Part shown: positions 1 through 33,994 of the stretch, one piece after another | How the letters are laid out: each line of letters opens with the position of its first letter | Position numbering within the stretch: the first letter of the stretch is position 1 | Virus record (IMG/VR): IMGVR_UViG_2585427621_000012 | Source of the DNA: a virus | Taxonomy: Duplodnaviria; Heunggongvirae; Uroviricota; Caudoviricetes | Strand: one strand, 5' to 3' | DNA length: 33,994 bases | Notes under the pieces: model-generated | What the model saw: only the letters and a program-made list of their open reading frames with translations | The model's database searches: none | Told to the model about the DNA's origin: nothing | Made by a program: the position numbers and the translations under genes

Positions 1-1362
1 ATGTTTAAACCGGAACTCCTTTCCCCGGCGGGAACGCTGAAAAATATGCGTTACGCTTTCGCTTATGGCGCAGATGCTGTTTATGCGGGCCAGCCGCGTT
101 ACTCCCTGCGTGTGCGCAACAACGAATTCAACCACGAAAACCTTCAGCTCGGCATCAATGAAGCCCACGCGCTGGGGAAAAAGTTTTATGTCGTGGTCAA
201 CATTGCACCGCACAACGCCAAGCTGAAAACCTTTATCCGTGACCTGAAACCGGTGGTGGAAATGGGGCCGGATGCGCTGATTATGTCCGATCCAGGGCTG
301 ATTATGCTGGTGCGTGAGCACTTCCCTGAAATGCCGATCCATCTCTCGGTACAGGCTAACGCCGTGAACTGGGCGACGGTGAAATTCTGGCAGCAAATGG
401 GACTGACCCGCGTGATCCTCTCTCGCGAGCTGTCGCTGGAAGAGATTGAAGAGATCCGCAATCAGGTGCCGGATATGGAGATCGAGATCTTCGTTCACGG
501 CGCACTGTGCATGGCCTACTCCGGTCGCTGCCTGCTCTCTGGCTATATCAACAAGCGCGATCCGAACCAGGGTACCTGCACCAACGCCTGCCGCTGGGAG
601 TACAACGTCCAGGAAGGGAAAGAAGATGACGTTGGCAACATCGTACACAAGTACGAGCCGATTCCGGTGCAAAATGTTGAGCCGACGCTGGGTATCGGCG
701 CGCCAACCGACAAAGTGTTTATGATCGAAGAAGCCCAGCGTCCGGGCGAGTATATGACCGCGTTTGAAGATGAGCACGGCACTTACATCATGAACTCGAA
801 AGATCTGCGCGCCATCGCCCATGTAGAACGCCTGACCAAAATGGGCGTGCATTCGCTGAAAATCGAAGGCCGTACTAAATCTTTCTACTATTGCGCACGC
901 ACCGCACAGGTTTATCGTAAAGCTATCGATGATGCCGCTGCGGGCAAACCGTTCGATACCAGCCTGCTGGAAACTCTGGAAGGTCTGGCGCATCGTGGCT
1001 ATACCGAAGGTTTCCTGCGTCGTCATACTCACGACGATTATCAGAACTACGAATACGGTTATTCAGTTTCTGACCGCCAGCAGTTTGTTGGTGAGTTTAC
1101 CGGTGAGCGCAAGGGGGACCTCGCGGCGGTAGCGGTGAAAAATAAATTCTCCGTTGGCGACAGCCTTGAGCTGATGACGCCGCAAGGCAACATTAACTTT
1201 ACCCTTGAGCACATGGAAAACGCCAAAGGCGAAGCTATGCCGGTAGCACCAGGCGATGGTTATACTGTGTGGCTCCCGGTGCCGCAGGATCTTGAGCTAA
1301 ATTACGCGCTGCTGATGCGTAATTTCTCCGGGGAAACTACGCGTAACCCCCACGGTAAGTGA
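1..1362 (+). CDS. yegQ: U32-family peptidase-like protein YegQ (TrhP, tRNA hydroxylation)
   Basis: Complete 453-aa ORF from ATG at 1; sequence recognised as E. coli YegQ (MFKPELLSPAGTLKNMRYAFAYGADAVYAGQPRYSL...); host flank to the left of the prophage. Confidence 0.85.
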   Translation: MFKPELLSPAGTLKNMRYAFAYGADAVYAGQPRYSLRVRNNEFNHENLQLGINEAHALGKKFYVVVNIAPHNAKLKTFIRDLKPVVEMGPDALIMSDPGLIMLVREHFPEMPIHLSVQANAVNWATVKFWQQMGLTRVILSRELSLEEIEEIRNQVPDMEIEIFVHGALCMAYSGRCLLSGYINKRDPNQGTCTNACRWEYNVQEGKEDDVGNIVHKYEPIPVQNVEPTLGIGAPTDKVFMIEEAQRPGEYMTAFEDEHGTYIMNSKDLRAIAHVERLTKMGVHSLKIEGRTKSFYYCARTAQVYRKAIDDAAAGKPFDTSLLETLEGLAHRGYTEGFLRRHTHDDYQNYEYGYSVSDRQQFVGEFTGERKGDLAAVAVKNKFSVGDSLELMTPQGNINFTLEHMENAKGEAMPVAPGDGYTVWLPVPQDLELNYALLMRNFSGETTRNPHGK

Positions 1363-1396
1363 TTAATTTCGATTATTTTTCCCGGATGGAAAATTC

Positions 1397-1412
1397 TTAG
1401 AAACCGATCACA
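1397..1412 (+). promoter_or_regulatory. Putative CRP site (TTAGA-N6-TCACA) and TATCAT -10 (1434-1439) of the cyaR promoter
   Basis: Half-site TCACA with 6-nt spacer, centred about 42 nt upstream of the inferred cyaR 5' end; cyaR is known to be CRP-activated. Confidence 0.35.
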
Positions 1413-1446
1413 TACAGCTGCATTTATTAAGGTTATCATCCGTTTC

Positions 1447-1533
1447 GCTGAAAAACATAACCCATAAAATGCTAGCTGTACCAGGAACCACCTCCTTAGC
1501 CTGTGTAATCTCCCTTACACGGGCTTATTTTTT
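1447..1533 (+). ncRNA. cyaR: CyaR (RyeE) Hfq-dependent small RNA
   Basis: Matches the remembered CyaR sequence GCTGAAAAACATAACCCATAAAATGCTAGCTGTACCAGGAACCACCTCCTTAGCCTGTGTAATCTCCCTTACACGGGCTTATTTTTT; terminator hairpin CCTGTGTAA/TTACACGGG followed by a U-run. Confidence 0.8.
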
Positions 1534-1534
1534 A
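1507..1534. repeat. att core, left copy (AATCTCCCTTACACGGGCTTATTTTTTA), overlapping the 3' end of cyaR
   Basis: Identical 28-bp copy at 33492-33519; reverse complement matches the remembered 27-bp P2 att core AAAAAATAAGCCCGTGTAAGGGAGATT. Confidence 0.8.
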
Positions 1535-1596
1535 CGCGTAATACAATGAAATAAAAGGATTTATTTCTGGTCACGTCCACATATTGACCACATCGA

Positions 1597-1623
1597 CAAA
1601 AAAAGCCCCTCAACTGAGGGGCT
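1597..1623 (-). terminator. Rho-independent terminator downstream of ogr
   Basis: Hairpin AGCCCCTC-aact-GAGGGGCT; on the minus strand it is followed by a T-run (plus-strand A-run 1597-1604). Confidence 0.5.
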
Positions 1624-1635
1624 TTCTGTTTGTAA

Positions 1636-1854
1636 TTACATCCACATAATTTGCTGCCCTGACGGCAACGGGTGCGGTCTTACGGCGTGGACTTCTCCCG
1701 GCTTCACGATGTATCGCTGTACCGACTCATAAGTGATGAACGTGGCGCTGCAATTCACGTTCTGACACTGGTGATAACGCTCTTTTGTCGTGTCAGTGAT
1801 ATAGCGACTTGTACGCGCATGTGCGGCATGCTGGCATAAAGGACAATGAAACAT
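1636..1854 (-). CDS. ogr: Late-gene transcriptional activator Ogr (zinc-finger)
   Basis: 72-aa product MFHCPLCQHAAHARTSRYITDTTKERYHQCQNVNCSATF... recognised as P2 Ogr; the 93-aa track ORF has a spurious N-terminal extension. Confidence 0.9.
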   Translation of the reverse strand: MFHCPLCQHAAHARTSRYITDTTKERYHQCQNVNCSATFITYESVQRYIVKPGEVHAVRPHPLPSGQQIMWM

Positions 1855-1935
1855 CGCGAGCACCTCTTCCGGTTTTGTTGATGGTGCCATTTTAGTTAAT
1901 TTATCCTTATAAAACAAACAGATAAAATAAAAACA

Positions 1936-3099
1936 TCATTCATCATCTTCTGTTTCGTATTCCACATCAGAAAGCCTGACCTCAAGCTCTAAGGACGTCG
2001 TGAAGCCGCTATTATTCAGAAAATGTGTCACCTTAGTGATGGTCCAGTCCTGCTCGTCTATGACGCGCTTAAAGCCTGACACTCTGACCGGTGTTTCCGT
2101 GTAAATATCTGCACGACCGGTAGCCAGGATGATGGAGAACTCCGCAACGCCCCGTTGCAGTTTGTCCCACTTCGCCTGAGCAGCACGCATGGCCTGTGCT
2201 TTCGTGGCATATACCGTGGTCAGGGCAAAAACGTTGTCAGCCTCACCGGCCATGTATTCACCTTCGCGCGCTTCCGGTACTTTTGGCGCTTTCTTCTGCC
2301 TGACCGGTTTCGCTTTCGGGTGCTCCAGTGCGCGCAGGTGTTTCTCTTTCTTTTTGCGTTTCAGTTTTACCTTCTGCTTTTGCGGTTTCGGGTCTTTGGT
2401 GTGTAACCACTTTGCCGTTACACCGGTATAGGCTCCACGGTCAGCAATCGCAAAATGATGGCGGTCGCCGTCGCTGCGGGTTATGGTGACCTGCGGGATT
2501 TTTTTACCGCTGGCCGTCACCCCCTGCCCCGCTTTGAGAAACAACAGTTTTCCCATTTTTACCGAGACCTCACCGCCGTTGCGTTCAGCAAGGCGGGTCA
2601 GGAATTTTGCATCAGACTCCTGCGACTGGTCGATGTGCGGGATTTTAATTCCGGCCAGTGACGGCGCGACACTGGCTTCCAGCCTGTTACGGGAGGCTAT
2701 TGCCTCAACAATCGCACCGAGCGTGGTGTCATGCCAGGAGTCTTCACGGCGGGAATTGAGCGTCCCGCGAAAATCTGCACTCCGGGCGCGGATGGTGACC
2801 ACATCCGGCGCGCCCCGGTGTTCAACCTCATCAACGGTAAATTTCCCTTTGCATACCAGGGCAAAACCTTTCCAGCCGATATACACCGTCAGGACAGCGC
2901 CACGAATCGGCAGCCCGACCTGCCCGTCGGCATCGTTCAGTTCAATATCAAGCTGGTCAGCCTCAAAGCCCCGGTTATCCGTCAGAGTCATGCTCATCAG
3001 ACGGTCGCTGATATTGCCGGTAATATCCCTGCTGTCGAGCATCAGCATGTAATCCGGCGTCAGCGTACTGCCTGCATCAAATGTCAGTGCATCCAGCAT
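1936..3099 (-). CDS. D: Tail protein gpD
   Basis: 387-aa ORF, P2 gpD-like in sequence and in position (between ogr and U). Confidence 0.9.
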   Translation of the reverse strand: MLDALTFDAGSTLTPDYMLMLDSRDITGNISDRLMSMTLTDNRGFEADQLDIELNDADGQVGLPIRGAVLTVYIGWKGFALVCKGKFTVDEVEHRGAPDVVTIRARSADFRGTLNSRREDSWHDTTLGAIVEAIASRNRLEASVAPSLAGIKIPHIDQSQESDAKFLTRLAERNGGEVSVKMGKLLFLKAGQGVTASGKKIPQVTITRSDGDRHHFAIADRGAYTGVTAKWLHTKDPKPQKQKVKLKRKKKEKHLRALEHPKAKPVRQKKAPKVPEAREGEYMAGEADNVFALTTVYATKAQAMRAAQAKWDKLQRGVAEFSIILATGRADIYTETPVRVSGFKRVIDEQDWTITKVTHFLNNSGFTTSLELEVRLSDVEYETEDDE

Positions 3100-3578
3100 T
3101 ATCCCGCCCCCGTCATACCTGTGAATTTAGTCGCCATACTGCCAGCCTTACCGATGAGCGATTCCGCCTGTTTACCGATATCGCCATAAAGCGCGGCCAG
3201 TGGTTCGTCAACGCGGGTGAGCGACAGCGTAAAATCAATTTTTCGGGGTGTGCCGTCTGCAAAGAAAATACTCCCTGTTTCACTCACCCTGCTGATGACA
3301 TACATGCCGTAAATCATGCCGGTGCCATCCAGCAACGGCCACGCCCGACCTTCCTCTGCCATCAGCCTGAGCGTGGTCATCGTCAGCTTGCCGCCGGTCA
3401 GTTCGGGATAAAGCACACCGGCCAGCGTCATGTTTTCCTCGCCAACGCCGAGAAACTGGTAGGCATCCCGTTTACCGATACGGGAATTTGACGGCCAGCG
3501 ATAATCTGATTCACGCTGCATGGTCTGGTGTGGCAGCGTCTGGCGCATAAAAACAAACATACCTAACGCGAGCATCAT
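3099..3578 (-). CDS. U: Tail protein gpU
   Basis: 159-aa ORF, same size and position as P2 gpU; overlaps the D start. Confidence 0.85.
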   Translation of the reverse strand: MMLALGMFVFMRQTLPHQTMQRESDYRWPSNSRIGKRDAYQFLGVGEENMTLAGVLYPELTGGKLTMTTLRLMAEEGRAWPLLDGTGMIYGMYVISRVSETGSIFFADGTPRKIDFTLSLTRVDEPLAALYGDIGKQAESLIGKAGSMATKFTGMTGAG

Positions 3579-3592
3579 TTTTCGTCACCTCC

Positions 3593-6040
3593 TTAACCGT
3601 CATGCATCATGCTGGCACGGGCGCGCGCACGTTTATCCCGCTCGTATTTTTCGAGCGCATCCTGTAACTGGCGGTCAAGCTGTGTCCCCGGCGCAGTACC
3701 ACCCGTCAGGCTGATGTGATATTCGTTTTTACTCTGGTCCACATAAGAGCGGCCAGCCGGTGCCGTGACCGGCTGATAAGCCTGATAGCCTGCATAAGAG
3801 CTGGTCGCCGGAATATAACCACCGGTGCCATACGTGGCGGCATGAGTTCTGGCGGCGGTCTGGTCAAGTGTGTCTGACTCTTTGTTGATAACACCGAGTT
3901 TTTCCAGTACCCAGTCAATACCACTGCGCAGTTTGTTGAACGCATTAAGCGGCAGCATCAACGCGTCAGCCAGTGCCTGCCCGAACATGACGCCCGTGTC
4001 ACGGCAACGGTTCAGGGTGTCCTGGGTGGCTTTGACCGGGGCAATCAGTTTTTTAAACCACTGCCACGCGGCCTGTAACTTTTCACCCAGCCAGTCAAAC
4101 AGCGGCTTAAGTGGCGTGAACAGTTCCCCCACCGGCGCAAATGCAGCTTTCAGCCCTTCAACCACACCGCCAAAGAATGCGCTGACAGGCTCCCAGTATT
4201 TACGGATAAGCAACGCCCCGGCGACAATTGCAGCCACCACGGCCACAACCGGCCAGCTAATCGCCCCGATGGCCGTCATAACAGCACTGCCAACCGTCGT
4301 GAAGATTGCCCCCATTGCGCCTGCTGCCGCGATGATGGCATTAATGCCGGTGATAACCGGCCAGGCTACAAGACCAATTGCACCGATGATGCCAATAAGC
4401 GCCAGTGCGCCACCGACAATAAGGCCGATGGTTGACGCCAGTGATTTGTTTTTCTGGATCCAGCCGTCGAGTTTTAACACATACTTTGTGGCCGTCTGCG
4501 TGAGATTACGCAGTGCGCCTTCCTGTTGGTCAAACAGGTCAGTCCCCACCGCCTCATAAGCGGACTGAAACTCCTTAAAGTCACCGCCGAGGTTGTCCTG
4601 CATGATATTTACCAGCTCTGCGGTCTTCCCGTCTGAGGCTTTAAACGCAGCGGTCAGTTTGTCCAGCTTTCCGGTTGAGGCGGCAGTCATCAGCACGGCG
4701 GCGGCTGAACTGGCCTCCTCCCCGAAAATGGTTTTCATGTATTCAGCCTGCTGGGCAGTACCGAGCCGGTTTTTCTCAAAACTGGCCTGCATTTCTTTCA
4801 GAATGGTAAATATTGGTCGGGTATTCCCCTTGCTGTCTGAGGTTTTCACTCCAAGCTCTTTGAGTGCATCCCATGCTTTTCCCGTCGGTGCCTGCAGGCG
4901 ACTTAACACGGCACGGCTTCCCGTCCCCGCCATTGAGCCTGTGATTTTTGCATCATGCAGCGCCCCGACCATTGCGGCGGTTTCTTCAATGCTGACACCG
5001 GCATTTTTTGCCACAGGTGCGGCATAGGTCAGCGCATCGCTCATACCGTCAAAATCGGCGGCGGTTTTGTTCATCGTCATGGAGAGAACATCCCCGATAT
5101 GAGCAACCTTATCGTTTGAAAGCTGAAAGGCAGATTTCATCCCCATCAGCAGGGCGGCGTTTTCTTCCATCGTGCGACGGTTCGCCAGCGCCATATTCAG
5201 CGTGACCGGCGTTGCCGCCTGAATGGCATCAACATCCCCACCCGCTTTCGCGATGATAATCTGTGCACCGGCCGCATCATCCGCCGAGGCGGCGGTATTG
5301 TCGCCGAGCTGGCGCGCCTGCTTGCGTAGCGCGGCCATTTCGGCGGAGTCTTTTGCCACACCGAGCACGGCCTGTAATTCTGAGTTTTTCTGCGCAAATT
5401 CATAACCGGGCATCAGCAGCTTAACACCGGCCATCGTTCCCGCCGCCGCAATCCCCACACCGGCAGCGCCCACTGAGGCCATATTTCCGGCCAGCTCCTT
5501 TCCTGCCTGATAGCGCTGTTTTACTGCGTTAAGTTTTGCCTGTTGCGCACTGACACGCGCCAGCGCGTCACGCTGCCGGTTAAGCTGTGCGGTGGTTTCA
5601 CTGATACGGTTTTTCAGCCCCAGCTCATCATGTGCAAGATTGCGGGTATTAATTCCCACAGCGGCCAGTTCCCGCTGCTGGCGTTTAACGGAATCCGTCA
5701 GGCGGTTATATTTCGCCTGTAAGTCCTCCGCCGCACGCTTTGCGGATTCCAGCACTTTCGCCTGAGCACGGGTCGGACGTTCGGTGTTTTTAAACTGTGT
5801 GGCAAGGGCTTCGGCCTCCTGCCGTGCCTTTTCAAGTGCATGACCAGTCACGGCGAGCTGTGCGCTGGTCTTGCGGAATCCCTCAATACGGGATGCCTGC
5901 CCGTTCAGCTCGCGCAGTGATTTTTGTGTTTCCCGGATATCCCCCGACAGCGACTTACTCGCTGTGCGGATGGATTTAAACGGGCGGGATGCCTGGTCAA
6001 CAGCCCTGAGCAATACCTGTAATTTTACATTGTTACTCAT
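3593..6040 (-). CDS. T: Tail tape-measure protein gpT
   Basis: 815-aa ORF, Ala/Gly-rich with coiled-coil and hydrophobic segments; P2 gpT size and position. Confidence 0.9.
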   Translation of the reverse strand: MSNNVKLQVLLRAVDQASRPFKSIRTASKSLSGDIRETQKSLRELNGQASRIEGFRKTSAQLAVTGHALEKARQEAEALATQFKNTERPTRAQAKVLESAKRAAEDLQAKYNRLTDSVKRQQRELAAVGINTRNLAHDELGLKNRISETTAQLNRQRDALARVSAQQAKLNAVKQRYQAGKELAGNMASVGAAGVGIAAAGTMAGVKLLMPGYEFAQKNSELQAVLGVAKDSAEMAALRKQARQLGDNTAASADDAAGAQIIIAKAGGDVDAIQAATPVTLNMALANRRTMEENAALLMGMKSAFQLSNDKVAHIGDVLSMTMNKTAADFDGMSDALTYAAPVAKNAGVSIEETAAMVGALHDAKITGSMAGTGSRAVLSRLQAPTGKAWDALKELGVKTSDSKGNTRPIFTILKEMQASFEKNRLGTAQQAEYMKTIFGEEASSAAAVLMTAASTGKLDKLTAAFKASDGKTAELVNIMQDNLGGDFKEFQSAYEAVGTDLFDQQEGALRNLTQTATKYVLKLDGWIQKNKSLASTIGLIVGGALALIGIIGAIGLVAWPVITGINAIIAAAGAMGAIFTTVGSAVMTAIGAISWPVVAVVAAIVAGALLIRKYWEPVSAFFGGVVEGLKAAFAPVGELFTPLKPLFDWLGEKLQAAWQWFKKLIAPVKATQDTLNRCRDTGVMFGQALADALMLPLNAFNKLRSGIDWVLEKLGVINKESDTLDQTAARTHAATYGTGGYIPATSSYAGYQAYQPVTAPAGRSYVDQSKNEYHISLTGGTAPGTQLDRQLQDALEKYERDKRARARASMMHDG

Positions 6041-6460
6041 TCGTGTTTCCGCTTCGCCTGAGCGCCTTTTCGCGCCATGTGATGAGTTCGGTCAGGCTCA
6101 TGGGATACAGTTCTGATGGCGGCCAGTGAAATACCACTGCCACATCCGCCATCAGGTCATCGACCGAGAGATTTTTCGGAAACGTCACTGCACCGAGTTC
6201 GGCGACAAAAAACCGACCACCTTACCGGCCAGCGCCACAAGGTCAGGCAGTTCCAGCGCGGCGACCTCCTGTTCGGTCAGCATCGGTGCCGTCATGCGCG
6301 GCAGCACTTTAATCAGTGCATCGACTTCGGAGTTCGCGACCGCAGCCAGACTGACACCGCGCAGCGTCCCGGCATTGGGTTTCATCAGCGTGACCTGTTC
6401 GATAACCTGCTCACCACGCTTGACCGGATTGTCCAGGGTAATCACATTTTCTTTGTTCAT
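6033..6460 (-). CDS. Tail assembly chaperone E+E' fusion produced by a -1 programmed frameshift
   Basis: After the T_TTT_TTG slip the -1 frame stays open for 57 codons to a TAA at 6035-6033, overlapping the T start; total 142 aa, as for P2 E+E'. Confidence 0.7.
6185..6460 (-). CDS. E: Tail assembly chaperone gpE
   Basis: 91-aa ORF in the P2 gpE position between FII and T. Confidence 0.85.
   Translation of the reverse strand: MNKENVITLDNPVKRGEQVIEQVTLMKPNAGTLRGVSLAAVANSEVDALIKVLPRMTAPMLTEQEVAALELPDLVALAGKVVGFLSPNSVQ
6206..6212 (-). other. Slippery heptamer T_TTT_TTG for the E to E' -1 frameshift
   Basis: Minus-strand TTTTTTG covering codons F84-L85 of gpE (plus-strand CAAAAAA). Confidence 0.7.
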
Positions 6461-6516
6461 GGTTTTCTCACTTCTGAATCAGGGTTAACCGGTCAGCCTG
6501 GCTGACCGGATGAAAA

Positions 6517-7035
6517 TCACAGGCCGATATTGCGGCGGTGTTGCTCCAGCCGGTCGACGCCGTTCACCTTCTCAATCATGTTGATGGTGTCGATTTCGAC
6601 CAGCTCCTTACCGTCCATCGTCAGCCGGAAATAGGTGCAGACCACGGAGATTTTCGACTCGGTGTCTTCTCCCTGTTTACCCTCGCCGGTGTCGATTTCT
6701 TTCTGACGGCCACGCATGACCACCTCGACGGCCACCGTTTCGCCGGTATCGTCGCGCTGGTAAGAGCCTGCAAAACGAATCGGTACGGCATCCACACCGG
6801 TTGCGGCGTAAAGCTCCCAGATAACCGAATCCGGGAAGCCACCGAGCGACCACTCCATTGACAGCGCATCGTCATCAAGGCCGAGGTCTACCGGTGCGCT
6901 GCCATTCATCCCCGCACCGCGATAGTTTTCGAGCTTACGGGTCAGTTTTGGCAGCGTGACGGACTTCGCGACGCCCTGATAGCTGTAGCCGTTCAGAAAG
7001 ACGTTCATTAACTTGAGTTTGCGCGGCATTGCCAT
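6517..7035 (-). CDS. FII: Tail tube protein gpFII
   Basis: 172-aa ORF, P2 FII size and position. Confidence 0.9.
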   Translation of the reverse strand: MAMPRKLKLMNVFLNGYSYQGVAKSVTLPKLTRKLENYRGAGMNGSAPVDLGLDDDALSMEWSLGGFPDSVIWELYAATGVDAVPIRFAGSYQRDDTGETVAVEVVMRGRQKEIDTGEGKQGEDTESKISVVCTYFRLTMDGKELVEIDTINMIEKVNGVDRLEQHRRNIGL

Positions 7036-7047
7036 CGGTCAGGCTCC

Positions 7048-8238
7048 TTAATTGCTGTTAACCGAGGTGACCAGATTTGCCAGGTATTTATCGGTGATAC
7101 GCTGGCGCAGGGTCAGGTTTTCAAGAGGAGGTACCGGTGTATAGTCGTAGTCGATATACAGTTTTCCGGCCTTGAGGGTTTCCGCATCGCTGGATTCTTC
7201 GCTGAACCAGCAGGTCGCATCCACGATATAGCCGTTTGTTTTCAGCTCACGGAATTTGGCATTGATGCCGTCAACGATGTCGCGAATCAGCGTTGCGGTG
7301 ATGGGCTTGTCCACCGCCCACATGTGCGCCTCAGCCATCGTGTCGGCCAGCACCTGCGCGGTGCGGGTGTAGTTTTCAAAGAGGAACAGCGGGTCATCAG
7401 AGCAGGTACGGTTACCCCAGAAGCGGAAACCGTCGCGGCGAATCAGCGTAGTGACGCCTGACTCGTTAAGCAGGTCAGCATCGGTGCCGGACTCCTGCAA
7501 ATCCCAGAATACAGATGCGCTGATGCCGTTAACACCGTTTACCCCGACGTTGGACAGCGTTTTATGCCAGCCCTGCTCCTGGTCGATTTTCGCGCGCAGA
7601 CCCAGCGCACGGGCGGTGGCATACGCGGTGGCGGTGGTGCTGCTGACCGTATCCCATGCGAGGAAATCCAGCCAGATGACCATCAGCTCACGCTGGCTGA
7701 AATTCTGGCGGTAGGCTTTCACCTCGGAAATGGTTTTACAGCCCCATGCGCTGATATACCCGAAAGCGCGCAGCTTCTGACAGACTGATGCCAGTGCAAC
7801 AGCCACCTCTTTGGTGTCCAGTCCCGGCACGCCGAGAATACGCGGTTTAACACCGGTTACCGACTCTGCCGCCAGCAGGGCTTTCAGTCCGGTATACTGA
7901 CCGTTTTCGTCAGTGGTGCCGATGATATTGGAAACGGTCTGCGCGAGTTTCGTTTCTTCGTCGTCGCCGGTGCCGTCTTCAACACGCACGACAACGGTAA
8001 CCGGTTTTGACTGGTCAGCGATGGCCTGCAACGATGCCGCCAGCGTGCCTTTTTTACCGGCCTTTGCAATTGCGCTCTGCACATTGGTAATCAGCACAGG
8101 TTTATTGAGGGGGAAGGTTTCCGCATCCGCATCGCTGGCCGTGCAGACCATGCCGACAATGGCGGTGGATACGGTGGAAATGACGCGGGTGCCGTCGTTA
8201 ATCTCCAGCACCTGCACGCCGTGATGATAATCACTCAT
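7048..8238 (-). CDS. FI: Contractile tail sheath protein gpFI
   Basis: 396-aa ORF, P2 FI size and position. Confidence 0.9.
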   Translation of the reverse strand: MSDYHHGVQVLEINDGTRVISTVSTAIVGMVCTASDADAETFPLNKPVLITNVQSAIAKAGKKGTLAASLQAIADQSKPVTVVVRVEDGTGDDEETKLAQTVSNIIGTTDENGQYTGLKALLAAESVTGVKPRILGVPGLDTKEVAVALASVCQKLRAFGYISAWGCKTISEVKAYRQNFSQRELMVIWLDFLAWDTVSSTTATAYATARALGLRAKIDQEQGWHKTLSNVGVNGVNGISASVFWDLQESGTDADLLNESGVTTLIRRDGFRFWGNRTCSDDPLFLFENYTRTAQVLADTMAEAHMWAVDKPITATLIRDIVDGINAKFRELKTNGYIVDATCWFSEESSDAETLKAGKLYIDYDYTPVPPLENLTLRQRITDKYLANLVTSVNSN

Positions 8239-8296
8239 CCGTTTAACTCCGTGGTTAATGGGTGAGTGATATTTCAGTTGTGCCGGAGATGTCAGG

Positions 8297-8890
8297 CTAT
8301 TTGTCCCGGTTGGCTAAGGGATGACACAATTTATTCTTTGTCGCTGATGAGGGGAATTTTTTATAGAGCGTGGACAGGCCAATATCAAAAATCAGCGCCA
8401 CACGTTGACGAGATTCCCCCGCAGCCAGCAACCGTCCGACCTGCTCCCACTCACTCGTGGTGAGTTTCGGTCGTCTGCCACCAATACGACCTTTGGCTCT
8501 GGCCGCTTCCAGTCCGGCGCGTGTCCGCTCGACAATGAGTTCTCGCTCCATTTCTGCCAGGGCCCCCATCACATGAAAGAAAAAGCGCCCCATCGGCGTG
8601 CTGGTATCAATAGCATCCGTCAGGCTGCGAAAATTAACGCCGCGTTCGCGCAGTTCCTCAACCAGAATGACCAGATGCCGCATACTACGCCCCAGCCTAT
8701 CCAGCTTCCAGACTACCAGAGTGTCACCTGCTGATAATGTTCTGAGCAGTTTTTTCAGTCCCGGTCGGTCGGACTTCGTGCCGCTGATTTTATCCTCAAA
8801 ATCAGCTCACATCCTGCACACTCCAGCGCATTACGCTGCAATTCCGTGTTCTGGTCATTTGTTGACACGCGTACATAGCCAATAAGCATG
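8297..8890 (-). pseudogene. Serine DNA invertase (Gin/Hin/Pin/Cin family), frameshifted as sequenced
   Basis: N-terminus MLIGYVRVSTNDQNTELQRNALECAGCE (8890 downwards) and C-terminal 128-aa ORF (...VVWKLDRLGRSMRHLV...GRIGGRRPKLT...) are in different frames; one missing base in a T-run (plus-strand A-run 8788-8791) relative to the expected ...ELIFEDKISGTK... reading. Confidence 0.7.
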
Positions 8891-8916
8891 AGCATCTCCC
8901 TGAATAAAAACCGGAG

Positions 8917-9450
8917 ATGATGCCAGTTACCCGTTATTTCTGCATTTTCATAAACGTTGGTTTGGGAGAAGGTTCGGCATTACCCGTTGGTGTGCCTGTT
9001 CCGTGGCCTTCAGCCACTCCGCCGACAGGCTGGCTGAAATGCAACGGGGCGGCTTTTTCTGCTGAAGAATACCCGGAACTGGCAAAGGTTTACCCGACAA
9101 ATAAATTGCCTGATTTACGTGGTGAGTTTATTCGTGGCTGGGATGACGGACGTGGAGTGGATAACGGAAGGGGATTATTGACGCTTCAGGACGGTGCGAT
9201 TGTCAGTCATAACCACTATTGGGGAATCTGGACTTCACGAACTAACGACCAGACTCTGGAAAGTTTTACAGGCACCACGATTTTAAAACAAATCACGCCC
9301 CTGTCTCCGGCCATTAACTTCGATAATTACCCAATTCCCAACCCGGCTATTACAGAGGGTGGTGTTGTTGCGGCAACGACTAAACCTGCAGGTGCGAATG
9401 AAACACGCCCACGAAATGTCGCTTTTAACTATATTGTGAGGGCTGCATAA
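8917..9450 (+). CDS. Alternative tail-fibre C-terminal cassette (Sv'-like), silent in this orientation
   Basis: Conserved tail-fibre C-terminal motifs (LPVGVPVPWPSATPPTGW..., LPDLRGEFIRGWDDGRGVD); no upstream constant part on this strand; the first 28 nt lie outside the invertible segment and are probably not coding. Confidence 0.6.
   Translation: MMPVTRYFCIFINVGLGEGSALPVGVPVPWPSATPPTGWLKCNGAAFSAEEYPELAKVYPTNKLPDLRGEFIRGWDDGRGVDNGRGLLTLQDGAIVSHNHYWGIWTSRTNDQTLESFTGTTILKQITPLSPAINFDNYPIPNPAITEGGVVAATTKPAGANETRPRNVAFNYIVRAA
8945..8970. repeat. Invertase crossover site, left (26 bp, hix/gix-like)
   Basis: TTTTCATAAACGTTGGTTTGGGAGAA; its reverse complement matches 10877-10902 at 20 of 26 positions, including an identical 15-bp block TTCTCCCAAACCAAC/G. 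Confidence 0.65.
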
Positions 9451-10052
9451 TGAATAACGCAGAATTAAACAGTGAATTAATTGCCACTATGGCAGGAGAA
9501 ATTACTGTTTATAACTTTGATGTCATGAGTCGGGAATATATTTCAGCTTCAACTGAATATCTTGCTATTGGTGTCGGCATTCCGGCATATTCCTGTTTAG
9601 ATGCCCCAGGCGCATACAAAGCTGGTTATGCAATCTGCCGTTCTGCAGATTTTAACTCATGGGAATATGTGCCAGACCATCGCGGTGAAATCGTCTTTAG
9701 CACCGAAACAGGAGAATCAAAAGAAATCACCGCTCCGGGTGATTACCCTGATAATACAACCACTATCGCCCCGTTAACGCCATACGATAAATGGGATGGT
9801 GAGAAATGGGTGACGGATACCGAAGCACAGCATAGCGCCGCAGTAGAAGCGGCAGAAACACAACGCCAGTCGCTGATTGATACTGCAATGGCTTCCATTA
9901 GTCTGATTCAGCTGAAATTACAGGCCGGACGGAAGCTGACGCAGGCAGAAACCAACCGACTTAACACGGTGCTGGATTACATTGACGCGGTGACGGCAAC
10001 AGATACCAGCACCGCGCCGGATGTCATCTGGCCTGAACTGCCGGAGGCGTAG
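9450..10052 (+). CDS. Tail fibre assembly protein, alternative copy (U'-like)
   Basis: 200-aa ORF with the conserved Tfa C-terminus (...LDYIDAVTATDTSTAPDVIWPELPEA); start overlaps the stop of the preceding cassette (TAATG). Confidence 0.75.
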   Translation: MNNAELNSELIATMAGEITVYNFDVMSREYISASTEYLAIGVGIPAYSCLDAPGAYKAGYAICRSADFNSWEYVPDHRGEIVFSTETGESKEITAPGDYPDNTTTIAPLTPYDKWDGEKWVTDTEAQHSAAVEAAETQRQSLIDTAMASISLIQLKLQAGRKLTQAETNRLNTVLDYIDAVTATDTSTAPDVIWPELPEA

Positions 10053-10496
10053 GCCATTCAATATCTGGCGCACTGGCGGTATCGACCAGCTCCAGTGCGT
10101 CCAGATAATCCAGCCACAAATTATATTGTGCCAGTTCCTCACCTTTCAGACGACCAATAGCGGCTTTACCGGGCCATTGCTTACTGTTCATGTATTCGTT
10201 GGCCTGGTTAATTAGTAGCTGTCTTTCTGATTCAGTAATTTCAATAAGTTCTTCATGCGTGGGTGGAGGAATATCTGCCACGCAGGCAGCCCATCATCTC
10301 CGCATGCGGAATTACTGTGACGTTCAGTCCATTAATACACTGATAATATGTTGTTCGCTTCAGCCATAAACTCACTGATAATATTTTGATTTACTTCCTT
10401 AGCGTCTGATAAATCCCATCCCTCTGATTTATATTTATCAATCATATCCACAGGGAAAAAAGCATTATGCCTTGCGCTATAAACATATTCGTTCAT
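10024..10496 (-). pseudogene. Tail fibre assembly protein for the active orientation, apparently split across frames
   Basis: N-terminal 54-codon ORF (10332-10496, MNEYVYSARHNAFFPVDMIDKYKSEGWDL...) and a GTG-initiated 85-aa ORF (10024-10281, conserved Tfa C-terminus ...LDYLDALELVDTASAPDIEWPTPP) are in different frames, separated by stops. Confidence 0.5.
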
Positions 10497-10516
10497 ATAA
10501 ATCACCCTGAATAAAA

Positions 10517-11716
10517 TTACTCACCAACAGCCCACCAACTGTAATTCATCGATACCGTGTCGCTGGTTGATGACGTTCTGTAAGCAGAATTAAAGCCGGT
10601 TAACGTTGGGCCTTCTGCAGTCATCACGAACCCTCGCCCAGCGCCTAAAGGCGCACCGCCATCACCAGAATGAGTAAGCATGGCGCAGTCCGCTTTTTTG
10701 GGGAAAGGGATGCTGAATGTAATTCTCATTGTTTGCGTCGATAATGTCGGCGTAACCGCACCACGACCATATTGCAGGATTTTACCGTTGGGTAATTTCA
10801 TCCATCCATCACCACTGGCAAAAGAGGCCATGTCCGGTATCTGATTTTCCCCTGTCCCCACATCCCGTTTTGCCGCTTCTCCCAAACCAAGGTATGCGAG
10901 AAGACCGGCAACATCCTTTCCACTCAAATGAGTCAGCGTCTCATCCAGTGGCTGCTTACCTGACAGCGCATTGTTAATGGTGGTGCTGAATTTCGGGTCA
11001 TTGTTAATGGCCGCGGCAATTTCTTTCAGTGTGTCCAGCGTGTCTGGCGCGCCGTTAATCAGAGCGGTAATAGCGGTCTGAACAAACTCAGTGGTCGCAA
11101 TCCGCGTGGTGTTATTTCCTGCGGCAGGCGTTGGCGCTTTTGGTTCTCCGGTAAATGTCGGATTATGTTTCTGCGCATACTGGGTATGAGGATCCTGTGC
11201 GGCAATGTGGTTTCTCATCTGGTCATCCACATACAGCCTTAATTCCAGGACTTTATCATCCACGTATTTACGGGTCGCCAGTACCACCGACGGGTCGATT
11301 TTCAGCGTGATGGCTTCGGTATTCGTGACAACCAGAATCATGCGGATAGTCTGGGTACGACCGCTGCCTTCCTGTAACTGCGGTTTGTACGTTTCCGGGC
11401 AGTTCGCCACCGCAATGAGTACGCCTTCATCATCATAAAGCCCAATCTCACGGATCCAGAATCCGCCCTCGTTCTCAGGGATGATTTGCTCCGCAATAAT
11501 CTGGCTCTGGTTGTTCGGGTCAACACTCAGAAGATTCAGCGGCGCGATGCGTTTCTGGTTAATAAGTTTTGTCTGTGCCGGGTCAGGTGTCGGCAAGACA
11601 CCATTTGCATCACCAACGGCCATTTGCGTCAGATTCAGCTTACTGCCGAGCATCGTCGCGTTAGCCAGCCGTGCCGCGCCCTGATTAGTCAGAATGGCGT
11701 AGTATTTCACTGTCAT
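10517..11716 (-). CDS. H: Tail fibre protein (gpH-like), active orientation
   Basis: 399-aa ORF; N-terminal about 250 aa resemble P2 gpH (...GGFWIREIGLYDDEGVLIAVAN..., ...NDPKFSTTINNALSGKQP...); C-terminal part differs and begins at the crossover site (..YLGLGEA..). Confidence 0.85.
   Translation of the reverse strand: MTVKYYAILTNQGAARLANATMLGSKLNLTQMAVGDANGVLPTPDPAQTKLINQKRIAPLNLLSVDPNNQSQIIAEQIIPENEGGFWIREIGLYDDEGVLIAVANCPETYKPQLQEGSGRTQTIRMILVVTNTEAITLKIDPSVVLATRKYVDDKVLELRLYVDDQMRNHIAAQDPHTQYAQKHNPTFTGEPKAPTPAAGNNTTRIATTEFVQTAITALINGAPDTLDTLKEIAAAINNDPKFSTTINNALSGKQPLDETLTHLSGKDVAGLLAYLGLGEAAKRDVGTGENQIPDMASFASGDGWMKLPNGKILQYGRGAVTPTLSTQTMRITFSIPFPKKADCAMLTHSGDGGAPLGAGRGFVMTAEGPTLTGFNSAYRTSSTSDTVSMNYSWWAVGE
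10877..10902. repeat. Invertase crossover site, right (26 bp), inside the tail-fibre gene
   Basis: TTCTCCCAAACCAAGGTATGCGAGAA; imperfect internal dyad (TTCTCCCAAACC / GGTATGCGAGAA) around a central AA; encodes YLGLGE at about residue 270 of H. Confidence 0.65.
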
Positions 11717-12324
11717 GCGTTTACTCTCAGGTTATCAATTAAATGAATGGCCGAGGCCGGGAAATAATCCCCTCCGACAATAATGGCCTCCGGGGTGTAG
11801 GGATAAACCGTCAGGGCGTCGCCGTGATAGCATCCCGCACCGGCAAAAATGTTGCCGGTTGTACTTAAACTGATAGCCAGTCCCGTCAGATGGCGGCTTG
11901 CAGGTTTTGCATCAGCAACGAGACGCTCCAGCTCCTGATACATTTCCTCGGTAATACCCTGCTCAAGCACGCCAACAACGATGCGGAACGTCCCCGGCTC
12001 CTCGTTGAGCTGCCACCACTCCCTCACCTCAATCAGATAGCCGAGCGGCTCCACCACACGGCGAATCGCACCAATAGTGCCCTTATGGCAGTGAATGAAA
12101 TACGCATCGCGGATAACAGCGCGTTTTGTCGCTTCCGGCCACTTATCATCCCAGCGGTCAACCGAAAATGACCACGCCAGCCACGGCAGCAGATTTGCCG
12201 GACAGGTATCCGGGTTCCACAGCTCACGAATACTGACCGGCGTTTTTTCAATTTCCGCACAGGCTCTTGCGGCGGCGACTTCAAGCGGTGATGAGCCGGT
12301 CGGCAGCAGGCGCGAATCACTCAT
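11713..12324 (-). CDS. I: Baseplate assembly protein gpI
   Basis: 203-aa ORF in the P2 gpI position, overlapping H and J. Confidence 0.8.
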   Translation of the reverse strand: MSDSRLLPTGSSPLEVAAARACAEIEKTPVSIRELWNPDTCPANLLPWLAWSFSVDRWDDKWPEATKRAVIRDAYFIHCHKGTIGAIRRVVEPLGYLIEVREWWQLNEEPGTFRIVVGVLEQGITEEMYQELERLVADAKPASRHLTGLAISLSTTGNIFAGAGCYHGDALTVYPYTPEAIIVGGDYFPASAIHLIDNLRVNA

Positions 12325-13225
12325 CCGAGCCTCCGGTCACGACGCTGTATTCGGTGCAGAAAGACGCCTGCGTACTGTTGAGCACAATGTCAGCCAGAGG
12401 TGCAGTCAGTTCGACACGTTGCACGCCTTCCACATGCAAAGCGGCATAAATGGCAGACAGACGGATGTCGCGCCCAAGCCGGTGCTGTGCCGTGATGTAC
12501 GCTTCCAGTTTTTTCACGGCAGCAGCGCGGATGGGTTCGCTTTCGGGACCTGGGTAAAGGTAAAGCGTGGCGTTTATCTGATATTCAACAATGGCGGCAG
12601 ACTGCACGGTCACGCGGTCGGCCACCGGCCTGACGTCCTCGCCATTAAGGGCGTTACGCACCACGGCCAGCAGGTCTTCGGATGCGACGCCGTTATTTTC
12701 ACGTGACAGCACGGAGATAGTGACGCAGGCCGGAGACGGACTGGTGACAGAGATATCCGCGACACGCCCGTCAGCACTGCGACCATGATACTGATAGGCT
12801 CCCACCGACCCGGCGACGCTTAAGCCCTCAAACGCCTGCTGAATACGCAGACGATAATCGGTGTCAGACTCCATCACTGCCGGTGTCGGCGGGATAGTCG
12901 AATCATCTGCCGGGGTGATAATCAGGCGTGTGGTGTTGTAATTGGCACCAATCACATCAAGGTCATTACCGGCGGCACAGGCCAGCATCACCGCCCGTGC
13001 GGCCTCATTCACACGCTGACGCCAGATAAGCTCACGATAAGCATTTTCCTCCAGAAGTTTGACGAGAGGCTCGGATTCCAGCGTCAGGGTACGGGCGACC
13101 GCCTCCTGCTGGTCTTCCGGGTAAAGGGAAATCAGTGTCGCCTTGCGTTCGGCAAGAATGGTTTCAAAGTCCAGCTCCTCGACCACATCCGGTGCGGGTA
13201 GCTGGTTCAGGTCGATAATCGGCAT
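12317..13225 (-). CDS. J: Baseplate assembly protein gpJ
   Basis: 302-aa ORF, P2 gpJ size and position. Confidence 0.85.
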   Translation of the reverse strand: MPIIDLNQLPAPDVVEELDFETILAERKATLISLYPEDQQEAVARTLTLESEPLVKLLEENAYRELIWRQRVNEAARAVMLACAAGNDLDVIGANYNTTRLIITPADDSTIPPTPAVMESDTDYRLRIQQAFEGLSVAGSVGAYQYHGRSADGRVADISVTSPSPACVTISVLSRENNGVASEDLLAVVRNALNGEDVRPVADRVTVQSAAIVEYQINATLYLYPGPESEPIRAAAVKKLEAYITAQHRLGRDIRLSAIYAALHVEGVQRVELTAPLADIVLNSTQASFCTEYSVVTGGSDE

Positions 13226-13229
13226 GGTT

Positions 13230-13577
13230 TCAACTCACAGGGATGGTTAACGAAAGTGGCTGGCCGGTGTCGTTGTGCTGGCCGGTTAACGTGACCGTCA
13301 TTCGCCCGTCAAAACTGCGCTCAGTAGTGACGGATGACAGGGTGACGCGGGGTTCCCATTTCAGCACCGCCATGTAACAGGCGACCTTAATCTGCAACTC
13401 AAGCGCCGGGGTCTGCGGCTGGTCAATCATTAATGCCAGCAACGAGCCGTAATCACGACGCATCACCCGTGAGCCGACCGGTGTACGCAGGATATCGCCG
13501 ATACTCTGGCTGATATGCTCAAGGTCAGTGACAGTCAGGCCATCACTGCGATTCATTCCGAGATAACGCGCTGTCAT
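13230..13577 (-). CDS. W: Baseplate wedge protein gpW
   Basis: 115-aa ORF, P2 gpW size and position. Confidence 0.85.
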   Translation of the reverse strand: MTARYLGMNRSDGLTVTDLEHISQSIGDILRTPVGSRVMRRDYGSLLALMIDQPQTPALELQIKVACYMAVLKWEPRVTLSSVTTERSFDGRMTVTLTGQHNDTGQPLSLTIPVS

Positions 13578-14209
13578 AAAGGACTCCCGGTTGTGCCGCC
13601 GCTGTCGCCGGGGTGTTTATGGGTATGCAGTACCTTACCGTTTGATGAGAGTTCACCACCGGTGTGTTCAATGTTGCCGCGCATCGTCCCGCCCTTCTGT
13701 ACTTCCAGCGTGCCGGTAATCAGCCTGTTGGTGCAGACCACCTCCGGTGTGTCCAGGGTGATGCGGGTTGACGCTTTCACCATGACCACCGGCACCGTGG
13801 CAGTAACAGAATCAGAAGCCGTCACGCTGGCCGTTTTAATTCCGCTTACCGTCAGTGCACTGGTTTCAGGTTCATACTCAATCACCGCCCCGTCAGGGAA
13901 ACGGATATGCAGGGCATCCGCCGACGCAGACGGCGCGGGGTTATCGCCGGAATAAATCCCCGGCAGAACAAACGCTGTGTCAAGTTCACCGCCCACGGCC
14001 AGAATCAGCACCTGCTCCCCCACGGAAGGTGCCCACCATGTGCGCGAACGCCCGGCACGACAAGTCAGCCACTGAAGCCAGTCGGTGCACATGCCGCCGG
14101 TCTGCACACGGCAGCGACCGGCGTTAAGGTCGGTTTCGACGACAAGGCCGGTGCGAATCATGTTGCGCAGTGCGCGCGCGAGTTCCTGGATATTTGCGAG
14201 AGTGTTCAT
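13574..14209 (-). CDS. V: Baseplate spike protein gpV
   Basis: 211-aa ORF, P2 gpV size and position. Confidence 0.85.
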   Translation of the reverse strand: MNTLANIQELARALRNMIRTGLVVETDLNAGRCRVQTGGMCTDWLQWLTCRAGRSRTWWAPSVGEQVLILAVGGELDTAFVLPGIYSGDNPAPSASADALHIRFPDGAVIEYEPETSALTVSGIKTASVTASDSVTATVPVVMVKASTRITLDTPEVVCTNRLITGTLEVQKGGTMRGNIEHTGGELSSNGKVLHTHKHPGDSGGTTGSPL

Positions 14210-14275
14210 AACGGGAAGGATGCCGCCGGGTCATACCGGCGGCAATGTGACGATGAGGTGTCAGGAATGGCACAA

Positions 14276-14728
14276 CTAACGGTCGAGGTGAGCCAGGATA
14301 ATCTCTTCAATCATCTGCACATCCTCACCGGTAAAGCCGAGCAGAGGACGCGCCGGATAATCAATTTTCTTACCGTCTTTCCGGTTTTCTTCCGACAGAC
14401 CGAACTGATGCACGCTGGCGATTTTCGGTGACTTCCCGCCGTAAAACTCCATTGATGCCTGTTCCTGGCTGGCACGGATATGCAAAAAACGACTGGTAAT
14501 AAGTTTCGCAAACATTTTTCGCTTAACGCGACCGGTCTTTTTTCTGACGCTCTGCTGCTGGCGTGGCGCGTAGGGTGTGCCGTCCGGGGCTTTCTGTGTC
14601 ATCACCCGACGCTGCTGACTCTGCCGCAGACGTTTCGCCAGTTCGGCGCTCAGTCGTCGACGCCCTGACGGTGACAGCGATTCAGTCAGTCCGGTCAGCC
14701 GGTCTTCAAAACGCTTAAACTCATTCAT
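14276..14728 (-). CDS. S: Tail completion protein gpS
   Basis: 150-aa ORF, P2 gpS size and position. Confidence 0.8.
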   Translation of the reverse strand: MNEFKRFEDRLTGLTESLSPSGRRRLSAELAKRLRQSQQRRVMTQKAPDGTPYAPRQQQSVRKKTGRVKRKMFAKLITSRFLHIRASQEQASMEFYGGKSPKIASVHQFGLSEENRKDGKKIDYPARPLLGFTGEDVQMIEEIILAHLDR

Positions 14729-15188
14729 CCCACTTGCTCACCAGTTCGCCATTGATATAAAGCTCCATCGGGCGGGTGACCGGCTCCGGCGGCGGAGGTT
14801 CCGGGATATTCTTCACATGCAGTGCGCCGACCACCTCACTGACCAGCGTGCGCTCGGTCAGCATCAGGCTGATGCTGATATCAAAGCTGCTGTCATTGTT
14901 GATGTCTGCATAAAACGTGAAGCCCTTTTTCTGGCCTGCGTCGGTGGTCATGATGTCGGGCTGATTTTCCCGCAGCCACGCCAGCACCGGCACGATGAGC
15001 AGGTCAAAATCACCGGTAAAGTCGGTCACAATGACATTGAGCGTGTAACGCTTTTCGAATGACAGCGACGCCGCCAGTGTGGAGGCAATACTCCCGTTAT
15101 CCACGAATATCCGCAGCATATCGGGGTTAGTTTTCAGCACCGTGACGGCATCAGTCAGCGCCCTGCGCAGGCTGTCGGGTTTGAGCAT
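14721..15188 (-). CDS. R: Tail completion protein gpR
   Basis: 155-aa ORF, P2 gpR size and position. Confidence 0.8.
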   Translation of the reverse strand: MLKPDSLRRALTDAVTVLKTNPDMLRIFVDNGSIASTLAASLSFEKRYTLNVIVTDFTGDFDLLIVPVLAWLRENQPDIMTTDAGQKKGFTFYADINNDSSFDISISLMLTERTLVSEVVGALHVKNIPEPPPPEPVTRPMELYINGELVSKWDE

Positions 15189-15441
15189 CGTTTTCGTCCT
15201 GACAGTGTTTAATCATTTTTACCTGGCTGGCACAGCGTGCCAGCGCGTTCTCAAGCTGCCGGATATCAGCACTTAAATCGCCGTTCGTCTGCGGGTCACT
15301 GCCCGGCATCGGGCAAAGGCTCACTTTCGGGCAGGCGTTGGCGACAATCACTGGCGTCTGCGCAGGCGGGGCGCTGGTGCAACCGGCGCACAGCATCAGG
15401 CAGGTCAGTGCCGTACCAGCGGCGAAAATCTTCGTTTTCAT
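15151..15441 (-). CDS. lysC: LysC, Rz1-like outer-membrane spanin lipoprotein, embedded out of frame in lysB
   Basis: 96-aa product MKTKIFAAGTALTCLMLCAGC... with signal peptide and lipobox; GAGG ribosome-binding site 8 nt upstream; lies in an alternate frame of the lysB 3' half and overlaps the R start. Confidence 0.7.
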   Translation of the reverse strand: MKTKIFAAGTALTCLMLCAGCTSAPPAQTPVIVANACPKVSLCPMPGSDPQTNGDLSADIRQLENALARCASQVKMIKHCQDENDAQTRQPAQGAD

Positions 15442-15721
15442 TGAGTAACCTCGTGATGGCTTTCTCGCGCTGTGCTTCACGCTTCGCGGCGTTCTCCAGC
15501 TCCTGACGCAGTGCCACCTGCGCCATCTCGTTTTTGTCTGCCCTGGTGAGGGCAACATGAAGCTGATTTTTCAGCATGATGATGGTCGTCTGCTGCCCAC
15601 TGGCGACATTGTTTGCCCTGTCCAGCGAGGCGCGCAGGCTGGCGTTTTCATGCTTCGCCAGAAACAGACCGGCCACCGCCAGTGATAACAACACAACCAG
15701 CACAATCATCAGCTTTGACAT
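15296..15721 (-). CDS. lysB: LysB, Rz-like inner-membrane spanin
   Basis: 141-aa ORF with an N-terminal transmembrane segment and a charged coiled-coil periplasmic part; P2 lysB size and position. Confidence 0.8.
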   Translation of the reverse strand: MSKLMIVLVVLLSLAVAGLFLAKHENASLRASLDRANNVASGQQTTIIMLKNQLHVALTRADKNEMAQVALRQELENAAKREAQREKAITRLLNENEDFRRWYGTDLPDAVRRLHQRPACADASDCRQRLPESEPLPDAGQ

Positions 15722-16134
15722 GGTTCCCGCCCCTCAAAACGCTGACGGCAGGCCGTACGTATCAGCCGGAAAAACAGCGACGCCACAAGATAAATCAGCG
15801 CGGTAAAAATCCACCCGGCGGCGACCAGCGAGATAAACGTCGCCACCATCACCACCAGAGCCGCCGCCCGTCTGCGCCACGGCACCGGCTGCAAAAACAG
15901 CGACGTGACAATCTTCACGGCCAGCGATTCCGGCGGCAGCTCCCGCCCGTAGCGTTCCAGTACATACTCTGTGGCATACACCCCGACACCACCGGCAACC
16001 ACACAGATAACCGTCGCCAGAATCGCCCAGGCAGCGACAAAACTGACGGCCACGCTCTGCGGATAAATCAGGGACAGTGCCAGCATCAGCGCCAGCGACA
16101 CGTGCAGCATCAGTGAAAGGGATAATTTCTTCAT
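15709..16134 (-). CDS. lysA: LysA, lysis-timing membrane protein
   Basis: 141-aa hydrophobic ORF in the P2 lysA position. Confidence 0.75.
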   Translation of the reverse strand: MKKLSLSLMLHVSLALMLALSLIYPQSVAVSFVAAWAILATVICVVAGGVGVYATEYVLERYGRELPPESLAVKIVTSLFLQPVPWRRRAAALVVMVATFISLVAAGWIFTALIYLVASLFFRLIRTACRQRFEGREPCQS

Positions 16135-16148
16135 GGTGTTTACTCCGT

Positions 16149-16646
16149 TTAAGCCGGTACGCCGCCAGCGGTACGCCAGACGGTGACCAGTTTTTCCAGT
16201 GAATGCTCACGCTGACCGTAACCGGCACCCGGCAGGGACGCCCAGATATTGCGACAGCGTGAAATGGCACGCTCAATGCGTCCCGCCCGGATGTCATCCA
16301 GTGCACCGCGTTCGCGGATCAACTGAATGGCGAGCCTGTCCTGTGACAACGGACTGAAATCCGGCAGGGCAAGCTGTTTGCGGTAATGCGGCCAGAACAG
16401 GTAAAGCTGCTGATAGCGACCGGAGGCCGTGGATTTTTCACCGCGACGGTTAAACACCTTCGCCGGTCGGCCATGCGCGAACGGGTGGTCACTGTAGTCG
16501 GTGAAAATTTCCGGCTTTCCGTCCAGTCCGGTGACTATCACGTCATAGCCCCGGTTTTTCGTCAGCGGATGATTCGCCGTCCCTTCGGACACGGCCAGCA
16601 TGTCGAGAAAGGCGGCGATATTCTGATGCGTGTTAATTACCGGCAT
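16149..16646 (-). CDS. K: Endolysin gpK (lambda R-like lytic transglycosylase)
   Basis: 165-aa ORF, P2 K size and position. Confidence 0.85.
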   Translation of the reverse strand: MPVINTHQNIAAFLDMLAVSEGTANHPLTKNRGYDVIVTGLDGKPEIFTDYSDHPFAHGRPAKVFNRRGEKSTASGRYQQLYLFWPHYRKQLALPDFSPLSQDRLAIQLIRERGALDDIRAGRIERAISRCRNIWASLPGAGYGQREHSLEKLVTVWRTAGGVPA

Positions 16647-16927
16647 TACGGTTTCCCCCTGCCCTTAAAGCGGCGCTGAATGGCAATCTCAATCACCTGA
16701 TAACCGGCGATACCCAGCATGGAGCCGATACCGCACACCGCAGGCAGTGACAGGTCAGGAAACTGCACCAGAACAACACCGGCAACCATCGAGACAAAAC
16801 CACCGAGCAACATGCGCCCGATAAACAGACGCGGGGTGATGGGTTCACCACCGGCAAGCACCTTGCCGACAACAATCAGCACTCCAATCATGAAAAGCGA
16901 CAGGACGCTTTTTTCTTCTGCTGTCAT
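16646..16927 (-). CDS. Y: Holin gpY
   Basis: 93-aa ORF with transmembrane segments and a basic C-terminus; P2 Y size and position. Confidence 0.85.
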   Translation of the reverse strand: MTAEEKSVLSLFMIGVLIVVGKVLAGGEPITPRLFIGRMLLGGFVSMVAGVVLVQFPDLSLPAVCGIGSMLGIAGYQVIEIAIQRRFKGRGKP

Positions 16928-16930
16928 GCG

Positions 16931-17134
16931 TTACTCCCACAGATTGACAGTTTCAGCCACGGGCGCGGTCTGAACGTCGGGCAGTTCGACGGCGGTGCCG
17001 TGCGGCAGCATCGCACCCAGTTCAGCCAGTCCCGGATTTGCGGCGAGCACGGTCTCAACCACGCCCTCAGTGCGCCCGTAATACCGGACACAAATGGCGT
17101 CGAGCGTGTCGCCCTGTAGCGCAAAGGTCTTCAT
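16931..17134 (-). CDS. X: Tail protein gpX
   Basis: 67-aa product MKTFALQGDTLDAICVRYYG...; the track ORF has an N-terminal extension; start overlaps the L stop. Confidence 0.8.
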   Translation of the reverse strand: MKTFALQGDTLDAICVRYYGRTEGVVETVLAANPGLAELGAMLPHGTAVELPDVQTAPVAETVNLWE

Positions 17135-17643
17135 CAGATTTGACTCACGATGCAGCGCGGCTTGTCCTGGATACGTGCCACCGCCCAGCGCATATCCCGC
17201 CACAGTTCATCAATGGTGCTGTCAATGCTGTCGGCCTTCTTGTCGCCCTTGGCACTGGCATCCACGCCGCGATAACGCTCATAAAGCGATGCGGTCGCCA
17301 TCGCACACACGGCGCGCTCGTAGTAAAAAACTTTGATGCTTTCACCGTCGATGTCGTCCGCCGGGACGTCCGCCAGACGCGTAAAACCGGCAGCAATTTT
17401 CTGTTCGCGGTACTCGTACAGCTCCGCATTCGTTTCCGCCATGCCTGACTTGATGGCCTCACGCAGACGGGCGGGGGCGACGGTCTGCTCAAGGCGCATA
17501 CGTTCCCGGACGCGCTTCGGGTCGATATCGGGAAAAAAGAACGTGTTTTTAATCACCGGCTCGTCGCCTGCCGGTTGCGGGATGACCACCGTACCCTCAC
17601 CGGACACGGGAGCCTCCTTTCGCGGAATAATCAGCGTCATCAT
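17134..17643 (-). CDS. L: Capsid completion protein gpL
   Basis: 169-aa product starting MMTLIIPRKEAP...; P2 L size; track ORF extended at the N-terminus. Confidence 0.8.
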   Translation of the reverse strand: MMTLIIPRKEAPVSGEGTVVIPQPAGDEPVIKNTFFFPDIDPKRVRERMRLEQTVAPARLREAIKSGMAETNAELYEYREQKIAAGFTRLADVPADDIDGESIKVFYYERAVCAMATASLYERYRGVDASAKGDKKADSIDSTIDELWRDMRWAVARIQDKPRCIVSQI

Positions 17644-17742
17644 GACTACCTCTGAAAAGTCGGGCGGTGGACGCCGGTGCAGTGTCAGGTGATTCACCCT
17701 CACTGACCGGCGTGCCGCCCTGGCGCGGGGCGCATTCGGTTG

Positions 17743-18486
17743 TTAACTGGCTTTCTTTTTCGGGCGTCCACGTTTTGCCGGTGTCACGCTCCGGGTCTTA
17801 CGCGGGGCGCGGGTGGCCGCTTTGGGCTGCGGCTCCGGCTTCGGTTTCAGCTCCCGCTCCAGTCGTTCAATCTCTTTTTTGACGCCTGCCTGACAGTCGA
17901 GCTGTGTCGCACGTTGCAGGTGAGCCAGCGCACCGGCGGCATCACCAGCGTCACGCAGAAACAGACCGGTGATTTTGTGCAGCTTTGCACGCACTTCATC
18001 AGGCATGTCTGCCGTGGCGGTCAGTGCAAGGGTCTCCGTCAGCAGGCGGGTATCCACAGACTCACCGGCAGCGTGGGCGCGCATGGCCGCGAGCGCCACC
18101 TCCTCGGTGAACATATACGGCGGGGTGCGGCGGTGTTTACCCGGCATGGTCAGACCGTACTTCAGGGCATAACGGGCAATCTCCAGCGCACCGGCAATAT
18201 CGCCGGTATCCAGACGCCACAGCATGACCGTCATCAGAATGTCATCCTGTGCACCTTTGCCCTGCTCCAGCACGCCGTTCACCCACGGCAACCAGAACGG
18301 CAGCAGTTCGCGTTTTTTCGCGGCCTTCAGCTCTTTTGAATAAATCGCTTTCAGTGTGCGCTGGTCTGCGGCCAGCTTGACCAGCATCTGCTCATAGACA
18401 GTTGCATGTCGCAGCGGGGCGGCGTCCCGCTGCGCGGTCATCGCTGCCGAGACCCGCATCATGTGGCGCTGTGCGGGACTCGTCAT
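17743..18486 (-). CDS. M: Terminase endonuclease (small) subunit gpM
   Basis: 247-aa ORF with a basic C-terminus; P2 M size and position. Confidence 0.85.
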   Translation of the reverse strand: MTSPAQRHMMRVSAAMTAQRDAAPLRHATVYEQMLVKLAADQRTLKAIYSKELKAAKKRELLPFWLPWVNGVLEQGKGAQDDILMTVMLWRLDTGDIAGALEIARYALKYGLTMPGKHRRTPPYMFTEEVALAAMRAHAAGESVDTRLLTETLALTATADMPDEVRAKLHKITGLFLRDAGDAAGALAHLQRATQLDCQAGVKKEIERLERELKPKPEPQPKAATRAPRKTRSVTPAKRGRPKKKAS

Positions 18487-18489
18487 CGG

Positions 18490-19563
18490 TTACGCTCCCG
18501 GCTCTGCGGTCACTTTAGTCGGTGTGGAGAAGTCACCGACCTTAATTTTTTCCACCAGACAACCGGCGGCGTAGTCTTCCACCACGTAATCAATGTTCAT
18601 TGACTCGTAGTTCTCCACGCGGTCGAGTTTCGGGTTTTCCACAATCACGCGGCGATGGCTGTCATCCATGTAGTAGATGGACAGGTTTTCCAGCTTCGTG
18701 ATGAGCATCGCATCCGCCGGGAAGTACGGGACGCGTACCGCCGGCAGGTTACCGATGCGTTTCTGGCTGATGATGACGTCAGCGGCCAGCATCTCGCTGT
18801 TGTCCTGCTCCCTGTTGACGATGGGAAAATACTTGTCCGCCAGCAGCTGACGCCCCACAATCACCACAAGGTCAGGGTCTTCCTGATACCACGGCTCAAT
18901 CAGGTTGTTGGTCGCATCCATCACCAGTGCATCGAGGCTGGCATAATCACCGCCCTTACCCACGCGGATGACCTCAGAGGTCGTGTGACCTTCCTCGTCA
19001 GTAACCTTGCTCATCACGCGCGCCGGGGCTTCATTGCGGTATTTCTGCAGCCAGCCGACCGCCACATCCTGCAGCATCTGGTTACTGCTGCGGTCAGAGG
19101 TTTCGGCACGCCTCACGCCGTTAAAACCGGCCATGATTAAATCAAGGGACTGGCGTTTGATAATGGCGTTACGGACACGGAGCTGGAAATCCTGATAACG
19201 CGCCCACAGGTCAAGCGTTTTGTAGCGGATATAAAAATCGAAGTTAATCTGGTCGCATTCGTACTTGTTTGACGCCAGCTTCGAGAAGTCCTTCGGCTGA
19301 CGCTCGGTGCCACCGGCGGTGTCTGTGGTGCTGGCGATGGAGCCGGTGACACCAATACCAATTTTTTCCCCTTTCATTTCGCTGACCGGCACAATGTTGA
19401 TGCGGGTCAGAAAGTCAGAGGACTCCTGCATGGTGTTCATCAGGGTCTGGGTGACCGACGGTTCAACGGTGAATTTTTTCGACACATCACCGGCGTCGAT
19501 GCCGTTCAGTTCGGCAACACGGGACAGGTAGGCATTAAATTTAAAGCGGGTTTCCTGGCGCAT
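18490..19563 (-). CDS. N: Major capsid protein gpN
   Basis: 357-aa ORF, P2 N size and position. Confidence 0.9.
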   Translation of the reverse strand: MRQETRFKFNAYLSRVAELNGIDAGDVSKKFTVEPSVTQTLMNTMQESSDFLTRINIVPVSEMKGEKIGIGVTGSIASTTDTAGGTERQPKDFSKLASNKYECDQINFDFYIRYKTLDLWARYQDFQLRVRNAIIKRQSLDLIMAGFNGVRRAETSDRSSNQMLQDVAVGWLQKYRNEAPARVMSKVTDEEGHTTSEVIRVGKGGDYASLDALVMDATNNLIEPWYQEDPDLVVIVGRQLLADKYFPIVNREQDNSEMLAADVIISQKRIGNLPAVRVPYFPADAMLITKLENLSIYYMDDSHRRVIVENPKLDRVENYESMNIDYVVEDYAAGCLVEKIKVGDFSTPTKVTAEPGA

Positions 19564-19621
19564 AGTTTTTCCTGAAATTAAGGGTTAATCGTGAAGGTTT
19601 TCCCGGACTGGCTGACGCCGG

Positions 19622-20476
19622 TCAGCAGTTCGTCATCAGGGCGTCACCGCCACCGCCGGTGGCCTTGCTGCGGCGCTGCTGGGTCAGACTTTCGGTGTGG
19701 TCGAGACTGTTTTTCAGGCGGCTGAATGCCTGGCTGGTTTCATCCGCCCTGTCAGTCACCTCCTGCTTAAGTGCGGAAAAGGCGGTTTCCATCTCAGCGA
19801 GTCGCTGCTCAGTGGCGCTCAGCTTTTCCTGCACATGTTCAGCAACAGCGGTCACCGCTTCATGCACGTCATTCAGACGGGCGTCATCGCTGGCCTGTTT
19901 GCGGCCAAAAATGGATTTCACCTTTTCGGTCAGGGCGGTGAACACGGTTTCAGGCAGGTCTTCAAATTCCAGCTCAACAGGCGTTGCTACTGAAATCAGG
20001 TTTTCAGGGCTTAATTTGAAGCGGTTCAGGGGGTTGTGTTTTGCCGTGCGGCAGAATTCCAGGTATTCCGTGCCGAGGCTTGCCGGGTCATCGGTGACGG
20101 CCAGACCCACCAGATAACATTTGCCGGTGTTGGCAAAGTTCGGCTGAATTTCCATTGAGGTGTAGACCTTCTGCGCGGCCTTGTTCATCGCGATAAGGTC
20201 ATCGGTCGGGGTGATTTTCGCAAACAGCGCCCATTTGCCTTTCAGCGCCGAATCGTCATCAATCTTTTCGGCCTTCAGTTCGGCCACATCGCCATAACGT
20301 TTAAAAATACCGTCAGGCAGGATGCCGCGCAGATGTTCCAGGTTAATGCGGCAACCATAGACACGCGGGTCAAAGGTTTCGGCCATTTCCTGAATATCCT
20401 GCGCACTGATGACACGCCCGTCACAGGTGTCACCCTCAACGCCGATACGAAAGAATTTTGAGACTTTTTTTGCCAT
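19622..20476 (-). CDS. O: Capsid scaffold protein gpO
   Basis: 284-aa product starting MAKKVSKFFRIGVEGDTCDGR...; the track ORF carries a 22-aa upstream extension. Confidence 0.9.
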   Translation of the reverse strand: MAKKVSKFFRIGVEGDTCDGRVISAQDIQEMAETFDPRVYGCRINLEHLRGILPDGIFKRYGDVAELKAEKIDDDSALKGKWALFAKITPTDDLIAMNKAAQKVYTSMEIQPNFANTGKCYLVGLAVTDDPASLGTEYLEFCRTAKHNPLNRFKLSPENLISVATPVELEFEDLPETVFTALTEKVKSIFGRKQASDDARLNDVHEAVTAVAEHVQEKLSATEQRLAEMETAFSALKQEVTDRADETSQAFSRLKNSLDHTESLTQQRRSKATGGGGDALMTNC

Positions 20477-20649
20477 TGTCAGGAGTCCTGAATAGTGATT
20501 AGAAGAGTCACATGTCGGCATCAGTTTCCCGACGATGCGCATCCTCCGCCATCAGTCCCGGATGGCTTATCACTGACACAACAGCACCTTAGCGAATCGC
20601 GGGGCGCGACTCAGTAGCCTTGCCGTGTATTCATCACGGCGAGGTATTC

Positions 20650-22422
20650 ATGACCATCACCACAGACACCACTCTTTTACACGACCCGCGTCGTCAGGCG
20701 GCGCTGCTGTACTGGCAGGGATTTTCCGTGCCGCAGATTGCCGCCATGTTGCAGATGAAACGCCCGACGGTGCAGAGCTGGAAACAGCGCGACGGCTGGG
20801 ACAGCGTTGCCCCCATCAGCCGTGTCGAAATGAGTCTGGAAGCGCGGCTGACCCAGCTCATCATCAAACCGCAGAAAACCGGCGGTGACTTCAAGGAAAT
20901 TGACCTGCTCGGACGCCAGATTGAACGACTGGCACGGGTAAACCGCTACAGCCAGACCGGCAACGAGGCAGACCTTAATCCGAACATCGCTAACCGCAAC
21001 AAAGGCGGGCGGCGCAAACCGAAAAAGAATTTTTTCAGTGACGAGGCTATCGAAAAGCTGGAGCAGATTTTCTTTGAGCAGTCTTTCGAATATCAGTTGC
21101 ACTGGTATCGCGCCGGGCTTGAGCACCGCATCCGCGATATCCTGAAATCCCGCCAGATTGGCGCGACGTTTTATTTTTCCCGCGAGGCGCTGCTGCGCGC
21201 CCTGAAAACCGGTCATAACCAGATTTTTCTGTCGGCCAGTAAAACGCAGGCGTATGTGTTCCGCGAATACATCATCGCCTTTGCCCGGCTGGTTGACGTT
21301 GACCTGACCGGTGACCCGATTGTCCTGGGCAATAACAGCGCAAAACTGATTTTTCTCGGCACCAACTCCAACACCGCGCAGAGCCATAACGGCGACCTGT
21401 ACGTCGACGAGATTTTCTGGATACCGAATTTTCAGGTACTGCGTAAGGTGGCATCAGGTATGGCCTCACAGAGTCACCTGCGCTCGACCTATTTCTCCAC
21501 CCCGTCCACGCTGGCGCACGACGCCTACCCGTTCTGGTCGGGTGAACTGTTCAACCGGGGACGCGCCAGCGCCGCCGAACGCGTGGAAATCGACGTCAGT
21601 CATAACGCTCTTGCCGGTGGGCTTCTCTGTGCGGACGGTCAGTGGCGGCAGATTGTCACCATTGAGGACGCCCTGAAAGGTGGCTGCACGCTGTTCGACA
21701 TTGAGCAGCTTAAACGCGAAAACAGCGCCGACGATTTTAAAAACCTGTTCATGTGTGAATTTGTTGACGACAAGGCGTCGGTGTTCCCGTTCGAGGAGCT
21801 GCAACGCTGCATGGTCGACACGCTGGAAGAATGGGAAGACTATGCGCCGTTTGCCGCGAATCCGTTCGGCTCCCGCCCGGTCTGGATTGGTTACGACCCG
21901 TCACACCGTGGCGACAGTGCCGGATGCGTGGTGCTGGCACCGCCGGTGGTGGCCGGTGGCAAATTCAGAATACTTGAGCGTCACCAGTGGAAAGGCATGG
22001 ACTTTGCCACCCAGGCTGAATCCATCCGCAAACTCACCGAAAAATACAACGTCGAATACATCGGAATTGATGCCACCGGCCTCGGTGTCGGCGTGTTCCT
22101 GCTCGTTCGCTCGTTCTATCCCGCCGCACGCGATATCCGCTACACGCCGGAAATGAAAACCGCAATGGTGCTCAAGGCAAAAGACGTTATTCGCCGTGGC
22201 TGTCTGGAATATGACGTCAGCGCCACCGACATCACCAGCTCGTTTATGGCTATCCGCAAGACCATGACCAGCAGCGGACGCAGCGCCACCTATGAGGCCA
22301 GCCGCAGCGAGGAAGCCAGCCACGCCGACCTCGCCTGGGCGACCATGCACGCCCTGTTAAATGAGCCACTCACCGCCGGTATCAGCACCCCGCTGACATC
22401 CACCATTCTGGAGTTTTACTGA
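20650..22422 (+). CDS. P: Terminase large (ATPase) subunit gpP
   Basis: 590-aa product starting MTITTDTTLLHD...; divergent from O, as in P2. Confidence 0.9.
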   Translation: MTITTDTTLLHDPRRQAALLYWQGFSVPQIAAMLQMKRPTVQSWKQRDGWDSVAPISRVEMSLEARLTQLIIKPQKTGGDFKEIDLLGRQIERLARVNRYSQTGNEADLNPNIANRNKGGRRKPKKNFFSDEAIEKLEQIFFEQSFEYQLHWYRAGLEHRIRDILKSRQIGATFYFSREALLRALKTGHNQIFLSASKTQAYVFREYIIAFARLVDVDLTGDPIVLGNNSAKLIFLGTNSNTAQSHNGDLYVDEIFWIPNFQVLRKVASGMASQSHLRSTYFSTPSTLAHDAYPFWSGELFNRGRASAAERVEIDVSHNALAGGLLCADGQWRQIVTIEDALKGGCTLFDIEQLKRENSADDFKNLFMCEFVDDKASVFPFEELQRCMVDTLEEWEDYAPFAANPFGSRPVWIGYDPSHRGDSAGCVVLAPPVVAGGKFRILERHQWKGMDFATQAESIRKLTEKYNVEYIGIDATGLGVGVFLLVRSFYPAARDIRYTPEMKTAMVLKAKDVIRRGCLEYDVSATDITSSFMAIRKTMTSSGRSATYEASRSEEASHADLAWATMHALLNEPLTAGISTPLTSTILEFY

Positions 22423-23456
22423 TGAGCAAGAAAAAAGGGAAAACACCGCAACCTGCGGCAAAAAAAATGACCGCCAGCGCCCCGAAAATGGAGGCATTCA
22501 CCTTTGGTGAACCGGTGCCGGTACTCGACCGCCGTGACATTCTGGATTACGTCGAGTGCATCAGTAACGGCAGATGGTATGAGCCACCGGTCAGCTTTAC
22601 CGGTCTGGCAAAAAGCCTGCGTGCTGCCGTACATCACAGCTCACCGATTTACGTCAAACGTAATATTCTGGCTTCAACGTTTATTCCGCACCCGTGGCTT
22701 TCCCAGCAGGATTTCAGCCGCTTTGTGCTGGATTTTCTGGTGTTCGGTAATGCGTTTCTGGAAAAGCGTTACAGCACCACCGGTAAGGTCATCAGACTGG
22801 AAACCTCACCGGCAAAATATACCCGCCGTGGCGTGGAGGAGGATGTTTACTGGTGGGTGCCGTCCTTCAACGAGCCGACAGCCTTCGCGCCCGGCTCCGT
22901 GTTTCACCTGCTGGAGCCGGATATTAATCAGGAGCTGTACGGCCTGCCGGAATATCTCAGCGCCCTTAATTCTGCCTGGCTGAATGAGTCGGCCACGCTG
23001 TTCCGCCGCAAGTATTACGAAAACGGCGCTCATGCCGGATATATCATGTACGTCACCGATGCCGTGCAGGATCGCAACGATATCGAAATGCTTCGCGAAA
23101 ACATGGTCAAGTCGAAAGGCCGCAACAACTTTAAAAATCTGTTTCTCTATGCCCCGCAGGGGAAAGCCGACGGCATTAAAATTATCCCGCTCAGTGAAGT
23201 GGCAACGAAGGACGATTTTTTTAATATCAAAAAAGCCAGCGCCGCTGACCTGCTGGACGCGCACCGCATCCCCTTTCAGTTGATGGGCGGCAAGCCGGAG
23301 AACGTCGGGTCGCTGGGTGATATTGAGAAAGTGGCAAAGGTCTTTGTCCGCAATGAGCTTATCCCGCTACAGGACAGGATCCGCGAGATAAACGGCTGGC
23401 TCGGTCAGGAGGTCATCCGCTTTAAAAACTACTCACTGGACACTGACAACGGCTGA
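22422..23456 (+). CDS. Q: Portal protein gpQ
   Basis: 344-aa ORF, P2 Q size; start overlaps the P stop. Confidence 0.9.
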   Translation: MSKKKGKTPQPAAKKMTASAPKMEAFTFGEPVPVLDRRDILDYVECISNGRWYEPPVSFTGLAKSLRAAVHHSSPIYVKRNILASTFIPHPWLSQQDFSRFVLDFLVFGNAFLEKRYSTTGKVIRLETSPAKYTRRGVEEDVYWWVPSFNEPTAFAPGSVFHLLEPDINQELYGLPEYLSALNSAWLNESATLFRRKYYENGAHAGYIMYVTDAVQDRNDIEMLRENMVKSKGRNNFKNLFLYAPQGKADGIKIIPLSEVATKDDFFNIKKASAADLLDAHRIPFQLMGGKPENVGSLGDIEKVAKVFVRNELIPLQDRIREINGWLGQEVIRFKNYSLDTDNG

Positions 23457-23461
23457 ACATC

Positions 23462-23483
23462 GCCGCCTGCGGGCGGCTTTTTT
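23462..23483 (+). terminator. Rho-independent terminator after Q
   Basis: GCCGCC-tgcg-GGCGGC hairpin followed by TTTTTT. Confidence 0.6.
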
Positions 23484-23625
23484 ACACCCCGTCATCACGC
23501 CCTCACACGCTCACCACCGCACAAAACACCCCGCAGACACACCAACGCCTCAACGGGCAGACTAAGCGCCATCACGACGCGCTCAGACGCTGAAAAAATA
23601 AAATCAGCACCACCGCCAGCGCGCA

Positions 23626-23644
23626 GTGCTTTCCCCGCCTCGCC
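23626..23644. other. cos site (19-nt cohesive end, GGCGAGGCGGGGAAAGCAC on the minus strand)
   Basis: Reverse complement of 23626-23644 equals the remembered P2 cohesive-end sequence; flanking sequence toward Q matches the remembered P2 left end. Confidence 0.75.
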
Positions 23645-23773
23645 CGCCCGCTTCATGTGGCGATTTTAATGCGGTTGCATTTTTATCGAAAGTCTCGTCT
23701 CACAAATCCCTCCCTTCACTAAATAGACTCATTATCCACATGCAATCTAATTCAAAAAAATGCATGTATAGTA

Positions 23774-25744
23774 TTAAAGGTCATCAATTAAACCTAAAGG
23801 CAAACCGTCCTCACCAACCGAGCTATAATGAGCGATAATATTCGAAAGTTCACCAGTAGAAAACGAATTAGGCAAATCATTATCAACTAATATAATCTGG
23901 CACGGAACATTTTTTCTTTCTGCTTTTTGAACTGTATTCAATAGTTGTTCATAAATATTTTGATACTTCATCGGATCTGACATTCCCTCAAGGTCATCCT
24001 CGAATGCAAGAGTTTCTTTTGAATATTTTTCCTTGGTCTGTTTCCCTAAATATTTGCCAACCGTATCAAATATCAAAAGTAAAGGATGGTTAACATTATG
24101 ATCTATTGCATAATCAAGAATAGACAAAAGATACCCAATAGAAGAAATAGTTCTCAAACCTCCGGATGTTATTTTAAAATATTCTTTTTCTCTTATAACA
24201 GGAATGTAATAGCTTTCAGAGATTTTTATCCCCGTTCTGTTTTTGATATTAATACCCTTCAAATACTGACTAAATCTATCACCCAAACCTTGTAAAATGC
24301 CCTCCATGCTAGGTGCGTTTTTCTTTAACGCCTCCAAGCGTTCAGTTAATGCTTCAATATCTTTTCTCAGTACCTGATACTTTTCAAGCAGTTCCTCTTG
24401 CTGGTTTCTAACCTTCAAATCTTTTACTAACTGCTCCCTAACCTTCTCATTTTTTGAGATCTCTTTAATATAAAAATCTCTCTGAGTCAAGAATGGTGTA
24501 ATCATTGACTGGCTTTCTTCGTCAATCAATTCTCTCAACTCGTCAAGTCGTTCATCTAATTCCTTTTTATAACCTGATTCTTTTTTTAATTTAAATGACA
24601 TTTCTGAGATCATGTCATTAATATTTCGTCTACGTCGACTAAGTGAATTCAACTCTTCATTAAGATCTTTTTCTGATGAAATTTCAAATGGAAAATCAGA
24701 ATCATCTATTTTAATGTGGCTATCACAGACTGGACAGGAAAATACTTCCTTATCCAATACACCAATGCGAGAATTTGCTGTTTTAATCGCTTTGAGTTTT
24801 TCAATATCATTATCATAGTCATTTTTTAACCGCGAATATTTATCAATCTTATCCTCAAGCGCAGTAATATTTAATATGCACTCTTTGTATTTAAGCGAAA
24901 TAAAATTGTGAGCATCTTTCAATTCTGTATACTGTATGGAATCCGCTTTCATATTTTTATCGAGAGCAGACAAACCTGCAACAAGTTCTTCTAAAACAAG
25001 ATCTATCCTATTAATCTCATCATCAATTGATTCAATCGTTTCATAGTCTGTATCGCGAAGAAATTCAGATATTATCTGATACTTCCTATTTAATTCCGTT
25101 ACTAAACTACTTTTTGCAGATATTTCACCTTGGAGTCTGGCGATGCTTTCATCCAACACATTGAACATGTATTTAAAAACTTCTTTCGTAAATGCGTAGC
25201 GGGACCAATCACCCAATCGCAAGAAAGATTTACTACCAATATCATCCTGACTTACATAAACAAATTTATATATATTTCTAAAACTTAACCTGCGCATCTG
25301 TGAATGAGCTTTAGAAGGAGACACCTTAATTTCAATCTTTGGAAAATTAAGACTATCAAGTAAAAACTCCGAAAAAACACCATCAACATTTGATAATGGG
25401 CTATAATTAGGAGCGTATTTTTTCGGAAAATGTTTATGTAAATCATCAAACTTACAACGATAAACTTCTATTGCTTTTTTATGATCATAGATATCTCTTA
25501 CGATTGTGAATACAGTATCATTGATCACTACTTCAAGAGCAGCATAGTTTACTGATGTTTTTATTTCATCTGCTAAATCTATAGAGCTAGCACCTAAAAG
25601 ATAATTAATAAACTCCAGAATGCTTGACTTACCTGTGTCAGAGTCTCCGTAGATAACATTGAGACCTTTATAAAAAGTAGTGACGTAGTTTTTACGAACG
25701 CCAACAAGAATCAAACTATTGATATTGAGATATGATTTCATCAT
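23774..25744 (-). CDS. Rad50/SbcC/SMC-like ABC ATPase with coiled coil and CxxC zinc hook (candidate defence ATPase, LmuB-like)
   Basis: 656 aa; Walker A GDSDTGKSS near the N-terminus; long low-complexity charged, helical middle with CPVCD at about residue 336; C-terminal signature-like TSGG, Walker B LLLIFD, and ILVDND; AT-rich codon usage. Confidence 0.7.
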   Translation of the reverse strand: MMKSYLNINSLILVGVRKNYVTTFYKGLNVIYGDSDTGKSSILEFINYLLGASSIDLADEIKTSVNYAALEVVINDTVFTIVRDIYDHKKAIEVYRCKFDDLHKHFPKKYAPNYSPLSNVDGVFSEFLLDSLNFPKIEIKVSPSKAHSQMRRLSFRNIYKFVYVSQDDIGSKSFLRLGDWSRYAFTKEVFKYMFNVLDESIARLQGEISAKSSLVTELNRKYQIISEFLRDTDYETIESIDDEINRIDLVLEELVAGLSALDKNMKADSIQYTELKDAHNFISLKYKECILNITALEDKIDKYSRLKNDYDNDIEKLKAIKTANSRIGVLDKEVFSCPVCDSHIKIDDSDFPFEISSEKDLNEELNSLSRRRRNINDMISEMSFKLKKESGYKKELDERLDELRELIDEESQSMITPFLTQRDFYIKEISKNEKVREQLVKDLKVRNQQEELLEKYQVLRKDIEALTERLEALKKNAPSMEGILQGLGDRFSQYLKGINIKNRTGIKISESYYIPVIREKEYFKITSGGLRTISSIGYLLSILDYAIDHNVNHPLLLIFDTVGKYLGKQTKEKYSKETLAFEDDLEGMSDPMKYQNIYEQLLNTVQKAERKNVPCQIILVDNDLPNSFSTGELSNIIAHYSSVGEDGLPLGLIDDL

Positions 25745-25853
25745 TTCTCCTTGAAGACTTGATTTATAACAGAGTTTAACTTAGAGGTAGGCAATGCTTG
25801 TAGCGGTAACAATGCTTCGGATAGTCGTTTTATTTCTTTAAAATATCCATCAG

Positions 25854-26252
25854 TCAATGAGCTAGCAAATTCCTTACCTTTTTCAGATAAAAATAATTTA
25901 ACACTCTCATTATTTTTTTCTCAGCTGAGAGCAATCCCCGCAATGACATAATTTTTATAAGATATTTCACTTTGGAATTGTCGAATAAGATATCTACATT
26001 TGTTGAAAAACTCTTTATTGTATAAGTTAACTGGGACTCGACACAAGCAGGCTTTTTCCCCGAAACTGTAAGAGCATAATCAATTTTTGATGGGTTTTTT
26101 ATCAGATACATAAAAATTTGTATTTTATTAATATCTAATGATAACACTCCTTTTTTGCTATGAGATAATATAGATATAGCAATGGCAAGCATAGCAAAAT
26201 TCAAGCTATACTCTTCATCAAGAGGAATATACGGCAAGTTATTTTTCTTCAT
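25854..26252 (-). CDS. Small middle-component protein of the three-gene module; as sequenced 132 aa, possibly about 170 aa if a frameshift at an A7 run is resolved
   Basis: ORF between the hydrolase and ATPase genes; a second open frame (25741-25912, ...SVKLFLSEKGKEFASSLTDGYFKEIKRLSEALLPLQ...) continues to a TGA overlapping the ATPase ATG. Confidence 0.55.
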   Translation of the reverse strand: MKKNNLPYIPLDEEYSLNFAMLAIAISILSHSKKGVLSLDINKIQIFMYLIKNPSKIDYALTVSGKKPACVESQLTYTIKSFSTNVDILFDNSKVKYLIKIMSLRGLLSAEKKIMRVLNYFYLKKVRNLLAH

Positions 26253-27462
26253 GATTACCTCGCCGTAATTGCTCCAAAGTTTCTACGCTGGTTTCAGATG
26301 ACCAGACAATATCCCTGTCATTTTTGTTAGCCAGTTGATGCAACATTCCTTTCTTATGTATCGTTTCTAAACTTTTTATAAGAGAATCTAACGACGACTT
26401 ATCCTCTTGGGCTATTCGTCTATGAACAGCAGCAATAAATTTATCTGGGGAAATTGAATTCGCGATATATTGCTCATACTCTTCCTGGTAAATCTCCCTT
26501 ATTTTAGAATACAAATGACCAAGTAGTTTCCTATCGTAATCACTCGTAAAAATATTTCTCGCAAGCTCAGCATTATAATAATATTCCTTTGCATGCATAG
26601 CGATATCCTGATGTATATCTGCGACAATCATTTTTAAGACGAAATACTCATTATCATATTGTTTCTCATCAGAAAAACGCTCAACACATATCTTCTTGGG
26701 TGCTTCTAAATTTATCTGCTGAATAAATTGCTTTACCGCAACAAACACTGTAGACGAGCTGTTTTCGGGCTTGCAAATTGAGCTATGCCCTTCATTAACT
26801 GCAATTGAGTTATTTCGTTCACTATCCATCGGTAATGCGCTTTTTTTATCAACTATAGTGTCATGAGAACCATAAACATATCTAGTGATAGGAAGTTTTT
26901 TGCTACAATTTATCCAGCGCCTATTCAACGTATCGGTCGCTTCACTTAACAATCCAAGATCTACTAACTGAGCATTTGAAGATACCATTGAAGTTATATT
27001 CGCCAATTTAGCACCAAAGTGAGGGACTGCTAACGAAATGAATCCAATTATATTAGATTGTTCCTCATGCTCAACTTTTTTTAGAATTAGATTTTTTGAT
27101 ATTACCCCCCCCATACTATGGGCGATTATTATAATTCGAGAGTAATCACTTAGCGTTACCCTAATCTCAGTATACAATAACTCAGCTATTTCATCAGTTG
27201 GTAAATTTCTCTCTAACTTATTTTTCTTAGAGAAAATACGAGCCCATAATCCTGACGTTTTAGCATACGTTTGTGTAAATTTGGTGAAATAATTGAAACA
27301 TGCAATATCAAATACATTGCCAATGTCTTCATCTTCTGCTAATAGTTTTGGAAATGAAGTTTCTTTATTAAAGTTCCATGTTTCCAAACCACCATTTAAT
27401 CCATGTACAAATAGTATCAGGCTATCTTTTTTCTCGTGGCTTATCCATTCAACCATGCTCAT
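26239..27462 (-). CDS. Lipase-like alpha/beta-hydrolase (serine hydrolase) with C-terminal helical domain (candidate effector, LmuA-like)
   Basis: 407 aa; oxyanion-hole motif LILFVHGLNG, nucleophile elbow AHSMGG (AxSxG), downstream GSHDT (Asp) and NEGHSS (His) consistent with a Ser-Asp-His triad; about 170-aa helical C-terminus; AT-rich. Confidence 0.7.
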   Translation of the reverse strand: MSMVEWISHEKKDSLILFVHGLNGGLETWNFNKETSFPKLLAEDEDIGNVFDIACFNYFTKFTQTYAKTSGLWARIFSKKNKLERNLPTDEIAELLYTEIRVTLSDYSRIIIIAHSMGGVISKNLILKKVEHEEQSNIIGFISLAVPHFGAKLANITSMVSSNAQLVDLGLLSEATDTLNRRWINCSKKLPITRYVYGSHDTIVDKKSALPMDSERNNSIAVNEGHSSICKPENSSSTVFVAVKQFIQQINLEAPKKICVERFSDEKQYDNEYFVLKMIVADIHQDIAMHAKEYYYNAELARNIFTSDYDRKLLGHLYSKIREIYQEEYEQYIANSISPDKFIAAVHRRIAQEDKSSLDSLIKSLETIHKKGMLHQLANKNDRDIVWSSETSVETLEQLRRGNHEEK

Positions 27463-27551
27463 ATGCTTTTCTGCCGTGTATAAAAATTAAACTATAACAA
27501 ACAATTCCTCAACAATAACATATTGTTACCCCGTTTGACCGTTTTTTTCAA

Positions 27552-29834
27552 CTACCACTCACGCTGTCTGTCAAAAAAGTCGATATCGTTATCAAATTTA
27601 AAACGCTTATGCCCAAAATCCAAAACAGCTCCGCGAGCGAGAGCTTCAAGCTCCCAATAACTAGCCTGAATGTCACTTTGTGCAAGAAGAACCTTAATTT
27701 TCGGGATAGTCTTTCTCTCCTGCCTTGTCAACCGGGCGGATGGGGCAGGAAAGTAGCTTCGACCATTGAAAGGGGTAAAGCTCTGCTGTGAACGATTACT
27801 GCATTTCAGTTCATTACTCAATAAGTCTCTAAGTACCTTCATAATGCCTGGCTCGGTCCAACTTAGAATCCCTTCATCTATTAAATTTAACACCGCTGCA
27901 GCATGCTCAGTCGGTGTGGGAGCCGGTAACGAAGTATCACCACCGGTGAGTTTTCCACAGTTATTGACAGGACTCCGAGGCGCGGCGATGCCGCTTTTTA
28001 AAGTCAAAGGCTCAACGACCGGAACTTTCGGCACAATGCGCCAGTCCGTCGTTCTGGTGATATGAATATGACGCGCGCCGAGATGCGGCGCGTAAATGCC
28101 GACCACTCTCTCGACTTCTTCCTCGTACTCGTTAACGTCATCCGACGGGCTACGGGCGACCCTGACAGTCTGACAATCGCGCGGGACATTTGCCCCACCC
28201 TGCGCGCTGATATACAACGCAAAATCACCACTGTCTGCGGCAGCGCGAGCAGCCTCGACGCGTTCGTCAAACTCATCAGCAATACTGACGCCGCGAGGCA
28301 ATTTGCGTAGTTCACGGTAAGCCCCCATTGTCGGCAGTCCAACCGTTTTAAATTGCGGAATGCGCCACGTTGACGCCCATGCGGTAACAGCCGCGGCAGT
28401 ATCTTTAAGCGGCTTACCGGTATCGTTATCGAGCTGACCATCCAGTGCATAGCCGTCGATGTTTTTTGAAATGTATTTCGCGATATATCCCGCAGCACCG
28501 CCCCGGTTAAGGTGTTTTGCCTGAAAACGGTTTCGCGCAGCTCCTCTTTCGTCTCCATCCTCTTTGAGCGCGTAGCGACGCATGATTTCGATAATCTGGT
28601 TACGCTGGCGTGGATTACAAAAAAGCATCATATGCCAGTGCGGCGTTCCGTCGTGGTGTGGCTCGACGACACGCAAACCGTAGACCTGTAAATCATTATC
28701 CTTGAATGCCGTGCGCATCAGGCTCCAGATGCGGCAGAGATAACGCTGCGCATCCTTTGGATTAAATGCCTCATCGTTCCAGCCGTGATTAAGCTGAACG
28801 GTTTTACTTTCGCCTTTTCTGACCTGACGTGTCGGGTGATACTTTGACGGCGCGGTCAGCGTGATAAACATCCCCACATCACCCTCTGCGGCGGCGTAAC
28901 GCTCAATACCGGCAATGGTGTTCATCAGCTCCATCCGGCGAATTTCAGGATTAGAAATACTGCCCATCACCTTACTGATAAGGTCGATGCGCTCGCCGGT
29001 TTCCCTGTTTTCAAGGTCACACGATTTAAGAAATTCCAGATTTGCCTGGCGGCGCGCACGCACATCACGAATGGCGTGTTTACTGGCATAAGGAGAACGG
29101 TCTTTATTGACCTCCCCGACAGCTATCAGTAACGCTTCATGCCAGCGCATACGCTGGCCTTTAAGCTGATGAGTCCACCACTCATCGTTAAACAGACGGG
29201 CAATGGCAGAATATGCCTGCCTCGTGGTCATCTGCCCTTTACGGTATATTTTCCAGTAGAGAGGGGAAATATTGAAAGCACGTGCAGCGCCAGCAACATG
29301 ACCATAGAGGTGAGCCTGCGCCTCATCCGTAAACAGCGATTCTTTTTCGCCATGCGCATCCACCCAGGCATCACTGAGTTCCCCATACATCATGAAAAGC
29401 TGCGATGAGATACGGGCAGCAAACTTTTTCAGCTCCTTGTCATTCATTCCCGGCAGGCGCGCATAGTGGTCACGCTCTGCCAGAAACAGTAACGACGCGT
29501 CGGTGTTCATTTCATGGCGCTGATTCACACGCTCAATGCGCGGCCATAAACGACGCTGAAAAGTGGATGTGAGGAAATAAAACCCGTGCACCGGGCTTTT
29601 ATTGCGCCGGATGTGGTCATAGCGTGAAGTAAACAGCGAGCGCAAAAAGTAAGGCAGGCGGTTAATCGTGGATAAAACACCTTGCACCTGACGCATCTCG
29701 TCACGTGTAAGGGGTCTTTCGCGCCCGACGGCCTCGCGTGGCGCGTTCCATGCATAAGCACCGGTAAACGCCTTACCGGTGCCTGCAGCAAATGCTGACG
29801 GAGGGACAAAACGCCCGGAGGCTTTAACGGCCAT
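27552..29834 (-). CDS. A: Replication initiation protein gpA (rolling-circle nickase)
   Basis: About 760 aa, recognised as P2 gpA (...GFYFLTSTFQRRLWPRIERVN...HDGTPHWHMMLF...); start chosen at MAVKASG (ATG 29834) for the smaller overlap with the upstream ORF; the track start at 29876 is an alternative. Confidence 0.8.
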   Translation of the reverse strand: MAVKASGRFVPPSAFAAGTGKAFTGAYAWNAPREAVGRERPLTRDEMRQVQGVLSTINRLPYFLRSLFTSRYDHIRRNKSPVHGFYFLTSTFQRRLWPRIERVNQRHEMNTDASLLFLAERDHYARLPGMNDKELKKFAARISSQLFMMYGELSDAWVDAHGEKESLFTDEAQAHLYGHVAGAARAFNISPLYWKIYRKGQMTTRQAYSAIARLFNDEWWTHQLKGQRMRWHEALLIAVGEVNKDRSPYASKHAIRDVRARRQANLEFLKSCDLENRETGERIDLISKVMGSISNPEIRRMELMNTIAGIERYAAAEGDVGMFITLTAPSKYHPTRQVRKGESKTVQLNHGWNDEAFNPKDAQRYLCRIWSLMRTAFKDNDLQVYGLRVVEPHHDGTPHWHMMLFCNPRQRNQIIEIMRRYALKEDGDERGAARNRFQAKHLNRGGAAGYIAKYISKNIDGYALDGQLDNDTGKPLKDTAAAVTAWASTWRIPQFKTVGLPTMGAYRELRKLPRGVSIADEFDERVEAARAAADSGDFALYISAQGGANVPRDCQTVRVARSPSDDVNEYEEEVERVVGIYAPHLGARHIHITRTTDWRIVPKVPVVEPLTLKSGIAAPRSPVNNCGKLTGGDTSLPAPTPTEHAAAVLNLIDEGILSWTEPGIMKVLRDLLSNELKCSNRSQQSFTPFNGRSYFPAPSARLTRQERKTIPKIKVLLAQSDIQASYWELEALARGAVLDFGHKRFKFDNDIDFFDRQREW

Positions 29835-30099
29835 ATGAGCCAAAAGCCTCTGAGCAACGCTTGCTGAGTTGCTCAACCTGCGCGTTTAAATCAGCAAAAG
29901 ACTTTGCGCTTCCGGTCAGAATATCGTGATGCATCAGGCCGGAAACGAGCTGGCTTAATTTCGGGTAATAACCAACCACCGCCAGCCATTCCTGACCGGC
30001 GTTTTTACCGCTTTCCGCTCTCTTTTTCTCGTGGAGAATAAACTGAAAGCTGTCACTGGTAACGACATAACGTTCGCCAATTTCAATACGAATACTCAT
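29824..30099 (-). CDS. Hypothetical early-operon protein (P2 orf83-like position)
   Basis: 91-aa ORF tightly packed between a zinc-finger ORF and A; function unknown. Confidence 0.55.
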   Translation of the reverse strand: MSIRIEIGERYVVTSDSFQFILHEKKRAESGKNAGQEWLAVVGYYPKLSQLVSGLMHHDILTGSAKSFADLNAQVEQLSKRCSEAFGSYGR

Positions 30100-30320
30100 G
30101 CCGTTCTCCGGTAACGTTTGTTTTTTGCTTCAAAGACTGACTGACAGGAAACACAACGCGTGGCTGACGGGTAAGCCGCACGACGGGCAGCAGGTATTGG
30201 CGCGTCACACTCTTCGCAAACCAGCGCAGAAGCACCGCAATGTTTTACCCTTGCCGCGTTAATCTGGCGCTCCAGTAATTCAGCCTGTTGTTCCTGAATA
30301 AAATCTACGTTGTCCGGCAT
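30096..30320 (-). CDS. TraR/DksA-family C4 zinc-finger protein
   Basis: 74 aa with a CxxC-N17-CxxC arrangement (CEECDAPIPAARRAAYPSATRCVSC) typical of the DksA/TraR zinc finger. Confidence 0.6.
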   Translation of the reverse strand: MPDNVDFIQEQQAELLERQINAARVKHCGASALVCEECDAPIPAARRAAYPSATRCVSCQSVFEAKNKRYRRTA

Positions 30321-30322
30321 TA

Positions 30323-30625
30323 TCAGCTCCTTTTATCGTTAAGTTTCCTGGATACATCAGCGCAATAACTGGCAAGTTCTGTCGTTAATTTTGTCAGTTC
30401 ATCCACTGAGGAAATTTGCTTGTGGAATACAGCGCGTTTAACAAGTAAATTGACCACATCAGACAGGAGGTTTAATTCATTCTGATAAATCGCGATAACA
30501 GATTCAGTTATGTCGCGTTTTTCTTTATCAAGGCAAAGTTGAATAAGAGACAAATCGCCATTTTTCATAACGGCGATTTTTAAGGCGTTATTCAGTAATA
30601 CAACTGAATGAGAACAGGACATCAA
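30323..30625 (-). CDS. Hypothetical early-operon protein
   Basis: 100-aa ORF in operon context between B and A. Confidence 0.5.
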
Positions 30626-30846
30626 AGCACCTCCCCGCGAGACAATCCGATATTGTGAAATTTTTCCGACTCCTGACTGAGCAGCTCGACTATCTCCACG
30701 CGGGATAACTCCGCCTTTGTGATATGGCGAATCATGGCGTCAAGATGAGAAGAAAAGCGTGTCGCTGCGTCGGCCTGTGCTTCGGCTCTGGCCTGTTGCA
30801 GCAGTAATGCGTATTTACCGCACTTGTTTTCAGAAACTGTATGCAT
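30622..30846 (-). CDS. Hypothetical early-operon protein
   Basis: 74-aa ORF overlapping the next gene by 4 nt. Confidence 0.5.
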
Positions 30847-30909
30847 GACTTTCTCCAGGCAAAAAGAAGCCCCGCACGATTAAGTGCGTTAAAAACTCTG
30901 GTTAATTAT

Positions 30910-31410
30910 TTAATGCAGATATTGCTCTGGTTTTACCGACGTCAGAATTGTCGGTGCATACTCAAACAGGCTGAATAATTCACGTAATGCACGGAATAAA
31001 GCATCACGCCAGTAACATGATTCTTCATTAATTCGCCAGTATGGCTGGTTGAATTCTTTTTCAGTCAATCCGGCATGCATAAATAAAGTACGACGCTGAC
31101 TGACTGTTAAAAAACTAATATATGCATACTCACTTGCGCCAACCTGACGGCGTTTTGAGAATGCCCCACGCAATTCATCAATTGCACAAACCAGCCGTTC
31201 ACGTTCGACGTCGTTCATTTCTTCAAAACGCATCGTTGCGTGACGCTGTTTTAACTGCGCATGGAAGCAAACCGTTAGCCGTTCGCGTTCCATCATCTGA
31301 TTATAATAATCACATGTATCCTGCCAGCGAGGGACGGCAAGATGCTTGCCAATTATCCGGCGCATAGCTGCTGGCTGTTTTTCAACGAGATTGAGCGTCA
31401 TCACTGTCAT
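30910..31410 (-). CDS. B: Replication protein gpB (helicase-loader-like)
   Basis: 166-aa ORF, P2 gpB size and position. Confidence 0.8.
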   Translation of the reverse strand: MTVMTLNLVEKQPAAMRRIIGKHLAVPRWQDTCDYYNQMMERERLTVCFHAQLKQRHATMRFEEMNDVERERLVCAIDELRGAFSKRRQVGASEYAYISFLTVSQRRTLFMHAGLTEKEFNQPYWRINEESCYWRDALFRALRELFSLFEYAPTILTSVKPEQYLH

Positions 31411-31577
31411 TTCCAGACCCTCCGGCTTTTCAGAAAGGTCAGAGCCTTTTTTAACGGACTCTGTTTTTTGGTGCGGATAATGATTCCCTTACGCCCCTTA
31501 CCGTGGGTGATGGTGAAGTCAATCGCCCTGGGGCTTTCGTTACGCAATAACTGAGCAATACAACGAGGCTCATTCAT
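31407..31577 (-). CDS. Small early protein (P2 orf78-like)
   Basis: 56-aa product from the internal Met (MNEPRCIAQLL...); the track ORF would overlap cox. Confidence 0.45.
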   Translation of the reverse strand: MNEPRCIAQLLRNESPRAIDFTITHGKGRKGIIIRTKKQSPLKKALTFLKSRRVWK

Positions 31578-31587
31578 ACGGTTCTCC

Positions 31588-31863
31588 TTAACGTGGTTCA
31601 CCGAGACCTAACCACATCAACCAGCCGTCACGAATCTCTTTAGGACGGCTTTCATAAGCCAGTTTTAGTCCGTTATTCCATGCCGGAAGGTATACCCAAT
31701 ATTCACCAGCACGCCCCGATACTGACTGAGGGTCAGTAATCTCAATAACTGGTAATTTCCCTTTCTCAATCATGCCCCTTACAGCTCTTGGAGTTTTACC
31801 AATGAGTTTTGCAAACTCCTGATAAGGCACGGCATCAGTCACGCTTACAAGCTGTCTATTCAT
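31588..31863 (-). CDS. cox: Cox (excisionase and repressor of the Pc promoter)
   Basis: 91-aa ORF, first gene of the early operon, divergent from C; P2 Cox size. Confidence 0.8.
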   Translation of the reverse strand: MNRQLVSVTDAVPYQEFAKLIGKTPRAVRGMIEKGKLPVIEITDPQSVSGRAGEYWVYLPAWNNGLKLAYESRPKEIRDGWLMWLGLGEPR

Positions 31864-31984
31864 CTGCTACGATTCTCCCTTAGTGCTTCTAATGGCTCCT
31901 AATGGCTAATTATTGCCTAAAAGGATAACTCCAGAAGCACAACATTTCACACTATCAGCAAGAAATTACGCAATCGGAGTAATT
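31864..31984. promoter_or_regulatory. Immunity switch region (Pe/Pc promoters and repressor operator), with tandem CTAATGGCT repeats at 31889-31897 and 31899-31907
   Basis: 121-bp gap between divergent cox and C; two 9-bp direct repeats spaced 10 bp apart, resembling the direct-repeat operators of P2-type C repressors. Confidence 0.45.
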
Positions 31985-32284
31985 ATGTCAATAGACGTTT
32001 CGGAGAAGTTGAAGCTAATCCGTGAATCTGAAAGGTTAAACCGTAAAGAATTCAGTGAATTAACTGGTGTAGCCTACAGCTCACTTTCGAGCTATGAGAG
32101 CCGGTCAAAAAACGCTGGAGTTGAAGCCATAATGAAGGTCTTACAACATCCTAGATTTACTAAATATACTTTGTGGTTCATGACTGATCAGGTAGCTCCA
32201 GAAGCCGGGCAAATTGCGCCCGCTCTCGCACACTTTGGGCAAAACGAAACAACGTCGCCCCACTCCGGTCAAAAGACTGGTTAA
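31985..32284 (+). CDS. C: Immunity repressor C
   Basis: 99-aa product from ATG 31985 (MSIDVSEKLKLIRESERL...); C-terminus ...FTKYTLWFMTDQVAPEAGQIAPALAHFGQNETTSPHSGQKTG is P2 C-like; track ORF is 5'-extended. Confidence 0.8.
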   Translation: MSIDVSEKLKLIRESERLNRKEFSELTGVAYSSLSSYESRSKNAGVEAIMKVLQHPRFTKYTLWFMTDQVAPEAGQIAPALAHFGQNETTSPHSGQKTG

Positions 32285-32398
32285 CAATTTATCGTGAATA
32301 TATTCATCACAAGTGCCTACTATTGGTGGCTAAATTTCAGCCACACGAAAAAAGCGATTAGTAGTAGCAAAAAAAAGTACCACTCGGAGGGTTTTCTG

Positions 32399-33412
32399 AT
32401 GGCAATCAAAAAACTCGATGATGGTCGATATGAAGTGGACATCCGCCCTACTGGACGTAACGGAAAACGCATCCGTAGGAAGTTTGATAAGAAAAGCGAA
32501 GCTGTCGCTTTCGAAAAATACACGTTGTACAACCACCACAATAAAGAATGGCTATCAAAACCAACAGACAAACGACGTCTGTCGGAACTGACACAGATCT
32601 GGTGGGATTTAAAGGGTAAACACGAAGAGCATGGGAAATCTAATCTTGGAAAAATTGAAATCTTCACAAAAATAACGAATGACCCATGCGCATTTCAAAT
32701 CACGAAATCCCTTATCAGCCAGTACTGCGCCACCCGAAGAAGTCAGGGTATTAAACCTTCGAGTATCAATCGTGATTTAACATGTATTAGCGGCATGTTT
32801 ACAGCCCTGATTGAAGCGGAGTTATTCTTTGGTGAGCATCCTATCAGAGGGACAAAGAGGCTTAAGGAGGAAAAACCAGAAACAGGCTATCTCACACAGG
32901 AAGAAATAGCCTTACTGCTTGCAGCACTTGACGGCGACAATAAAAAGATTGCGATTCTTTGCCTAAGTACAGGAGCACGTTGGGGAGAAGCAGCTCGTTT
33001 GAAAGCAGAAAATATCATCCATAACCGCGTCACGTTTGTTAAAACGAAAACAAACAAACCACGCACCGTCCCGATCTCAGAGGCTGTTGCCAAAATGATC
33101 GCGGATAACAAACGAGGTTTTTTATTCCCTGATGCTGATTACCCTCGCTTCAGACGAACAATGAAAGCAATAAAACCGGATTTGCCAATGGGGCAAGCCA
33201 CACATGCACTAAGGCACAGCTTTGCCACTCATTTCATGATTAATGGAGGAAGTATTATCACGCTACAACGGATACTAGGTCACACGCGGATTGAGCAAAC
33301 TATGGTTTACGCTCATTTTGCGCCAGAGTACCTTCAGGACGCCATTTCTCTTAATCCGCTAAGAGGTGGTACTGAGGCCGAGAGTGTCCACACAGTGTCC
33401 ACAGTAGAGTAA
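32399..33412 (+). CDS. int: Integrase (tyrosine recombinase)
   Basis: 337-aa product from MAIKKLDDGRYEVDIRP...; catalytic-region motifs (...HALRHSFATHF..., ...LGHTRIEQTMVYAHF...); next to the right att copy. Confidence 0.9.
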   Translation: MAIKKLDDGRYEVDIRPTGRNGKRIRRKFDKKSEAVAFEKYTLYNHHNKEWLSKPTDKRRLSELTQIWWDLKGKHEEHGKSNLGKIEIFTKITNDPCAFQITKSLISQYCATRRSQGIKPSSINRDLTCISGMFTALIEAELFFGEHPIRGTKRLKEEKPETGYLTQEEIALLLAALDGDNKKIAILCLSTGARWGEAARLKAENIIHNRVTFVKTKTNKPRTVPISEAVAKMIADNKRGFLFPDADYPRFRRTMKAIKPDLPMGQATHALRHSFATHFMINGGSIITLQRILGHTRIEQTMVYAHFAPEYLQDAISLNPLRGGTEAESVHTVSTVE

Positions 33413-33491
33413 CGTTTAAGGGCTTTCAGTGGTAATTTATGCCGCTCAAACCCGCATTGTACCGTTGAAAGCCCCTACTGGTGACACCCTA

Positions 33492-33519
33492 AATCTCCCT
33501 TACACGGGCTTATTTTTTA
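33492..33519. repeat. att core, right copy
   Basis: Identical to 1507-1534; lies 80 bp downstream of int. Confidence 0.8.
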
Positions 33520-33676
33520 TGCATAAGCCCTATCCCTGATAACCGTCTTCCATTGACCACATCGATAGAATCTCCCTTCATAGCACGATGCCTTTCACGT
33601 AACGGCATCGTGCTCGCACAGGTTCCGGCTAAGCACAACCAGAACGCGCATGTTTGACGCTTACCAAAAAATATTC

Positions 33677-33994
33677 TCACTCTCCACATTTGAATGTCAG
33701 ACGAGCGACGCCATGTAATCCTGCACCTTCTGTCTTCAGGTCAACTATCTGCATTTTTTTGCCCTGAGTAACACAGAAATGGGCTGCATCATTTTTTACT
33801 ATATTTTCTGCACCAGATATTCTGCCCCTGGCTAAAGAAGCTTCGGCTTCGGTGTAGTATTGGTTATCGAGTTTACGCTGAATATTACTTTTATATGCAA
33901 GACCAAATTTACCGATACTTGTCTCATCATTATGCACAGCACAACCAGACATAAGAAAAACACTAATTAATGATATAGCAGCTATCTTTTTCAT
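33677..33994 (-). CDS. yegR: Lipoprotein YegR
   Basis: 105-aa ORF MKKIAAISLISVFLMSGCAVHNDETSIGKF... with signal peptide and lipobox; recognised as E. coli YegR; host flank on the right. Confidence 0.8.
   Translation of the reverse strand: MKKIAAISLISVFLMSGCAVHNDETSIGKFGLAYKSNIQRKLDNQYYTEAEASLARGRISGAENIVKNDAAHFCVTQGKKMQIVDLKTEGAGLHGVARLTFKCGE

Follow-up and report, generated by a model that had tools for sequence, protein, structure and literature searches.

Results

A complete cyaR gene ends in one of two copies of a 28-bp repeat

The window, by which we mean the whole 33,994-nucleotide stretch of DNA analysed here (virus record IMGVR_UViG_2585427621_000012), opens with the host gene yegQ and closes with the host gene yegR. 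Between them lies a phage element of 31,985 bp, counting one core (1535-33519), whose features are listed in Table 1. An Rfam scan of the window returned a single family, CyaR_RyeE, placed downstream of yegQ as is conserved for CyaR/RyeE. The match scores 100.7 bits against a gathering score of 47 (E = 3.3e-19), spans model positions 1-85 of 85 and is not truncated; the same scan found one copy of the gene in the window and no second cyaR at attR. According to literature cited in PMC3333887, expression of CyaR depends on cAMP-CRP, and the sRNA acts through Hfq on targets such as ompX.

Table 1 Host, prophage and attachment-site features of the window (positions counted from its first letter)
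Feature	Position	Strand	Basis or remark
yegQ (trhP), host gene upstream of cyaR	1..1362	+	453-aa ORF; same coordinates annotated yegQ in strain 319
cyaR (ryeE) sRNA gene, complete	1445..1530	+	Rfam RF00112; terminator fold
attL core	1507..1534	+	last 2 nt of cyaR terminator 5' half-stem, loop, 3' half-stem, U-tail
Phage P arm (IHF site, Int arm-type sites)	1535..1600	+	aligns to AF063097 24293-24355
ogr / F-operon intrinsic terminator hairpin	1606..1630	-	homologous to annotated P2 terminator 24265-24288
ogr, late-gene activator	1636..1854	-	72/72 aa identical to P2 Ogr
Tail genes D, U, T, E/E+E', FII, FI	1936..8238	-	97.5-100% aa identity to P2, full length
Serine invertase gene, frameshifted in window	8297..8890	-	Pfam Resolvase + HTH_7
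Candidate invertible tail-fibre segment	8945..10902	.	27-nt inverted repeats 8945-8971 / 10876-10902
Tail fibre H (variant), baseplate I, J, W, V	10517..14209	-	H only 34-42% identical to P2 H
S, R, lysC/B/A, K, Y, X, L, M, N, O	14276..20476	-	93-100% aa identity to P2; orf30 absent
Terminase P, portal Q	20650..23456	+	99% aa identity to P2
cos region	23626..23672	.	matches P2 cosL and cosR
Lamassu (ABC-3C) cargo lmuA-lmuC-lmuB	23774..27462	-	PADLOC, Pfam; replaces P2 orf91, tin, old
Early operon A, orf83-80, B, orf78, cox	27552..31863	-	84-100% aa identity to P2
Immunity repressor C, divergent from P2	31985..32284	+	65% aa identity to P2 C; HTH_3
int, tyrosine integrase	32399..33412	+	337/337 aa vs P2 Int; Pfam Int_N + Phage_integrase
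Non-coding P' arm, int stop to core	33413..33491	+	identical to P2 here
attR core	33492..33519	+	second copy of 28-mer
Host flank resembling decayed P2 P arm	33520..33570	+	exact 14-15-mer (C)ATTGACCACATCGA common to P arm
yegR, downstream host gene	33677..33994	-	105-aa ORF; annotated yegR at matching position elsewhere

Folding of 1445-1534 gave an 11-bp terminator stem (AGCCUGUGUAA/UUACACGGGCU) closed by the loop UCUCCC and followed by the U-tail UUAUUUUUU, with z = -3.2 against shuffles. From this fold it follows that the repeat starts with the two final bases of the 5' half-stem and takes in the loop, the complete 3' half-stem and the U-tail as well. The original prediction had taken the left copy of the repeat for the terminator end of an intact cyaR, and the full-length Rfam match and the terminator fold both bear this out; the gene is undisrupted, with the same sequence as at prophage-free sites.

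Scanning the whole window for AATCTCCCTTACACGGGCTTATTTTTTA returned two copies, both on the + strand, and no third when up to three mismatches were allowed; the chance expectation, from 100 dinucleotide-preserving shuffles, is 0. Since the bases outside the two copies differ (t before the left and a before the right, c after the left and t after the right), 28 bp is the full length of the exact repeat. With two mismatches, the similarity between the copies reaches 35 nt. No other exact direct repeat in the window is as long, and together the copies enclose the whole P2 gene set. The runner-up measures 17 bp and lies inside the phage, and no alternative long repeat bounding the element was found in the window.

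The right copy lacks the cyaR promoter, the gene body and most of the 5' half-stem. With the adjoining P' arm it does not appear to supply a terminator for int, as the fold of 33470-33525 was no better than shuffles (z = -0.15). A strong hairpin is present just downstream of int (33420-33474), and P2 has it too. On sequence grounds the attR copy is most simply regarded as an inert by-product.

The repeat is the P2 attachment core and is flanked by the P2 arms

The 28-mer is the reverse complement of positions 24356-24383 of the P2 genome (AF063097), with 28 of 28 bases identical. In that record, attP is annotated at 24356-24382 (27 bp) and the Int core-binding site at 24356-24383 (28 bp). We aligned the left junction, the right junction and P2 attP three ways. 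The left copy is followed by the P arm of P2, including the IHF site and the arm sites for Int, at ~97% identity to P2, and after that by the ogr terminator. The right copy is preceded by sequence that matches the P' arm of P2 and the int end base for base; the annotated Int arm-type site of this arm lies partly within the 3' end of int, from ~33378. The P arm (ogr side) at attL and the P' arm (int side) at attR are the arrangement expected from recombination of attP with attB.

These results uphold the earlier claim that a 28-bp core is duplicated at the prophage ends, with exactly two copies present, each identical to the P2 attP core. The right copy had been put 80 bp past int; measured from the end of the int stop codon (33412) to the start of the copy (33492) the distance is 79 nt, in agreement with that figure, and this upstream flank is the phage P' arm and not cyaR. 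Another long exact repeat around the P2 genes, which would have spoken against the prediction, was sought in the window, and the next repeat is the internal one of 17 bp.

A sequence this short, with an AT-rich T run at its end, might be thought to recur by coincidence, or because cyaR was duplicated locally in a way that has nothing to do with the phage ends. We consider this scarcely conceivable: 0 of the 100 shuffles gave a match, the repeat is the annotated attP core of P2, a single cyaR was detected, and a P2 P' arm precedes the right copy. The shuffles, the sole cyaR, the identity with the attP core and the P' arm, together with the precise empty site described below, refute it.

The element is a full-length P2-type prophage with replaced cargo

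The element is a complete P2-type prophage of the genus Peduovirus. At the DNA level, it aligns with P2 in collinear blocks of 94-98% identity (blastn) that cover all but three regions, and the closest phage records are P2-like (pro483, the 'P2' of E. coli O157:H43 and vB_EcoM-720R8). When all 42 annotated P2 proteins were used as tblastn queries, full-length matches were obtained for Q, P, O, N, M, L, X, Y, K, lysA/B/C, R, S, V, W, J, I, FI, FII, E, T, U, D, ogr, int, C, cox, B and A. With the exception of the replaced tail fibre H, the essential P2 genes are all uninterrupted ORFs with 82-100% amino-acid identity; the two arms and the two cores are intact, as is cos. The phage had been described as full length, and so it proved, since the essential P2 genes are all present and Int is 100% identical to P2 Int. 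For P2 orf30, fun(Z), tin and old, the blastn and tblastn comparisons with P2 found no counterpart in the prophage.

C is 65% and Cox 84% identical to the P2 proteins and there is no DNA-level match over 31842-32154; the immunity region therefore differs from that of P2. Judged from these sequences, the prophage is probably heteroimmune to P2 despite its identical integrase.

The Lamassu cassette occupies the old/tin hotspot, between cos and gene A. PADLOC assigned its proteins with E-values of 1.5e-235 (LmuB), 4.9e-34 (LmuC) and 3.5e-108 (LmuA). By Pfam, lmuA (26239-27462) encodes an alpha/beta-hydrolase/lipase-like N-terminus and a CTD8 domain; lmuC encodes the MC4 middle component and lmuB (23774-25744) an SMC-like ATPase. 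An effector gene with its CTD, lmuA, thus stands adjacent to lmuC and lmuB, as is required of a Lamassu system.

The candidate invertible segment, of ~1.96 kb, sits where the prophage departs from P2, between the 3' end of P2 I and fun(Z). Together with the invertase gene it takes the place of P2 fun(Z) and H/G. It contains tail-collar/tail-fibre C-terminal and tail-fibre-assembly ORFs in opposite orientations, which would provide alternative ends for the tail fibre. The invertase and the segment probably form a host-range switch of the Gin/Cin/Pin type.

A nearly identical prophage is present in E. coli strain 319 (NZ_CP018241.1, 2,780,9xx-2,812,9xx), with 99.8-99.97% identity across the window and the same junctions. 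The two differ by four single-base indels and by a small rearranged stretch near 10,300-10,355. All four indels are deletions in the window relative to strain 319 (8272, 8798, 25913 and 32344), three of them in homopolymer runs. The deletion at 8798 (A4 against A5 in strain 319) frameshifts the invertase and splits its 197-aa ORF, and the deletion at 25913 frameshifts lmuC, both of these being in homopolymer runs; the other two are intergenic. In strain 319 both invertase and lmuC are intact, whereas a tail-fibre gene is annotated as broken. The single-base deletions may be assembly errors or real inactivation.

One could regard the element as a defective, domesticated P2-like prophage that no longer excises or forms particles. 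The lesions in the invertase and lmuC and at the two intergenic positions would fit such a state, as would the behaviour of P2 prophages in general, which are non-inducible and excise rarely. Against it, the essential ORFs are full length, Int is unchanged and cos, arms and cores are intact, while the lesions are confined to non-essential cargo and three of the four fall in homopolymers, as is typical of assembly error. We therefore regard a defective prophage as unlikely, and the element described here should still be able to excise.

Insertion at the cyaR site is precise

We reconstructed the empty site by joining 900-1534 to 33520-33994, that is, the left flank, one core and the right flank (1110 nt), and searched for it in 5426 complete E. 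coli genomes. The reconstruction has an uninterrupted match of 1110/1110 in E. coli O157:H7 PV15-279, between yegQ and yegR, and at least 80% of it is held in one place in 4565 of the 5426 genomes. Since left flank, one core and right flank make up uninterrupted chromosome at 100% identity, the insertion was precise. The alignment to a prophage-free cyaR-yegR region proposed with the original prediction is thus contiguous over its whole length, and the statement that the 3' end of the sRNA is reconstituted on integration holds exactly, at 100% identity over the 1110 nt of the unoccupied site.

The cyaR/P-arm junction (1445-1640) is covered to at least 80% in 1175 of the 5426 genomes and the int-side junction (33400-33600) in 816. 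From these counts we estimate that ~15% of complete E. coli genomes, or about 1 in 7, carry a two-ended P2-type prophage here. Roughly another 7% have the left end only, as in K-12. In the K-12-type genome CY708 the order is cyaR, a complete core, the P arm, ogrK, a D pseudogene fragment, the partial core TACACGGGCTTATTTTTTT and the yegR flank. The ogrK/yegZ P2 remnant said to occupy the same site in K-12 is accordingly seen in this K-12-type genome, as ogrK and a D' fragment.

Such remnants raise the question of whether the phage entered by homologous recombination with a P2 remnant already at cyaR (for example one of the K-12 ogr-D' type) and not by attP x attB recombination. P2 remnants are indeed known at the site, and the host flank keeps ~50 bp of decayed P-arm-like sequence. 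However, the junctions lie exactly at the core, the outer flanks are 100% identical to the uninterrupted site with no extra remnant DNA, and the P arm at attL is of the phage type (~97% to P2), not the decayed host version. We consider this route highly improbable, and rejected it because the flanks exactly match the uninterrupted site.

The core and its right-hand flank in other genomes

In its sequence, the host flank right of the core is similar to a P arm of P2 that has decayed. The sequence (C)ATTGACCACATCGA, which contains an Int arm-type motif, occurs at a similar offset in the P arm and in the flank, and 2 of 5000 shuffles scored as well. This P-arm-like flank is present even in prophage-free Escherichia genomes. 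It is longer in Escherichia sp. MOD1-EC7003, of the cryptic clade, which keeps 16 nt missing from E. coli; this decayed-arm sequence is absent from the Kluyvera and Enterobacter flanks.

These comparisons give good support to the view that the flank is the fossil attL of an older P2-like insertion that decayed at the same site. What is left of it would be the core, still intact, and next to it ~50-70 bp of P arm in decay, with one Int arm-type site (TGACCACA) retained. By extension, the 'empty' cyaR attB would itself be an old prophage scar, in which the retained arm may help to capture P2 Int and so make cyaR the preferred site; we hold this reading as a whole to be quite improbable, and any contribution of the arm-like flank to integration is pure speculation.

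The exact 27-nt P2 core is found at the 3' end of cyaR, as its terminator, in many Kluyvera species and Enterobacter hormaechei as well as in Escherichia and Shigella. In Kluyvera intermedia and one further record, a divergent P2-like P arm directly follows the core; P2-type phages therefore use cyaR beyond Escherichia.

In E. coli uk_P46212 (ST131-like), the core carries a G-to-A change (ACACAGGC) that some E. coli lineages share. The change turns a U-G wobble of the cyaR terminator into a U-A pair and leaves attB one base off P2 attP. In lineages with ACACAGGC, the stretch before yegR is also ~170 bp longer.

The DNA that separates the attR flank from yegR contains a perfect inverted repeat of 11 bp (AGCACGATGCC ... 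GGCATCGTGCT, 33575-33617), which folds with z -4.0. The repeat is conserved where no prophage is present, and neither strand has a T-run after it.

Discussion

The element is almost certainly a P2-type prophage that was integrated by Int-mediated site-specific recombination at the classical P2 site, the 3' end of cyaR, and nothing in the evidence contradicts this. The phage attP core and the 28 bp that close the cyaR terminator region are the same. From what is established for P2 and for tyrosine integrases, Int, with IHF, would have exchanged strands inside this shared core, and Cox would be needed for excision. At attL, the host cyaR 5' sequence would thereby have been joined via the core to the phage P arm, keeping the gene and its terminator base for base. 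At attR, the phage P' arm would have been joined via the core to the host flank, leaving an orphan 3' fragment of cyaR. As attP equals attB over 28 bp, the point of exchange inside the core is not readable from the sequence. The cyaR transcript would be unchanged because the phage brings its own terminator loop, 3' half-stem and U-tail. We infer from these sequences that Int catalysed the integration event; expression of CyaR would likewise be expected to be unaffected by the prophage.

The use of cyaR as a P2 integration site is already known, and the arrangement described here is ordinary and well documented. It is presumably the site called locI in the older literature, which we take to be the preferred attachment site of P2 in E. 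coli. Both the P2 core of 27 nt and the remnant that K-12 carries at the preferred site were reportedly described by the Haggård-Ljungquist laboratory around 1989-1992. Bobay et al. list ryeE in E. coli as a previously known phage target, citing Wassarman 2001 (PMC3603311), and Nilsson et al. explain how the att cores of P2-like phages can be deduced from attL and attR (PMC3448106). The value of our analysis lies mainly in annotation, in that the boundaries of the prophage are fixed to the base and cyaR is seen to be undisrupted. In addition, the element is recognised as a variant of P2 in which the P2 integrase goes together with another immunity, a Lamassu cassette and a probably switchable tail fibre. 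To integration biology the analysis adds nothing new.

Compared with bacteriophage P2 itself (AF063097 / NC_001895), the prophage has the same 28-bp core, the same P and P' arms, the same Int and the same gene order. It differs in that the H/G tail-fibre genes give way to those of an invertible-segment type and in that Lamassu stands at the old/tin position. The ogrK/yegZ (D') remnant of K-12 shares its attL with the window, namely cyaR, a complete core, the P arm and ogr. Unlike the window, the K-12-type remnant retains only ogrK and a D fragment, a deletion having run from inside D into the attR core. P2-type prophages occupy the same sRNA-gene site in other strains; in Table 2 of the E. coli W genome paper (PMC3032704), the mobile elements entered under the insertion site 'cyaR RNA' are Wphi2 (P2) for strain W, ogr-D' for K-12 and P2*B for strain B. 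Temperate phages at the 3' ends of RNA genes include 186 at tRNA-Ile, Fels-2/SopEPhi at ssrA and the Salmonella phages at ryeB/sdsR, and in such cases the RNA gene survives integration because the attP core duplicates its 3' part (PMC3448106; PMC3603311; PMC3333887). In contrast to these tRNA, tmRNA and sRNA integrations, the prophage described here targets an Hfq-dependent sRNA, CyaR, and its core takes in only the terminator loop, the 3' half-stem and the U-tail.

Follow-up and report, generated by a model that had tools for sequence, protein, structure and literature searches.

The prophage and its invertible segment

The window, i.e. the whole stretch of 33,994 nucleotides that was analysed, represents an entire P2-like prophage with yegQ and yegR as its chromosomal neighbours. 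It is near base-for-base identical to the prophage of Escherichia coli O157:H7 TW14359. It carries a gene for a serine DNA invertase of the Gin/Pin family, located between the tail-sheath gene and an invertible segment of 1.9 kb (Table 1). As deposited, this gene is divided into two fragments of 44 and 128 amino acids which are on record as 'Phage DNA invertase' of E. coli O157:H7 str. SS17 (AIF94414.1 and AIF94413.1), and the fibre protein (AIF94418.1) and ABC-3C component 4 (AIF94438.1) of the same strain are found in matching gene order; by these proteins the window is attributed to SS17. Among the complete genomes of RefSeq there is neither accession NZ_CP008805.1, which we take to be that of SS17, nor a record that matches window positions 8250-8950 in full or with more than 99.7% identity. 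To judge from the annotation of the identical TW14359 region, the cargo at positions 23774-27462, flanked by the portal and replication genes, comprises an AAA-family ATPase and an ABC-three-component system; P2-like phages are known to accommodate cargo at this hotspot.

Table 1. Features of the invertase and tail-fibre locus, and run-length differences from relatives, in window coordinates
Feature	Position	Strand	Remarks	Basis
Gin/Pin-family serine DNA invertase gene	8297-8889	-	two frames: A, 8755-8889; B, 8297-8797	translations, Pfam, intact relatives
Frameshift site: T4 run on coding strand (plus-strand AAAA)	8798-8801	-	T5 in relatives	alignments, base-by-base check
Putative enhancer-like region	8805-8867	-	5' coding part of invertase gene	pattern scan
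Invertase-proximal crossover site (left inverted repeat)	8945-8971	.	collinearity with TW14359 breaks here	repeat search
Invertible segment	8972-10875	.	two alternative fibre C-termini and two tail-fibre-assembly genes	BLAST HSP orientations, annotations
Silent alternative fibre C-terminus and assembly gene	8917-10052	+	ORF 8917-9450; assembly gene 9450-10052, 200 aa	ORFs
Tail-fibre-assembly gene of expressed set, broken here	10024-10505	-	CCC to CC at 10278-10280; corrupted duplicated stretch 10303-10353	alignments, direct-repeat search
Tail-fibre gene (P2 H-like) as joined	10517-11716	-	constant part plus variable end, 399 aa	ORF
Distal crossover site (right inverted repeat)	10876-10902	.	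within tail-fibre gene; inversion breakpoint relative to TW14359	repeat search
Plus-strand T4 to T3	8272-8274		between invertase and sheath genes	private: no complete genome above 99.7% over 8250-8950
Plus-strand A5 to A4 (coding T5 to T4)	8798		invertase gene	0 of 530 genomes
CCC to CC	10278-10280		fibre-assembly gene	alignment with TW14359
T8 to T7	25913-25919		C-terminus of ABC-3C middle component 4 changed	48 contigs, 1 of 95 complete genomes
CC to C	32343-32344		spacer between repressor-like gene and integrase gene	0 of 753 complete genomes holding the segment

In the DNA-invertase subclass, the segment is characteristically flanked by two crossover sites, each about 26 bp long, in inverted orientation. 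Here, the two arms comprise 27 nt, are 81% complementary and both read CTTCTCCCAAACCAA(C/G)GT...; the segment borders proposed in the first-pass annotation coincide exactly with this inverted repeat. The reading frame of the fibre gene extends across the right repeat and encodes a protein of 399 amino acids, whose exact sequence occurs on 151 contigs, among them those of SS17, EC4115, SS52 and JEONG-1266. The silent set on the opposite strand corresponds to the set that is expressed in TW14359, consisting of a phage tail protein and the tail fiber assembly protein WP_001057694.1. The assembly gene of the set expressed in the window is intact in TW14359 and in strain 319 (147 amino acids, WP_001008233.1) and is split here into ORFs of 57 and 85 amino acids.

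Orientations of the BLAST HSPs reveal that the segment of TW14359 is inverted relative to the window, with breakpoints that lie within both crossover arms, while strain 319 is collinear with the window; EC4115 and SS52, too, have the orientation-dependent 399-aa fibre protein of the window. Among the best 40 O157 records, a gp53-like gene adjoins the invertase gene in 20 and a phage tail protein gene in 16. The occurrence of both orientations among near-identical O157 prophages with an intact invertase gene indicates that the tail-fibre switch is active in the O157:H7 lineage. An invertible tail-fibre segment of the Gin/Pin type in a P2-like prophage is already known and represents textbook biology; biologically, only the variable orientation of this segment among near-clonal O157:H7 genomes is noteworthy. 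Strain 319 has a C to T exchange in the core of the distal crossover site (AAACCAAGG to AAACTAAGG) at position 5010 of its examined region, which equals window position 10888, and its fibre gene is annotated in two pieces by PGAP.

The interrupted invertase gene

Translation of frame A from position 8889 yields MLIGYVRVSTNDQNTELQRNALECAGCELI, a stretch of 30 conserved residues (not 28 codons as initially counted), followed by 14 out-of-frame residues and a stop codon at 8755-8757. The resulting product of 44 amino acids retains the catalytic serine in the YVRVST motif. Frame B is conserved from position 8797 (EDKISGTKSDRPGL..., EDKISGTKSDRPGLKK...) down to the stop at 8297. The 128-aa ORF (8297-8683), which the first-pass annotation had described as the conserved C-terminal part in another frame, is indeed conserved; it is, though, just the portion of frame B past the first ATG, and conservation of that frame begins upstream of it. 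In Pfam searches the 44-aa piece covers positions 2-31 of the Resolvase profile and the 128-aa piece covers positions 79-144 plus HTH_7. Combined, the two fragments span most of the profile positions of Resolvase and HTH_7 that are matched by the repaired protein.

An uninterrupted invertase reading frame is present in every related complete genome examined and is absent from the window as deposited, which harbours a -1 frameshift at the run listed in Table 1. Alignment with TW14359 shows exactly one base fewer in the coding-strand run GCTGA-TTTTGAGG, with T4 instead of T5, and thus bears out the original claim that one missing base in a T-run splits the gene into two frames. The run had been placed at 8788-8791, i.e. 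10 bases away from its true position. Those bases are a plus-strand T-run that represents the AAAA of GAT AAA ATC on the coding strand and is the same in relatives. When the base is restored, the protein is WP_000905094.1 (197 amino acids), which TW14359 and strain 319 encode at the corresponding position; the expected reading ...ELIFEDKISGTK... put forward in the first-pass annotation is the exact sequence of this intact protein. The frameshift is genuinely part of the deposited sequence.

A probe of 91 nt centred on the run matched 530 complete E. coli genomes, and the T4 allele was found in none of them. The best matches to this probe all have one extra base, and all of the closest genomes combine the T5 run with an intact protein of 197 amino acids, which occurs in identical form on at least 1000 contigs. 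The 44-aa fragment is present on a single contig only, that of SS17.

A functional change of frame, be it by programmed -1 ribosomal frameshifting, by transcriptional slippage or by a slipped-strand on-off switch, has next to no probability in our view. The two frames overlap, a -1 shift at AUU-UUG would produce a near-native protein, and the zero-frame codon after Leu UUG is AGG, a rare Arg codon. Against this, a slippery heptamer of the type X XXY YYZ is absent, and tracts known for RNA polymerase slippage or phase variation are far longer than the four bases found here. In all relatives the protein is encoded in a single frame. Since T4 never recurs in the 530 genomes it is neither a conserved nor a recurrent switch state, and we have rejected programmed frameshifting, slippage and phase variation on these grounds.

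Invertases of this subclass normally depend on a recombinational enhancer in cis, bound by Fis and situated in the 5' part of the invertase gene, and the 5' coding part of the gene studied here contains a putative enhancer-like region. A pattern scan returned a 15-mer that agrees with the Fis consensus at 8805-8819 as the sole full match within 8700-8960, the background being 0.34 matches per 100 bp. A second putative Fis-type site at 8853-8867 agrees at six of seven specified positions, and the centres of the two sites are 48 bp apart, which is the spacing rule for Fis sites. The sequence CAGCGTAATG is situated between both sites, as in the description of the Hin enhancer, an element of 65 bp with Fis sites at each end (PMC3798978), with which the putative enhancer of the window is consistent. 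A distance of 4 nt separates the shortened run from the distal Fis-type core, and the run is not located between the two sites, whose spacing the deletion therefore leaves unchanged; altered enhancer geometry was rejected as a consequence of the deletion for this reason.

Occurrence of the 128-aa ORF elsewhere turned out to be uninformative as a sign of a frameshift because five of the six places are genes cut at contig ends. The sixth (ENA metagenome contig k119_13449, positions 1-380) includes upstream DNA in which the T5 run is normal; there, the C-terminal ORF of 128 amino acids is called because of a TGT to TGA nonsense codon at Cys24 and not because of a frameshift. In Logan short-read contigs of related strains we noticed frequent breaks at about the same point of the invertase gene, with contigs starting at the internal ATG region. 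These breaks are likely to be caused by the near-identical pinE paralog.

Origin of the one-base deletion

Whether the missing base is real or artefactual had been left open in the first-pass annotation. The evidence now at hand strongly favours an artefact, and we consider it very probable that the frame of the invertase gene is broken by a homopolymer miscall in the Ion Torrent-based assembly of SS17, which affects an otherwise well-known kind of system. The SS17 genome was sequenced on the Ion Torrent PGM with reads of 165 nt, assembled by a combination of de novo and reference-based procedures and closed manually (PMC4321836). The PGM has a documented tendency to produce false homopolymer indels (PMC3446914, PMC4079958). 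The published comparison of strain SS52 with SS17 lists 139 homopolymer differences and 56 homopolymer frameshifts, versus 7 and 2, respectively, for SS52 and TW14359 (PMC5552260, Table 3).

Three hallmarks of such an artefact are present. First, the difference is a single-base change in run length (T5 to T4) in an assembly derived from flow-based sequencing. Second, the allele is private to one assembly, to judge from both the 91-nt probe and the 44-aa product, while near-identical genomes agree with each other. Third, there is an excess of differences of the same type. Outside positions 10303-10353, the alignment of the window with TW14359 over 34 kb contains five indels, all of them -1 run contractions, and three substitutions (at 7591, 7670 and 10891). 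As a control, TW14359 and strain 319 were compared over the 6.2 kb that they share, with five substitutions and no indels as the result. Three of the window indels fall within the stretch shared with strain 319 and are absent from that strain. Searches of the genome collection revealed that the contractions at 8272, 8798 and 32344 are private to the SS17 assembly.

The contraction at 25913 is not private. It affects the gene for ABC-3C middle component 4 (25741-26252, minus strand), whose product has 132 instead of 170 amino acids with the last third replaced, and it may be due either to genuine polymorphism caused by slippage or to an error that recurs among assemblies. The idea that all five contractions are private errors was rejected on account of the T7 allele being present in 48 contigs and one complete genome; its occurrence in other, independent assemblies implies that not every contraction need be an error.

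Positions 10303-10353, inside the fibre-assembly gene and 1.5 kb from the frameshift, are nearly a repeat, in corrupted form, of the 30 nt that follow. This arrangement was found in no complete E. coli genome, and both comparison genomes, TW14359 and strain 319, are clean. It has the appearance of a mis-join between the ends of two contigs and shows that the invertase and fibre region was hard to assemble. Such difficulty would result both from the paralogous O157:H7 segment seen in JEONG-1266 and from a culture in which the segment is present in either orientation. Copying of the stretch from the paralogous segment linked to pinE was considered and is not supported: the paralog is normal at this place, and a join of contig ends fits better.

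The substitutions at 7591 and 7670 are located in the sheath gene (7048-8238) and absent from TW14359 and strain 319. One of them leads to a P190L exchange in the tail sheath, and the exact P190L protein is absent from a collection of 15 billion proteins, so that the allele led to no close relatives of SS17 in which the T-run might be read. This sheath allele may be a base-call error, too.

The rival explanation is a real, strain-private deletion which would turn the SS17 invertase gene into a pseudogene, leaving a 44-aa peptide with the catalytic serine and nothing else; the prophage would have lost its own ability to flip the segment, and any inversion would rely on another invertase acting in trans. 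Several points speak for it. The frameshift is part of a deposited, finished sequence with 137-fold coverage whose ambiguous areas were Sanger-checked according to the authors (PMC4321836), and a five-base run is short for an Ion Torrent error at the level of the consensus. Prophage genes do decay by frameshifts; real-looking invertase pseudogenes exist, such as that with the nonsense codon at Cys24 in the metagenome contig, and a decayed sister segment is located beside pinE in JEONG-1266. Yet the allele is present in no other genome or contig, and the same 34 kb harbour four other run contractions and the mis-join. Moreover, if indels are, by a rough estimate, about ten times rarer than substitutions, the two or three substitutions observed would predict about 0.2 real indels, compared with the five that are found. 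The published excess of homopolymer differences is specific to SS17 (PMC5552260). Taken together, we regard a real deletion as unlikely.

We therefore prefer a miscalled run and propose the following model. An ordinary recombinase of the Gin/Pin family would flip the 1.9-kb segment between the two 27-nt inverted crossover sites, and inversion would swap the C-terminal end of the tail fibre together with its assembly chaperone. The T5 run would have been undercalled as T4 at 8798-8801 in the Ion Torrent-based assembly rather than shortened by mutation in the bacterium. The real gene of SS17 would then encode intact WP_000905094.1, and the switch would work as in the sister strains.

If the T4 allele were real after all, for which we see only a small chance, the super-shedder strain SS17 would be devoid of a prophage invertase and its fibre would be fixed in the 399-aa variant unless pinE flips the segment in trans. 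The first-pass annotation had gone further and concluded that a real frameshift locks the fibre segment in one orientation. This is not a safe conclusion because the deletion affects neither the crossover sites nor the enhancer-like region and because a second, intact invertase, pinE, is encoded in other O157:H7 genomes.

The main value of these findings lies in the caution that they call for. In the SS17 record, two fragments are annotated as 'Phage DNA invertase', a defence protein is truncated and a fibre-assembly gene is broken. Such lesions would be read as signs of prophage decay or of a locked host-range switch, but the best explanation for them is the sequencing platform combined with a mis-join. 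Where SS17 serves as reference in comparisons, such sites are counted as strain-specific frameshifts.

Relation to known DNA invertases

DNA invertases of this subclass are about 190 amino acids long and combine a resolvase catalytic domain at the N-terminus with an HTH_7 DNA-binding domain at the C-terminus. The repaired protein has this architecture, with Resolvase (E = 2.7e-52) spanning residues 3-135 and HTH_7 (E = 4.7e-13) residues 138-181. Its initial assignment to the Gin/Hin type is corroborated by the match of residues 1-182 to Gin of phage Mu (PDB 3UJ3; E = 1e-93), and MLIGYVRVSTNDQ aligns residue for residue with Gin in entry 4M6F, the catalytic serine near residue 9-10 being present. 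Common to Gin and the invertase of the window are the location of this serine in YVRVSTNDQ and the IFEDK motif, the latter of which is interrupted here by the frameshift. As in the G segment of Mu, the gene adjoins an invertible segment that holds alternative tail-fibre ends and assembly genes and is bounded by inverted crossover sites. The two systems differ in that the host element is a P2-like prophage and not Mu, that the C-terminal tail of the protein is longer by 15 residues, and that the reading frame of the window is broken as deposited.

Closer relatives of the gene are found in the P2-like phages pro483, S164 and P2 of O157:H43 T22 from Escherichia and MET_P1_103_31 from Salmonella, which share 94-96% DNA identity over the whole invertase region of 701 nt. 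Records of these phages name the gene DNA invertase, recombinase family protein or hin, and two of them list an adjacent tail-fibre gene. None of the seven P2-like phage records that cover the 701-nt region in full reaches 99% identity, and thus none has the exact allele of the window.

Pin, encoded by pinE of the e14-type cryptic prophage, represents another relative; the pinE product of O157:H7 strain JEONG-1266 is 90% identical at the protein level (162 of 181 positions). Like the gene studied here, pinE of this strain adjoins an invertible fibre segment, a second such locus in its genome (NZ_CP014314.1, 3608500-3616500). The fibre and assembly genes beside pinE are marked as frameshifted by PGAP, and pinE encodes an intact protein of 184 amino acids. 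Unlike at the window locus, it is thus the fibre and assembly genes that are decayed pseudogenes while the invertase gene is intact; the annotation of the window suggests the reverse, for which sequencing error is the most likely cause. A pinE locus of the JEONG-1266 type could both supply an invertase in trans and cause breaks in assemblies.

The Hin/hix system of Salmonella with its Fis-dependent enhancer relies on an enzyme of the same subclass and on crossover sites of the same TTCTC..AAACCAAGGT.. type. A further, putative parallel is the pair of enhancer-like Fis-type sites 48 bp apart in the 5' coding region, which flank CAGCGTAATG. In contrast to Hin, which controls a flagellin promoter, the system of the window controls tail-fibre ends, and its putative enhancer is recognised by motif. 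Gin, Cin, Pin and Hin are able to complement or substitute for one another.

Follow-up and report, generated by a model that had tools for sequence, protein, structure and literature searches.

The G segment of phage Mu with its invertase Gin is organised as S(constant)-Sv-U-[U'-Sv']-gin, and the C segment of phage P1 with Cin shares this switch architecture. A smaller system is the P segment of e14, a defective lambdoid remnant that persists as a cryptic prophage of E. coli K-12 with the gene order stfP-tfaP-[tfaE-stfE]-pinE, in which inversion driven by PinQ creates the chimera StfE2, reported to block adsorption of T2 (PMC12529663). Tail-fibre inversion is also already documented in P2-like prophages: in those of EPEC it was demonstrated experimentally, with phase variation at the level of reads (Goldberg et al. 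2014, PMC4272514), and surveys of P2-like phages have noted an invertase and inversion at the Z/fun hotspot (bioRxiv 10.1101/2024.10.15.618418). Canonical P2 itself has the order H (669 aa)-G-terminator-fun(Z)-pF-FI and no invertase.

The DNA analysed here, hereafter called the window, is a stretch of 33,994 nucleotides from a P2-like prophage of E. coli O157:H7 SS17, apparently complete in that tail, baseplate, replication and integrase genes are all present. An invertase gene and an invertible segment fill the slot held by fun(Z) in P2, in keeping with the original prediction that canonical P2 has no such switch; the sequence becomes homologous to P2 again near 8313, within the pF promoter. 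We are confident that this H-G/FI junction carries a two-state invertible segment of the Pin/Gin type, served by a serine invertase that is predicted to depend on a Fis-bound enhancer. The e14 P segment is closely related to it; no description of this specific O157:H7 locus was found in the literature. Its features, in coordinates of the window, are as follows.

8297..8889, minus strand: gene for a serine DNA invertase of the Pin/Gin family, adjoining the invertible segment but not part of it (Pfam Resolvase and HTH_7)
8805..8868, no strand: candidate recombinational enhancer with two Fis-like 15-mers, GTGTCAACAAATGAC and GTGCAGGATGTGAGC, lying within the first part of the invertase coding sequence (5' end)
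8917..9450, plus strand: silent alternative fibre C-terminal cassette B, Collar, StfE/HK97 Stf-like (Pfam Collar 2.9e-15; 59% aa identity to e14 StfE)
8945-8970, no strand: invertase-proximal 26-bp crossover site, reading TTTTCATAAACGTTGGTTTGGGAGAA, core TT at 8957-8958
9450..10052, plus strand: TfaE-like tail-fibre assembly gene belonging to cassette B, product of 200 aa (Pfam Caudo_TAP 1.3e-32; 86% aa identity to e14 TfaE)
10024..10505, minus strand: tail-fibre assembly gene of cassette A (Caudo_TAP; 53% aa identity to e14 TfaP)
10517..10876, minus strand: variable C-terminus of H now expressed, cassette A with gp53-like C domain, inside the segment (Pfam Gp53-like_C 5.4e-12, residues 307-398)
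10877-10902, no strand: distal 26-bp crossover site inside H, reverse complement TTCTCGCATACCTTGGTTTGGGAGAA, core AA at 10889-10890
10891..11716, minus strand: region of tail-fibre gene H beyond the segment that encodes the constant N-terminus, residues 1-276 (match to the N-terminal domain Phage_tail_fib of Pfam at 1.4e-62)

The gene order fibre-tfa-[tfa'-fibre']-invertase is that of both Mu and e14. The relationship with e14 extends to the sites, of which the distal one is identical at 23 of 26 positions and the proximal one, in reverse complement, at all 26 to a P-segment site (L006:3606-3631); the crossover block TTGGTTTGGGAGAAG(G) is identical and the 16-mer TTGGTTTGGGAGAAGG is the published inversion repeat of e14. 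At the DNA level tfaE/stfE/pin are 83-88% identical, and both systems have convergent tfa genes with an overlap of 29 bp. The locus in the apparently complete P2-like myovirus prophage nevertheless differs from e14 in its constant part, a P2 H-type N-terminus (PF12571), in the gp53-like tip of cassette A, which is unrelated to the StfP tip, and in an invertase with a C-terminal extension of 13 aa that runs into the P2 pF promoter region. The segment measures 1.93 kb in the window and about 1.90 kb in strain EC4115, as compared with 1.80 kb in e14. The predicted likeness to the Mu G segment also holds, since the architecture is the same and the 26-bp sites follow the same consensus, but the cassettes differ, the core is TT/AA rather than TC/GA, and the G segment is longer (about 3 kb). 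The P2-like phage pro483 shows 96.5% identity over the whole 3.6 kb and has the same sites and a gene annotated as 'DNA invertase'; like EPEC E2348/69 and the P2-like phage of O157:H43 T22, it has an invertible fibre locus at this genomic position in the same family of phages. In EPEC, one such locus forms a shufflon with multiple sites and four variants, whereas the present segment has two sites and two states only and thus falls outside the multiple-inversion class (shufflons, p15B Min, EPEC), which has more than two sites.

The two crossover sites are in inverted orientation, as originally predicted, and the proximal one agrees at 21 of 26 positions with the reverse complement of the distal one, so that the recognisable similarity on which the prediction had been made to depend is present. 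Alignment likewise confirmed their identical block of 15 bp (8957-8971, equal to the reverse complement of 10876-10890), and the pair constitutes the longest inverted repeat within 8200-11800 (27 nt, 81%). Each site is built of a 12-bp half-site, a 2-bp core and another 12-bp half-site, the cores TT and AA being identical when the inverted orientation is allowed for; this structure and the match to the Gin/Hin/Pin consensus uphold the proposed internal dyad layout of the gix/hix/cix kind. With up to three mismatches to the invertase-site consensus TTNTCNNAAACCNNGGTTTNNGANAA, only the proximal and distal sites match in the 34-kb window, where none is expected, and the same pattern recovers exactly the annotated boundaries of the Mu G segment and the two e14 sites. 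A search of the whole window for additional crossover sites, as in a shufflon, retrieved none beyond these two at up to three or four mismatches. Moreover, the 14-mer TTCTCCCAAACCAA has exactly two copies in the window, inverted, against 0.16 expected. On these site statistics, chance similarity of the two sites was rejected.

The distal site coincides with codons 272-280 of H (LLAYLGLGE), its core lying within Leu276, which matches the predicted location at the YLGLGE codons. The proximal site is located in the plus-strand ORF of cassette B (MMPVTRYFCIFINVGLGEGSALPVGVPVPWP...), in keeping with the predicted oppositely oriented C-terminal cassette at the other site. In the orientation of the window H has 399 aa, and its constant part is identical in both orientations. 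The tip encoded by cassette A is 99% identical to those of pro483 and Citrobacter phage Omnitron, and cassette B shows about 94% nucleotide identity to HK97 stf/tfa (H71). The two tips carry unrelated domains, Gp53-like_C and Collar, a difference that would fit recognition of different receptors but is no proof of it. Caudo_TAP assembly genes follow the cassettes on both strands, one after each, and the alternative assembly gene, after cassette B, is indeed inside the segment as anticipated. In the window the assembly gene of cassette A is disrupted: between 10300 and 10358 an aberrant patch, roughly 55 bp long, splits it into ORFs of 57 aa and 85 aa, whereas it is intact in EC4115 (147 aa) and also in pro483. 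A search of NCBIfam returned sub-threshold matches only for the invertase and no match for the fibre and tfa proteins.

Flipping the segment in silico produces an in-frame fibre of 439 aa, in which 8959-9450 of cassette B is fused to H. The computed protein is exactly that encoded in strain TW14359 by a CDS of 1320 bp, with cassette B forming the C-terminus. The predicted fusion of the constant part of H to the alternative C-terminus is therefore real, but the constant part comprises 276 residues (280 with the shared GLGE) and not 270. The locus has the organisation of a fibre switch, with a constant N-terminus outside, alternative C-termini inside and an open frame either way, giving the 399-aa H or the 439-aa H'. 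Both orientations, moreover, are found in nature, among near-identical O157:H7 genomes: when each assembly is counted once, by its consensus orientation, the flipped junction (800 bp) is present at 80% coverage or more in 62 complete E. coli genomes, TW14359 included, with 100% identity in no fewer than 37, and the unflipped junction of the window in 76, including EC4115. EC4115 and TW14359, both associated with the spinach outbreak, are opposite in orientation, and their alignment blocks overlap only at 8957-8971 and 10876-10893. The breakpoints thus map within the shared 15-bp block, the resolution being that of the block and not of the dinucleotide. The site sequences are the same before and after the flip because the inner half-sites are identical. 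A ratio of orientations near 1:1 among near-clonal strains implies frequent switching.

The invertase gene can be assigned to its family through intact homologues. The copies in EC4115, TW14359 and pro483 encode 197 aa, and the intact protein shares 77% of its residues with Gin of Mu (PDB 3UJ3, E=1e-93) and 85% with PinE, with the Ser9 motif present. It is accordingly a small serine recombinase with N-terminal catalytic Ser9 and C-terminal HTH, encoded beside the segment, although in the window the gene has lost 1 nt from a run of T near 8797 and is frameshifted. There the Pfam matches fall on the C-terminal 128 aa, and the N-terminal fragment MLIGYVRVSTNDQ..., which includes catalytic Ser9, is in a different frame from the C-terminal part.

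The enhancer of Hin spans 65 bp with a Fis site at either end and lies about 100 bp from hix (PMC3798978), a geometry fitted by the candidate enhancer of the present locus, which covers 64 bp, starts about 96 bp from the centre of the proximal site and has predicted Fis sites. Both Fis-like 15-mers (G-N13-C) have counterparts in gin of Mu and pinE of e14 at matching positions, and the candidate enhancer is equally placed within the invertase gene of Mu. The 15-mers were selected by this positional conservation and not by motif score, given that a crude Fis motif score over the 5' ends of the invertase genes yields many equally scoring matches without discrimination. Their spacing is 49 bp, compared with 48 bp between the Fis sites of Hin, which leaves some doubt about the exact position of the Fis cores, and the enhancer stays a candidate. 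By analogy with the known systems, invertase dimers would bind both 26-bp sites, which would then synapse where Fis occupies the enhancer near the 5' end of the invertase coding sequence; the enzyme would cut at the 2-bp core, rotate and religate, so that some 1.9 kb changes orientation. Like other members of the family, the system would be expected to depend on Fis and negative supercoiling and to be open to complementation by related invertases. The N-terminal 276 residues of H, which are constant, would in this way be joined to one of two tips, either the gp53-like tip of the 399-aa H followed by the assembly protein of 147 aa, or the Collar/StfE-like tip of the 439-aa H' followed by the TfaE-like assembly protein of 200 aa, and virions may consequently have one of two receptor specificities.

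Other explanations have to be considered for the same data. The inversion might reflect homologous recombination by RecA, acting on short inverted repeats whose likeness comes only from the conserved coding motif LGLGE, for the repeat does encode a motif common to unrelated fibre cassettes (NLGLGE in StfP, NVGLGE in StfE and NLGLQE in Mu S). Efficient recombination by RecA, however, needs well over 15 bp of identity, to which the sites are limited here; their full 26-bp dyad layout extends past the coding motif, a cognate invertase and a conserved candidate enhancer region adjoin them, and the near equality of the two orientations in near-clonal strains speaks for frequent switching. We consider this explanation scarcely credible and rejected it on the basis of site statistics, dyad layout and orientation frequencies. 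A different proposal concerns function. Cassette B and the sites are homologous to the e14 P segment, which, along with the StfE2 precedent (PMC12529663), could suggest that the segment has been co-opted by the host: in one orientation it would yield an orphan chimera, a fibre fragment that keeps competing phages from adsorbing, so that diversifying the phage's own host range would not be its main role; other Pin paralogues could then drive flipping in trans, as reported for PinQ on e14 (2025). The flipped state does contain an orphan ORF that combines the leader at 8917 with the gp53-like tip (a CDS of 411 bp in TW14359), but this tip has no similarity to e14 StfP at E<1e-3, and since the prophage looks complete an ordinary phage role suffices. 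Co-option consequently appears quite improbable.

More weight, if still a minor one, attaches to the possibility that the switch is a fossil in SS17, with intact sites but an invertase that is a true pseudogene and an assembly gene truly broken on the expressed side, the segment being frozen and the fibre non-functional. Compared with EC4115, TW14359 and pro483, SS17 has the 1-nt deletion at about 8797, two more 1-nt differences and the patch of about 55 bp at 10300-10358, and RefSeq labels its invertase gene 'frameshifted' and annotates the invertase and assembly genes as frameshifted or partial. Yet these lesions are confined to SS17, all other strains listed having an intact invertase gene (99.8% identity, equivalent to one indel); the deletions fall in homopolymer runs, and SS17 was sequenced by Ion Torrent PGM with reads of 165 nt and a partly reference-guided assembly. 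Both the frameshift of the invertase and the disruption of the assembly gene are therefore probably Ion Torrent or assembly errors. If they were real, SS17 could no longer flip the switch except with the help of a second invertase in trans; SS17 carries two further invertase-like loci that could provide it, and a different Pin is reported to cross-act on the e14 segment.

The locus is, then, a genuine but ordinary DNA-inversion switch of the known Mu/P1/e14 type that swaps the tail-fibre tip of the prophage, with a host range that may change accordingly. It introduces no new principle, as invertase-driven switching of tail fibres is long established in Mu, P1, e14 and P2-like prophages, and the main value of recognising it lies in correct annotation. 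The 1.9-kb inversion accounts for differences in this prophage between closely related O157:H7 assemblies, and the switch is also the reason that the fibre gene comes out split or truncated in automated annotation. In the genomics of outbreaks, structural differences between isolates at this locus are phase variation and not phylogenetic signal.

Over the 3.6 kb around the invertible segment, sequence identity is 100% with the E. coli O157:H7 SS17 chromosome, 99.4-99.5% with numerous further O157:H7 strains (EC4115 among them) and 96.5% with pro483, a P2-like phage. The neighbouring genes are P2 late tail genes, all on the minus strand, which together with the more distant gpD, gpA and integrase genes identify the setting as a P2-like (Peduovirus) prophage. 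A U32-family peptidase gene at the window's left end (1-1362, plus strand) presumably belongs to the host chromosome beside the prophage end. The list below starts with the wider surroundings and then follows the locus in the direction of late transcription, along the minus strand.

Features of the invertible fibre locus and its surroundings
One flank of the segment, minus strand: tape measure, E/E', tube and sheath genes
Other flank of the segment, minus strand: I, J, W and V
Farther out in the window: gpD, gpA and integrase
11716-10891, minus strand: constant part of the tail-fibre gene H, residues 1-276, with the Pfam Phage_tail_fib N-terminal domain
10902-10877: distal crossover site, in codons 272-280 of H (LLAYLGLGE), its core in Leu276
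Ending at 10517, minus strand: variable tip A, currently joined to H, with a Gp53-like_C domain
10505-10024, minus strand: tip-A assembly gene
9450-10052, plus (opposite) strand: tip-B assembly gene, Caudo_TAP, 200 aa
8917-9450, plus (opposite) strand: tip B, the silent alternative, with a Collar domain
8970-8945: proximal crossover site
8889-8297, minus strand: invertase gene
Beyond the invertase gene, minus strand: sheath gene

The proximal site (TTTTCATAAACGTTGGTTTGGGAGAA) and the reverse complement of the distal site (TTCTCGCATACCTTGGTTTGGGAGAA) match at 21 of 26 positions and form the longest inverted repeat of the region. Both show the gix/hix-like layout of the original prediction, namely a 2-bp core between 12-bp half-sites, and their plus-strand cores, TT and AA, are identical after allowing for orientation. 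Because the two inner half-sites are identical, the sites share the perfect 15-bp block that had also been noticed, at 8957-8971 and 10876-10890. Exactly two copies of the 14-mer TTCTCCCAAACCAA, inverted relative to each other, are present in the 34 kb (0.16 expected), and a search of the same window with TTNTCNNAAACCNNGGTTTNNGANAA, a consensus for Gin/Hin-type sites, matched only the proximal and distal sites at up to three mismatches (0 expected). As a control, this consensus recovered exactly the annotated boundaries of the G segment in phage Mu and the two sites of e14, the K-12 element carrying the P segment and the PinE invertase. The distal site does lie within H at the YLGLGE codons, as first read.

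When the inverted sequence was constructed in silico with exchange at the core dinucleotides, H continued in frame into tip B to give a 439-aa protein, in agreement with the proposed fusion of its constant part to the alternative C-terminus. A search for the 800-bp recombinant junction predicted in this way matched 62 complete E. coli genomes at ≥80% coverage; identity was 100% in at least 37, including O157:H7 TW14359, where a fibre CDS of 1320 bp is annotated, followed by a 200-aa assembly gene. The equivalent unflipped junction is found in 76 genomes, among them EC4115; the segment thus has opposite orientations in EC4115 and TW14359, lineage I/II strains that were both associated with the spinach outbreak. 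In an alignment of the window with TW14359 both flanks are collinear but the interior runs in reverse, and the aligned segments overlap only at 8957-8971 and 10876-10893, which correspond to the shared core. Both 26-mers are unaltered by the flip, as expected from their identical inner half-sites. On this between-genome comparison, the two states occur at roughly 1:1 in a near-clonal lineage and the breakpoints coincide exactly with invertase-type sites beside a cognate invertase gene, which together constitute strong evidence for site-specific inversion. In the RefSeq (PGAP) annotation of SS17 and EC4115, the continuous 399-aa ORF of H (10517-11716) is cut into two pieces, one of 411 bp called 'gp53-like domain-containing protein' and an N-terminal pseudogene labelled 'incomplete', an artefact due to the switch; the flipped 439-aa fibre of TW14359 is annotated as a single intact gene.

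The locus has the same gene order as Mu (S-U-[U'-S']-gin) and e14 (stfP-tfaP-[tfaE-stfE]-pinE), the latter having one site identical to the proximal site at 26/26 positions and another matching the distal site at 23/26. The 16-mer TTGGTTTGGGAGAAGG equals the inversion repeat reported for the e14 P segment (PMC12529663). The tfaE/stfE/pin DNA of e14 is 83-88% identical to its counterparts here, with protein identities of 86% for TfaE and 59% for StfE, whereas TfaP is only 53% identical to the tip-A assembly protein and no similarity was detected between tip A and StfP. The one less ordinary alternative, a host-defence role for an orphan chimeric ORF like that reported for e14 StfE2, draws on the shared architecture only and is unlikely; the tip concerned has no relationship to StfP. 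The convergent assembly genes overlap at their 3' ends by 29 bp (10024-10052), precisely the overlap of tfaP and tfaE in e14, and the overlap encodes a similar C-terminal peptide from each strand (APDIEWPTPP vs APDVIWPELP). Canonical P2, which has H (669 aa), G, a terminator, fun(Z), the pF promoter and FI without an invertase, bears out the view that it has no such switch.

The intact invertase allele of EC4115, TW14359 and pro483 encodes 197 aa with Resolvase and HTH_7 domains and an N-terminus, MLIGYVRVSTNDQ, containing the catalytic serine. It shares 77% identity with Mu Gin (solved structure 3UJ3; E=1e-93) and 85% with PinE, which it exceeds by 13 aa (8297-8335). Since P2 homology restarts at ~8313, within the pF promoter region upstream of the sheath gene, P2 promoter DNA supplies these last 13 codons, and the inserted module has its right-hand junction at ~8313. 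The Hin enhancer measures 65 bp, carries a Fis site at either end and lies ~100 bp from one hix site (PMC3798978). Two 15-mers of the form G-N13-C in the invertase gene (8868-8854 and 8819-8805), conserved in sequence and position among gin, pinE and the present gene, span 64 bp starting ~96 bp from the proximal site centre; a crude Fis score over this stretch did not single them out, and by homology they would be a candidate recombinational enhancer with putative Fis sites. A hairpin with a trailing T run, resembling a terminator (8909-8928, minus strand; consensus match only), separates the proximal site from the invertase start codon and might curb read-through of late fibre transcripts into the invertase gene.

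In SS17 itself, single-base deletions in homopolymer runs distinguish the sequence from EC4115 at 8271 and 8797, the latter reducing T5 to T4 and shifting the invertase frame after codon 32; a further homopolymer gap of 1 nt lies at 10277, and an aberrant patch of ~55 bp (10300-10358) replaces ~24 bp, splitting the tip-A assembly gene. RefSeq flags both genes as frameshifted or partial. These lesions are confined to the SS17 assembly, differing also from TW14359 and pro483, and the invertase is intact in the other strains listed. Ion Torrent data tend to contain homopolymer indels, and SS17 was sequenced on an Ion Torrent PGM (165-nt reads) with partly reference-guided assembly; the lesions are thus most likely sequencing or assembly errors, the patch perhaps being a chimera that involves a tfa paralogue. 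That they are real we consider unlikely; should they be, SS17 has two other invertase-like loci, and action in trans is documented within this invertase family (PMC12529663).

The prophage also carries a three-gene Lamassu-type anti-phage operon (23774-27462, minus strand) adjoining replication gene A (27552-29876), a cargo position typical of P2-like phages.

Genes of the Lamassu-type operon
26239-27462, minus strand: LmuA, alpha/beta-hydrolase plus ABC-3C CTD8
25854-26252, minus strand: LmuC, ABC-3C MC4
23774-25744, minus strand: LmuB, SMC-like ATPase (PADLOC LmuB, E=1.5e-235)

Invertible fibre segments are already documented in P2-like prophages. Phase-variable inversions, one simple and the other a shufflon, were detected and confirmed by PCR in two such prophages of EPEC E2348/69 (Goldberg et al., PMC4272514); the Z/fun hotspot of P2-like phages, according to a survey, often holds a DNA invertase, and genes next to it undergo inversion (bioRxiv 10.1101/2024.10.15.618418); pro483 has the same module, annotated as such; and tail-fibre genes are a recognised target class of programmed inversions (PMC9881135). 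Our literature searches found no published account of this particular O157:H7 locus; it counts as a new case, or at any rate one not yet explicitly described, of a thoroughly known type of switch. The Mu G- and P1 C-like mechanism of the original prediction was right in all essentials, and in essence the locus joins an e14/Pin module to a P2-type fibre gene. Its silent cassette of tip B and assembly gene (8949-10104) shares ~94% nucleotide identity with stf/tfa of HK97, a siphovirus, and also resembles HK106, an instance of tail-fibre module exchange across unrelated phage families.

Follow-up and report, generated by a model that had tools for sequence, protein, structure and literature searches.

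The prophage and its invertible tail-fibre cassette

The window (the whole stretch of DNA analysed here, 33,994 nucleotides long) extends from yegQ to yegR of E. coli O157:H7 and holds a complete P2-like (Peduovirus-type) prophage inserted between these two genes. It is 99.9% identical to positions 2805937-2839905 of EC4115 (NC_011353), many other O157:H7 genomes match it likewise, and phage pro483 is about 97% identical to it.

The tail-fibre gene H (399 aa) lies at 10517-11716 on the minus strand and is matched by Phage_tail_fib (210.6 bits) and Gp53-like_C (46.5 bits). In its current orientation a constant N-terminal part is joined to a variable gp53-like C-terminus. Directly downstream on the same strand, at 10024-10496, is tfa, the counterpart of Mu U and P2 G; 20 nt separate the end of H (10517) from the start of tfa (10496). 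As a chaperone, the product of tfa brings about the folding and trimerisation of the fibre's receptor-binding end. The gene occupies 473 nt here and is a single 444-nt ORF in its relatives. Facing it on the plus strand (9450-10052) is tfa', the intact 200-aa chaperone of the inactive orientation (Caudo_TAP, 113 bits), which is convergent with tfa and overlaps it by 29 nt. The alternative fibre C-terminus, a Collar domain used after inversion, precedes tfa' at 8917-9450 on the same strand.

Two 27-nt crossover sites (repeat I1, arms 81% complementary) flank these two alternative pairs of fibre end and tfa. One is at 10876-10902, inside H at the boundary between its constant and variable parts, and the other, at 8945-8971, adjoins a serine invertase of the Pin/Gin type (8297-8895, minus strand), which in the window is split by an A5>A4 contraction at 8798. 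The EC4115 counterpart of the invertase is annotated as a "recombinase family protein", and its counterpart in a related cassette from a different strain, O157:H7 2011EL-1107 (GCA_000616365.1, JHLK01000033.1, 95440-97091), shows PF00239 and PF02796. In the 2011EL-1107 cassette the orientation is reversed, and the gp53-like end and tfa adjoin the invertase. Its flipped junction joins window positions 7853-8971 to 10890-10356 in inverted sense at 95-96% identity. Since this cassette joins the same two crossover sites in the opposite sense, such cassettes do flip. H reads through its crossover site into the gp53-like end, so the tfa at 10024-10496 is the chaperone of the active orientation, just as the original prediction held when it called that gene disrupted. 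O157:H7 also carries a second copy of part of the cassette, about 1.1 kb from the crossover site at 10893 to 9771, with tfa included.

None of this is unusual. The locus is an ordinary tfa in a Pin/Gin-type invertible cassette. It shares with the Mu G segment and Gin, the P1 C segment and Cin, and the e14 P segment and Pin a serine invertase beside the invertible segment, inverted crossover sites of 27 nt at the constant/variable boundary of the fibre, and two convergent pairs of variable fibre end and tfa, which the related O157:H7 cassette holds in the other orientation. There is no difference of substance from these systems; the invertase in this assembly merely adds its private A5>A4 frameshift. 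Within the Caudo_TAP family (PF02413; lambda Tfa, Mu U/U', P2 G) the gene has the usual position downstream of the fibre gene and the usual architecture of a variable N-terminal and a conserved C-terminal domain.

A point of annotation concerns H. RefSeq (PGAP) divides it in several O157:H7 genomes into a partial pseudogene and a gp53-like protein of 136 aa. The sequence there (20490-21689 of EC4115 locus L005) is identical to the window and is one intact ORF of 399 aa, and pro483 annotates a single gene.

Two open reading frames in place of one

Translation of the three minus-strand frames confirms the original prediction that tfa is broken into two ORFs in different frames, 50 nt apart, one of 54 codons and one of 85 aa that begins with GTG. 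ORF1 (10332-10496) starts with ATG at 10496 and runs to codon 54 at 10335, followed by a TAA stop at 10334-10332. Its residues 1-46 are the normal Tfa N-terminus, and its last 8 (ANNILSVY) are read from a garbled block. ORF2 (10024-10281) starts with GTG at 10281 and ends with a stop at 10026-10024. Past the start codon it is residues 64-147 of intact Tfa, which is the conserved C-terminal domain. The split is a deterministic feature of the sequence, so chance is not at issue.

ORF2 does bear the conserved Tfa C-terminus, as had been claimed; it matches Caudo_TAP with 79.8 bits against a cut-off of 22.1. It does not amount to a full chaperone domain on its own. It covers only profile positions 54-130 of 131, where the intact Tfa of a relative covers positions 3-130 of 131 and scores 107.3 bits. 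A single uninterrupted ORF over the variable N-domain and the conserved C-domain is absent in the window and present in all relatives, including EC4115 (WP_001008233.1), pro483 (ORF32) and OW1E2. We attribute its absence in the window to sequence error rather than to biology.

Two details of the original prediction do not hold. It had only the third frame open in the gap between the ORFs, but the frame of ORF1 reopens directly behind its TAA and stays open across the entire gap. Beyond the stop this frame still encodes GDDGLPAW, the normal Tfa sequence just before ADIPPP. It had also supposed that two frame changes, or a small pair of indels, separate the ORFs; what lies there is an error-dense, imperfect duplication of 33 nt.

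Anatomy of the lesion

The nearest sequence to the window's tfa is WP_001008233.1 of EC4115, and pro483 has the same gene, of 444 nt, as ORF32. The EC4115 protein is identical in residues 1-46 and 64-147, and so is the gene outside 10278-10358; the window differs only by a net 29 nt in length and by errors between 10278 and 10358 that are seen nowhere else. The length difference (473 nt against the 444 nt that encode 147 aa in relatives) is made up of 35 nt gained by duplication and filler and a net 6 nt lost through eight small indels, and there are eight substitutions besides.

When the window is aligned to EC4115 by BLAST it falls into two HSPs, 1-10353 and 10356-33994, which overlap by 33 nt in the reference (20329-20361 of L005). 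This overlap means that 33 nt stand twice in the window, in tandem but imperfectly, with 2 filler bases between the copies. One copy, at 10356-10388 (direct repeat D3), is nearly clean, its one mismatch being a C/G difference at 10358, 2 nt inside the copy. The stretch at 10303-10355 is error-dense and contains the noisy copy (about 10321-10353), some 18 nt before it on the plus strand, and the filler at 10354-10355. On the gene strand the sequence is normal as far as GCTGAA, then comes GCG, followed by AATCAAAATATT...GCCGGAG copied at about 80% identity, after which the normal sequence resumes. The lesion in the window spans GCTGAAGCGAACAACATATTATCAGTGTATTAATGGACTGAACG, and the intact 444-nt tfa carries GCTGAACCGCCACAAGGAAAAATCCGTATTGCCGGAG, with GGG before CAGAT.

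There are 16 differences from EC4115 within 10278-10353, in a window that is otherwise 99.98% identical. Fifteen of them, 7 indels and 8 substitutions, fall in 10303-10353, which amounts to roughly 25% error over about 50 nt. These errors are not distributed monotonically; the last 16 nt before the junction hold one mismatch only. The sixteenth is a homopolymer contraction at 10277-10278, C3>C2 (GGG>GG on the gene strand), and it shifts the frame from GDDGLPAW into ADIPPP.

The lesion falls where the variable N-terminal part of Tfa gives way to the conserved C-terminal one, and the matches of other phages begin at about this place (query positions 240-266). In the modular model of Tfa this separates a fibre-binding N-domain from a trimerising C-domain (summarised in PMC9608196).

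The lesion is found in one assembly

We looked for the two-ORF layout in a set of 5,426 complete E. coli genomes (28 Gb), which includes the closest relatives of strain SS17 but not SS17 itself. About 480 of these genomes carry this tfa allele, counting those in which at least 80% of a 551-nt query is covered. The best-listed of them span 522 nt against the 551 nt of the window, which is the intact form, and neither among the examined nor among the best-listed genomes with this allele was the two-ORF layout found. The original prediction would have lost its point had related phages shared this layout; they have one ORF. All that aligns to the 101-nt region around the lesion is the corresponding part of ordinary tfa genes, at 81-84% identity. 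Its core of 60 nt has no match above 88% identity in the 28 Gb of complete E. coli genomes, even at E<=10. Scans for the exact pattern of the block returned zero matches in collections of genomes, metagenomes and viral contigs.

The proteins tell us where the sequence comes from. In a collection of 15 billion proteins at least 1000 contigs encode the intact Tfa of 147 aa, and a single one, from E. coli O157:H7 str. SS17, encodes the aberrant 54-aa product. An exact-product look-up had neither ORF1 (as 54 or 57 aa) nor ORF2 on record, and the 54-aa product was found through its cluster membership. It is AIF94417.1. The 128-aa fragment of the invertase is AIF94413.1, and both belong to SS17, on a contig of 5,523,849 nt. 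The source assembly of the window is E. coli O157:H7 SS17 (CP008805). A search of the PDB with the sequence of intact Tfa gave no match.

Most members of the cluster that holds the aberrant protein are Tfa fragments that stop at residues 44-50; several carry a partial annotation, and many draft assemblies have partial Tfa proteins of this kind. The 2011EL-1107 contig, the one we examined, ends at nt 152 of tfa, at most 15 nt from the junction. Short-read assemblies appear to break at this site in tfa, and this suggests a hotspot for assembly breakpoints at the Tfa domain boundary.

Other private differences and the history of the assembly

Three independent O157:H7 genomes served for comparison: EC4115 from the USA, CEC13004 from Japan, and E32511, which has no recorded country. 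Wherever the window has a private difference, these three agree with one another, and each has only 0-1 private differences of its own over the same 34 kb. The window has private SNPs at 7591, 7670 and 10358, the first two in the sheath gene. All 5 of its private single-base indels are homopolymer contractions, although only 17% of its bases are in runs of at least 3 and 46% in runs of at least 2. Besides the one in tfa, they are T4>T3 at 8272 in the spacer just downstream of the invertase, A5>A4 at 8798, which frameshifts the invertase, T8>T7 at 25913, which cuts the ABC-3C middle component to 132 aa, and CC>C (C2>C1) at 32344 in the spacer between a repressor-like HTH gene and the integrase. 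The deletions at 8272 and 8798 occur together in 0 of the 5,426 complete genomes, the best identity being 99.7%. The invertase is intact, at 594 nt, in all compared genomes: EC4115, CEC13004, E32511, SS52, TW14359 and others.

The gene cut short at 25913 belongs to cargo that the prophage carries between its portal and replication genes (23774-27462, minus strand), which the EC4115 annotation gives as an AAA ATPase and an ABC-three-component (ABC-3C) system. The apparent loss of its "middle component 4" is probably one more error.

The reads for SS17 came from an Ion Torrent PGM and were 165 +/- 31 nt long. The genome was assembled both de novo and by reference guidance in SeqMan NGen and closed by manual primer walking and Sanger sequencing (PMC4321836). 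The same group later compared strain SS52 with its close relatives, and counted 139 homopolymer and 129 frameshift differences from SS17, against 26 and 18 from EC4115 and 7 and 9 from TW14359, all four strains being close relatives (PMC5552260, Table 3). These counts are the signature of a consensus rich in homopolymer errors.

Weighing the explanations

We believe that the two-ORF tfa is an artefact of the sequencing and assembly of SS17, and neither decay nor a new arrangement of the gene; we put the probability of this at roughly 0.87. The lesion is private to one assembly, and it matches the error profile of the platform that produced that assembly. The original prediction had left the choice between a systematic indel error mode in the assembly and an ongoing decay of accessory genes. 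The private homopolymer contractions in the invertase, in the middle gene and at 10278, together with the Ion Torrent reads, favour the first, and the second is unlikely, given three O157:H7 genomes that are nearly identical over 34 kb and intact at all the sites.

The lesion would have two components. In one, two pieces overlapping by 33 nt would have been set end to end with the overlap left unmerged because the end of the left-hand piece (about 10303-10353 on the plus strand) was sequence of low quality. Such a join would produce the imperfect tandem duplication, the 2 filler bases and the patch of about 50 nt with roughly 25% error. The other would be an undercall of the homopolymer at 10278, C3>C2, of the same kind as the other four private deletions. 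A contig end or gap at this place in an assembly of 165-nt reads, closed by hand with a poor read end whose overlap went unrecognised, would give just the structure that is observed, and we infer that the join arose from gap closure or contig merging. The location fits as well: tfa lies in a segment that can invert and is partly duplicated in O157:H7, and short-read contigs appear to stop there. Both components have known counterparts. Ion Torrent undercalls are likewise homopolymer contractions, as are all the private single-base indels of the window. Contig overlaps left unmerged in manually finished genomes resemble the duplication, which is the overlap of two alignable pieces, one of them with a poor end. 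SS17 was made with the same chemistry and finishing as such cases, and differs from them in that its error density is not monotonic toward the junction. This tells against an artefact, since the density of errors in the textbook decay of a read tail would rise toward the join. It also counts against an artefact that the SS17 authors report confirming ambiguous areas by PCR and Sanger sequencing (PMC4321836), that real slippage mutations favour homopolymers as well, and that accessory genes of prophages do decay.

The same points can be read in favour of genuine decay specific to SS17, with a 33-nt duplication, local mutation, and slippage frameshifts in the invertase and the ABC-3C gene, which would lock the prophage in the orientation with a dead chaperone. 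The sequence is after all as deposited, its ambiguous regions were confirmed by Sanger sequencing according to its authors (PMC4321836), slippage in homopolymers is a natural mode of mutation too, and the affected genes are dispensable for a lysogen. We nevertheless consider genuine decay unlikely. About 25% divergence in about 50 nt, against a background of 99.98% identity, does not come easily from ordinary mutation. Nor is it easy to see why there should be five private homopolymer indels in 34 kb here and 0-1 in three sister genomes, or about 7-14 times more frameshift differences from SS52 in SS17 than in EC4115 or TW14359 (PMC5552260), in an assembly made with a chemistry known for exactly this error (PMC4321836). 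A variant would make the noisy 33-nt duplication real, as the mark of an unusual burst of mutation at the Tfa domain boundary, for instance through error-prone repair synthesis in which the template slipped. We find this quite improbable. If the duplication and the inactivation of the invertase were both real, the SS17 prophage would be frozen in an orientation that has no chaperone.

The place of the lesion invites two further explanations. A divergent tfa paralogue might have donated the block, by mosaicism or gene conversion; tail-fibre genes often recombine at the domain boundary, which is where the lesion lies and where the matches of other phages begin, and O157:H7 does have a second copy of the cassette. 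There is no donor, however, since the 60-nt core of the block is matched nowhere above 88% identity in the 5,426 complete E. coli genomes, and the only alignments of the block are to its own position in tfa, of which it is a noisy copy. A conversion tract would also not make a tandem duplication or break the frame three times, and we regard this explanation as highly improbable. Alternatively the two ORFs might be functional, through programmed frameshifting or as N- and C-domains expressed separately, and the break does fall between the two modules of Tfa (PMC9608196). We give this next to no credence. The layout is conserved in no relative, and the single ORF that all of them have effectively refutes it. 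Joining the ORFs would need readthrough of the TAA plus a frameshift, and ORF2 is without 40% of the Caudo_TAP domain.

The case serves chiefly as a caution. The window holds at least 6 lesions private to its assembly, in tfa, the invertase, the ABC-3C middle component and two intergenic sites, and they should not be taken as pseudogenisation, as phase-locking of the fibre switch or as a lost defence system. It also shows that short-read assembly and finishing by hand can be expected to run into trouble where a tail-fibre cassette is invertible and duplicated. The tfa of this prophage is most likely an ordinary Caudo_TAP chaperone in a well-known type of cassette, and the split most likely not a real feature. 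Were the lesion real, it would concern only one prophage copy in one strain, making non-infective particles, and would be of local interest.

Other candidates

Several other sources of the block were considered and rejected. A chimera of the two orientations of the cassette does not account for it. The mirror position (about 9492-9544) shares only a direct similarity of 17 nt (14/17; D8), which has the wrong polarity and does not continue. Mutagenesis of the DGR type does not fit, as the substitutions are not specific to adenine and indels dominate. The footprint of an IS or transposon does not fit either; the 33-nt duplication is too long, known target-site duplications being far shorter, and its copy is imperfect.

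Paralogous reads, or conversion, from the second cassette copy deserved a closer look, as the copy in JEONG-1266 has GG in common with the window and gives a slightly better alignment with the block. This too was rejected. The four homopolymer deletions in the JEONG-1266 tfa are private to that genome and the second copies in other O157 genomes are intact at 444 nt, so there is no donor allele. The second cassette of JEONG-1266 (L004, 3611056-3614151) is of some interest in itself. It is annotated as a row of frameshifted pseudogenes, and its tfa has these four deletions where the other genomes have an intact gene of 444 nt, at 99.1% identity. The deletions are probably assembly errors as well, and one of them strikes the same GGG run as the contraction at 10278 in the window.

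Follow-up and report, generated by a model that had tools for sequence, protein, structure and literature searches.

We asked what is encoded by the AT-rich block that lies next to cos in a P2-like prophage, and whether its base composition tells that the block arrived recently. The window, the whole stretch of DNA analysed here, comprises 33,994 nucleotides (IMG/VR record IMGVR_UViG_2585427621_000012), and the prophage is integrated at cyaR, between yegQ and yegR, of an E. coli O157:H7-type chromosome. A sequence-only reading had described three cargo genes dominated by AT-rich codons and taken them as a recent horizontal acquisition into a hotspot. The reading that we favour, with a probability of about 0.88, is that the cargo is a single operon, lmuA-lmuC-lmuB, coding for a short zinc-hook Lamassu (ABC-3C) system of the lipase/α-β-hydrolase type within a P2-like hotspot, and that its AT-richness is a standing signature of such cargo.

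The contrast in composition is large, and both the sliding-window and the codon-adaptation calculations bore it out. The GC content of 23645-27551 is 0.333 against 0.535 in the remainder of the window; in 500-nt sliding windows it goes from 0.53-0.60 (19000-23750) to 0.31-0.35 (23751-27500), a clear drop relative to the flanks, and is back at 0.52-0.55 by 27751-28500. Windows of the same length elsewhere (n = 445) have a mean of 0.543 (sd 0.035, minimum 0.445), such that the block lies about 6 sd under the mean, a strong deviation from its surroundings. A two-change-point likelihood fit placed the edges at 23662 and 27625 (log-likelihood gain 223). Codon usage follows the same trend: GC3 is 0.28 (0.275) in lmuB, whose overall GC is 0.326, and 0.30 in both lmuC and lmuA, compared with 0.71 in gene P, 0.65 in gene Q and 0.54 in the rest of gene A; rare codons make up 6.6-10.8% of the cargo genes and 1-4% of the backbone genes, and the backbone-referenced CAI is 0.42-0.48 against 0.59-0.80. 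The proposed richness of the cargo proteins in Lys, Asn, Ile and Tyr was likewise found, since K/N/I/Y/F residues account for 31-40% of them and for 21-28% of the backbone proteins.

The block is located between two backbone genes, and its left edge is indeed at cos, as had been claimed:

22422..23456, plus strand: gene Q, portal protein, the left backbone flank (Pfam Phage_portal; portal in RefSeq)
23626..23644, minus strand: 19-nt cohesive end of P2 cos, the reverse complement of GGCGAGGCGGGGAAAGCAC, left edge of the hotspot
23681..23773, minus strand: AT-rich non-coding DNA downstream of lmuB, the first cassette-specific DNA after cos
27552..29834, minus strand: gene A, replication endonuclease, the right backbone flank (Pfam Phage_GPA, 8.2e-122; RefSeq coordinates from TW14359)

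The window and five related loci all contain an exact match to the cos 19-mer. Past it, homology of the backbone with other P2-like phages goes on for 35-36 nt, to 23679/23680, where the homology to the cdt-carrying and paraMORC3-carrying phages stops; a search for a terminator-like site within 23681..23773 found none. The order Q, cos, cargo, A places the block between gpA and gpQ, next to cos, in the hotspot previously described and defined as the genes between gpA and gpQ (PMC9122126, PMC13586616). Comparison of the locus across P2-like prophages revealed cassette exchange, with unrelated cargo in the same slot: cdtABC (in phage KC618326), paraMORC3 with Dcm, Fic/VbhT, two unknown sets, and tin/old with orf91. 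Of 5426 complete E. coli genomes, 2152 have the flanks and 95 the Lamassu cassette. These observations support the block as exchangeable cargo of the P2 cos-proximal (tin/old) hotspot. The cassette is already known, having been catalogued by Rousset et al. (2022) as 'DUF676/PGAP1 + hypothetical + hypothetical' (Table S5 of PMC9122126) and annotated in RefSeq, where its genes appear as ABC-three component system proteins.

Three cargo genes are present, as proposed, but the middle one is frameshifted in the window:

26239..27462, minus strand: lmuA, effector, 407 aa
25854..26252, minus strand: lmuC, ABC-3C middle component MC4, frameshifted allele with an ORF of 132 aa
23774..25744, minus strand: lmuB, SMC/Rad50-like ABC ATPase of short Lamassu, 656 aa
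27463..27551, minus strand: AT-rich intergenic DNA from the A stop to the lmuA start, presumed site of the cassette promoter

All three genes are read from the same strand, in the order lmuA-lmuC-lmuB. The overlap of lmuA with lmuC is 14 nt long; in the intact allele the lmuC TGA overlaps the lmuB ATG as ATGA. LmuB (WP_001325828.1, 'AAA family ATPase/SMC family protein' in RefSeq) matched the PADLOC LmuB model PDLC03862 (E = 1.5e-235), and weakly Pfam SMC_N/AAA_23, and has a Walker A motif GDSDTGKS (K39), a single CxxC zinc hook (C337, C340) and a Walker B motif LLIFDT (556-561). LmuA (PADLOC LmuA, 3.5e-108) starts with an α/β serine hydrolase domain, a DUF676/PGAP1-like 'lipase' with S116 (AHSMG), D201 and H226, and ends with an ABC-3C CTD8 domain at residues 265-389 (Pfam CTD8, 1.7e-35); the Pfam matches to DUF676 (4e-9), PGAP1 (3.6e-7) and Abhydrolase_1 span residues 10-208. 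H115-S116-M-G-G, D201 and H226 are invariant among 50 homologues of 39-94% identity. In the AF2 model of LmuA the N-terminal domain is confident and has the α/β hydrolase fold, and the CTD8 portion is of low confidence; the top Foldseek matches are esterases, thioesterases and monoacylglycerol lipases, that is, generic α/β hydrolases (TM 0.45-0.63). LmuC matched PADLOC LmuC at 4.9e-34. Of the features of a Lamassu system, an SMC-like ATPase, an effector fused to a CTD, an adjacent middle component and conserved catalytic residues of the effector are present; the set of components is not intact, owing to the lmuC frameshift. The cassette presumably has its own promoter within 27463-27551, where a weak promoter-like match, TTGAAA-18-AACAAT, was found at 27551-27522; promoter-like sites across the region showed no excess (13 found, 16.8 expected from shuffles).

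The closest known system appears to be 'Lamassu Ec-Lipase' (clade H, PMC12663957; 'Lamassu-Lipase/Hydrolase' in DefenseFinder), also from E. coli, which shares the three-gene operon lmuA-lmuC-lmuB, the Walker A, the short-type Walker B (hhhhD[T]) and the single CxxC hook of LmuB, and the DUF676/PGAP1-like α/β hydrolase effector with its Ser-Asp-His triad; unlike it, the window has a lmuC truncated by a frameshift. The positions K39 and H226 found here correspond to K42 and H215 in the tested Ec-Lipase, and the tested protein may be a different homologue. The subunit logic, and presumably also the sequestration, release and oligomerisation, is the same as in the DdmABC/Cap4-type Lamassu of Vibrio cholerae and Salmonella, for which LmuA1B2C1 complexes have been solved; however, the effector here is a hydrolase and not a Cap4 nuclease, CTD8 and MC4 stand in place of CTD7 and MC3, and LmuB bears a zinc hook. 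Similarity of the cassette proteins to these Cap4-type systems was too low for detection with phmmer, which detected no solved structure for LmuA, LmuB or LmuC, and there is no solved structure for the lipase-type short Lamassu subtype. The P2 tin/old region (PMC9122126; NAR 2026, PMC13586616) has the same position, from A to cos/Q, and is also AT-rich (tin 0.33, old 0.35), and action from the lysogen is expected for the Lamassu cargo too; in contrast, the cargo here is Lamassu instead of Old/Tin and the divergence reaches 319 nt into A.

The mechanism that we propose draws on the solved Cap4-type complexes and on the E. coli lipase-type system that has been tested; the literature describes how LmuA is sequestered and released (PMC12663957, bioRxiv 10.1101/2025.03.14.643221), and we extend this to the present cassette by analogy, given that the CTD8 model is of low confidence and that the cassette proteins have no solved structure detectable by sequence. 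One LmuA would be gripped at its C-terminal domain by a folded LmuB dimer together with LmuC and would stay an inactive monomer. LmuB and LmuC would then sense an invading phage through its DNA ends or replication intermediates, ATP turnover would set LmuA free, and free LmuA would oligomerise via CTD8, such that the Ser116-Asp201-His226 hydrolase is switched on. The active hydrolase would kill the cell or halt its growth (abortive infection), with ester or lipid substrates as its probable targets. Protection against λvir is on record for an E. coli lipase-type Lamassu, which needs for it the lipase histidine and the Walker A lysine of LmuB (PMC12663957 / bioRxiv 10.1101/2025.03.14.643221); the cassette of the window, in its intact form, would by analogy protect from phages by abortive infection. 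The sole direct test of this cassette used its REL606 copy, pFR106, which was not validated as defence; this clone bears its own lmuC frameshift.

The lmuC frameshift of the window lies in a homopolymer:

25913..25919, minus strand: A7 tract (coding strand), A8 in the intact allele, the site of the lmuC frameshift

The product has 113 native residues followed by 19 out of frame, compared with 170 aa (a 171-codon ORF including the stop) for the intact gene; it matches Pfam MC4 (1.9e-16) over profile positions 1-84 of 133 only, whereas the intact allele covers 1-132. E. coli B carries a separate lmuC frameshift, +CA, such that two independent ones are known from this cassette. In tested Lamassu-family systems, deletion of lmuC abolishes defence (Millman et al.). 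Because lmuC is frameshifted here (A7, not A8), the system in the window is probably non-functional through truncation of LmuC.

A missing A could be instead an error of sequencing or assembly, the system of the source strain being intact. Homopolymers are a classic site of such errors, the tract is the sole difference from TW14359 across 20400-30700 (10.3 kb), and among 60 E. coli genomes listed, from a total of 95 carriers, the A7 allele has an exact match in one and the tract is one base longer in at least 58. On the other hand, the truncated 132-aa LmuC is found on 48 contigs (the intact protein on at least 1000) from several sources, which include complete genomes and OkiPb01683, with a different backbone. 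An error is possible, then, though we doubt it. As for the nature of the cargo, the cdtABC genes in the slot of KC618326 and the resemblance of the effector to an esterase or lipase could suggest a lysogenic-conversion or virulence module, e.g., a secreted or injected lipase, and not an immune system. This is scarcely credible, since a CTD8-bearing LmuA encoded alongside MC4 and an SMC-like ATPase in one operon is the defining Lamassu/ABC-3C architecture, and the block of λvir by the E. coli lipase-type system needs both the catalytic His and the LmuB ATPase.

The low GC of the block raises two further alternatives. It could be a by-product of protein make-up, namely of helical and coiled-coil domains rich in Lys, Asn and Ile, and not a mark of foreign origin or mobility; the K/N/I/Y/F content given above agrees with this, and GC1 and GC2 are also lower in the cargo genes. 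However, synonymous third positions show the biggest fall, AT-richness is as marked in the non-coding stretches 23681-23773 and 27463-27551 as in the genes, and AT-rich DNA also encodes the unrelated proteins that this slot carries in other phages (cdt, Fic, MORC, Old, Tin), which makes this explanation highly improbable. Alternatively, the block was recently acquired from a low-GC donor, with too little time to ameliorate. This would agree with the very large drop in GC3 and its sharp edges, with the near identity of the cassette among O157:H7 genomes, and with recent block transfer between diverged P2 backbones: the backbone of OkiPb01683 differs from that of the window by 2-5%, with only three differing positions across 23567-29964, a comparison that reads as a genuinely recent block swap. 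Nevertheless, all cargoes examined in the slot are AT-rich (GC 0.33-0.42), P2 tin/old included. In a P2-like prophage of Scandinavium hiltneri the cassette, at 86-87% protein identity, is just as low in GC (0.32-0.38), with backbone proteins 78-82% identical; the Pseudomonas entomophila relatives (49-53% identity) have GC 0.38-0.44 within flanks of 0.64-0.71, 25-30 GC points below them; and in E. coli B the cassette (97.3% identity) has diverged as much as the backbone (97.2-97.9%). None of these copies points to a short residence without amelioration. Moreover, the relatives of LmuA form a graded series within Enterobacterales, with no close relative from a low-GC phylum among the matches listed, which argues against a fresh arrival from such a phylum. 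We regard recent acquisition from a low-GC donor as improbable. As all slot cargoes and the diverged relatives are AT-rich, AT-richness does not show recency; of the earlier proposal, cassette exchange at the hotspot stands (95 genomes with the cassette against 2152 with the flanks) and recency drawn from composition does not. Low GC is better seen as a lasting compositional mark of cargo that P2-like phages and other mobile elements pass around.

The right transition had been placed at the A stop, which turns out to be only approximate, since low GC and loss of homology reach to about 27870, inside A:

27552..27870, minus strand: last ~106 codons of gene A, a diverged allele of lower GC linked to the cassette
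27964..27983, minus strand: nick-site motif of the P2 ori, GCGCCTCGGAGTCCTGTCAA, within gene A; position derived from the NC_001895 rep_origin feature

By blastn, homology to other P2-like phages does not pick up again before 27871, which is 319 nt into A; the GC of the tail is 0.445 against 0.532 in the rest of the gene. The tail protein is 33-43% identical to the A tails of other E. coli P2-like phages, whereas the first 654 residues are 97-98% identical; to the tail of the Scandinavium Lamassu-carrying phage it is 65% identical. The diverged tail is present in 95 of 5426 E. coli genomes, a count equal to that of the cassette. Judged by homology, the stretch not shared with other P2-like phages is 23681-27870, including the last ~106 codons of A. 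The ori nick is at 27976, some 100 nt before the divergence begins, and in seven P2-like phages pairwise identity falls from 0.95-1.0 to 0.8-0.9 from 35-75 nt past the nick.

Cassettes are most likely swapped by recombination, with a first junction at or beside cos and a second one within gene A or past it. A tentative extension, which we rate as unlikely, is that the exchangeable module is bounded not by genes but by two programmed breaks of the phage DNA, at cos (23626-23644), where terminase cuts, and at ori, nicked by the A protein at 27976. If breaks at both sites delimit the module, recombination induced by either of them could drive cassette swapping. As a lesser variant of this idea, a costly abortive-infection system may be switched by slippage at the lmuC A8 tract. 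Each cargo has an A-protein tail of its own, and the Lamassu-linked tail is conserved with the cassette across genera; it might be co-adapted with the cargo, for instance such that replication of the resident phage does not set off a Lamassu system that senses replication.

The window carries a P2-like prophage lying between yegR on one side and a U32 peptidase gene (yegQ-like) with CyaR on the other, and over the 10.3 kb from 20400 to 30700 it differs by a single base from the corresponding region of E. coli O157:H7 TW14359. The cargo is flanked by the genes of the P2 terminase P, the portal Q and the replication endonuclease A, and the block between Q and A is filled by three co-directional ORFs in the minus strand. 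The features needed here are the following:

1445-1530, plus strand: CyaR (RyeE) sRNA gene at the end of the prophage, flanked by the yegQ-like peptidase gene and by ogr (Rfam, 100.7 bits)
22422-23456, plus strand: Q
23495-23656, minus strand: 53-aa ORF spanning cos
23626-23644: P2 cos 19-mer, left edge of the hotspot
23774-25744, minus strand: lmuB, 656 aa (PADLOC LmuB, E=1.5e-235)
25854-26252, minus strand: lmuC, 132 aa (Pfam MC4, ABC-3C middle component 4, and PADLOC LmuC)
26239-27462, minus strand: lmuA, 407 aa (PADLOC LmuA, 3.5e-108)
27552-29834, minus strand: A

CyaR, which lies outside the cargo region, was the sole match of the Rfam scan, and no tRNA gene was found. The 3' end of cyaR is an attachment site of the P2 family, and the position of CyaR in the window is consistent with this. 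Several records of P2-like phages annotate the 53-aa ORF as a 'hypothetical protein' (for example L002 and L003, at 7096-7257); given its high GC and its overlap with the packaging site, it is unlikely to be a genuine gene.

The cargo had been described from the sequence alone as AT-rich against a GC-balanced backbone, and a sliding 500-nt profile displays a large drop: GC content is 0.53-0.60 in the P2 morphogenesis genes, falls to 0.31-0.35 across 23751-27500 and recovers to 0.52-0.55 by 27751-28500. Over 23645-27551 it is 0.333, versus 0.535 in the remaining window, and windows of the same length placed elsewhere (n=445) have a mean of 0.543, a standard deviation of 0.035 and a minimum of 0.445. 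The edges of the block fall at 23662 and 27625 in a two-change-point likelihood fit on GC, which raises the log-likelihood by 223. Codon bias was gauged by GC3, by the fraction of rare codons and by a leave-one-out CAI with the backbone genes as reference. GC3 is 0.28 in lmuB and 0.30 in both lmuC and lmuA, against 0.71 in P, 0.65 in Q and 0.54 in the bulk of A; rare codons make up 6.6-10.8% of the three cargo genes and 1-4% of the backbone genes; CAI is 0.42-0.48 versus 0.59-0.80; and Lys, Asn, Ile, Tyr and Phe together account for 31-40% of residues versus 21-28%. As all four measures deviate, the impression of A/T-rich codons was right, and the compositional shift is greatest at synonymous sites. 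GC is likewise under the backbone, at 0.42-0.48, where the prophage has its immunity and integration genes (30000-33500; DUF5405, B, cox, C and int), and int has a GC3 of 0.43 and a backbone-referenced CAI of 0.50; this end is a second compositional module, milder than the cargo block. A local dip to 0.44 was also seen at a tail-collar ORF (8917-10052, plus strand) and a tail-fibre-assembly ORF (10517-11716, minus strand), oriented opposite to the tail-fibre gene H; the two may form a tail-fibre segment that is alternative or inverted, or be what remains of one.

LmuB has a Walker A motif (GDSDTGKS, with K39), one CxxC zinc hook (C337/C340) and a Walker B motif (LLIFDT), a set that follows the short-Lamassu pattern of PMC12663957. 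LmuA joins an N-terminal DUF676/PGAP1-like α/β-hydrolase domain to a C-terminal ABC-3C CTD8 domain, and 50 aligned homologues of 39-94% identity all share its H115-S116-M-G-G, D201 and H226, which include the conserved Ser-Asp-His triad. In the AlphaFold2 model of LmuA the hydrolase domain is confident and the CTD poor, and the top PDB matches of the model are esterases, thioesterases and monoacylglycerol lipases; a phmmer search of LmuA, LmuB and LmuC against the PDB sequences gave no matches. The cassette also carries an operon structure and intact ATPase motifs. Promoter-like sites in 23400-28000 were not enriched (13 versus 16.8 in shuffles), and therefore no cassette promoter is claimed; the AT-rich 89-nt spacer at 27463-27551 is the obvious candidate, although the scan was not above chance. 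The terminator-like sites of the same region (6 versus 2.3 in shuffles) sit in the backbone, with none at the cassette ends.

The cargo is thus of a known kind and in a known place, an already catalogued Lamassu variant. RefSeq annotates its genes as 'ABC-three component system' proteins. The gpA-gpQ locus was defined as a defence hotspot by Rousset et al. (2022; PMC9122126), who list an arrangement with the same LmuA accession (WP_000063136) as 'DUF676/PGAP1 + hypothetical + hypothetical'. Hydrolase-effector operons of such kind were assigned to the Lamassu family by Millman et al., with family members present in the prophage hotspots of Rousset. An E. coli 'Lamassu Ec-Lipase' has been validated against λvir and needs the Walker A lysine of LmuB and the lipase histidine (PMC12663957); these are numbered K42 and H215, whereas they are K39 and H226 in the window copy, so that it may be a different homologue. 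From Cap4-type structures and the Ec-Lipase mutants we infer that an LmuB dimer and LmuC would sequester monomeric LmuA through its CTD, that LmuA would be released once DNA ends or replication intermediates of a phage are bound and ATP is turned over, and that the released protein would oligomerise, rendering the hydrolase active and leading to abortive infection.

Horizontal exchange in the hotspot, as proposed in the sequence-only reading, is supported by the comparison across prophages. Of 5426 complete E. coli genomes, 2152 have the flanks and 95 the cassette, with O157:H7, E. coli B, E. coli C and other lineages among the carriers. Other P2-like phages have in the same slot cdtABC, paraMORC3 with Dcm, Fic/VbhT or one of two unknown gene sets, and P2 itself has orf91-tin-old. 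A recent swap is directly visible in the alignment with E. coli OkiPb01683 (L004, NZ_AP042515), which differs from the window by 2-5% in the early genes, in P and Q and in the spacer from Q to cos but at only three positions within 23567-29964; this 6.3-kb block, which includes cos and extends over the cargo and the whole of A, represents a recent recombinational transfer between P2-like prophages. Its left junction lies no more than 60 nt from cos, in agreement with the suggestion of Rousset et al. (2022; PMC9122126) that the cos ends promote cassette exchange.

Regarding the edges of the cassette, the left one does coincide with cos, as had been claimed, but the right one is not the A stop codon at 27552, which is off by about 320 nt: blastn homology to other P2-like phages stops at 23679/80 and restarts at 27871. 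The 319 nt between the stop and 27871 encode the last ~106 residues of A and have a GC of 0.445 (27552-27870). The protein tail that they encode is 33-43% identical to that of other E. coli P2-like phages, versus 97-98% for the first 654 residues, and 65% identical to that of the Lamassu-carrying Scandinavium phage; the segment is present in 95 of 5426 E. coli genomes, which agrees with the number of cassette carriers in count alone. In window coordinates, the P2 ori nick of the NC_001895 annotation is at 27976, with its motif at 27964-27983. Among seven P2-like phages, pairwise identity of the A gene is 0.95-1.0 up to the nick, drops to ~0.8-0.9 from 35-75 nt past it and decays further towards the A stop. 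As the drop occurs just past the nick in all seven, the variable region effectively begins just 3' of ori, which places the variable module between cos and the ori nick. The divergence of the Lamassu-linked tail begins about 100 nt beyond the nick. The ori nick as an invariable right-hand junction was rejected, given that the OkiPb01683 block spans all of A to about 29965. The alignments suggest that each cargo brings its own A C-terminal tail, the Lamassu-linked one being the extreme case.

It had further been argued that the AT-richness reflects a recent acquisition, a claim that the evidence does not support. Each cargo examined in the slot is AT-rich versus a backbone of ~0.55: GC is 0.33 in Lamassu, 0.33 and 0.35 in P2 tin and old (computed directly from NC_001895), 0.36 in Fic/VbhT, 0.37 in MORC/Dcm, 0.41 in cdtABC and 0.39-0.42 in the unknown sets. 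Diverged copies are also low in GC. A P2-like prophage of Scandinavium hiltneri has the same cassette in the same slot, with 86-87% protein identity and a cassette GC of 0.32-0.38, its backbone proteins being 78-82% identical to those of the window, and the relatives in Pseudomonas entomophila (49-53% identity) have a GC of 0.38-0.44 within flanks of 0.64-0.71. Finally, the E. coli B and O157 copies are equally diverged in cassette (97.3%) and backbone (97.2-97.9%). Among the matches listed, LmuA relatives are graded from Citrobacter (92%), Salmonella (83%), Pantoea (78%), Buttiauxella (73%) and Rouxiella (72%) to Serratia (63%), Yersinia (62%) and, at about 50%, Pseudomonas, Shewanella and Aeromonas; this taxonomic picture rests mostly on the LmuA protein search, because a single-protein scan of genome contigs with LmuB gave three loci only. 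Together, the AT-rich cargoes, the diverged AT-rich copies, the co-divergence and the graded LmuA series indicate that low GC is a maintained property of the mobile gene pool; plausible causes are that mobile DNA is subject to mutational bias and that costly genes undergo H-NS-type silencing.

The one base by which the window departs from TW14359 falls within lmuC, where an A8 tract of the coding strand is one base shorter (A7, 25913-25919), so that the frame shifts after codon 113. The intact protein has 170 aa and covers MC4 positions 1-132 of 133, and its reading frame ends in a stop that overlaps the start of lmuB, whereas 113 native residues and MC4 positions 1-84 are left in the window allele. 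An exact A7 match to a 251-nt query was found in one of 60 genomes among the matches listed (95 carriers), the OkiPb01683 block has the A7 allele, and truncated LmuC is recorded on 48 contigs versus at least 1000 for the intact form; A7 may be either a minority allele or a homopolymer error, in both cases a recurrent one. As a core Lamassu subunit, LmuC makes contact with DNA, with the coiled coil near the hook and with the CTD of LmuA, and its deletion abolishes defence in the Lamassu-family systems tested by Millman et al.; for these reasons the system in the window is probably broken. The lmuC gene of E. coli B REL606 (L005, NC_012967) carries an independent +2-bp (CA) frameshift (locus 5952-6466, near window position 26102) that splits it into ORFs of 50 and 121 aa. 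The 'Hydrolase + SMC' clone pFR106 of Rousset et al. came from REL606 and is among the systems not validated, and their table gives the 50-aa LmuC fragment as its protein 2; the lack of validation could plausibly stem from the broken lmuC.

The main outcome confirms textbook-level knowledge, namely that P2-like prophages bear AT-rich, swappable defence cargo beside cos, with small additions in the cassette-linked A tail, which starts immediately beyond ori, and in the independent frameshifts of lmuC. Composition is no clock, and low GC in phage hotspots is unusable as evidence of recency. The last ~100 codons of A move with the cargo, a point lost to hotspot analyses that take gene boundaries as their limits. 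Copies with a frameshifted lmuC reside in widely used strains, the E. coli B lineage (REL606 examined) and some O157:H7; such broken copies can pass for inactive systems, and this may explain why the lone published test of the cassette, that from REL606, gave no defence.

Follow-up and report, generated by a model that had tools for sequence, protein, structure and literature searches.

A probable lipase-effector type II Lamassu (ABC-3C) system with a frameshifted lmuC at the tin/old locus of an E. coli O157:H7 P2-like prophage

The window, that is, the whole stretch of viral DNA analysed here (IMGVR_UViG_2585427621_000012; 33,994 nt), carries a three-gene module at 23774-27462. Its three ORFs are co-oriented on the minus strand at 27462..26239 (407 aa), 26252..25854 (132 aa) and 25744..23774 (656 aa), exactly where the first-pass annotation had placed them, and are called lmuA, lmuC and lmuB below. 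They lie within a low-GC cargo island (23681..27551; GC 0.331 vs 0.534 in the remaining window), which is flanked on the cos side by the portal gene (22422-23456, plus strand) and on the other side by a gpA-like replication endonuclease gene (gene A; 27552-29876, minus strand). The P2 cos cohesive-end 19-mer, GGCGAGGCGGGGAAAGCAC, was matched exactly at 23626..23644 on the minus strand (0 matches expected by chance), downstream of lmuB and 130 nt from its stop codon. The cos 19-mer and the portal and gpA flanks identify the site as the P2 tin/old locus, the cos-proximal hotspot to which the module had first been assigned. What the query has in common with sequenced P2-like phages is confined to 224 nt (23457 to 23680). 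The module is cargo of a P2-like prophage from an E. coli O157:H7 host. In P2-like phages, this site between gene A and cos/Q is that of old and tin, which likewise serve in phage exclusion but encode proteins unrelated to those described here. The 89 nt from the gpA stop to the lmuA ATG (27463..27551, minus strand) are the presumed promoter region; a weak sigma-70-like match (TTGAAA-18-AACAAT) was found at 27551..27522, and promoter-like matches in the region were no more numerous than chance would give (13 against 17.2). Such systems have been cloned with their native upstream regions (Rousset et al. 2022, PMC9122126).

The effector gene lmuA (26239..27462, minus strand) encodes an N-terminal alpha/beta-hydrolase domain (approximately residues 1-255) and, at residues 265-389, a helical CTD8 domain of the ABC-3C type. 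The protein, which is RefSeq WP_000063136.1 ("ABC-three component system protein"), matched the PADLOC LmuA profile PDLC03851 over its full length (E 3.5e-108), and its Pfam matches were CTD8 (PF20284; 1.7e-35, above the gathering score), DUF676 (4e-9), PGAP1, LCAT and Abhydrolase_1. In the AF2 monomer model the hydrolase core (pLDDT 84-97) has an alpha/beta-hydrolase fold and the CTD is of low confidence; the nearest folds found by Foldseek were lipases, esterases and phospholipase A, with generic alpha/beta-hydrolases and thioesterases among them. The predicted catalytic triad consists of S116 (in AHSMGG), D201 and H226, and H115-S116-M117-G118-G119, D201 and H226 were invariant across 39 LmuA homologues with identity down to 39%. 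Judged from its sequence and modelled fold, LmuA is a lipase-like alpha/beta-hydrolase with a predicted Ser-Asp-His triad.

The ATPase gene lmuB (23774..25744, minus strand) encodes a short Rad50/SMC-like protein of 656 aa, the predicted sensor. It begins with two tandem ATGs, the second of which (25741) suits both the homologue consensus MKSY and the spacing from an AAGGAG Shine-Dalgarno sequence. LmuB matched the PADLOC LmuB profile PDLC03862 over its full length (E 1.5e-235), and SMC/Rad50 coiled-coil models were matched in NCBIfam. Its motifs are a Walker A (G33-K39-S40, in G33xxxxGK39S), Q166, the signature S527-G-G and a deviant Walker B (IFD560-T561), with a coiled coil at about 200-520 that carries a CPVC zinc hook in its middle (C337-P-V-C340, residues 337-340). 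The Walker A, Q166, C337-P-x-C340, SGG and the D560-T561 Walker B were invariant in 35 LmuB homologues, and D560-T561 agrees with the form hhhhD[Q/S/T/E] reported for short Lamassu in the study of Lamassu Ec-Lipase (PNAS 2025, PMC12663957). No PDB matches were obtained by single-sequence searches. The LmuB family profile matched PDB 9hqu_A (Salmonella LmuB, K40) at 4.6e-12; the Walker motifs lined up in this match, as did the zinc hook, CPVC falling on the CPMC of Salmonella LmuB. The same profile matched Rad50 at 6e-5. Matches to Wadjet and Gabija were also considered and set aside: those to JetC (6e-4, in the coiled coil) and GajA (6e-4 and 6e-3, at the P-loop) were weak and short. Neither partner genes of Wadjet, Gabija or OLD (the JetABCD set, the GajB helicase) nor a TOPRIM domain were found at the locus.

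Both profiles and AF2 agreed with the earlier domain calls (alpha/beta-hydrolase plus helical CTD, small protein, coiled-coil ATPase of the ABC/SMC type), and in the PADLOC profile search all three proteins matched the Lmu family. LmuA and LmuB show the features expected of short Lamassu: LmuA joins an N-terminal effector domain to an ABC-3C CTD at its C-terminal end, and LmuB is an SMC/Rad50-like ABC ATPase with a deviant Walker B and a coiled-coil insert. LmuB also has the CxxC zinc hook of Lamassu-Lipase. The operon likewise combines the parts by which ABC-3C systems are recognized (Krishnan et al. 2020), namely a CTD8 effector, an MC4 middle component and an ABC ATPase, and the RefSeq product names of the module genes are ABC-three component system proteins. 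The order lmuA (CTD8), MC4 (169-170 aa) and lmuB (655-670 aa), with overlapping stops and starts, was found in EC4115, TOE3, Citrobacter, P. aeruginosa and Methylomonas; the Citrobacter operon also lies in the P2 hotspot and that of P. aeruginosa in a defence island. The full-length PADLOC and Pfam matches (for LmuC, when intact) and this order, conserved across hosts, uphold the Lamassu type II / ABC-3C layout suggested by the first-pass annotation. It had also held that subtype membership could not be confirmed, but the profiles place all three proteins in Lamassu, and Lamassu_Lipase is an existing DefenseFinder subtype with a lipase effector, clade H (supplementary table, PMC12663957). LmuAs of the lipase type with CTD8/CTD9 have been discussed in Lamassu structural papers, where oligomers were predicted for them. 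The module is very probably a lipase-effector short (type II) Lamassu / ABC-3C abortive-infection system carried as P2 hotspot cargo, of which the window holds a copy that is probably impaired.

The probable impairment lies in lmuC (25854..26252, minus strand), which encodes the ABC-3C middle component MC4 and is present here as a frameshifted allele whose 132-aa product consists of 113 native residues and then 19 out-of-frame ones. By alignment with EC4115, TOE3 and REL606, the lesion was placed in an A7 homopolymer (25913..25919, minus strand; T7 on the plus strand) that is A8 in other copies; the 1-nt deletion shifts the frame after residue 113, and the intact product is 170 aa. The native C-terminal 57 residues (NNESVKLF...NQVFKEK) are encoded by the out-of-frame remainder at 25741..25912 (minus strand), whose TGA overlaps the lmuB start. 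When one base was added to the A7 run, a 170-aa ORF identical to WP_000739990 was obtained. The window LmuC matched the PADLOC LmuC profile PDLC03869 (4.9e-34) over positions 2-110 of 168 only and Pfam MC4 (PF20290) over positions 1-84 of 133 only, and is without about one third of the MC4 domain at its C-terminal end. The intact 170-aa LmuC covers 2-166 of 168 and 1-132 of 133 positions of these profiles, with MC4 above the gathering score. The frameshift had been missed in the first reading of this DNA, in which the three genes were described as an overlapping operon. The overlap holds for lmuA and lmuC (14 nt); lmuC and lmuB are separated by a 109-nt gap from the lmuC stop (25854) to the lmuB ATG (25744), which results from the 1-nt homopolymer deletion. 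In intact copies the stop of the 170-aa LmuC overlaps the lmuB start (ATGA).

The copy as sequenced, with lmuC truncated and uncoupled from lmuB, is probably impaired, and lmuC is required for defence in other Lamassu systems. The A7 frameshift may be a homopolymer sequencing error. It is a substantial possibility, though one that we lean against, that the same system is fully functional here, either because A7 is an error of sequencing or assembly or because transcriptional or translational slippage at the A-run yields sufficient LmuC of full length. Among 96 complete E. coli genomes carrying the locus the run was A8 in 94 and A7 in two (SS17 and OkiPb01683), the lesion sits inside a homopolymer, a classic place for sequencing errors, and in the O157:H7 copies listed the operon is 99.9-100% identical apart from the A7/A8 indel. 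In addition, neither lmuA nor lmuB is disrupted, and lmuB is served by a Shine-Dalgarno sequence of its own. However, exactly the same 132-aa product was found on 48 contigs from several sources (the 170-aa product on at least 1000), and A7 also occurs in the complete genome of OkiPb01683, whose LmuA and gpA alleles differ. These 48 contigs and OkiPb01683 speak for A7 being genuine, and recurrent, in some strains at least.

A likely mechanism for the intact system can be drawn from the sequestration, release and oligomerisation model of the Lamassu structural papers, from which we infer stoichiometry, trigger, activation by oligomerisation and lipid substrate by analogy. By homology with the solved Cap4-type Lamassu complexes, two folded LmuB and one LmuC would hold a single LmuA by its CTD in a monomeric, inactive state. 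LmuB and LmuC would respond to DNA ends or replication intermediates when a phage or plasmid invades, and LmuA would then be released, whereupon CTD8 would drive oligomerisation and the Ser116-Asp201-His226 hydrolase would be switched on. Active LmuA would presumably degrade membrane or other essential lipid esters, so that the infected cell dies before phage release. It seems rather unlikely, but is worth weighing, that LmuA is not a membrane lipase and acts on another ester, thioester or amide (acyl-ACP/CoA, lipoproteins, peptide), with killing or arrest occurring via metabolism. The top Foldseek matches mix carboxylesterases, thioesterases, monoacylglycerol lipases, phospholipase A and the non-catalytic NDRG at similar scores, and the Lamassu literature examined mentions neither a substrate of lipase-type LmuA nor membrane or phospholipid. 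On the other hand, the best sequence families (DUF676, PGAP1, LCAT) are lipid esterases, and one structural match, PDB 7x2p (Legionella RavL), was deposited as "Putative lipase"; both point to a lipase-like effector.

The same system has been reported from the same cos-proximal locus in the P2-like prophage of E. coli B REL606 as "Hydrolase + SMC" (pFR106; Rousset et al. 2022, Cell Host Microbe, PMC9122126, Table S2B). The REL606 allele is 97.8% identical over a 601-nt lmuC segment, with near-identical proteins, and copies of the E. coli B lineage are 97.4% identical over the whole operon. Table S5A of the same paper lists an O157 entry "DUF676/PGAP1 + hypothetical + hypothetical" headed by WP_000063136. 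pFR106, which carries the E. coli B allele with its native promoter, is among the "additional tested systems", not the validated ones, after a test against eight coliphages (PMC9122126). The lmuC of REL606 is itself split by a 2-nt TG insertion into pieces of 50 aa and 121 aa, a lesion different from the A7 for A8 of the window, and the negative result of pFR106 is therefore uninformative. Lamassu Ec-Lipase of E. coli also belongs to the short Lamassu systems (clade H) and is made up of a lipase LmuA, an LmuC and an LmuB with a zinc hook. [quoted passage not shown] Its over-expression is toxic unless the catalytic His is mutated (PMC12663957). Since the numbering K42/H215 disagrees with K39 (or K38) and H226 of the window, Ec-Lipase is probably a different homologue; another lipase-type Lamassu of E. 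coli met in the analysis (K38, H225) also disagrees with K42/H215. The suggestion that a lipase-effector variant may be uncharacterised is not supported, since an E. coli Lamassu-lipase has been validated, the locus has been catalogued and the E. coli B allele has been cloned.

Salmonella enterica LmuACB (PDB 9HQU/9HQX) and V. cholerae DdmABC / Vc-Cap4 (9NY5, 9NYG) share with the window system the gene order, presumably the LmuA1-LmuB2-LmuC1 logic, and the diverged CTD6-12 / MC2-8 / short-LmuB sub-family. In both of them a Cap4 nuclease, activated as a tetramer on DNA, is the effector, whereas that of the window is an alpha/beta-hydrolase with CTD8; the window LmuC is of the MC4 type, unlike theirs, and its LmuB has the zinc hook that the LmuB of Vc-Cap4 is without. 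DdmABC and Salmonella LmuACB act on plasmids in addition to phages, systems of the P2 hotspot are able to target P2 relatives, and the REL606 allele was unvalidated against its eight coliphages, all of which would suit a module whose main targets are plasmids, or rival P2-like phages and P4 satellites, instead of phages broadly. We regard this as improbable, given that the REL606 allele is broken in lmuC and that Ec-Lipase protects against lambda-vir. A DNA-repair module of the SbcC/Rad50 type, or a prophage-maintenance module, next to an unrelated hydrolase is scarcely credible: LmuB shares the ABC-type head, coiled coil and CxxC zinc hook with Rad50/SbcC and some of its RefSeq homologues are named "exonuclease SbcC" or "Rad50", but its coiled coil is much shorter (the whole protein has about 655 aa), its Walker B is D-T and not D-E, LmuA and LmuC stand in place of the Mre11/SbcD nuclease partner, CTD8 and MC4 are specific to ABC-3C/Lamassu, the PADLOC E-values are decisive, and the genes are low-GC cargo in a known defence hotspot with relatives in defence islands.

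The type of system and its P2-hotspot location were already published, as was activity for an E. coli Lamassu of the lipase type, and the genes are labelled in RefSeq; the A7 frameshift in lmuC is a new observation. Lesions recur in natural copies: A7 in SS17 and OkiPb01683, the TG insertion in REL606 lmuC, and a split lmuA in E32511. It is conceivable, though very unlikely in our judgement, that the A7/A8 run is a slippage-prone on/off (or attenuating) switch of a potentially self-toxic abortive-infection system; if it were, the recurrent lesions would stem from selection for a silenced or modulated Lamassu-lipase and not from sequencing noise. The only published test of the window's system (pFR106, REL606) used a disrupted lmuC and should not be read as inactivity. 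Since lmuC is also disrupted in the window, cloning should use an A8 allele such as that of EC4115. The O157:H7 system would be a convenient model for the substrate of lipase-type LmuA and for how CTD8 oligomerisation may switch on a non-nuclease effector.

The three minus-strand ORFs of the operon, namely lmuA (27462..26239, 407 aa), lmuC (26252..25854, 132 aa) and lmuB (25744..23774, 656 aa), match exactly the coordinates and common orientation in the first-pass annotation, and its classification as Lamassu type II/ABC-3C proved correct, since all three proteins belong to one family. LmuA was matched over its full length by the PADLOC LmuA model PDLC03851 (E 3.5e-108), and in Pfam it combines an alpha/beta-hydrolase of the DUF676/PGAP1/LCAT type at the N-terminus with 'CTD8 of ABC-3C systems' (E 1.7e-35) at the C-terminus. 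LmuC matched both the PADLOC LmuC model and Pfam 'ABC-3C middle component 4' (MC4). LmuB was matched over its full length by the PADLOC LmuB model PDLC03862 (E 1.5e-235), with sub-threshold matches to SMC, Rad50 and RecF/RecN models. In RefSeq, lmuA and lmuC are named 'ABC-three component system protein' and 'ABC-three component system middle component 4', and lmuB is named 'AAA family ATPase' or 'SMC family protein'. The architecture of CTD8, MC4 and ABC ATPase is defined by Pfam's ABC-3C families, and the Lamassu papers name Krishnan et al. 2020 as the source of ABC-3C and the CTD/MC classification. Membership of the window operon in this family was observed directly, as were its motifs, synteny and context. 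Kinship with P2 Old/Tin, Wadjet or Gabija was rejected, as only short, weak matches turned up and the partner genes are missing.

The three ORFs fill a sharply bounded island (23681-27551) with a GC content of 0.331, versus 0.534 elsewhere in the window. The island is flanked on one side by the terminase (20620-22422, +) and portal (22422-23456, +) genes and a perfect match to the P2 cohesive-end 19-mer (23626-23644), and on the other side by a gpA-type replication endonuclease gene (27552-29876, -). In P2 this cos-proximal interval between Q and A holds old and tin, and it has been reported as a hotspot of anti-phage cargo (Rousset et al. 2022, PMC9122126). As a whole, the window represents a P2-like E. 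coli O157:H7 prophage. Over 23457-27551 it matches strain SS17 at 100% identity, and many O157:H7 genomes have practically the same sequence there. The locus was present in 96 of 5,426 complete E. coli genomes, chromosomal in every case, and a megablast search against 50,697 phage records found the cargo in no sequenced phage, the match being limited to 224 nt of cos-proximal backbone. At the left edge of the window, a host peptidase U32 family gene (within 1-1362) is followed by an ogr/delta-like gene (1636-1917, -), and an HTH repressor-like ORF (31913-32284, +) and an integrase gene (32294-33412, +) stand at the right end; the window therefore spans essentially the whole prophage. A possible invertible tail-fibre segment was also noted at 8297-10052, around which GC falls to 0.46-0.48. 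Its resolvase/invertase-family ORF (8297-8683, -) may be N-terminally truncated, as its match is confined to the HTH and the C-terminal half of the catalytic domain. The adjoining tail-collar-domain ORF (8917-9450, +) and tail-fibre assembly gene (9450-10052, +) point the opposite way to the main tail-fibre gene (10517-11716, -).

Homologues occur widely across the Gammaproteobacteria. In Citrobacter, P. aeruginosa and Methylomonas the conserved order is LmuA (CTD8), an MC4 protein of 169-170 aa and an LmuB of 655-670 aa, with overlapping stops and starts. The Citrobacter operon also lies between gpA and portal of a P2-like prophage. In P. aeruginosa CP199231 (1-8747 of the extracted locus), the immediate neighbours of the operon encode an OLD-like TOPRIM ATPase, a NERD/Zn-ribbon protein and a Fic protein, a setting typical of a chromosomal defence island and consistent with a defence role of the family. 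Furthermore, a second, divergent lipase-type Lamassu was found in 13 complete E. coli genomes. In DETEC-S560 (NZ_CP116094; 3593-7283 of the extracted locus), its LmuA and LmuB are 54.5% and 51.7% identical to those of the window, its LmuC (168 aa) is intact, and all three genes overlap. Its neighbours are ArdC, MobC, a type IV coupling protein and IS903B, which places it on an ICE-like or mobilisable element and not in a P2 prophage.

The operon had been described as overlapping, which holds for lmuA and lmuC (14 nt shared), but the lmuC stop and the lmuB start are 109 nt apart. Alignment with other copies showed that this gap is due to a frameshift: the coding strand of the window lmuC has a run of seven A (A7; T7 on the + strand, 25913-25919), whereas the other aligned copies have eight (A8). 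After residue 113 the frame shifts, so that the native C-terminal 57 residues are lost and 19 aberrant ones are added. When one base was added to A7, a 170-aa ORF identical to RefSeq WP_000739990 was restored, and its TGA overlaps the lmuB ATG. The intact 170-aa LmuC covers positions 1-132 of 133 of Pfam MC4 (95 bits) and 2-166 of 168 of the PADLOC LmuC model (176 bits); for the 132-aa window LmuC these are 1-84 of 133 (61 bits) and 2-110 of 168 (115 bits). It has been reported that LmuC is required in other Lamassu systems and lies at the centre of the sequestration complex. The truncated LmuC of the window would therefore be likely to impair the system, barring a frameshift artefact or a bypass.

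A7 was found in only two of the 96 complete genomes, SS17 and OkiPb01683, and in a large protein collection the exact 132-aa LmuC occurred in 48 contigs versus at least 1,000 for the 170-aa form. The A7 allele is thus carried by a minority of copies and may reflect either genuine, recurrent slippage or a recurrent homopolymer sequencing error; the LmuA and gpA alleles of OkiPb01683 differ from those of SS17. There is little support for the idea that the A-run works as a switch turning a self-toxic prophage defence on and off.

The start of lmuB contains two tandem ATG codons (25741-25746), and its RefSeq annotation varies (656 aa in SS17 and EC4115, 655 aa in REL606). The second ATG (25741; 655 aa) is favoured as the probable start by the homologue consensus MKSY... 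and by the spacing to an AAGGAG Shine-Dalgarno motif. In the promoter/terminator scan, promoter-like matches were no more numerous than expected by chance, so any promoter assignment is weak, and a canonical intrinsic terminator for the operon was not found. The sole downstream terminator-like match (23622..23607, -) is next to the cos 19-mer, and its significance is questionable. An imperfect palindrome, ACATGCA...TGCATGT, was spotted by eye only in the ~90 nt (23681-23773) between the P2-conserved backbone and the lmuB stop.

In LmuA, the nucleophile elbow H115-S116-M117-G118-G119, D201 and H226 are invariant in 39 homologues with identity down to 39%, and judged from these residues the Ser-Asp-His triad is complete. 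An AlphaFold2 model built from the 39-homologue alignment gave pLDDT of 84-97 for the alpha/beta-hydrolase core, low confidence for the lid loops, and low confidence (mostly <50) for the helical CTD8 part. Foldseek neighbours of the model were lipases, carboxylesterases, monoacylglycerol lipases, thioesterases and membrane phospholipase A with similar scores. As these are generic alpha/beta-hydrolases, the fold does not define the substrate. The family profile matched PDB 7x2p (Legionella RavL), deposited as 'Putative lipase'; phmmer with the single LmuA sequence gave one marginal match in the PDB, and the lipase was reached by the profile only. The name 'lipase-like serine hydrolase' is thus well supported, and its putative substrate is a lipid.

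For LmuB, Walker A (G33...G38-K39-S40), Q166, the zinc hook C337-P-x-C340 halfway along the coiled coil, the signature S527-G-G and the Walker B end D560-T561 are invariant in 35 homologues, the last conforming to the 'hhhhD[Q/S/T/E]' pattern described in short Lamassu systems. In the PDB, the LmuB profile matched 9hqu chain A (E 4.6e-12), with heads, coiled coil and hook all aligned, followed by Rad50 heads (6e-5). We take chain A to be Salmonella LmuB, given the position of its Walker A lysine, K40, which agrees with the K40I mutant of a Gruber-lab preprint. Single-sequence phmmer searches of the PDB with LmuB or intact LmuC gave no matches, and the solved LmuB was reached by profile only.

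The best-supported mechanism would be that of the solved Cap4-type Lamassu complexes. A single LmuA would be held by its CTD on two folded LmuB protomers and one LmuC, and the complex would bind DNA ends; in vivo, LmuB was reported to be enriched at a replicating phage origin. Released LmuA would oligomerise via its CTD, upon which the effector would become active and the infection would be aborted. The authors of the structural work predicted dimers or higher cyclic oligomers for lipase-type LmuAs (CTD8/CTD9), and stated that how oligomers activate a non-nuclease effector is not known. By homology, the stoichiometry, the trigger, activation by oligomerisation and action on lipid would probably extend to the window system.

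The suggestion that the operon may be an uncharacterised variant was not supported. The system is already known: 'Lamassu_Lipase' is an existing DefenseFinder subtype, and the O157 arrangement 'DUF676/PGAP1 + hypothetical + hypothetical', in which the first protein, WP_000063136, is the LmuA of the window, was listed among P2-hotspot contents (Rousset et al. 2022, PMC9122126). Protection against lambda-vir was shown for Ec-Lipase, an E. coli Lamassu of the lipase type (clade H, with zinc hook); it was abolished by LmuB K42A and by LmuA H215A, and over-expression toxicity was relieved by H215A only (PMC12663957). However, K42/H215 fit neither the window system (K39 or K38, and H226) nor the second, ICE-like E. 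coli lipase-Lamassu (52-55% identical; K38/H225). Ec-Lipase may therefore be a different homologue; the bioRxiv supplements to that work give neither its strain nor an accession.

The allele of E. coli B REL606 was cloned as pFR106, 'Hydrolase + SMC', which appears in Table S2B ('additional tested systems') and not S2A ('validated') and is absent from the three active P2 systems described (Rousset et al. 2022, PMC9122126). In REL606 (NC_012967; 2542-3056 of the extracted locus), a 2-nt TG insertion splits lmuC into ORFs of 50 and 121 aa, so the negative result of pFR106 says nothing about the intact system. In O157:H7 E32511 (2767-3989 of the extracted locus), lmuA is split into ORFs of 119 and 255 aa. 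Together with A7 in SS17 and OkiPb01683, these lesions suggest either recurrent inactivation or recurrent sequencing errors. What is added here to a known system is the lmuC frameshift of the window, the independent lesions in other natural copies, and the observation that the one published test of exactly this system used a broken allele.

What the first reader, a model, noticed from the sequence alone, without database searches (positions are those of the whole stretch)
23774..25744. ATPase carries a CxxC zinc-hook-like motif in mid coiled coil
CPVCD sits near the middle of the helical, charged region between the N-terminal Walker A and the C-terminal signature and Walker B motifs. That is the Rad50/SbcC architecture, where the hook mediates dimerisation at the coiled-coil apex, and suggests a DNA-end or DNA-structure sensor.
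Basis: seen in the sequence. Interest (0 to 1): 0.5.

Follow-up and report, generated by a model that had tools for sequence, protein, structure and literature searches.

The report
Lamassu defence ATPase with zinc hook
The CxxC motif is real and sits at the tip of the coiled coil, but the protein is LmuB, the Rad50-like sensor of a Lamassu anti-phage system carried as cargo by a P2-like prophage, and zinc hooks in this family have already been published, so the finding is correct but ordinary.

Summary
**Observation: confirmed.** ORF 23774..25744(-) encodes a 656-aa ABC-type ATPase.
- Motifs: Walker A G33-S40, signature TSGGLRT 526-532, Walker B LLLIFD 555-560.
- It has a single CPVC at residues 337-340. 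Chance expectation is 0.04.
- CP[IVL]C is invariant in 115/115 homologues. A mid-protein CxxC is present in 110/110 remote representatives.
- An AlphaFold2 model puts the motif in a 31-residue non-helical tip between two long helices (199-326 and 358-476).

**Identity.**
- The protein is LmuB (PADLOC E=1.5e-235).
- It is the last gene of a three-gene type II ("short") Lamassu / ABC-3C operon.
- lmuA encodes an alpha/beta-hydrolase ("lipase") effector with a CTD8 domain. lmuC encodes the MC4 middle component.
- The closest solved structures are LmuB chains, followed by Rad50.
- The cassette is AT-rich cargo between gpA and cos of a P2-like prophage almost identical to that of E. coli O157:H7 TW14359.

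**Prior knowledge.** LmuB zinc hooks, lipase-type Lamassu with a hook, loss of defence in a hook mutant, and DNA-end sensing are all published.

**Side observations.**
- lmuC in this window carries a one-base homopolymer deletion. This may be a sequencing artefact.
- Sister clades carry two CxxC motifs.

The parts
23774..25744 (-). lmuB: a 656-aa SMC/Rad50-like ABC ATPase, the sensor subunit of Lamassu. It is identical to RefSeq WP_001325828.1.
   Evidence: PADLOC LmuB PDLC03862, E=1.5e-235, covering residues 2-656. Foldseek top hits are LmuB chains 9uxh_F, 9hqx_B, 9hqu_A and 9nyg_B, at E 1e-21 to 1e-16. Profile A1 matches PDB 9hqu_A at E=2.3e-11. RefSeq annotation.
24725..24736 (-). CPVC (Cys337-Pro-Val-Cys340), the zinc-hook motif.
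   Evidence: Only CxxC in the protein. Invariant CP[IVL]C in 115/115 homologues. Aligned to the CPMC of Salmonella LmuB 9hqu_A.
24674..24766 (-). Non-helical tip (residues 327-357) of the coiled coil. It holds the hook and a short beta-hairpin.
   Evidence: DSSP on the AF2 model shows strands at 335-336 and 343-344. pLDDT here is 61-68, against about 90 in the arms.
24767..25150 (-). Ascending coiled-coil arm, residues 199-326, with helix breaks at 231-236 and 265-269.
   Evidence: AF2 secondary structure. Low Pro/Gly content and 35% charged residues.
24317..24673 (-). Descending coiled-coil arm, residues 358-476.
   Evidence: AF2 secondary structure. 45% charged residues and the strongest heptad periodicity in the protein.
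25625..25648 (-). Walker A, GDSDTGKS (residues 33-40, Lys39).
   Evidence: G33, D34, T37, G38, K39 and S40 are invariant.
24149..24169 (-). ABC signature-like motif, TSGGLRT (residues 526-532).
   Evidence: S527-T532 are invariant in 115/115 homologues.
24062..24082 (-). Deviant Walker B, LLLIFD-T (residues 555-561). Asp560 is followed by an invariant Thr instead of the catalytic Glu.
   Evidence: This fits the published short-Lamassu consensus hhhhD[Q/S/T/E] (PMC12663957).
25854..26252 (-). lmuC (ABC-3C middle component 4). Here it is truncated to 132 aa by a one-base deletion; the intact protein is 170 aa and its stop overlaps the lmuB start.
   Evidence: PADLOC LmuC E=4.9e-34 and Pfam MC4 PF20290 E=1.9e-16. 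Comparison with TW14359. phrog_1894 is matched over positions 1-131 of 170.
25913..25919 (-). Homopolymer tract: T7 on the + strand, A7 in the coding sense. It is A8 in 94 of the 95 E. coli complete genomes that carry the cassette, and it is the site of the lmuC frameshift.
26239..27462 (-). lmuA: a 407-aa effector with an N-terminal alpha/beta-hydrolase (lipase/esterase-type) domain and a C-terminal ABC-3C CTD8 domain. The hydrolase has a nucleophile elbow AHSMGG with Ser116; Asp201 and His226 are candidate triad residues.
   Evidence: PADLOC LmuA PDLC03851 E=3.5e-108. Pfam CTD8 E=1.7e-35, DUF676 E=4e-09, PGAP1 and Abhydrolase_1. Motif positions; the triad assignment is inferred.
23626..23644 (-). 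Exact match to the 19-nt P2 cos sequence, as I recalled it from memory. It places the cassette at the gpA-cos end of the phage genome.
   Evidence: 0 mismatches, and 0.02 matches expected by chance.
22422..23456 (+). Phage portal gene (P2 gpQ type), the left boundary of the cargo locus.
   Evidence: RefSeq annotation of the identical locus.
27552..29876 (-). Replication endonuclease gene (P2 gpA type), the right boundary of the cargo locus.
   Evidence: RefSeq annotation of the identical locus. GC content rises from 0.32-0.39 inside the cassette to 0.54.

Best explanation
**What it is.** The ORF is lmuB, the SMC/Rad50-like sensor ATPase of a three-gene type II ('short') Lamassu / ABC-3C anti-phage system. 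The gene order is lmuA-lmuC-lmuB. The system is AT-rich cargo in the gpA-cos variable locus of a P2-like prophage of E. coli.

**Shown here.**
- Family membership of all three genes.
- Conservation of the operon in other genera.
- Invariance of CPxC.
- The predicted position of CPxC at the tip of an antiparallel coiled coil.
- Fold similarity to solved LmuB chains.

**Inferred from published work on homologues.**
- Two LmuB protomers pair at the coiled-coil tip. Each gives two cysteines to one shared Zn2+, as in a Rad50-type hook.
- The folded coiled coils, together with LmuC, hold the C-terminal domain (CTD8) of one LmuA next to the hook region. This keeps the effector monomeric and inactive.
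- When the ATP-bound LmuB heads clamp a DNA end or a phage replication intermediate, LmuA is released and oligomerises.
- The alpha/beta-hydrolase (lipase-type) domain of LmuA then attacks a cellular target, probably membrane lipid, and aborts the infection.
- The Walker B Asp-Thr suggests slow ATP turnover.

**Caveat for this window.** lmuC is frameshifted, so this copy may be inactive unless the deletion is a sequencing error.
For: - **Family assignment.** PADLOC gives LmuB E=1.5e-235, LmuC E=4.9e-34 and LmuA E=3.5e-108. Pfam gives MC4, CTD8 and DUF676/PGAP1/Abhydrolase_1.
- **Operon conservation.** The same three-gene operon sits next to 53%- and 43%-identical LmuB homologues in Pseudomonas syringae and Enterobacter kobei, outside P2 prophages.
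- **Motif conservation.** CP[IVL]C is invariant in 115/115 homologues. A mid-protein CxxC is present in 110/110 remote representatives.
- **Structure.** The AF2 model has a helix-tip-helix arrangement with CPVC in the tip. Foldseek top hits are LmuB chains of solved Lamassu complexes, then Rad50. The profile alignment to Salmonella LmuB 9hqu_A puts CPiC on CPMC.
- **Literature, zinc hook.** Many LmuB proteins carry a zinc hook 'CPxCG or similar' (PMC10586767). A hook mutant of Salmonella LmuB loses phage protection, and LmuA and LmuC sit next to the juxtaposed hooks (bioRxiv 10.1101/2025.03.14.643221). The Bacillus LmuB hooks are juxtaposed at the distal end (bioRxiv 10.1101/2025.06.23.660979).
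- **Literature, function.** An E. coli lipase-type Lamassu with a Zn hook protects against Lambda-vir and needs the Walker A Lys and the lipase His. Lamassu senses dsDNA ends (PMC12663957).
- **Genomic context.** Exact match to the P2 cos sequence recalled from memory, 130 nt from the lmuB stop. GC is 0.32-0.35, against about 0.55 in the prophage. The cassette is in 95 of 5426 complete E. coli genomes, between the portal and replication endonuclease genes.
Against: - No zinc, dimer or activity data exist for this protein.
- The tip has only moderate model confidence (pLDDT 61-68), and the model is a monomer.
- Even in the cryo-EM maps of homologues the zinc atom was not resolved.
- The tested homologues carry nuclease effectors, apart from the Ec-Lipase system. 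The sequence relationship of Ec-Lipase to this cassette could not be established; its residue numbering differs (K42/H215 against K39/H226 here).
- lmuC is truncated in this window, and lmuC deletion abolishes defence in tested Lamassu systems (bioRxiv 10.1101/2022.05.11.491447).
- V. cholerae LmuB works without any hook, so the hook is not universally required in the family.
Confidence: 0.88

Rival explanations
1. The protein is a genuine SbcC/Rad50 DNA-repair ATPase, as several database names say ('exonuclease SbcC', 'double-stranded DNA repair protein Rad50'). It would work with an Mre11/SbcD nuclease on hairpins and breaks.
For: Source names. There are weak matches to Rad50 heads (3aux_A, E=1.4e-4) and, not significantly, to the P. 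furiosus hook fragment 1l8d_A (E=0.26). Rad50 chains follow the LmuB chains in the fold search. phrog_77, 'SbcC-like', matches at E=2.7e-10 over the coiled coil only.
Against: - There is no SbcD/Mre11 gene in the locus. The neighbours are LmuC and a hydrolase-CTD8 LmuA.
- NCBIfam Rad50/SMC models score 15-26 bits against cut-offs of 567-1000.
- Walker B lacks the catalytic Glu.
- The protein is 656 aa with coiled-coil arms of about 125 residues.
- The LmuB profile matches end to end at 781 bits.
Confidence: 0.02
2. The CPVC is not an intermolecular hook. It would be the remnant or half of an intramolecular zinc knuckle or zinc ribbon that merely stiffens the tip or contacts LmuA/LmuC, and LmuB would dimerise through the coiled coils and heads.
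For: - 66 of 110 remote representatives carry two motifs, CPxC-x12-15-CxLC. That is the spacing of a Cys4 zinc ribbon within one chain.
- The tip here is 31 residues with a beta-hairpin, which is longer than a minimal Rad50 hook.
- PMC12663957 notes 0, 1 or 2 copies and 'divergent dimerization strategies'.
- V. cholerae LmuB dimerises with no hook at all.
Against: - In this clade only C337, P338 and C340 are invariant in the tip. No third or fourth Cys or His is conserved: H343 is present in 13/115 and C335 in 20/115. One chain therefore cannot complete a tetrahedral site.
- In the solved single-CxxC LmuB proteins from Salmonella and Bacillus, the two protomers' motifs are juxtaposed.
Confidence: 0.08
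3. In this particular window the cassette is a decaying, non-functional copy. The lmuC frameshift removes the last third of LmuC and uncouples lmuB translation, so the hook-bearing ATPase no longer acts in defence.
For: - There is a one-base deletion in an A8 tract. LmuC is 132 aa with a 19-residue aberrant tail, against 170 aa.
- The same allele is present in one complete genome, OkiPb01683.
- lmuC is required in tested systems.
Against: - 94 of 95 complete genomes have the intact allele.
- Outside the invertible segment the window differs from TW14359 by only 2 substitutions but 4 single-base deletions. All four are in runs of 2-8 identical bases, and one breaks the invertase gene and is seen in 0 of 529 genomes. 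That pattern is typical of homopolymer under-calling.
- lmuA and lmuB are identical to the intact copies.
Confidence: 0.3
4. The CPxC is a redox-active dithiol of the thioredoxin, glutaredoxin or DsbA type.
For: CPxC is also the active-site pattern of thiol-disulfide oxidoreductases (general knowledge).
Against: There is no thioredoxin fold. The motif lies in a short tip between two helices of about 120 residues each. No Pfam thioredoxin-like hit was found. All fold matches are SMC/Rad50-like.
Confidence: 0.01

Closest known systems
Lamassu 'Ec-Lipase' (short Lamassu clade H) of E. coli, Haudiquet et al., PNAS 2025 (PMC12663957)
   Same: Both are three-gene short Lamassu systems from E. coli with a lipase-type LmuA, an LmuC and an LmuB carrying a Zn hook. 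Published defence against Lambda-vir depends on the Walker A Lys and the lipase catalytic His. The Walker B class is hhhhD[Q/S/T/E].
   Different: The sequence of the tested system was not available here. The published residue numbers (LmuB K42, LmuA H215) differ from this cassette (K39, H226), and none of the 116 listed homologues with a recognisable Walker A has that Lys at position 42. It is therefore probably a different subclade. The hook itself was not among the mutants described in the passages I read.
Salmonella enterica LmuACB (PDB 9HQU, 9HQX), Li et al., bioRxiv 10.1101/2025.03.14.643221
   Same: LmuB is about 660 aa with a single CPxC that aligns with CPVC here. It is among the top fold matches. 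The hooks of two protomers are juxtaposed, LmuC and the LmuA C-terminal domain bind beside them, and a hook mutant loses phage protection. The helix break at 265-269 here lies where that LmuB folds its coiled coil (266-276).
   Different: The effector is a Cap4-type nuclease rather than an alpha/beta hydrolase. Identity over the Foldseek structural alignment is about 15%. Walker B is D-Q there and D-T here. It is not prophage cargo as far as I know.
Rad50 / SbcC (Mre11-Rad50, SbcCD)
   Same: Both have an ABC head split by an antiparallel coiled coil with a CxxC at the apex. In Rad50/SbcC two protomers share one Zn2+, and the complex recognises DNA ends and hairpins. It is the proposed evolutionary source of Lamassu (PMC12663957).
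   Different: There is no Mre11/SbcD partner. The coiled coil is far shorter. The catalytic Glu after the Walker B Asp is replaced by Thr. Family models score far below their cut-offs. The output is release of a toxic effector, not DNA repair.
Vibrio cholerae DdmABC (Lamassu Vc-Cap4; PDB 9NY5, 9NYG)
   Same: It has the same three-component logic and an A1B2C1 complex, with dsDNA-end sensing and activation by LmuA oligomerisation. Its chain 9nyg_B is a fold match.
   Different: Its LmuB has lost the zinc hook. The effector is a Cap4 nuclease.
P2 Old and Tin, and other cargo of the P2 variable locus next to cos
   Same: They occupy the same genomic slot, between the replication gene A and cos/portal, in P2-like phages. 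This slot is a known hotspot for anti-phage genes (Rousset et al. 2022, as cited; the P2 gene map is from my own knowledge).
   Different: The proteins are unrelated. Old is an ABC-ATPase-Toprim nuclease without a coiled coil or a hook.

Membership tests
Lamassu / ABC-3C (type II, short) | An LmuB SMC-like ATPase of about 650 aa with Walker A, an ABC signature and a deviant Walker B. | tested here: met
   PADLOC PDLC03862 at 781 bits over residues 2-656. Motifs and their invariance. Fold matches to LmuB chains.
Lamassu / ABC-3C (type II, short) | An LmuA with a variable N-terminal effector domain and a family-specific C-terminal domain (CTD1-12). | tested here: met
   PADLOC LmuA E=3.5e-108. 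Pfam CTD8 E=1.7e-35 at residues 265-389, and alpha/beta-hydrolase families at residues 10-208.
Lamassu / ABC-3C (type II, short) | A small middle component, LmuC, encoded between lmuA and lmuB. | tested here: inconclusive
   The gene is present and recognised (PADLOC LmuC, Pfam MC4). It is frameshifted to 132 aa in this window, and is intact at 170 aa in 94/95 genomes. The deletion may be a sequencing error.
Lamassu / ABC-3C (type II, short) | A co-directional operon, lmuA-lmuC-lmuB, conserved across taxa. | tested here: met
   All three genes are on the minus strand with overlapping or adjacent ends. The same order is found in Pseudomonas syringae and Enterobacter kobei.
Lamassu / ABC-3C (type II, short) | Confers phage or plasmid defence by abortive infection. 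| not testable with these tools
   Known only from the literature on homologues.
Rad50-type zinc hook | A CxxC at the apex of an antiparallel coiled coil. | tested here: met
   In the AF2 model, helices 199-326 and 358-476 flank the tip 327-357, which holds CPVC. This is a monomer model and tip pLDDT is 61-68.
Rad50-type zinc hook | The motif is conserved while its surroundings vary. | tested here: met
   115/115 invariant, with variable flanks. 110/110 remote representatives carry it.
Rad50-type zinc hook | Two protomers share one Zn2+ through four cysteines. | not testable with these tools
   The only support is indirect. One chain has just two conserved ligands, and the hooks are juxtaposed in solved single-CxxC LmuB dimers.
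Rad50 / SbcC proper | Sequence membership of the Rad50/SbcC families. | tested here: not met
   NCBIfam Rad50 models score 15-23 bits against cut-offs of 700-1000. Pfam SMC_N scores 22.9 bits against a cut-off of 40.
Rad50 / SbcC proper | An adjacent Mre11/SbcD nuclease partner. | tested here: not met
   The neighbours are LmuC, LmuA, the portal gene and gpA.
Rad50 / SbcC proper | A catalytic Glu after the Walker B Asp. | tested here: not met
   D560 is followed by T561, which is invariant in 115/115.

The most novel reading that the evidence does not exclude
In this LmuB clade the single CPxC may be what remains of a two-knuckle (Cys4) zinc ribbon that sister clades still carry (CPxC-x12-15-CxLC). 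Loss of the second knuckle would then have converted an intramolecular zinc site into an intermolecular, Rad50-like hook. Alternatively, the two remaining ligand positions could be supplied by LmuC or the LmuA C-terminal domain, both of which bind beside the hook. In that case zinc occupancy or thiol oxidation at the tip could itself gate effector release, giving a metal- or redox-responsive trigger in addition to DNA-end sensing.
Probability: 0.08. Interest if true: 0.45.

Novelty: already known. Interest (0 to 1): 0.15.

Why it matters
The result explains a gene that public sources name 'AAA family ATPase' or 'exonuclease SbcC'. It is the sensor of a prophage-borne abortive-infection system in 95 of 5426 complete E. 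coli genomes. The listed carriers are mostly O157:H7 strains, plus laboratory strain C and AS19. The practical value is better annotation. It is also a reminder that P2-like prophages in pathogenic E. coli carry a lipase-armed Lamassu that could affect phage typing or phage therapy. The zinc hook adds nothing new to the field: its presence, its variable copy number and its requirement for defence in a homologue have all been published.

Tried and rejected
- **Single-sequence PDB searches.** phmmer of LmuB and of LmuA against PDB sequences found nothing. Only the 74-sequence profile reached the solved LmuB.
- **Homemade coiled-coil test.** A Fourier test for heptad periodicity gave only weak discrimination. 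It showed a clear minimum at the hook and peaks in both arms, but also signal in the head. I rely on the AF2 secondary structure instead.
- **Link to Ec-Lipase.** I tried to tie the cassette to the experimentally tested 'Ec-Lipase' system. No accession or supplement text was available, so the relationship stays open.
- **Dimer modelling.** No dimer or zinc-bound model could be built, because the structure tool folds single chains only and returns no coordinates. The distance of CPVC from the heads was therefore judged from the helix boundaries.
- **Readings rejected.** I rejected a Rad50/SbcC repair protein, a thioredoxin-like redox motif, and Wadjet JetC or Gabija GajA. The last two gave only marginal PADLOC hits, at E about 6e-4.
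- **Uninformative papers.** The H-NS preprint and the P2/P4 hotspot paper mention Lamassu but say nothing specific about this cassette.
Full report
**1.

ORF 23774..25744 on the minus strand encodes 656 residues. Its motifs are:
- Walker A, GDSDTGKS, at residues 33-40.
- An ABC signature-like TSGGLRT at 526-532.
- Walker B, LLLIFD, at 555-560.
- CPVC at 337-340 (window 24725-24736), nine residues past the midpoint.

With five cysteines in the whole protein, 0.04 CxxC motifs are expected by chance, and this is the only one. Among 115 full-length homologues of 43-87% identity, C337, P338 and C340 are invariant, while the ten positions on either side vary freely.

An exhaustive profile search of 1.84 billion cluster representatives found 3247 relatives. 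All 110 full-length proteins among the best 150 have a CxxC in the middle third.

**2. Where the motif sits**

An AlphaFold2 model was built on a 74-sequence alignment (mean pLDDT 86, pTM 0.68).
- Mixed alpha/beta head halves lie at 1-198 and 477-656.
- A long helix runs from 199 to 326, with breaks at 231-236 and 265-269. A second runs from 358 to 476.
- Between them is a 31-residue non-helical tip with a small beta-hairpin around the CPVC.

The two arms are of nearly equal length, 128 and 119 residues, so the tip is the apex of an antiparallel coiled coil. Confidence at the tip is moderate (pLDDT 61-68), as expected for a monomer modelled without metal or partner. A crude heptad-periodicity test agrees but discriminates weakly.

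**3. What the protein is**

All three genes of the cassette are recognised as Lamassu components.
- PADLOC identifies the ORF as LmuB (PDLC03862, E=1.5e-235, end to end).
- The two genes upstream on the same strand are LmuC (25854..26252, E=4.9e-34) and LmuA (26239..27462, E=3.5e-108).
- Pfam calls LmuC 'ABC-3C middle component 4'.
- Pfam finds two parts in LmuA: an N-terminal alpha/beta hydrolase (DUF676, PGAP1-like, Abhydrolase_1) and the ABC-3C C-terminal domain CTD8.
- LmuA has a nucleophile elbow, AHSMGG (Ser116), with candidate Asp201 and His226. The triad assignment is inferred.

Structure comparisons agree.
- Foldseek against the PDB returns LmuB chains of solved Lamassu complexes first (9uxh_F, 9hqx_B, 9hqu_A, 9nyg_B and 9ux7_A, at E 1e-21 to 1e-15). 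Rad50, SMC and JetC follow.
- The sequence profile reaches Salmonella LmuB 9hqu_A at E=2.3e-11 over nearly the whole length. That alignment places the family's CPiC on that protein's CPMC.

The operon is conserved elsewhere. The order hydrolase-CTD8, MC4 (169 aa), LmuB is found next to homologues in Pseudomonas syringae and Enterobacter kobei, in unrelated mobile contexts.

This is therefore a type II, 'short' Lamassu system with a lipase-type effector.

**4. Why it is not Rad50/SbcC itself**

Several sources name homologues 'exonuclease SbcC' or 'Rad50'. The evidence does not support that.
- NCBIfam Rad50 and SMC models score 15-26 bits against cut-offs of 567-1000.
- No SbcD/Mre11 gene is present.
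- The residue after the Walker B aspartate is an invariant threonine rather than the catalytic glutamate.

The last point fits the published short-Lamassu consensus hhhhD[Q/S/T/E] and the reported slow or moderate ATPase activity (PMC12663957; bioRxiv 10.1101/2025.06.23.660979).

**5. Genomic context**

The window is a complete P2-like prophage between yegQ and yegR. It is almost identical to the prophage of E. coli O157:H7 TW14359.

The Lamassu cassette has GC 0.32-0.39, against about 0.55 for the phage. It lies between the replication endonuclease gene (gpA type) and an exact match to the 19-nt P2 cos sequence (recalled from memory) at 23626-23644. The portal gene follows. From my knowledge of the P2 map, this is the slot that holds tin and old in P2 itself. 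Millman et al. also note Lamassu-family members in prophage defence hotspots.

The cassette occurs in 95 of 5426 complete E. coli genomes. The listed carriers are mostly O157:H7, plus strains C and AS19. It is absent from the deposited phage genomes searched.

**6. How it most likely works**

The following steps are taken from published work on homologues and are inferred for this protein.
- Two LmuB protomers pair at the tip. The solved single-CxxC LmuB proteins of Salmonella and Bacillus show the two hooks juxtaposed, although zinc density was not resolved.
- A hook mutant of Salmonella LmuB loses phage protection.
- The coiled coils fold back. LmuC and the LmuA C-terminal domain bind beside the hooks and sequester one LmuA.
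- dsDNA ends or phage replication intermediates, bound by the ATP-engaged heads, release LmuA. It then oligomerises and becomes active.
- In the E. coli 'Ec-Lipase' Lamassu, which also has a Zn hook, protection against Lambda-vir needs the Walker A lysine and the lipase histidine. Overexpression is toxic unless the lipase is inactivated.

Here one chain offers only two conserved metal ligands. This favours a shared, intermolecular site.

**7. A nuance**

In the exhaustive search, the 31 best-scoring full-length representatives and 13 more distant ones have one CxxC, like this protein. The other 66 have two, as CPxC-x12-15-CxLC. That is the spacing of a Cys4 zinc ribbon within one chain.

The variation in copy number (0, 1 or 2) has already been reported (PMC12663957). 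It leaves a small chance that the apex chemistry in this clade differs from a textbook Rad50 hook.

**8. State of this copy**

Compared with TW14359 and 93 other genomes, lmuC in the window lacks one A of an A8 tract (plus-strand T run at 25913-25919). This truncates LmuC from 170 to 132 residues and removes the overlap of its stop codon with the lmuB start. One complete genome, OkiPb01683, shares the allele.

Outside the invertible tail-fibre segment, the window differs from TW14359 by two substitutions and four one-base deletions. All four deletions are in runs of 2-8 identical bases. One of them breaks the DNA invertase gene and is found in none of 529 genomes. This pattern looks like homopolymer under-calling, so I do not treat the lmuC frameshift as established biology.

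**9. Verdict**

However, the object is a recognised member of a well-studied defence family. The feature pointed out has been described, surveyed across the family and mutated in a homologue. Novelty: already known. Interest: low.

Noticed in passing
window 25913-25919 (lmuC, 25854..26252 minus strand): A one-base deletion in an A8 tract frameshifts lmuC, giving 132 aa instead of 170 aa. It also separates the lmuC stop from the lmuB start. The intact allele is in 94 of 95 complete E. coli genomes; only OkiPb01683 (NZ_AP042515.1) shares the deletion.
   Followed up: yes
window 8297-8889 (minus strand), deletion at about 8797: A Din-family (Gin/Cin/Pin-like) DNA invertase gene is split by a one-base deletion in a 5-base run. 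MLIGYVRVSTNDQ... is in one frame and the rest is in another. None of 529 E. coli genomes with this gene shares the deletion, so a sequencing error is likely.
   Followed up: yes
window 8945-10902: The tail-fibre C-terminus and assembly-gene segment is inverted relative to TW14359. It is bounded by 27-nt inverted repeats (8945-8971 and 10876-10902) that resemble cix/gix crossover sites. This is an invertible host-range switch caught in the other orientation. A cluster of differences at 10279-10350 hints at a second internal recombination site.
   Followed up: partly
window 8271 and 32343: Two further one-base deletions relative to TW14359, in short base runs (T4 to T3, and CC to C). Both are intergenic. 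Together with the two frameshifts, all four indels are deletions in runs of 2-8 identical bases, against only two substitutions in about 32 kb.
   Followed up: yes
window 23626-23644: An exact match to the 19-nt P2 cos sequence as I recalled it from memory. It lies between the portal gene and the lmuB stop, so the defence cassette sits at the very end of the packaged phage genome.
   Followed up: yes
LmuB residues 560-561 (window 24062-24067): The Walker B Asp is followed by an invariant Thr instead of the catalytic Glu, in 115/115 homologues. Among remote representatives Ser and Thr dominate. This implies slow ATP hydrolysis, or none.
   Followed up: partly
remote LmuB relatives P0167-P0268: 66 of 110 full-length representatives have two CxxC motifs 15-19 residues apart at the coiled-coil tip (24 in one case), as CPxC...CxLC, a zinc-ribbon-like Cys4 arrangement. 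The 31 best-scoring full-length representatives (and 13 more distant ones) have only the first motif, like the window protein.
   Followed up: partly
window 23774-27462: GC content is 0.32-0.35, against about 0.55 in the prophage. A 2026 preprint (10.64898/2026.09.05.749240) reports H-NS silencing of AT-rich defence loci, including a Lamassu system in ECOR28, so this cassette may be H-NS-repressed in the lysogen. PHROGs v4 lists all three proteins (phrog_1637, 1894, 1846) as 'unknown function'.
   Followed up: no
protein cluster P0005: A 522-aa sequence, 100% identical to LmuB residues 2-523 and so lacking the signature and Walker B motifs, represents a cluster of 1268 sequences named 'exonuclease SbcC [Escherichia coli]'. 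This is either a common truncated call or a misleading name in public databases.
   Followed up: no

What the first reader, a model, noticed from the sequence alone, without database searches (positions are those of the whole stretch)
25741..26252. Middle gene is interrupted at an A7 homopolymer, with the downstream frame ending exactly on the ATPase start
The 132-aa ORF stops shortly after a run of seven A (minus strand; plus-strand T-run 25913-25919). The -1 frame from that run stays open for 59 codons with a plausible helical sequence and ends in a TGA overlapping the ATPase ATG, which is the signature of translational coupling. One extra A would give a continuous protein of about 170-180 aa. 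This is either a homopolymer sequencing error, a real inactivating mutation, or slippage-prone expression control.
Basis: seen in the sequence. Interest (0 to 1): 0.5.

Follow-up and report, generated by a model that had tools for sequence, protein, structure and literature searches.

The report
One-base deletion breaks Lamassu lmuC
The small middle gene of a known three-gene anti-phage system (Lamassu) carried by a P2-like prophage of E. coli O157:H7 has lost one A from a run of eight, which is most likely an assembly error or otherwise an ordinary knock-out mutation, not a regulatory device.

Summary
The 132-aa ORF (25854-26252, minus strand) reads through an A7 run (plus-strand T-run 25913-25919). 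The other frame stays open for 59 codons and ends in an ATGA overlap with the ATPase start. Adding one A gives a 170-aa protein.

The gene is lmuC (Pfam MC4) of a type II Lamassu / ABC-3C operon: lmuA (hydrolase + CTD8), lmuC, lmuB (SMC-like ATPase). The operon sits in the gpQ-gpA defence hotspot of a P2-like prophage.

A8 is the normal in-frame state:
- 94 of 95 complete E. coli genomes with this gene have exactly A8.
- Homologues at 43-86% identity are almost all single 168-171-aa ORFs (a few are 175-184 aa or fragments), and the five loci read abut lmuB.
- The run is not conserved in more distant homologues.

Programmed frameshifting is therefore not supported.

This window also carries three other private one-base deletions relative to otherwise identical O157:H7 prophages, one of which breaks the invertase gene. 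I therefore favour an assembly indel error here (about 0.6).

The same A7 allele is nevertheless real in some isolates and arose at least twice, or moved by recombination. A true lmuC null allele is the main rival (about 0.35).

In passing: REL606 carries a different lmuC frameshift, and that allele was the one used in the only published test of this system.

The parts
26239..27462 (-). lmuA: Lamassu effector. N-terminal DUF676/PGAP1-type alpha/beta-hydrolase plus C-terminal ABC-3C CTD8 adaptor domain (407 aa). Its last 14 nt overlap the lmuC start.
   Evidence: Pfam CTD8 E=1.7e-35 (residues 265-389) and DUF676 E=4e-9. PADLOC LmuA PDLC03851 E=3.5e-108 over the full length. RefSeq name 'ABC-three component system protein'.
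25914..26252 (-). lmuC (MC4) codons 1-113. This is the authentic N-terminal part, read in the frame of the 132-aa ORF.
   Evidence: Identical to residues 1-113 of the 170-aa WP_000739990.1 of TW14359, SS52 and others. Pfam MC4 and PADLOC LmuC hits.
25913..25919 (-). The lesion: an A7 run on the coding strand (T7 on plus). It is A8 in 94 of 95 complete E. coli genomes.
   Evidence: It is the only difference from TW14359 across window 10876-32343.
25854..25912 (-). Out-of-frame tail of the 132-aa ORF (IMRVLNYFYLKKVRNLLAH plus stop). Not homologous to anything in the family.
   Evidence: Alignment A1.
25741..25920 (-). lmuC codons about 112-170 in the shifted frame (59 codons plus TGA). The stop overlaps the lmuB ATG as ATGA.
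   Evidence: Nearly invariant family positions L122, G126, Y137, K158, L159, N164 and F167 lie here. The AF2 model places the second wing strand and four helices here.
23774..25744 (-). lmuB: SMC/Rad50-like ABC ATPase with coiled coil (656 aa). It has its own AAGGAG Shine-Dalgarno sequence 6-11 nt upstream of the first ATG.
   Evidence: PADLOC LmuB PDLC03862 E=1.5e-235 over the full length. Weak Pfam SMC_N/AAA_23 at the N-terminus. Junction sequence.
22422..23456 (+). P2 gpQ-type portal gene. One border of the P2 defence hotspot.
   Evidence: Hotspot defined between gpA and gpQ in PMC9122126.
27552..29876 (-). P2 gpA-type replication endonuclease gene. The other border of the hotspot. The AT-rich island (GC 0.32-0.39) lies between the two borders.

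Best explanation
The middle gene is lmuC (ABC-3C 'middle component 4') of a three-gene type II Lamassu anti-phage operon, lmuA-lmuC-lmuB, in the gpQ-gpA hotspot of a P2-like prophage of O157:H7 type.

Its normal form is a single 170-codon ORF. That form contains an in-frame A8 tract (GAG AAA AAA AAT = E K K N), and its stop overlaps the lmuB start.

The window's sequence has one A fewer. I judge that this missing base is most likely an indel error of the assembly the window comes from, not a property of the organism. The real gene would then be intact, and the operon would make the usual LmuA1-LmuB2-LmuC1 complex.

Shown:
- the identity of the genes;
- the ancestral A8 state;
- the absence of any conserved frameshift device;
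- the presence of other private one-base deletions in this window.

Inferred: that this particular missing A belongs to the same class of error.
For: 1. A8 is the norm. 94 of 95 RefSeq complete E. coli genomes with this gene match the A8 version exactly over 81 bases. One (OkiPb01683) has A7.

2. The window's prophage is otherwise identical to O157:H7 TW14359, SS52 and CEC13004. Its private differences are four single-base deletions, all in runs, and two substitutions:
- 25919, T8 to T7;
- 8801, A5 to A4, which splits the Cin/Gin-type invertase into 46-aa and 128-aa pieces;
- 8274, T4 to T3;
- 32344, CC to C;
- substitutions at 7591 and 7670.
There are no insertions, and the first 2,284 bases (host flank plus prophage end) are identical. 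Four deletions against two substitutions is the signature of consensus indel error, not of natural divergence.

3. The 8801 and 32344 alleles occur in none of 529 and 753 complete genomes that carry those segments. The invertase N-terminal fragment and the sheath P190L variant are on record in no assembly of the large collection.

4. The per-run deletion frequency rises with run length: 1 of about 4,783 runs of 2, 1 of about 337 runs of 4, 1 of about 126 runs of 5. Extrapolating, about one hit among the four runs of 8 is what such an error process predicts.

5. Two other assemblies with the same A7 are clearly error-prone.
- JBDIFL01 has 10 homopolymer deletions in 20 kb.
- AKMA01 has a second A-run deletion that splits lmuB.
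Against: The A7 allele is real in at least some isolates. A Logan assembly of SRR23021354 is identical to TW14359 over 20.4 kb (0 mismatches) except for this one base. All other 7- and 8-base runs in that stretch are correct.

The exact 132-aa product is recorded on 48 contigs in 74 blocks of the collection.

The allele occurs on two operon haplotypes, with G or T at window 27105, and each haplotype also exists with A8.

In this window the three other 8-base runs and the ten other 7-base runs are correct. Homopolymer undercalling is therefore not pervasive here.

No reads are available, so the call for this window is probabilistic.
Confidence: 0.6

Rival explanations
1. Real loss-of-function mutation. 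Replication slippage shortened the A8 tract to A7 in this isolate. The product would be a 132-aa LmuC with 113 native residues and 19 junk residues. It would lack the second strand of the winged-helix wing and the four C-terminal helices. Translational coupling to lmuB would be lost, leaving a 109-nt untranslated gap. By analogy with V. cholerae Lamassu, where LmuC is the central subunit of LmuA1B2C1 and C-terminal residues are needed, the system would be inactive.
For: - The A7 allele is present in a clean assembly that is otherwise identical to the reference.
- It is present in several independent assemblies of a second haplotype from different sources: OkiPb01683, DRR667164, ERR11841926, ABZPAZ01 and CADFYG01. 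Two of these carry private SNPs.
- The four-gamete pattern implies at least two origins, or recombination.
- An A9 allele (114-aa product) also exists on 5 contigs.
- lmuC is independently broken by a TG duplication in REL606.
- The AF2 model (pLDDT 80.8) places the break inside the wing hairpin, between E108-111 and E119-122.
- In Vc-Lamassu, the LmuC mutations L109A+F116A and K149A abolished defence (PMC12663957).
Against: The allele is rare: 1 of 95 complete genomes, and 48 contigs against at least 1,000 (capped) for the 170-aa form. The prior for any one O157 isolate is therefore a few percent at most.

This window shows an independent signature of assembly indel errors.

The mapping of essential Vc LmuC residues onto MC4 is only by analogy. 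Vc LmuC is family MC3, has 16% identity to this protein, and matches at TM 0.52.
Confidence: 0.35
2. Functional slippage. Either full-length LmuC is made from the A7 allele by programmed -1 ribosomal frameshifting or transcriptional slippage, or the tract is an evolved phase-variation switch that turns a costly abortive-infection system on and off.
For: - Tract-length variants A7, A8 and A9 all exist in nature, and A7 arose more than once or recombined.
- Some short-read assemblies end exactly at the tract (partial proteins P0012 and P0015). This could reflect within-sample heterogeneity.
- In the A7 allele the codon after the run is AUA. From my own knowledge, this is a rare, slowly decoded codon in E. 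coli, and Lys-tRNA slips on A-runs. Some leaky restoration is therefore conceivable. RNA polymerase slippage on A/T runs is also established knowledge, not tested here.
Against: - No two-frame architecture exists in any homologue. Nearly all proteins at 43-86% identity are single ORFs of 168-171 aa.
- The tract is A7 in frame (KKS) in Enterobacter, A8 in frame in Scandinavium, and absent at 68% and 46% identity.
- 94 of 95 complete genomes are 'ON', not a balanced mix.
- The zero frame GAG AAA AAA ATA has no in-phase X_XXY_YYZ heptamer.
- From my own knowledge, 8 nt is short for a contingency locus in a mismatch-repair-proficient enterobacterium.
- The gene is AT-rich and Lys-rich, and it holds several other A6-A8 runs in homologues at non-homologous positions. 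Such runs are a by-product of composition.
Confidence: 0.04

Closest known systems
Type II Lamassu (LmuA-LmuC-LmuB), also called ABC-3C; best studied as Vibrio cholerae DdmABC / Lamassu Vc-Cap4 (PMC12663957; bioRxiv 10.1101/2025.06.23.660979; PDB 9uxh)
   Same: - Same three-gene order, with a short middle gene immediately before the SMC-like ATPase.
- LmuB, LmuA-CTD and LmuC models all hit at full length.
- The repaired LmuC is 170 aa, like Vc LmuC. Its AF2 model aligns over all 170 columns to chain 9uxh_D, with TM 0.52 both ways and probability 0.96.
   Different: - The effector is a DUF676/PGAP1-type alpha/beta-hydrolase, not a Cap4 nuclease.
- LmuC belongs to Pfam MC4, whereas Vc LmuC is MC3. 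Identity is 16%, and the Foldseek E-value of 0.16 is not significant.
- No sequence-level PDB match was found for LmuC or LmuB.
- Anti-phage activity of this hydrolase variant has not been shown.
P2 hotspot system 'Hydrolase + SMC' of E. coli REL606 (pFR106, Table S2B of Rousset et al. 2022, PMC9122126)
   Same: Same locus (between gpA and gpQ of a P2-like prophage) and same three genes. It differs at 97 of about 3,690 operon positions from the window's operon.
   Different: REL606's lmuC is broken at a different place, by a TG duplication after codon 50. The published 'Protein 2' is the 50-aa fragment. The system is listed among tested but not validated systems.
RefSeq WP_000739988.1 (132 aa) versus WP_000739990.1 (170 aa), both named 'ABC-three component system middle component 4'
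   Same: The window's 132-aa ORF is exactly WP_000739988.1, as annotated in OkiPb01683. The repaired protein is exactly WP_000739990.1.
   Different: Nothing. The truncated allele is already in public databases, annotated as if it were a normal protein.
Programmed -1 frameshifting or transcriptional slippage at A-runs (E. coli dnaX A_AAA_AAG; IS-element A6-7G sites), recalled from my own knowledge
   Same: A run of A in a Lys-Lys context, with an open -1 frame downstream.
   Different: No conservation of the site or of a two-frame organisation. No in-phase heptamer. The in-frame allele is the norm.

Membership tests
Type II Lamassu / ABC-3C | LmuB: SMC/Rad50-like ABC ATPase with a long coiled-coil insert | tested here: met
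   PADLOC LmuB PDLC03862 E=1.5e-235, residues 2-656 against profile 3-641 of 643. N-terminal SMC_N/AAA_23 P-loop hits and SMC-like coiled-coil hits are below curated cut-offs.
Type II Lamassu / ABC-3C | LmuA: variable N-terminal effector domain fused to an ABC-3C C-terminal adaptor domain | tested here: met
   Pfam CTD8 E=1.7e-35 (above cut-off) at residues 265-389, and DUF676 E=4e-9 at residues 10-156. PADLOC LmuA E=3.5e-108.
Type II Lamassu / ABC-3C | LmuC: short middle component of about 170 aa encoded between lmuA and lmuB | tested here: inconclusive
   The repaired 170-aa sequence meets it: Pfam MC4 E=5e-27 over profile 1-132 of 133, PADLOC LmuC E=1.5e-52, and TM 0.52 to PDB 9uxh_D. As written in the window, the gene is split by the A7 frameshift, so only residues 1-113 are encoded in frame.
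Type II Lamassu / ABC-3C | Operon with overlapping or abutting ORFs in the order lmuA-lmuC-lmuB | tested here: met
   There is a 14-nt lmuA/lmuC overlap in the window. An ATGA, TGATG or TAATG lmuC/lmuB junction is present in TW14359 and in homologues L019, L021, L023 and L025. In the window the junction is reached only in the shifted frame.
Type II Lamassu / ABC-3C | Protection against phage or plasmid | not testable with these tools
   The only published test of this hydrolase variant used the REL606 allele with a frameshifted lmuC, and the system was not validated.
Programmed ribosomal frameshift / transcriptional slippage site | Slippery site and two-frame gene organisation conserved among homologues | tested here: not met
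   All near-full-length homologues are single ORFs, nearly all of 168-171 aa. The run is A7 in frame, A8 in frame, or absent in the homologues read. 94 of 95 genomes carry in-frame A8.
Programmed ribosomal frameshift / transcriptional slippage site | X_XXY_YYZ heptamer in phase with the zero frame | tested here: not met
   The zero frame reads GAG AAA AAA ATA. Neither G_AAA_AAA nor A_AAA_ATA fits the pattern.
Programmed ribosomal frameshift / transcriptional slippage site | Downstream stimulatory RNA structure or upstream internal Shine-Dalgarno sequence | not tested
   Not folded. I judged this unnecessary once conservation had failed.
Phase-variable contingency locus | Tract length varies among isolates, with both ON and OFF states common | tested here: not met
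   Length variants exist: A7 on 48 contigs and A9 on 5 contigs. But ON (A8) is 94 of 95 in complete genomes and at least 1,000 contigs.
Phase-variable contingency locus | Tract conserved by selection in related loci | tested here: not met
   The tract is absent at the homologous position in the 68% and 46% identity homologues.

The most novel reading that the evidence does not exclude
The A8 tract in lmuC may act as a natural mutational hot spot through which P2-borne Lamassu is repeatedly switched off, and possibly back on, in E. coli populations. A7 and A9 null alleles would then arise independently in several lineages. This could happen because the abortive-infection system is costly, or because it blocks a useful plasmid or phage. 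Low-level transcriptional or ribosomal slippage on the run could give leaky rescue. Together with the independent TG-duplication allele of REL606, this would make lmuC the preferred target for silencing Lamassu.
Probability: 0.07. Interest if true: 0.5.

Novelty: already known. Interest (0 to 1): 0.15.

Why it matters
As a biological finding it matters little. The gene family, the operon, its location and even the truncated allele are already in public databases. The lesion is a one-base homopolymer contraction with no sign of programmed function.

Three practical points follow.

1. The 132-aa form (WP_000739988.1) is annotated as a normal protein although it is a frameshift fragment. Defence-system censuses that require an intact LmuC could miscall such loci.

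2. The only published functional test of this P2-hotspot hydrolase-Lamassu used the REL606 allele, whose lmuC is independently frameshifted. Its negative result says nothing about the intact system found in O157:H7, and re-testing that system is worthwhile.

3. Recurrent lmuC lesions (A7 at least twice or by recombination, A9, TG duplication) contrast mildly with the report that defence pseudogenes are rare in P2 hotspots (PMC13586616).

Tried and rejected
- **Programmed frameshift.** Rejected on conservation, on the phase of the run and on allele frequencies.

- **Window source is OkiPb01683**, the only RefSeq complete genome with A7. Rejected. The operon region is 99.6% identical, but the prophage is only about 98.3% identical.

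- **Single origin of A7.** Rejected by the four-gamete pattern with the G/T site at 27105, unless recombination occurred.

- **Identifying the source assembly, or independent support for the window's other private variants, by exact-protein look-ups.**
  - The 128-aa invertase fragment returned only contig-end partials or unrelated variants.
  - The 44-aa and 46-aa N-terminal fragments and the P190L sheath protein are not on record.
  - This gave no information on whether reads support those variants.

- **Phage collection.** A search with the whole operon found no match.

- **Sequence searches of the PDB.** The LmuC profile and LmuB found nothing. Only the fold comparison found the solved LmuC, and only at a modest score.

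- **NCBIfam.** It has no model for the middle component.

- **Strain SS17.** I recalled that GenBank accession AIF94438.1, one of the accessions of the 132-aa protein, might belong to this O157:H7 strain. I looked for its RefSeq record and it is not in the collection. The lead stays unverified and is not used.

- **Mutator-strain explanation for the four deletions.** Considered less likely. A CC to C deletion and a T4 to T3 deletion are unusual for mismatch-repair loss, and there are only two substitutions. It cannot be excluded.
Full report
**1. The observation**

Reading the minus strand of 25400-26700, the ORF list and all frames confirm every element of the finding.
- A 132-aa ORF runs from 26252 to 25854.
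- It contains GAG AAA AAA ATA, so the run of seven A is the plus-strand T-run 25913-25919.
- The other frame opens at a TGA immediately 5' of the run. It stays open for exactly 59 codons (25920-25744) and stops at TGA 25741-25743.
- That stop overlaps the first ATG of the 656-aa ATPase ORF (23774-25744) as ATGA.
- Adding one A gives a single 170-aa ORF.
- With the operon's composition a random codon is a stop with p = 0.082. A 59-codon open stretch therefore has p of about 0.006, before counting the exact junction and the homology described below.

**2. What the genes are**

The three co-directional genes form a type II Lamassu / ABC-3C operon.
- The 407-aa protein has a DUF676/PGAP1-type alpha/beta-hydrolase domain and the ABC-3C C-terminal domain CTD8 (E = 1.7e-35). 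It matches a PADLOC LmuA model over its full length (E = 3.5e-108).
- The 656-aa protein matches a PADLOC LmuB model end to end (E = 1.5e-235).
- The repaired middle protein matches Pfam MC4 over profile positions 1-132 of 133 (E = 5e-27). It also matches a PADLOC LmuC model over positions 2-166 of 168 (E = 1.5e-52).
- RefSeq already names these proteins 'ABC-three component system protein', 'ABC-three component system middle component 4' and 'SMC family protein / AAA family ATPase'.

The operon is an AT-rich island (GC 0.32-0.39 against about 0.55 around it). It lies between the portal gene gpQ and the replication gene gpA of a P2-like prophage inserted between yegQ/trhP and yegR. This is the P2 defence hotspot defined by Rousset et al. 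(PMC9122126).

**3. The ancestral state is an in-frame A8**

An 801-base query around the run finds the locus in 95 of 5,426 complete E. coli genomes.
- An 80-base query with A7 is matched exactly by only one genome, OkiPb01683.
- The 81-base A8 version is matched exactly by the other 94.
- In those genomes the gene is annotated as a 513-nt, 170-aa CDS that overlaps or abuts the ATPase CDS (by 4 nt in TW14359, SS52, CEC13004 and TR01).
- Homologues at 43-86% identity from Enterobacter, Scandinavium, Yersinia, Rouxiella, Xenorhabdus, Erwinia, Proteus and Pectobacterium are nearly all 168-171 aa and cover 96-100% of the repaired query.
- In the alignment, nearly invariant positions (L122, G126, Y137, K158, L159, N164, F167) lie downstream of the break. 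The 19-residue tail of the 132-aa form aligns with nothing.

At the DNA level the run is not conserved:
- GAG AAA AAA AGC (A7, in frame, KKS) in an Enterobacter-type locus;
- GAG AAA AAA AAC (A8, in frame) in Scandinavium;
- GTA AAA GAA AGT in a 68% identity homologue;
- no run at all at 46% identity.

Other A6-A8 runs occur at non-homologous positions in these Lys- and AT-rich genes. All of these loci keep a stop/start junction with lmuB (ATGA, TGATG or TAATG). There is also no conserved frameshift device. In addition, the zero frame of the window (GAG AAA AAA ATA) has no X_XXY_YYZ heptamer in phase.

**4. Is the missing A real in this window?**

The window is not from OkiPb01683 (98.3% identity over the prophage). 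It is an O157:H7-type prophage. Over 12.4 kb around the operon, dozens of O157:H7 complete genomes match with 12,400 bases for the window's 12,399.

Base-by-base comparison with TW14359, SS52 and CEC13004 shows that, outside the invertible tail-fibre segment, the window's private differences are:
- four single-base deletions, all in runs;
  - 25919, T8 to T7;
  - 8801, A5 to A4;
  - 8274, T4 to T3;
  - 32344, CC to C;
- two substitutions: 7591 (synonymous) and 7670 (P190L in the tail sheath).

There are no insertions, and there is no difference in the first 2,284 bases (host flank plus prophage end).

The 8801 deletion splits the Cin/Gin-type invertase (197 aa in the references) into 46-aa and 128-aa ORFs.

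None of 529 and 753 complete genomes carrying those segments shares the 8801 or 32344 allele. The invertase N-terminal fragment and the sheath variant are on record in no assembly of the large gene-position collection.

Four deletions against two substitutions, with deletion frequency rising with run length, is what consensus indel error looks like. The observed frequencies are 1 of about 4,783 runs of 2, 1 of about 337 runs of 4 and 1 of about 126 runs of 5. Extrapolating that trend predicts roughly one error among the four 8-base runs of the reference state.

Two other assemblies carrying A7 are obviously error-prone. JBDIFL01 has ten homopolymer deletions in 20 kb. AKMA01 has a second A-run deletion that splits lmuB.

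**5. The allele is also real elsewhere**

The Logan assembly of SRR23021354 is identical to TW14359 over 20.4 kb, with zero mismatches and every other long run correct, except for A8 to A7. It does not share the window's 32344 deletion.

The exact 132-aa protein is recorded on 48 contigs in 74 blocks of the collection. The 170-aa form is on at least 1,000 contigs, which is the cap.

Within the nearly invariant operon (0-3 SNPs in 3.7 kb), a G/T polymorphism at window 27105 combines with the run in all four ways:
- G + A8: TW14359 and others;
- G + A7: the window, SRR23021354 and AKMA01;
- T + A8: SCU-115;
- T + A7: OkiPb01683, DRR667164, ERR11841926, ABZPAZ01 and CADFYG01.

A7 therefore arose at least twice or moved by recombination. 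In the T background it is shared by several independent assemblies, two of which carry private SNPs, so it is inherited. An A9 allele (114-aa product) exists on 5 contigs.

Weighing the two possibilities:
- The prior that a given O157-type isolate truly carries A7 is a few percent at most.
- The chance that an assembly with this error profile drops a base at an 8-base run is plausibly several-fold higher.
- I therefore put assembly error at about 0.6 and a real null allele at about 0.35. Only reads can settle it.

**6. Consequence if real**

An AlphaFold2 model of the repaired protein (20-sequence alignment, mean pLDDT 80.8, pTM 0.79) shows a helical bundle with a winged helix. The break after residue 113 falls in the loop between the two wing strands (E108-111 and E119-122). 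It removes the second strand and four C-terminal helices.

Against the PDB, the match with by far the best TM-score is chain D of 9uxh, 'type II Lamassu, LmuACB with DNA'. The figures are TM 0.52 in both directions, 170 aligned columns, probability 0.96 and 16% identity. The Foldseek E-value of 0.16 is not significant. The remaining matches are MarR-type winged-helix proteins at TM of about 0.25.

In the V. cholerae system, LmuC is the central globular subunit of LmuA1B2C1 and contacts both LmuB coiled coils, the LmuA CTD and DNA. The mutations L109A+F116A and K149A abolish defence (PMC12663957).

By analogy, a protein truncated at residue 113 should not assemble, and the system would be inactive. 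This is an inference, because Vc LmuC belongs to MC3 and this protein to MC4.

lmuB keeps its own AAGGAG Shine-Dalgarno sequence. It could still be translated, but without coupling and after a 109-nt untranslated gap.

**7. Comparison with what is known, and novelty**

The system is a member of type II Lamassu / ABC-3C with a hydrolase effector, in the known P2 hotspot. The truncated product is already in RefSeq as WP_000739988.1. Nothing here is a new kind of element.

The frameshift is an ordinary homopolymer contraction, whether artefactual or mutational. The most novel reading not excluded is that the tract is a recurrent mutational off-switch for Lamassu, with leaky slippage. I give this about 0.07.

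**8. A by-product worth recording**

REL606 carries the same system, at 97 differences in about 3.7 kb. Its lmuC is broken by a TG duplication after codon 50, relative to strain C (CP029371) and H1827/12.

Rousset et al. cloned 'Hydrolase + SMC' from REL606 (pFR106, Table S2B, tested but not validated). The 'Protein 2' they list is the 50-aa fragment MKKNN...IFMYL*.

The only functional test of this Lamassu variant therefore used a lmuC-null allele.

Noticed in passing
L035 3202-3716 (NC_012967.1 2114673-2115187): E. coli B REL606 carries the same P2-hotspot Lamassu. Its lmuC is split into 50-aa and 121-aa pieces by a TG duplication (TATCTGTGATAAAAAA versus TATCTGATAAAAAA in strain C and H1827/12). 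Table S2B of Rousset et al. 2022 lists the 50-aa fragment as 'Protein 2' of pFR106 'Hydrolase + SMC'. The only published, negative test of this system therefore used a broken lmuC.
   Followed up: yes
window 8801 (ORFs 8755-8895 and 8297-8683, minus strand): A private A5 to A4 deletion splits the Cin/Gin-type DNA invertase (197 aa in TW14359, SS52 and CEC13004) into 46-aa and 128-aa ORFs. None of 529 complete genomes with this segment shares it.
   Followed up: yes
window 8274 and 32344: Two further private one-base deletions, both intergenic: T4 to T3 and CC to C. The 32344 allele is absent from 753 complete genomes. All four private indels of the window are deletions in runs, which suggests an assembly with residual indel errors.
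   Followed up: partly
window 7591 and 7670 (tail sheath gene 7048-8238, minus strand): Two private substitutions 80 bp apart. One is synonymous and the other gives P190L in the sheath protein. The exact 396-aa product is not on record in any assembly of the collection.
   Followed up: partly
window about 8954-10890: The invertible tail-fibre segment next to the invertase is in the opposite orientation or arrangement to TW14359, and in the same orientation as SS52 and CEC13004. Alignment breaks at about 10277-10358 mark the crossover site.
   Followed up: partly
window 25913-25919; proteins P0012 (113 aa, ends ...SAEKK) and P0015 (59 aa, starts KKNNES...): Several draft assemblies end exactly at the A-run, and many others end elsewhere inside lmuC. 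This could reflect low coverage of the AT-rich island or mixed A7/A8 reads. A 113-aa complete product would also be what an A6 allele encodes, so P0012 is ambiguous.
   Followed up: no
window 27105-27112 (C8 on plus strand, G8 in lmuA): A second 8-base homopolymer lies in frame inside lmuA. It is G7T in the non-O157 haplotype and is shortened by two bases in the error-prone JBDIFL01 assembly. It is another site where frameshifts will be miscalled.
   Followed up: no
L024 535-3004 (KB976072.1): In a related Lamassu (LmuC 46% identical), lmuA is split by an IS element (transposase with rve domains) into a hydrolase part and a CTD8 part. This is another route by which these systems are inactivated.
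   Followed up: no
L016 15777-16344 (ERR11841926 contig): A deletion derivative of the prophage. The gpO scaffold gene is cut to 44 aa and joined directly to ogr, removing the whole late region. The Lamassu operon (with A7) is retained.
   Followed up: no
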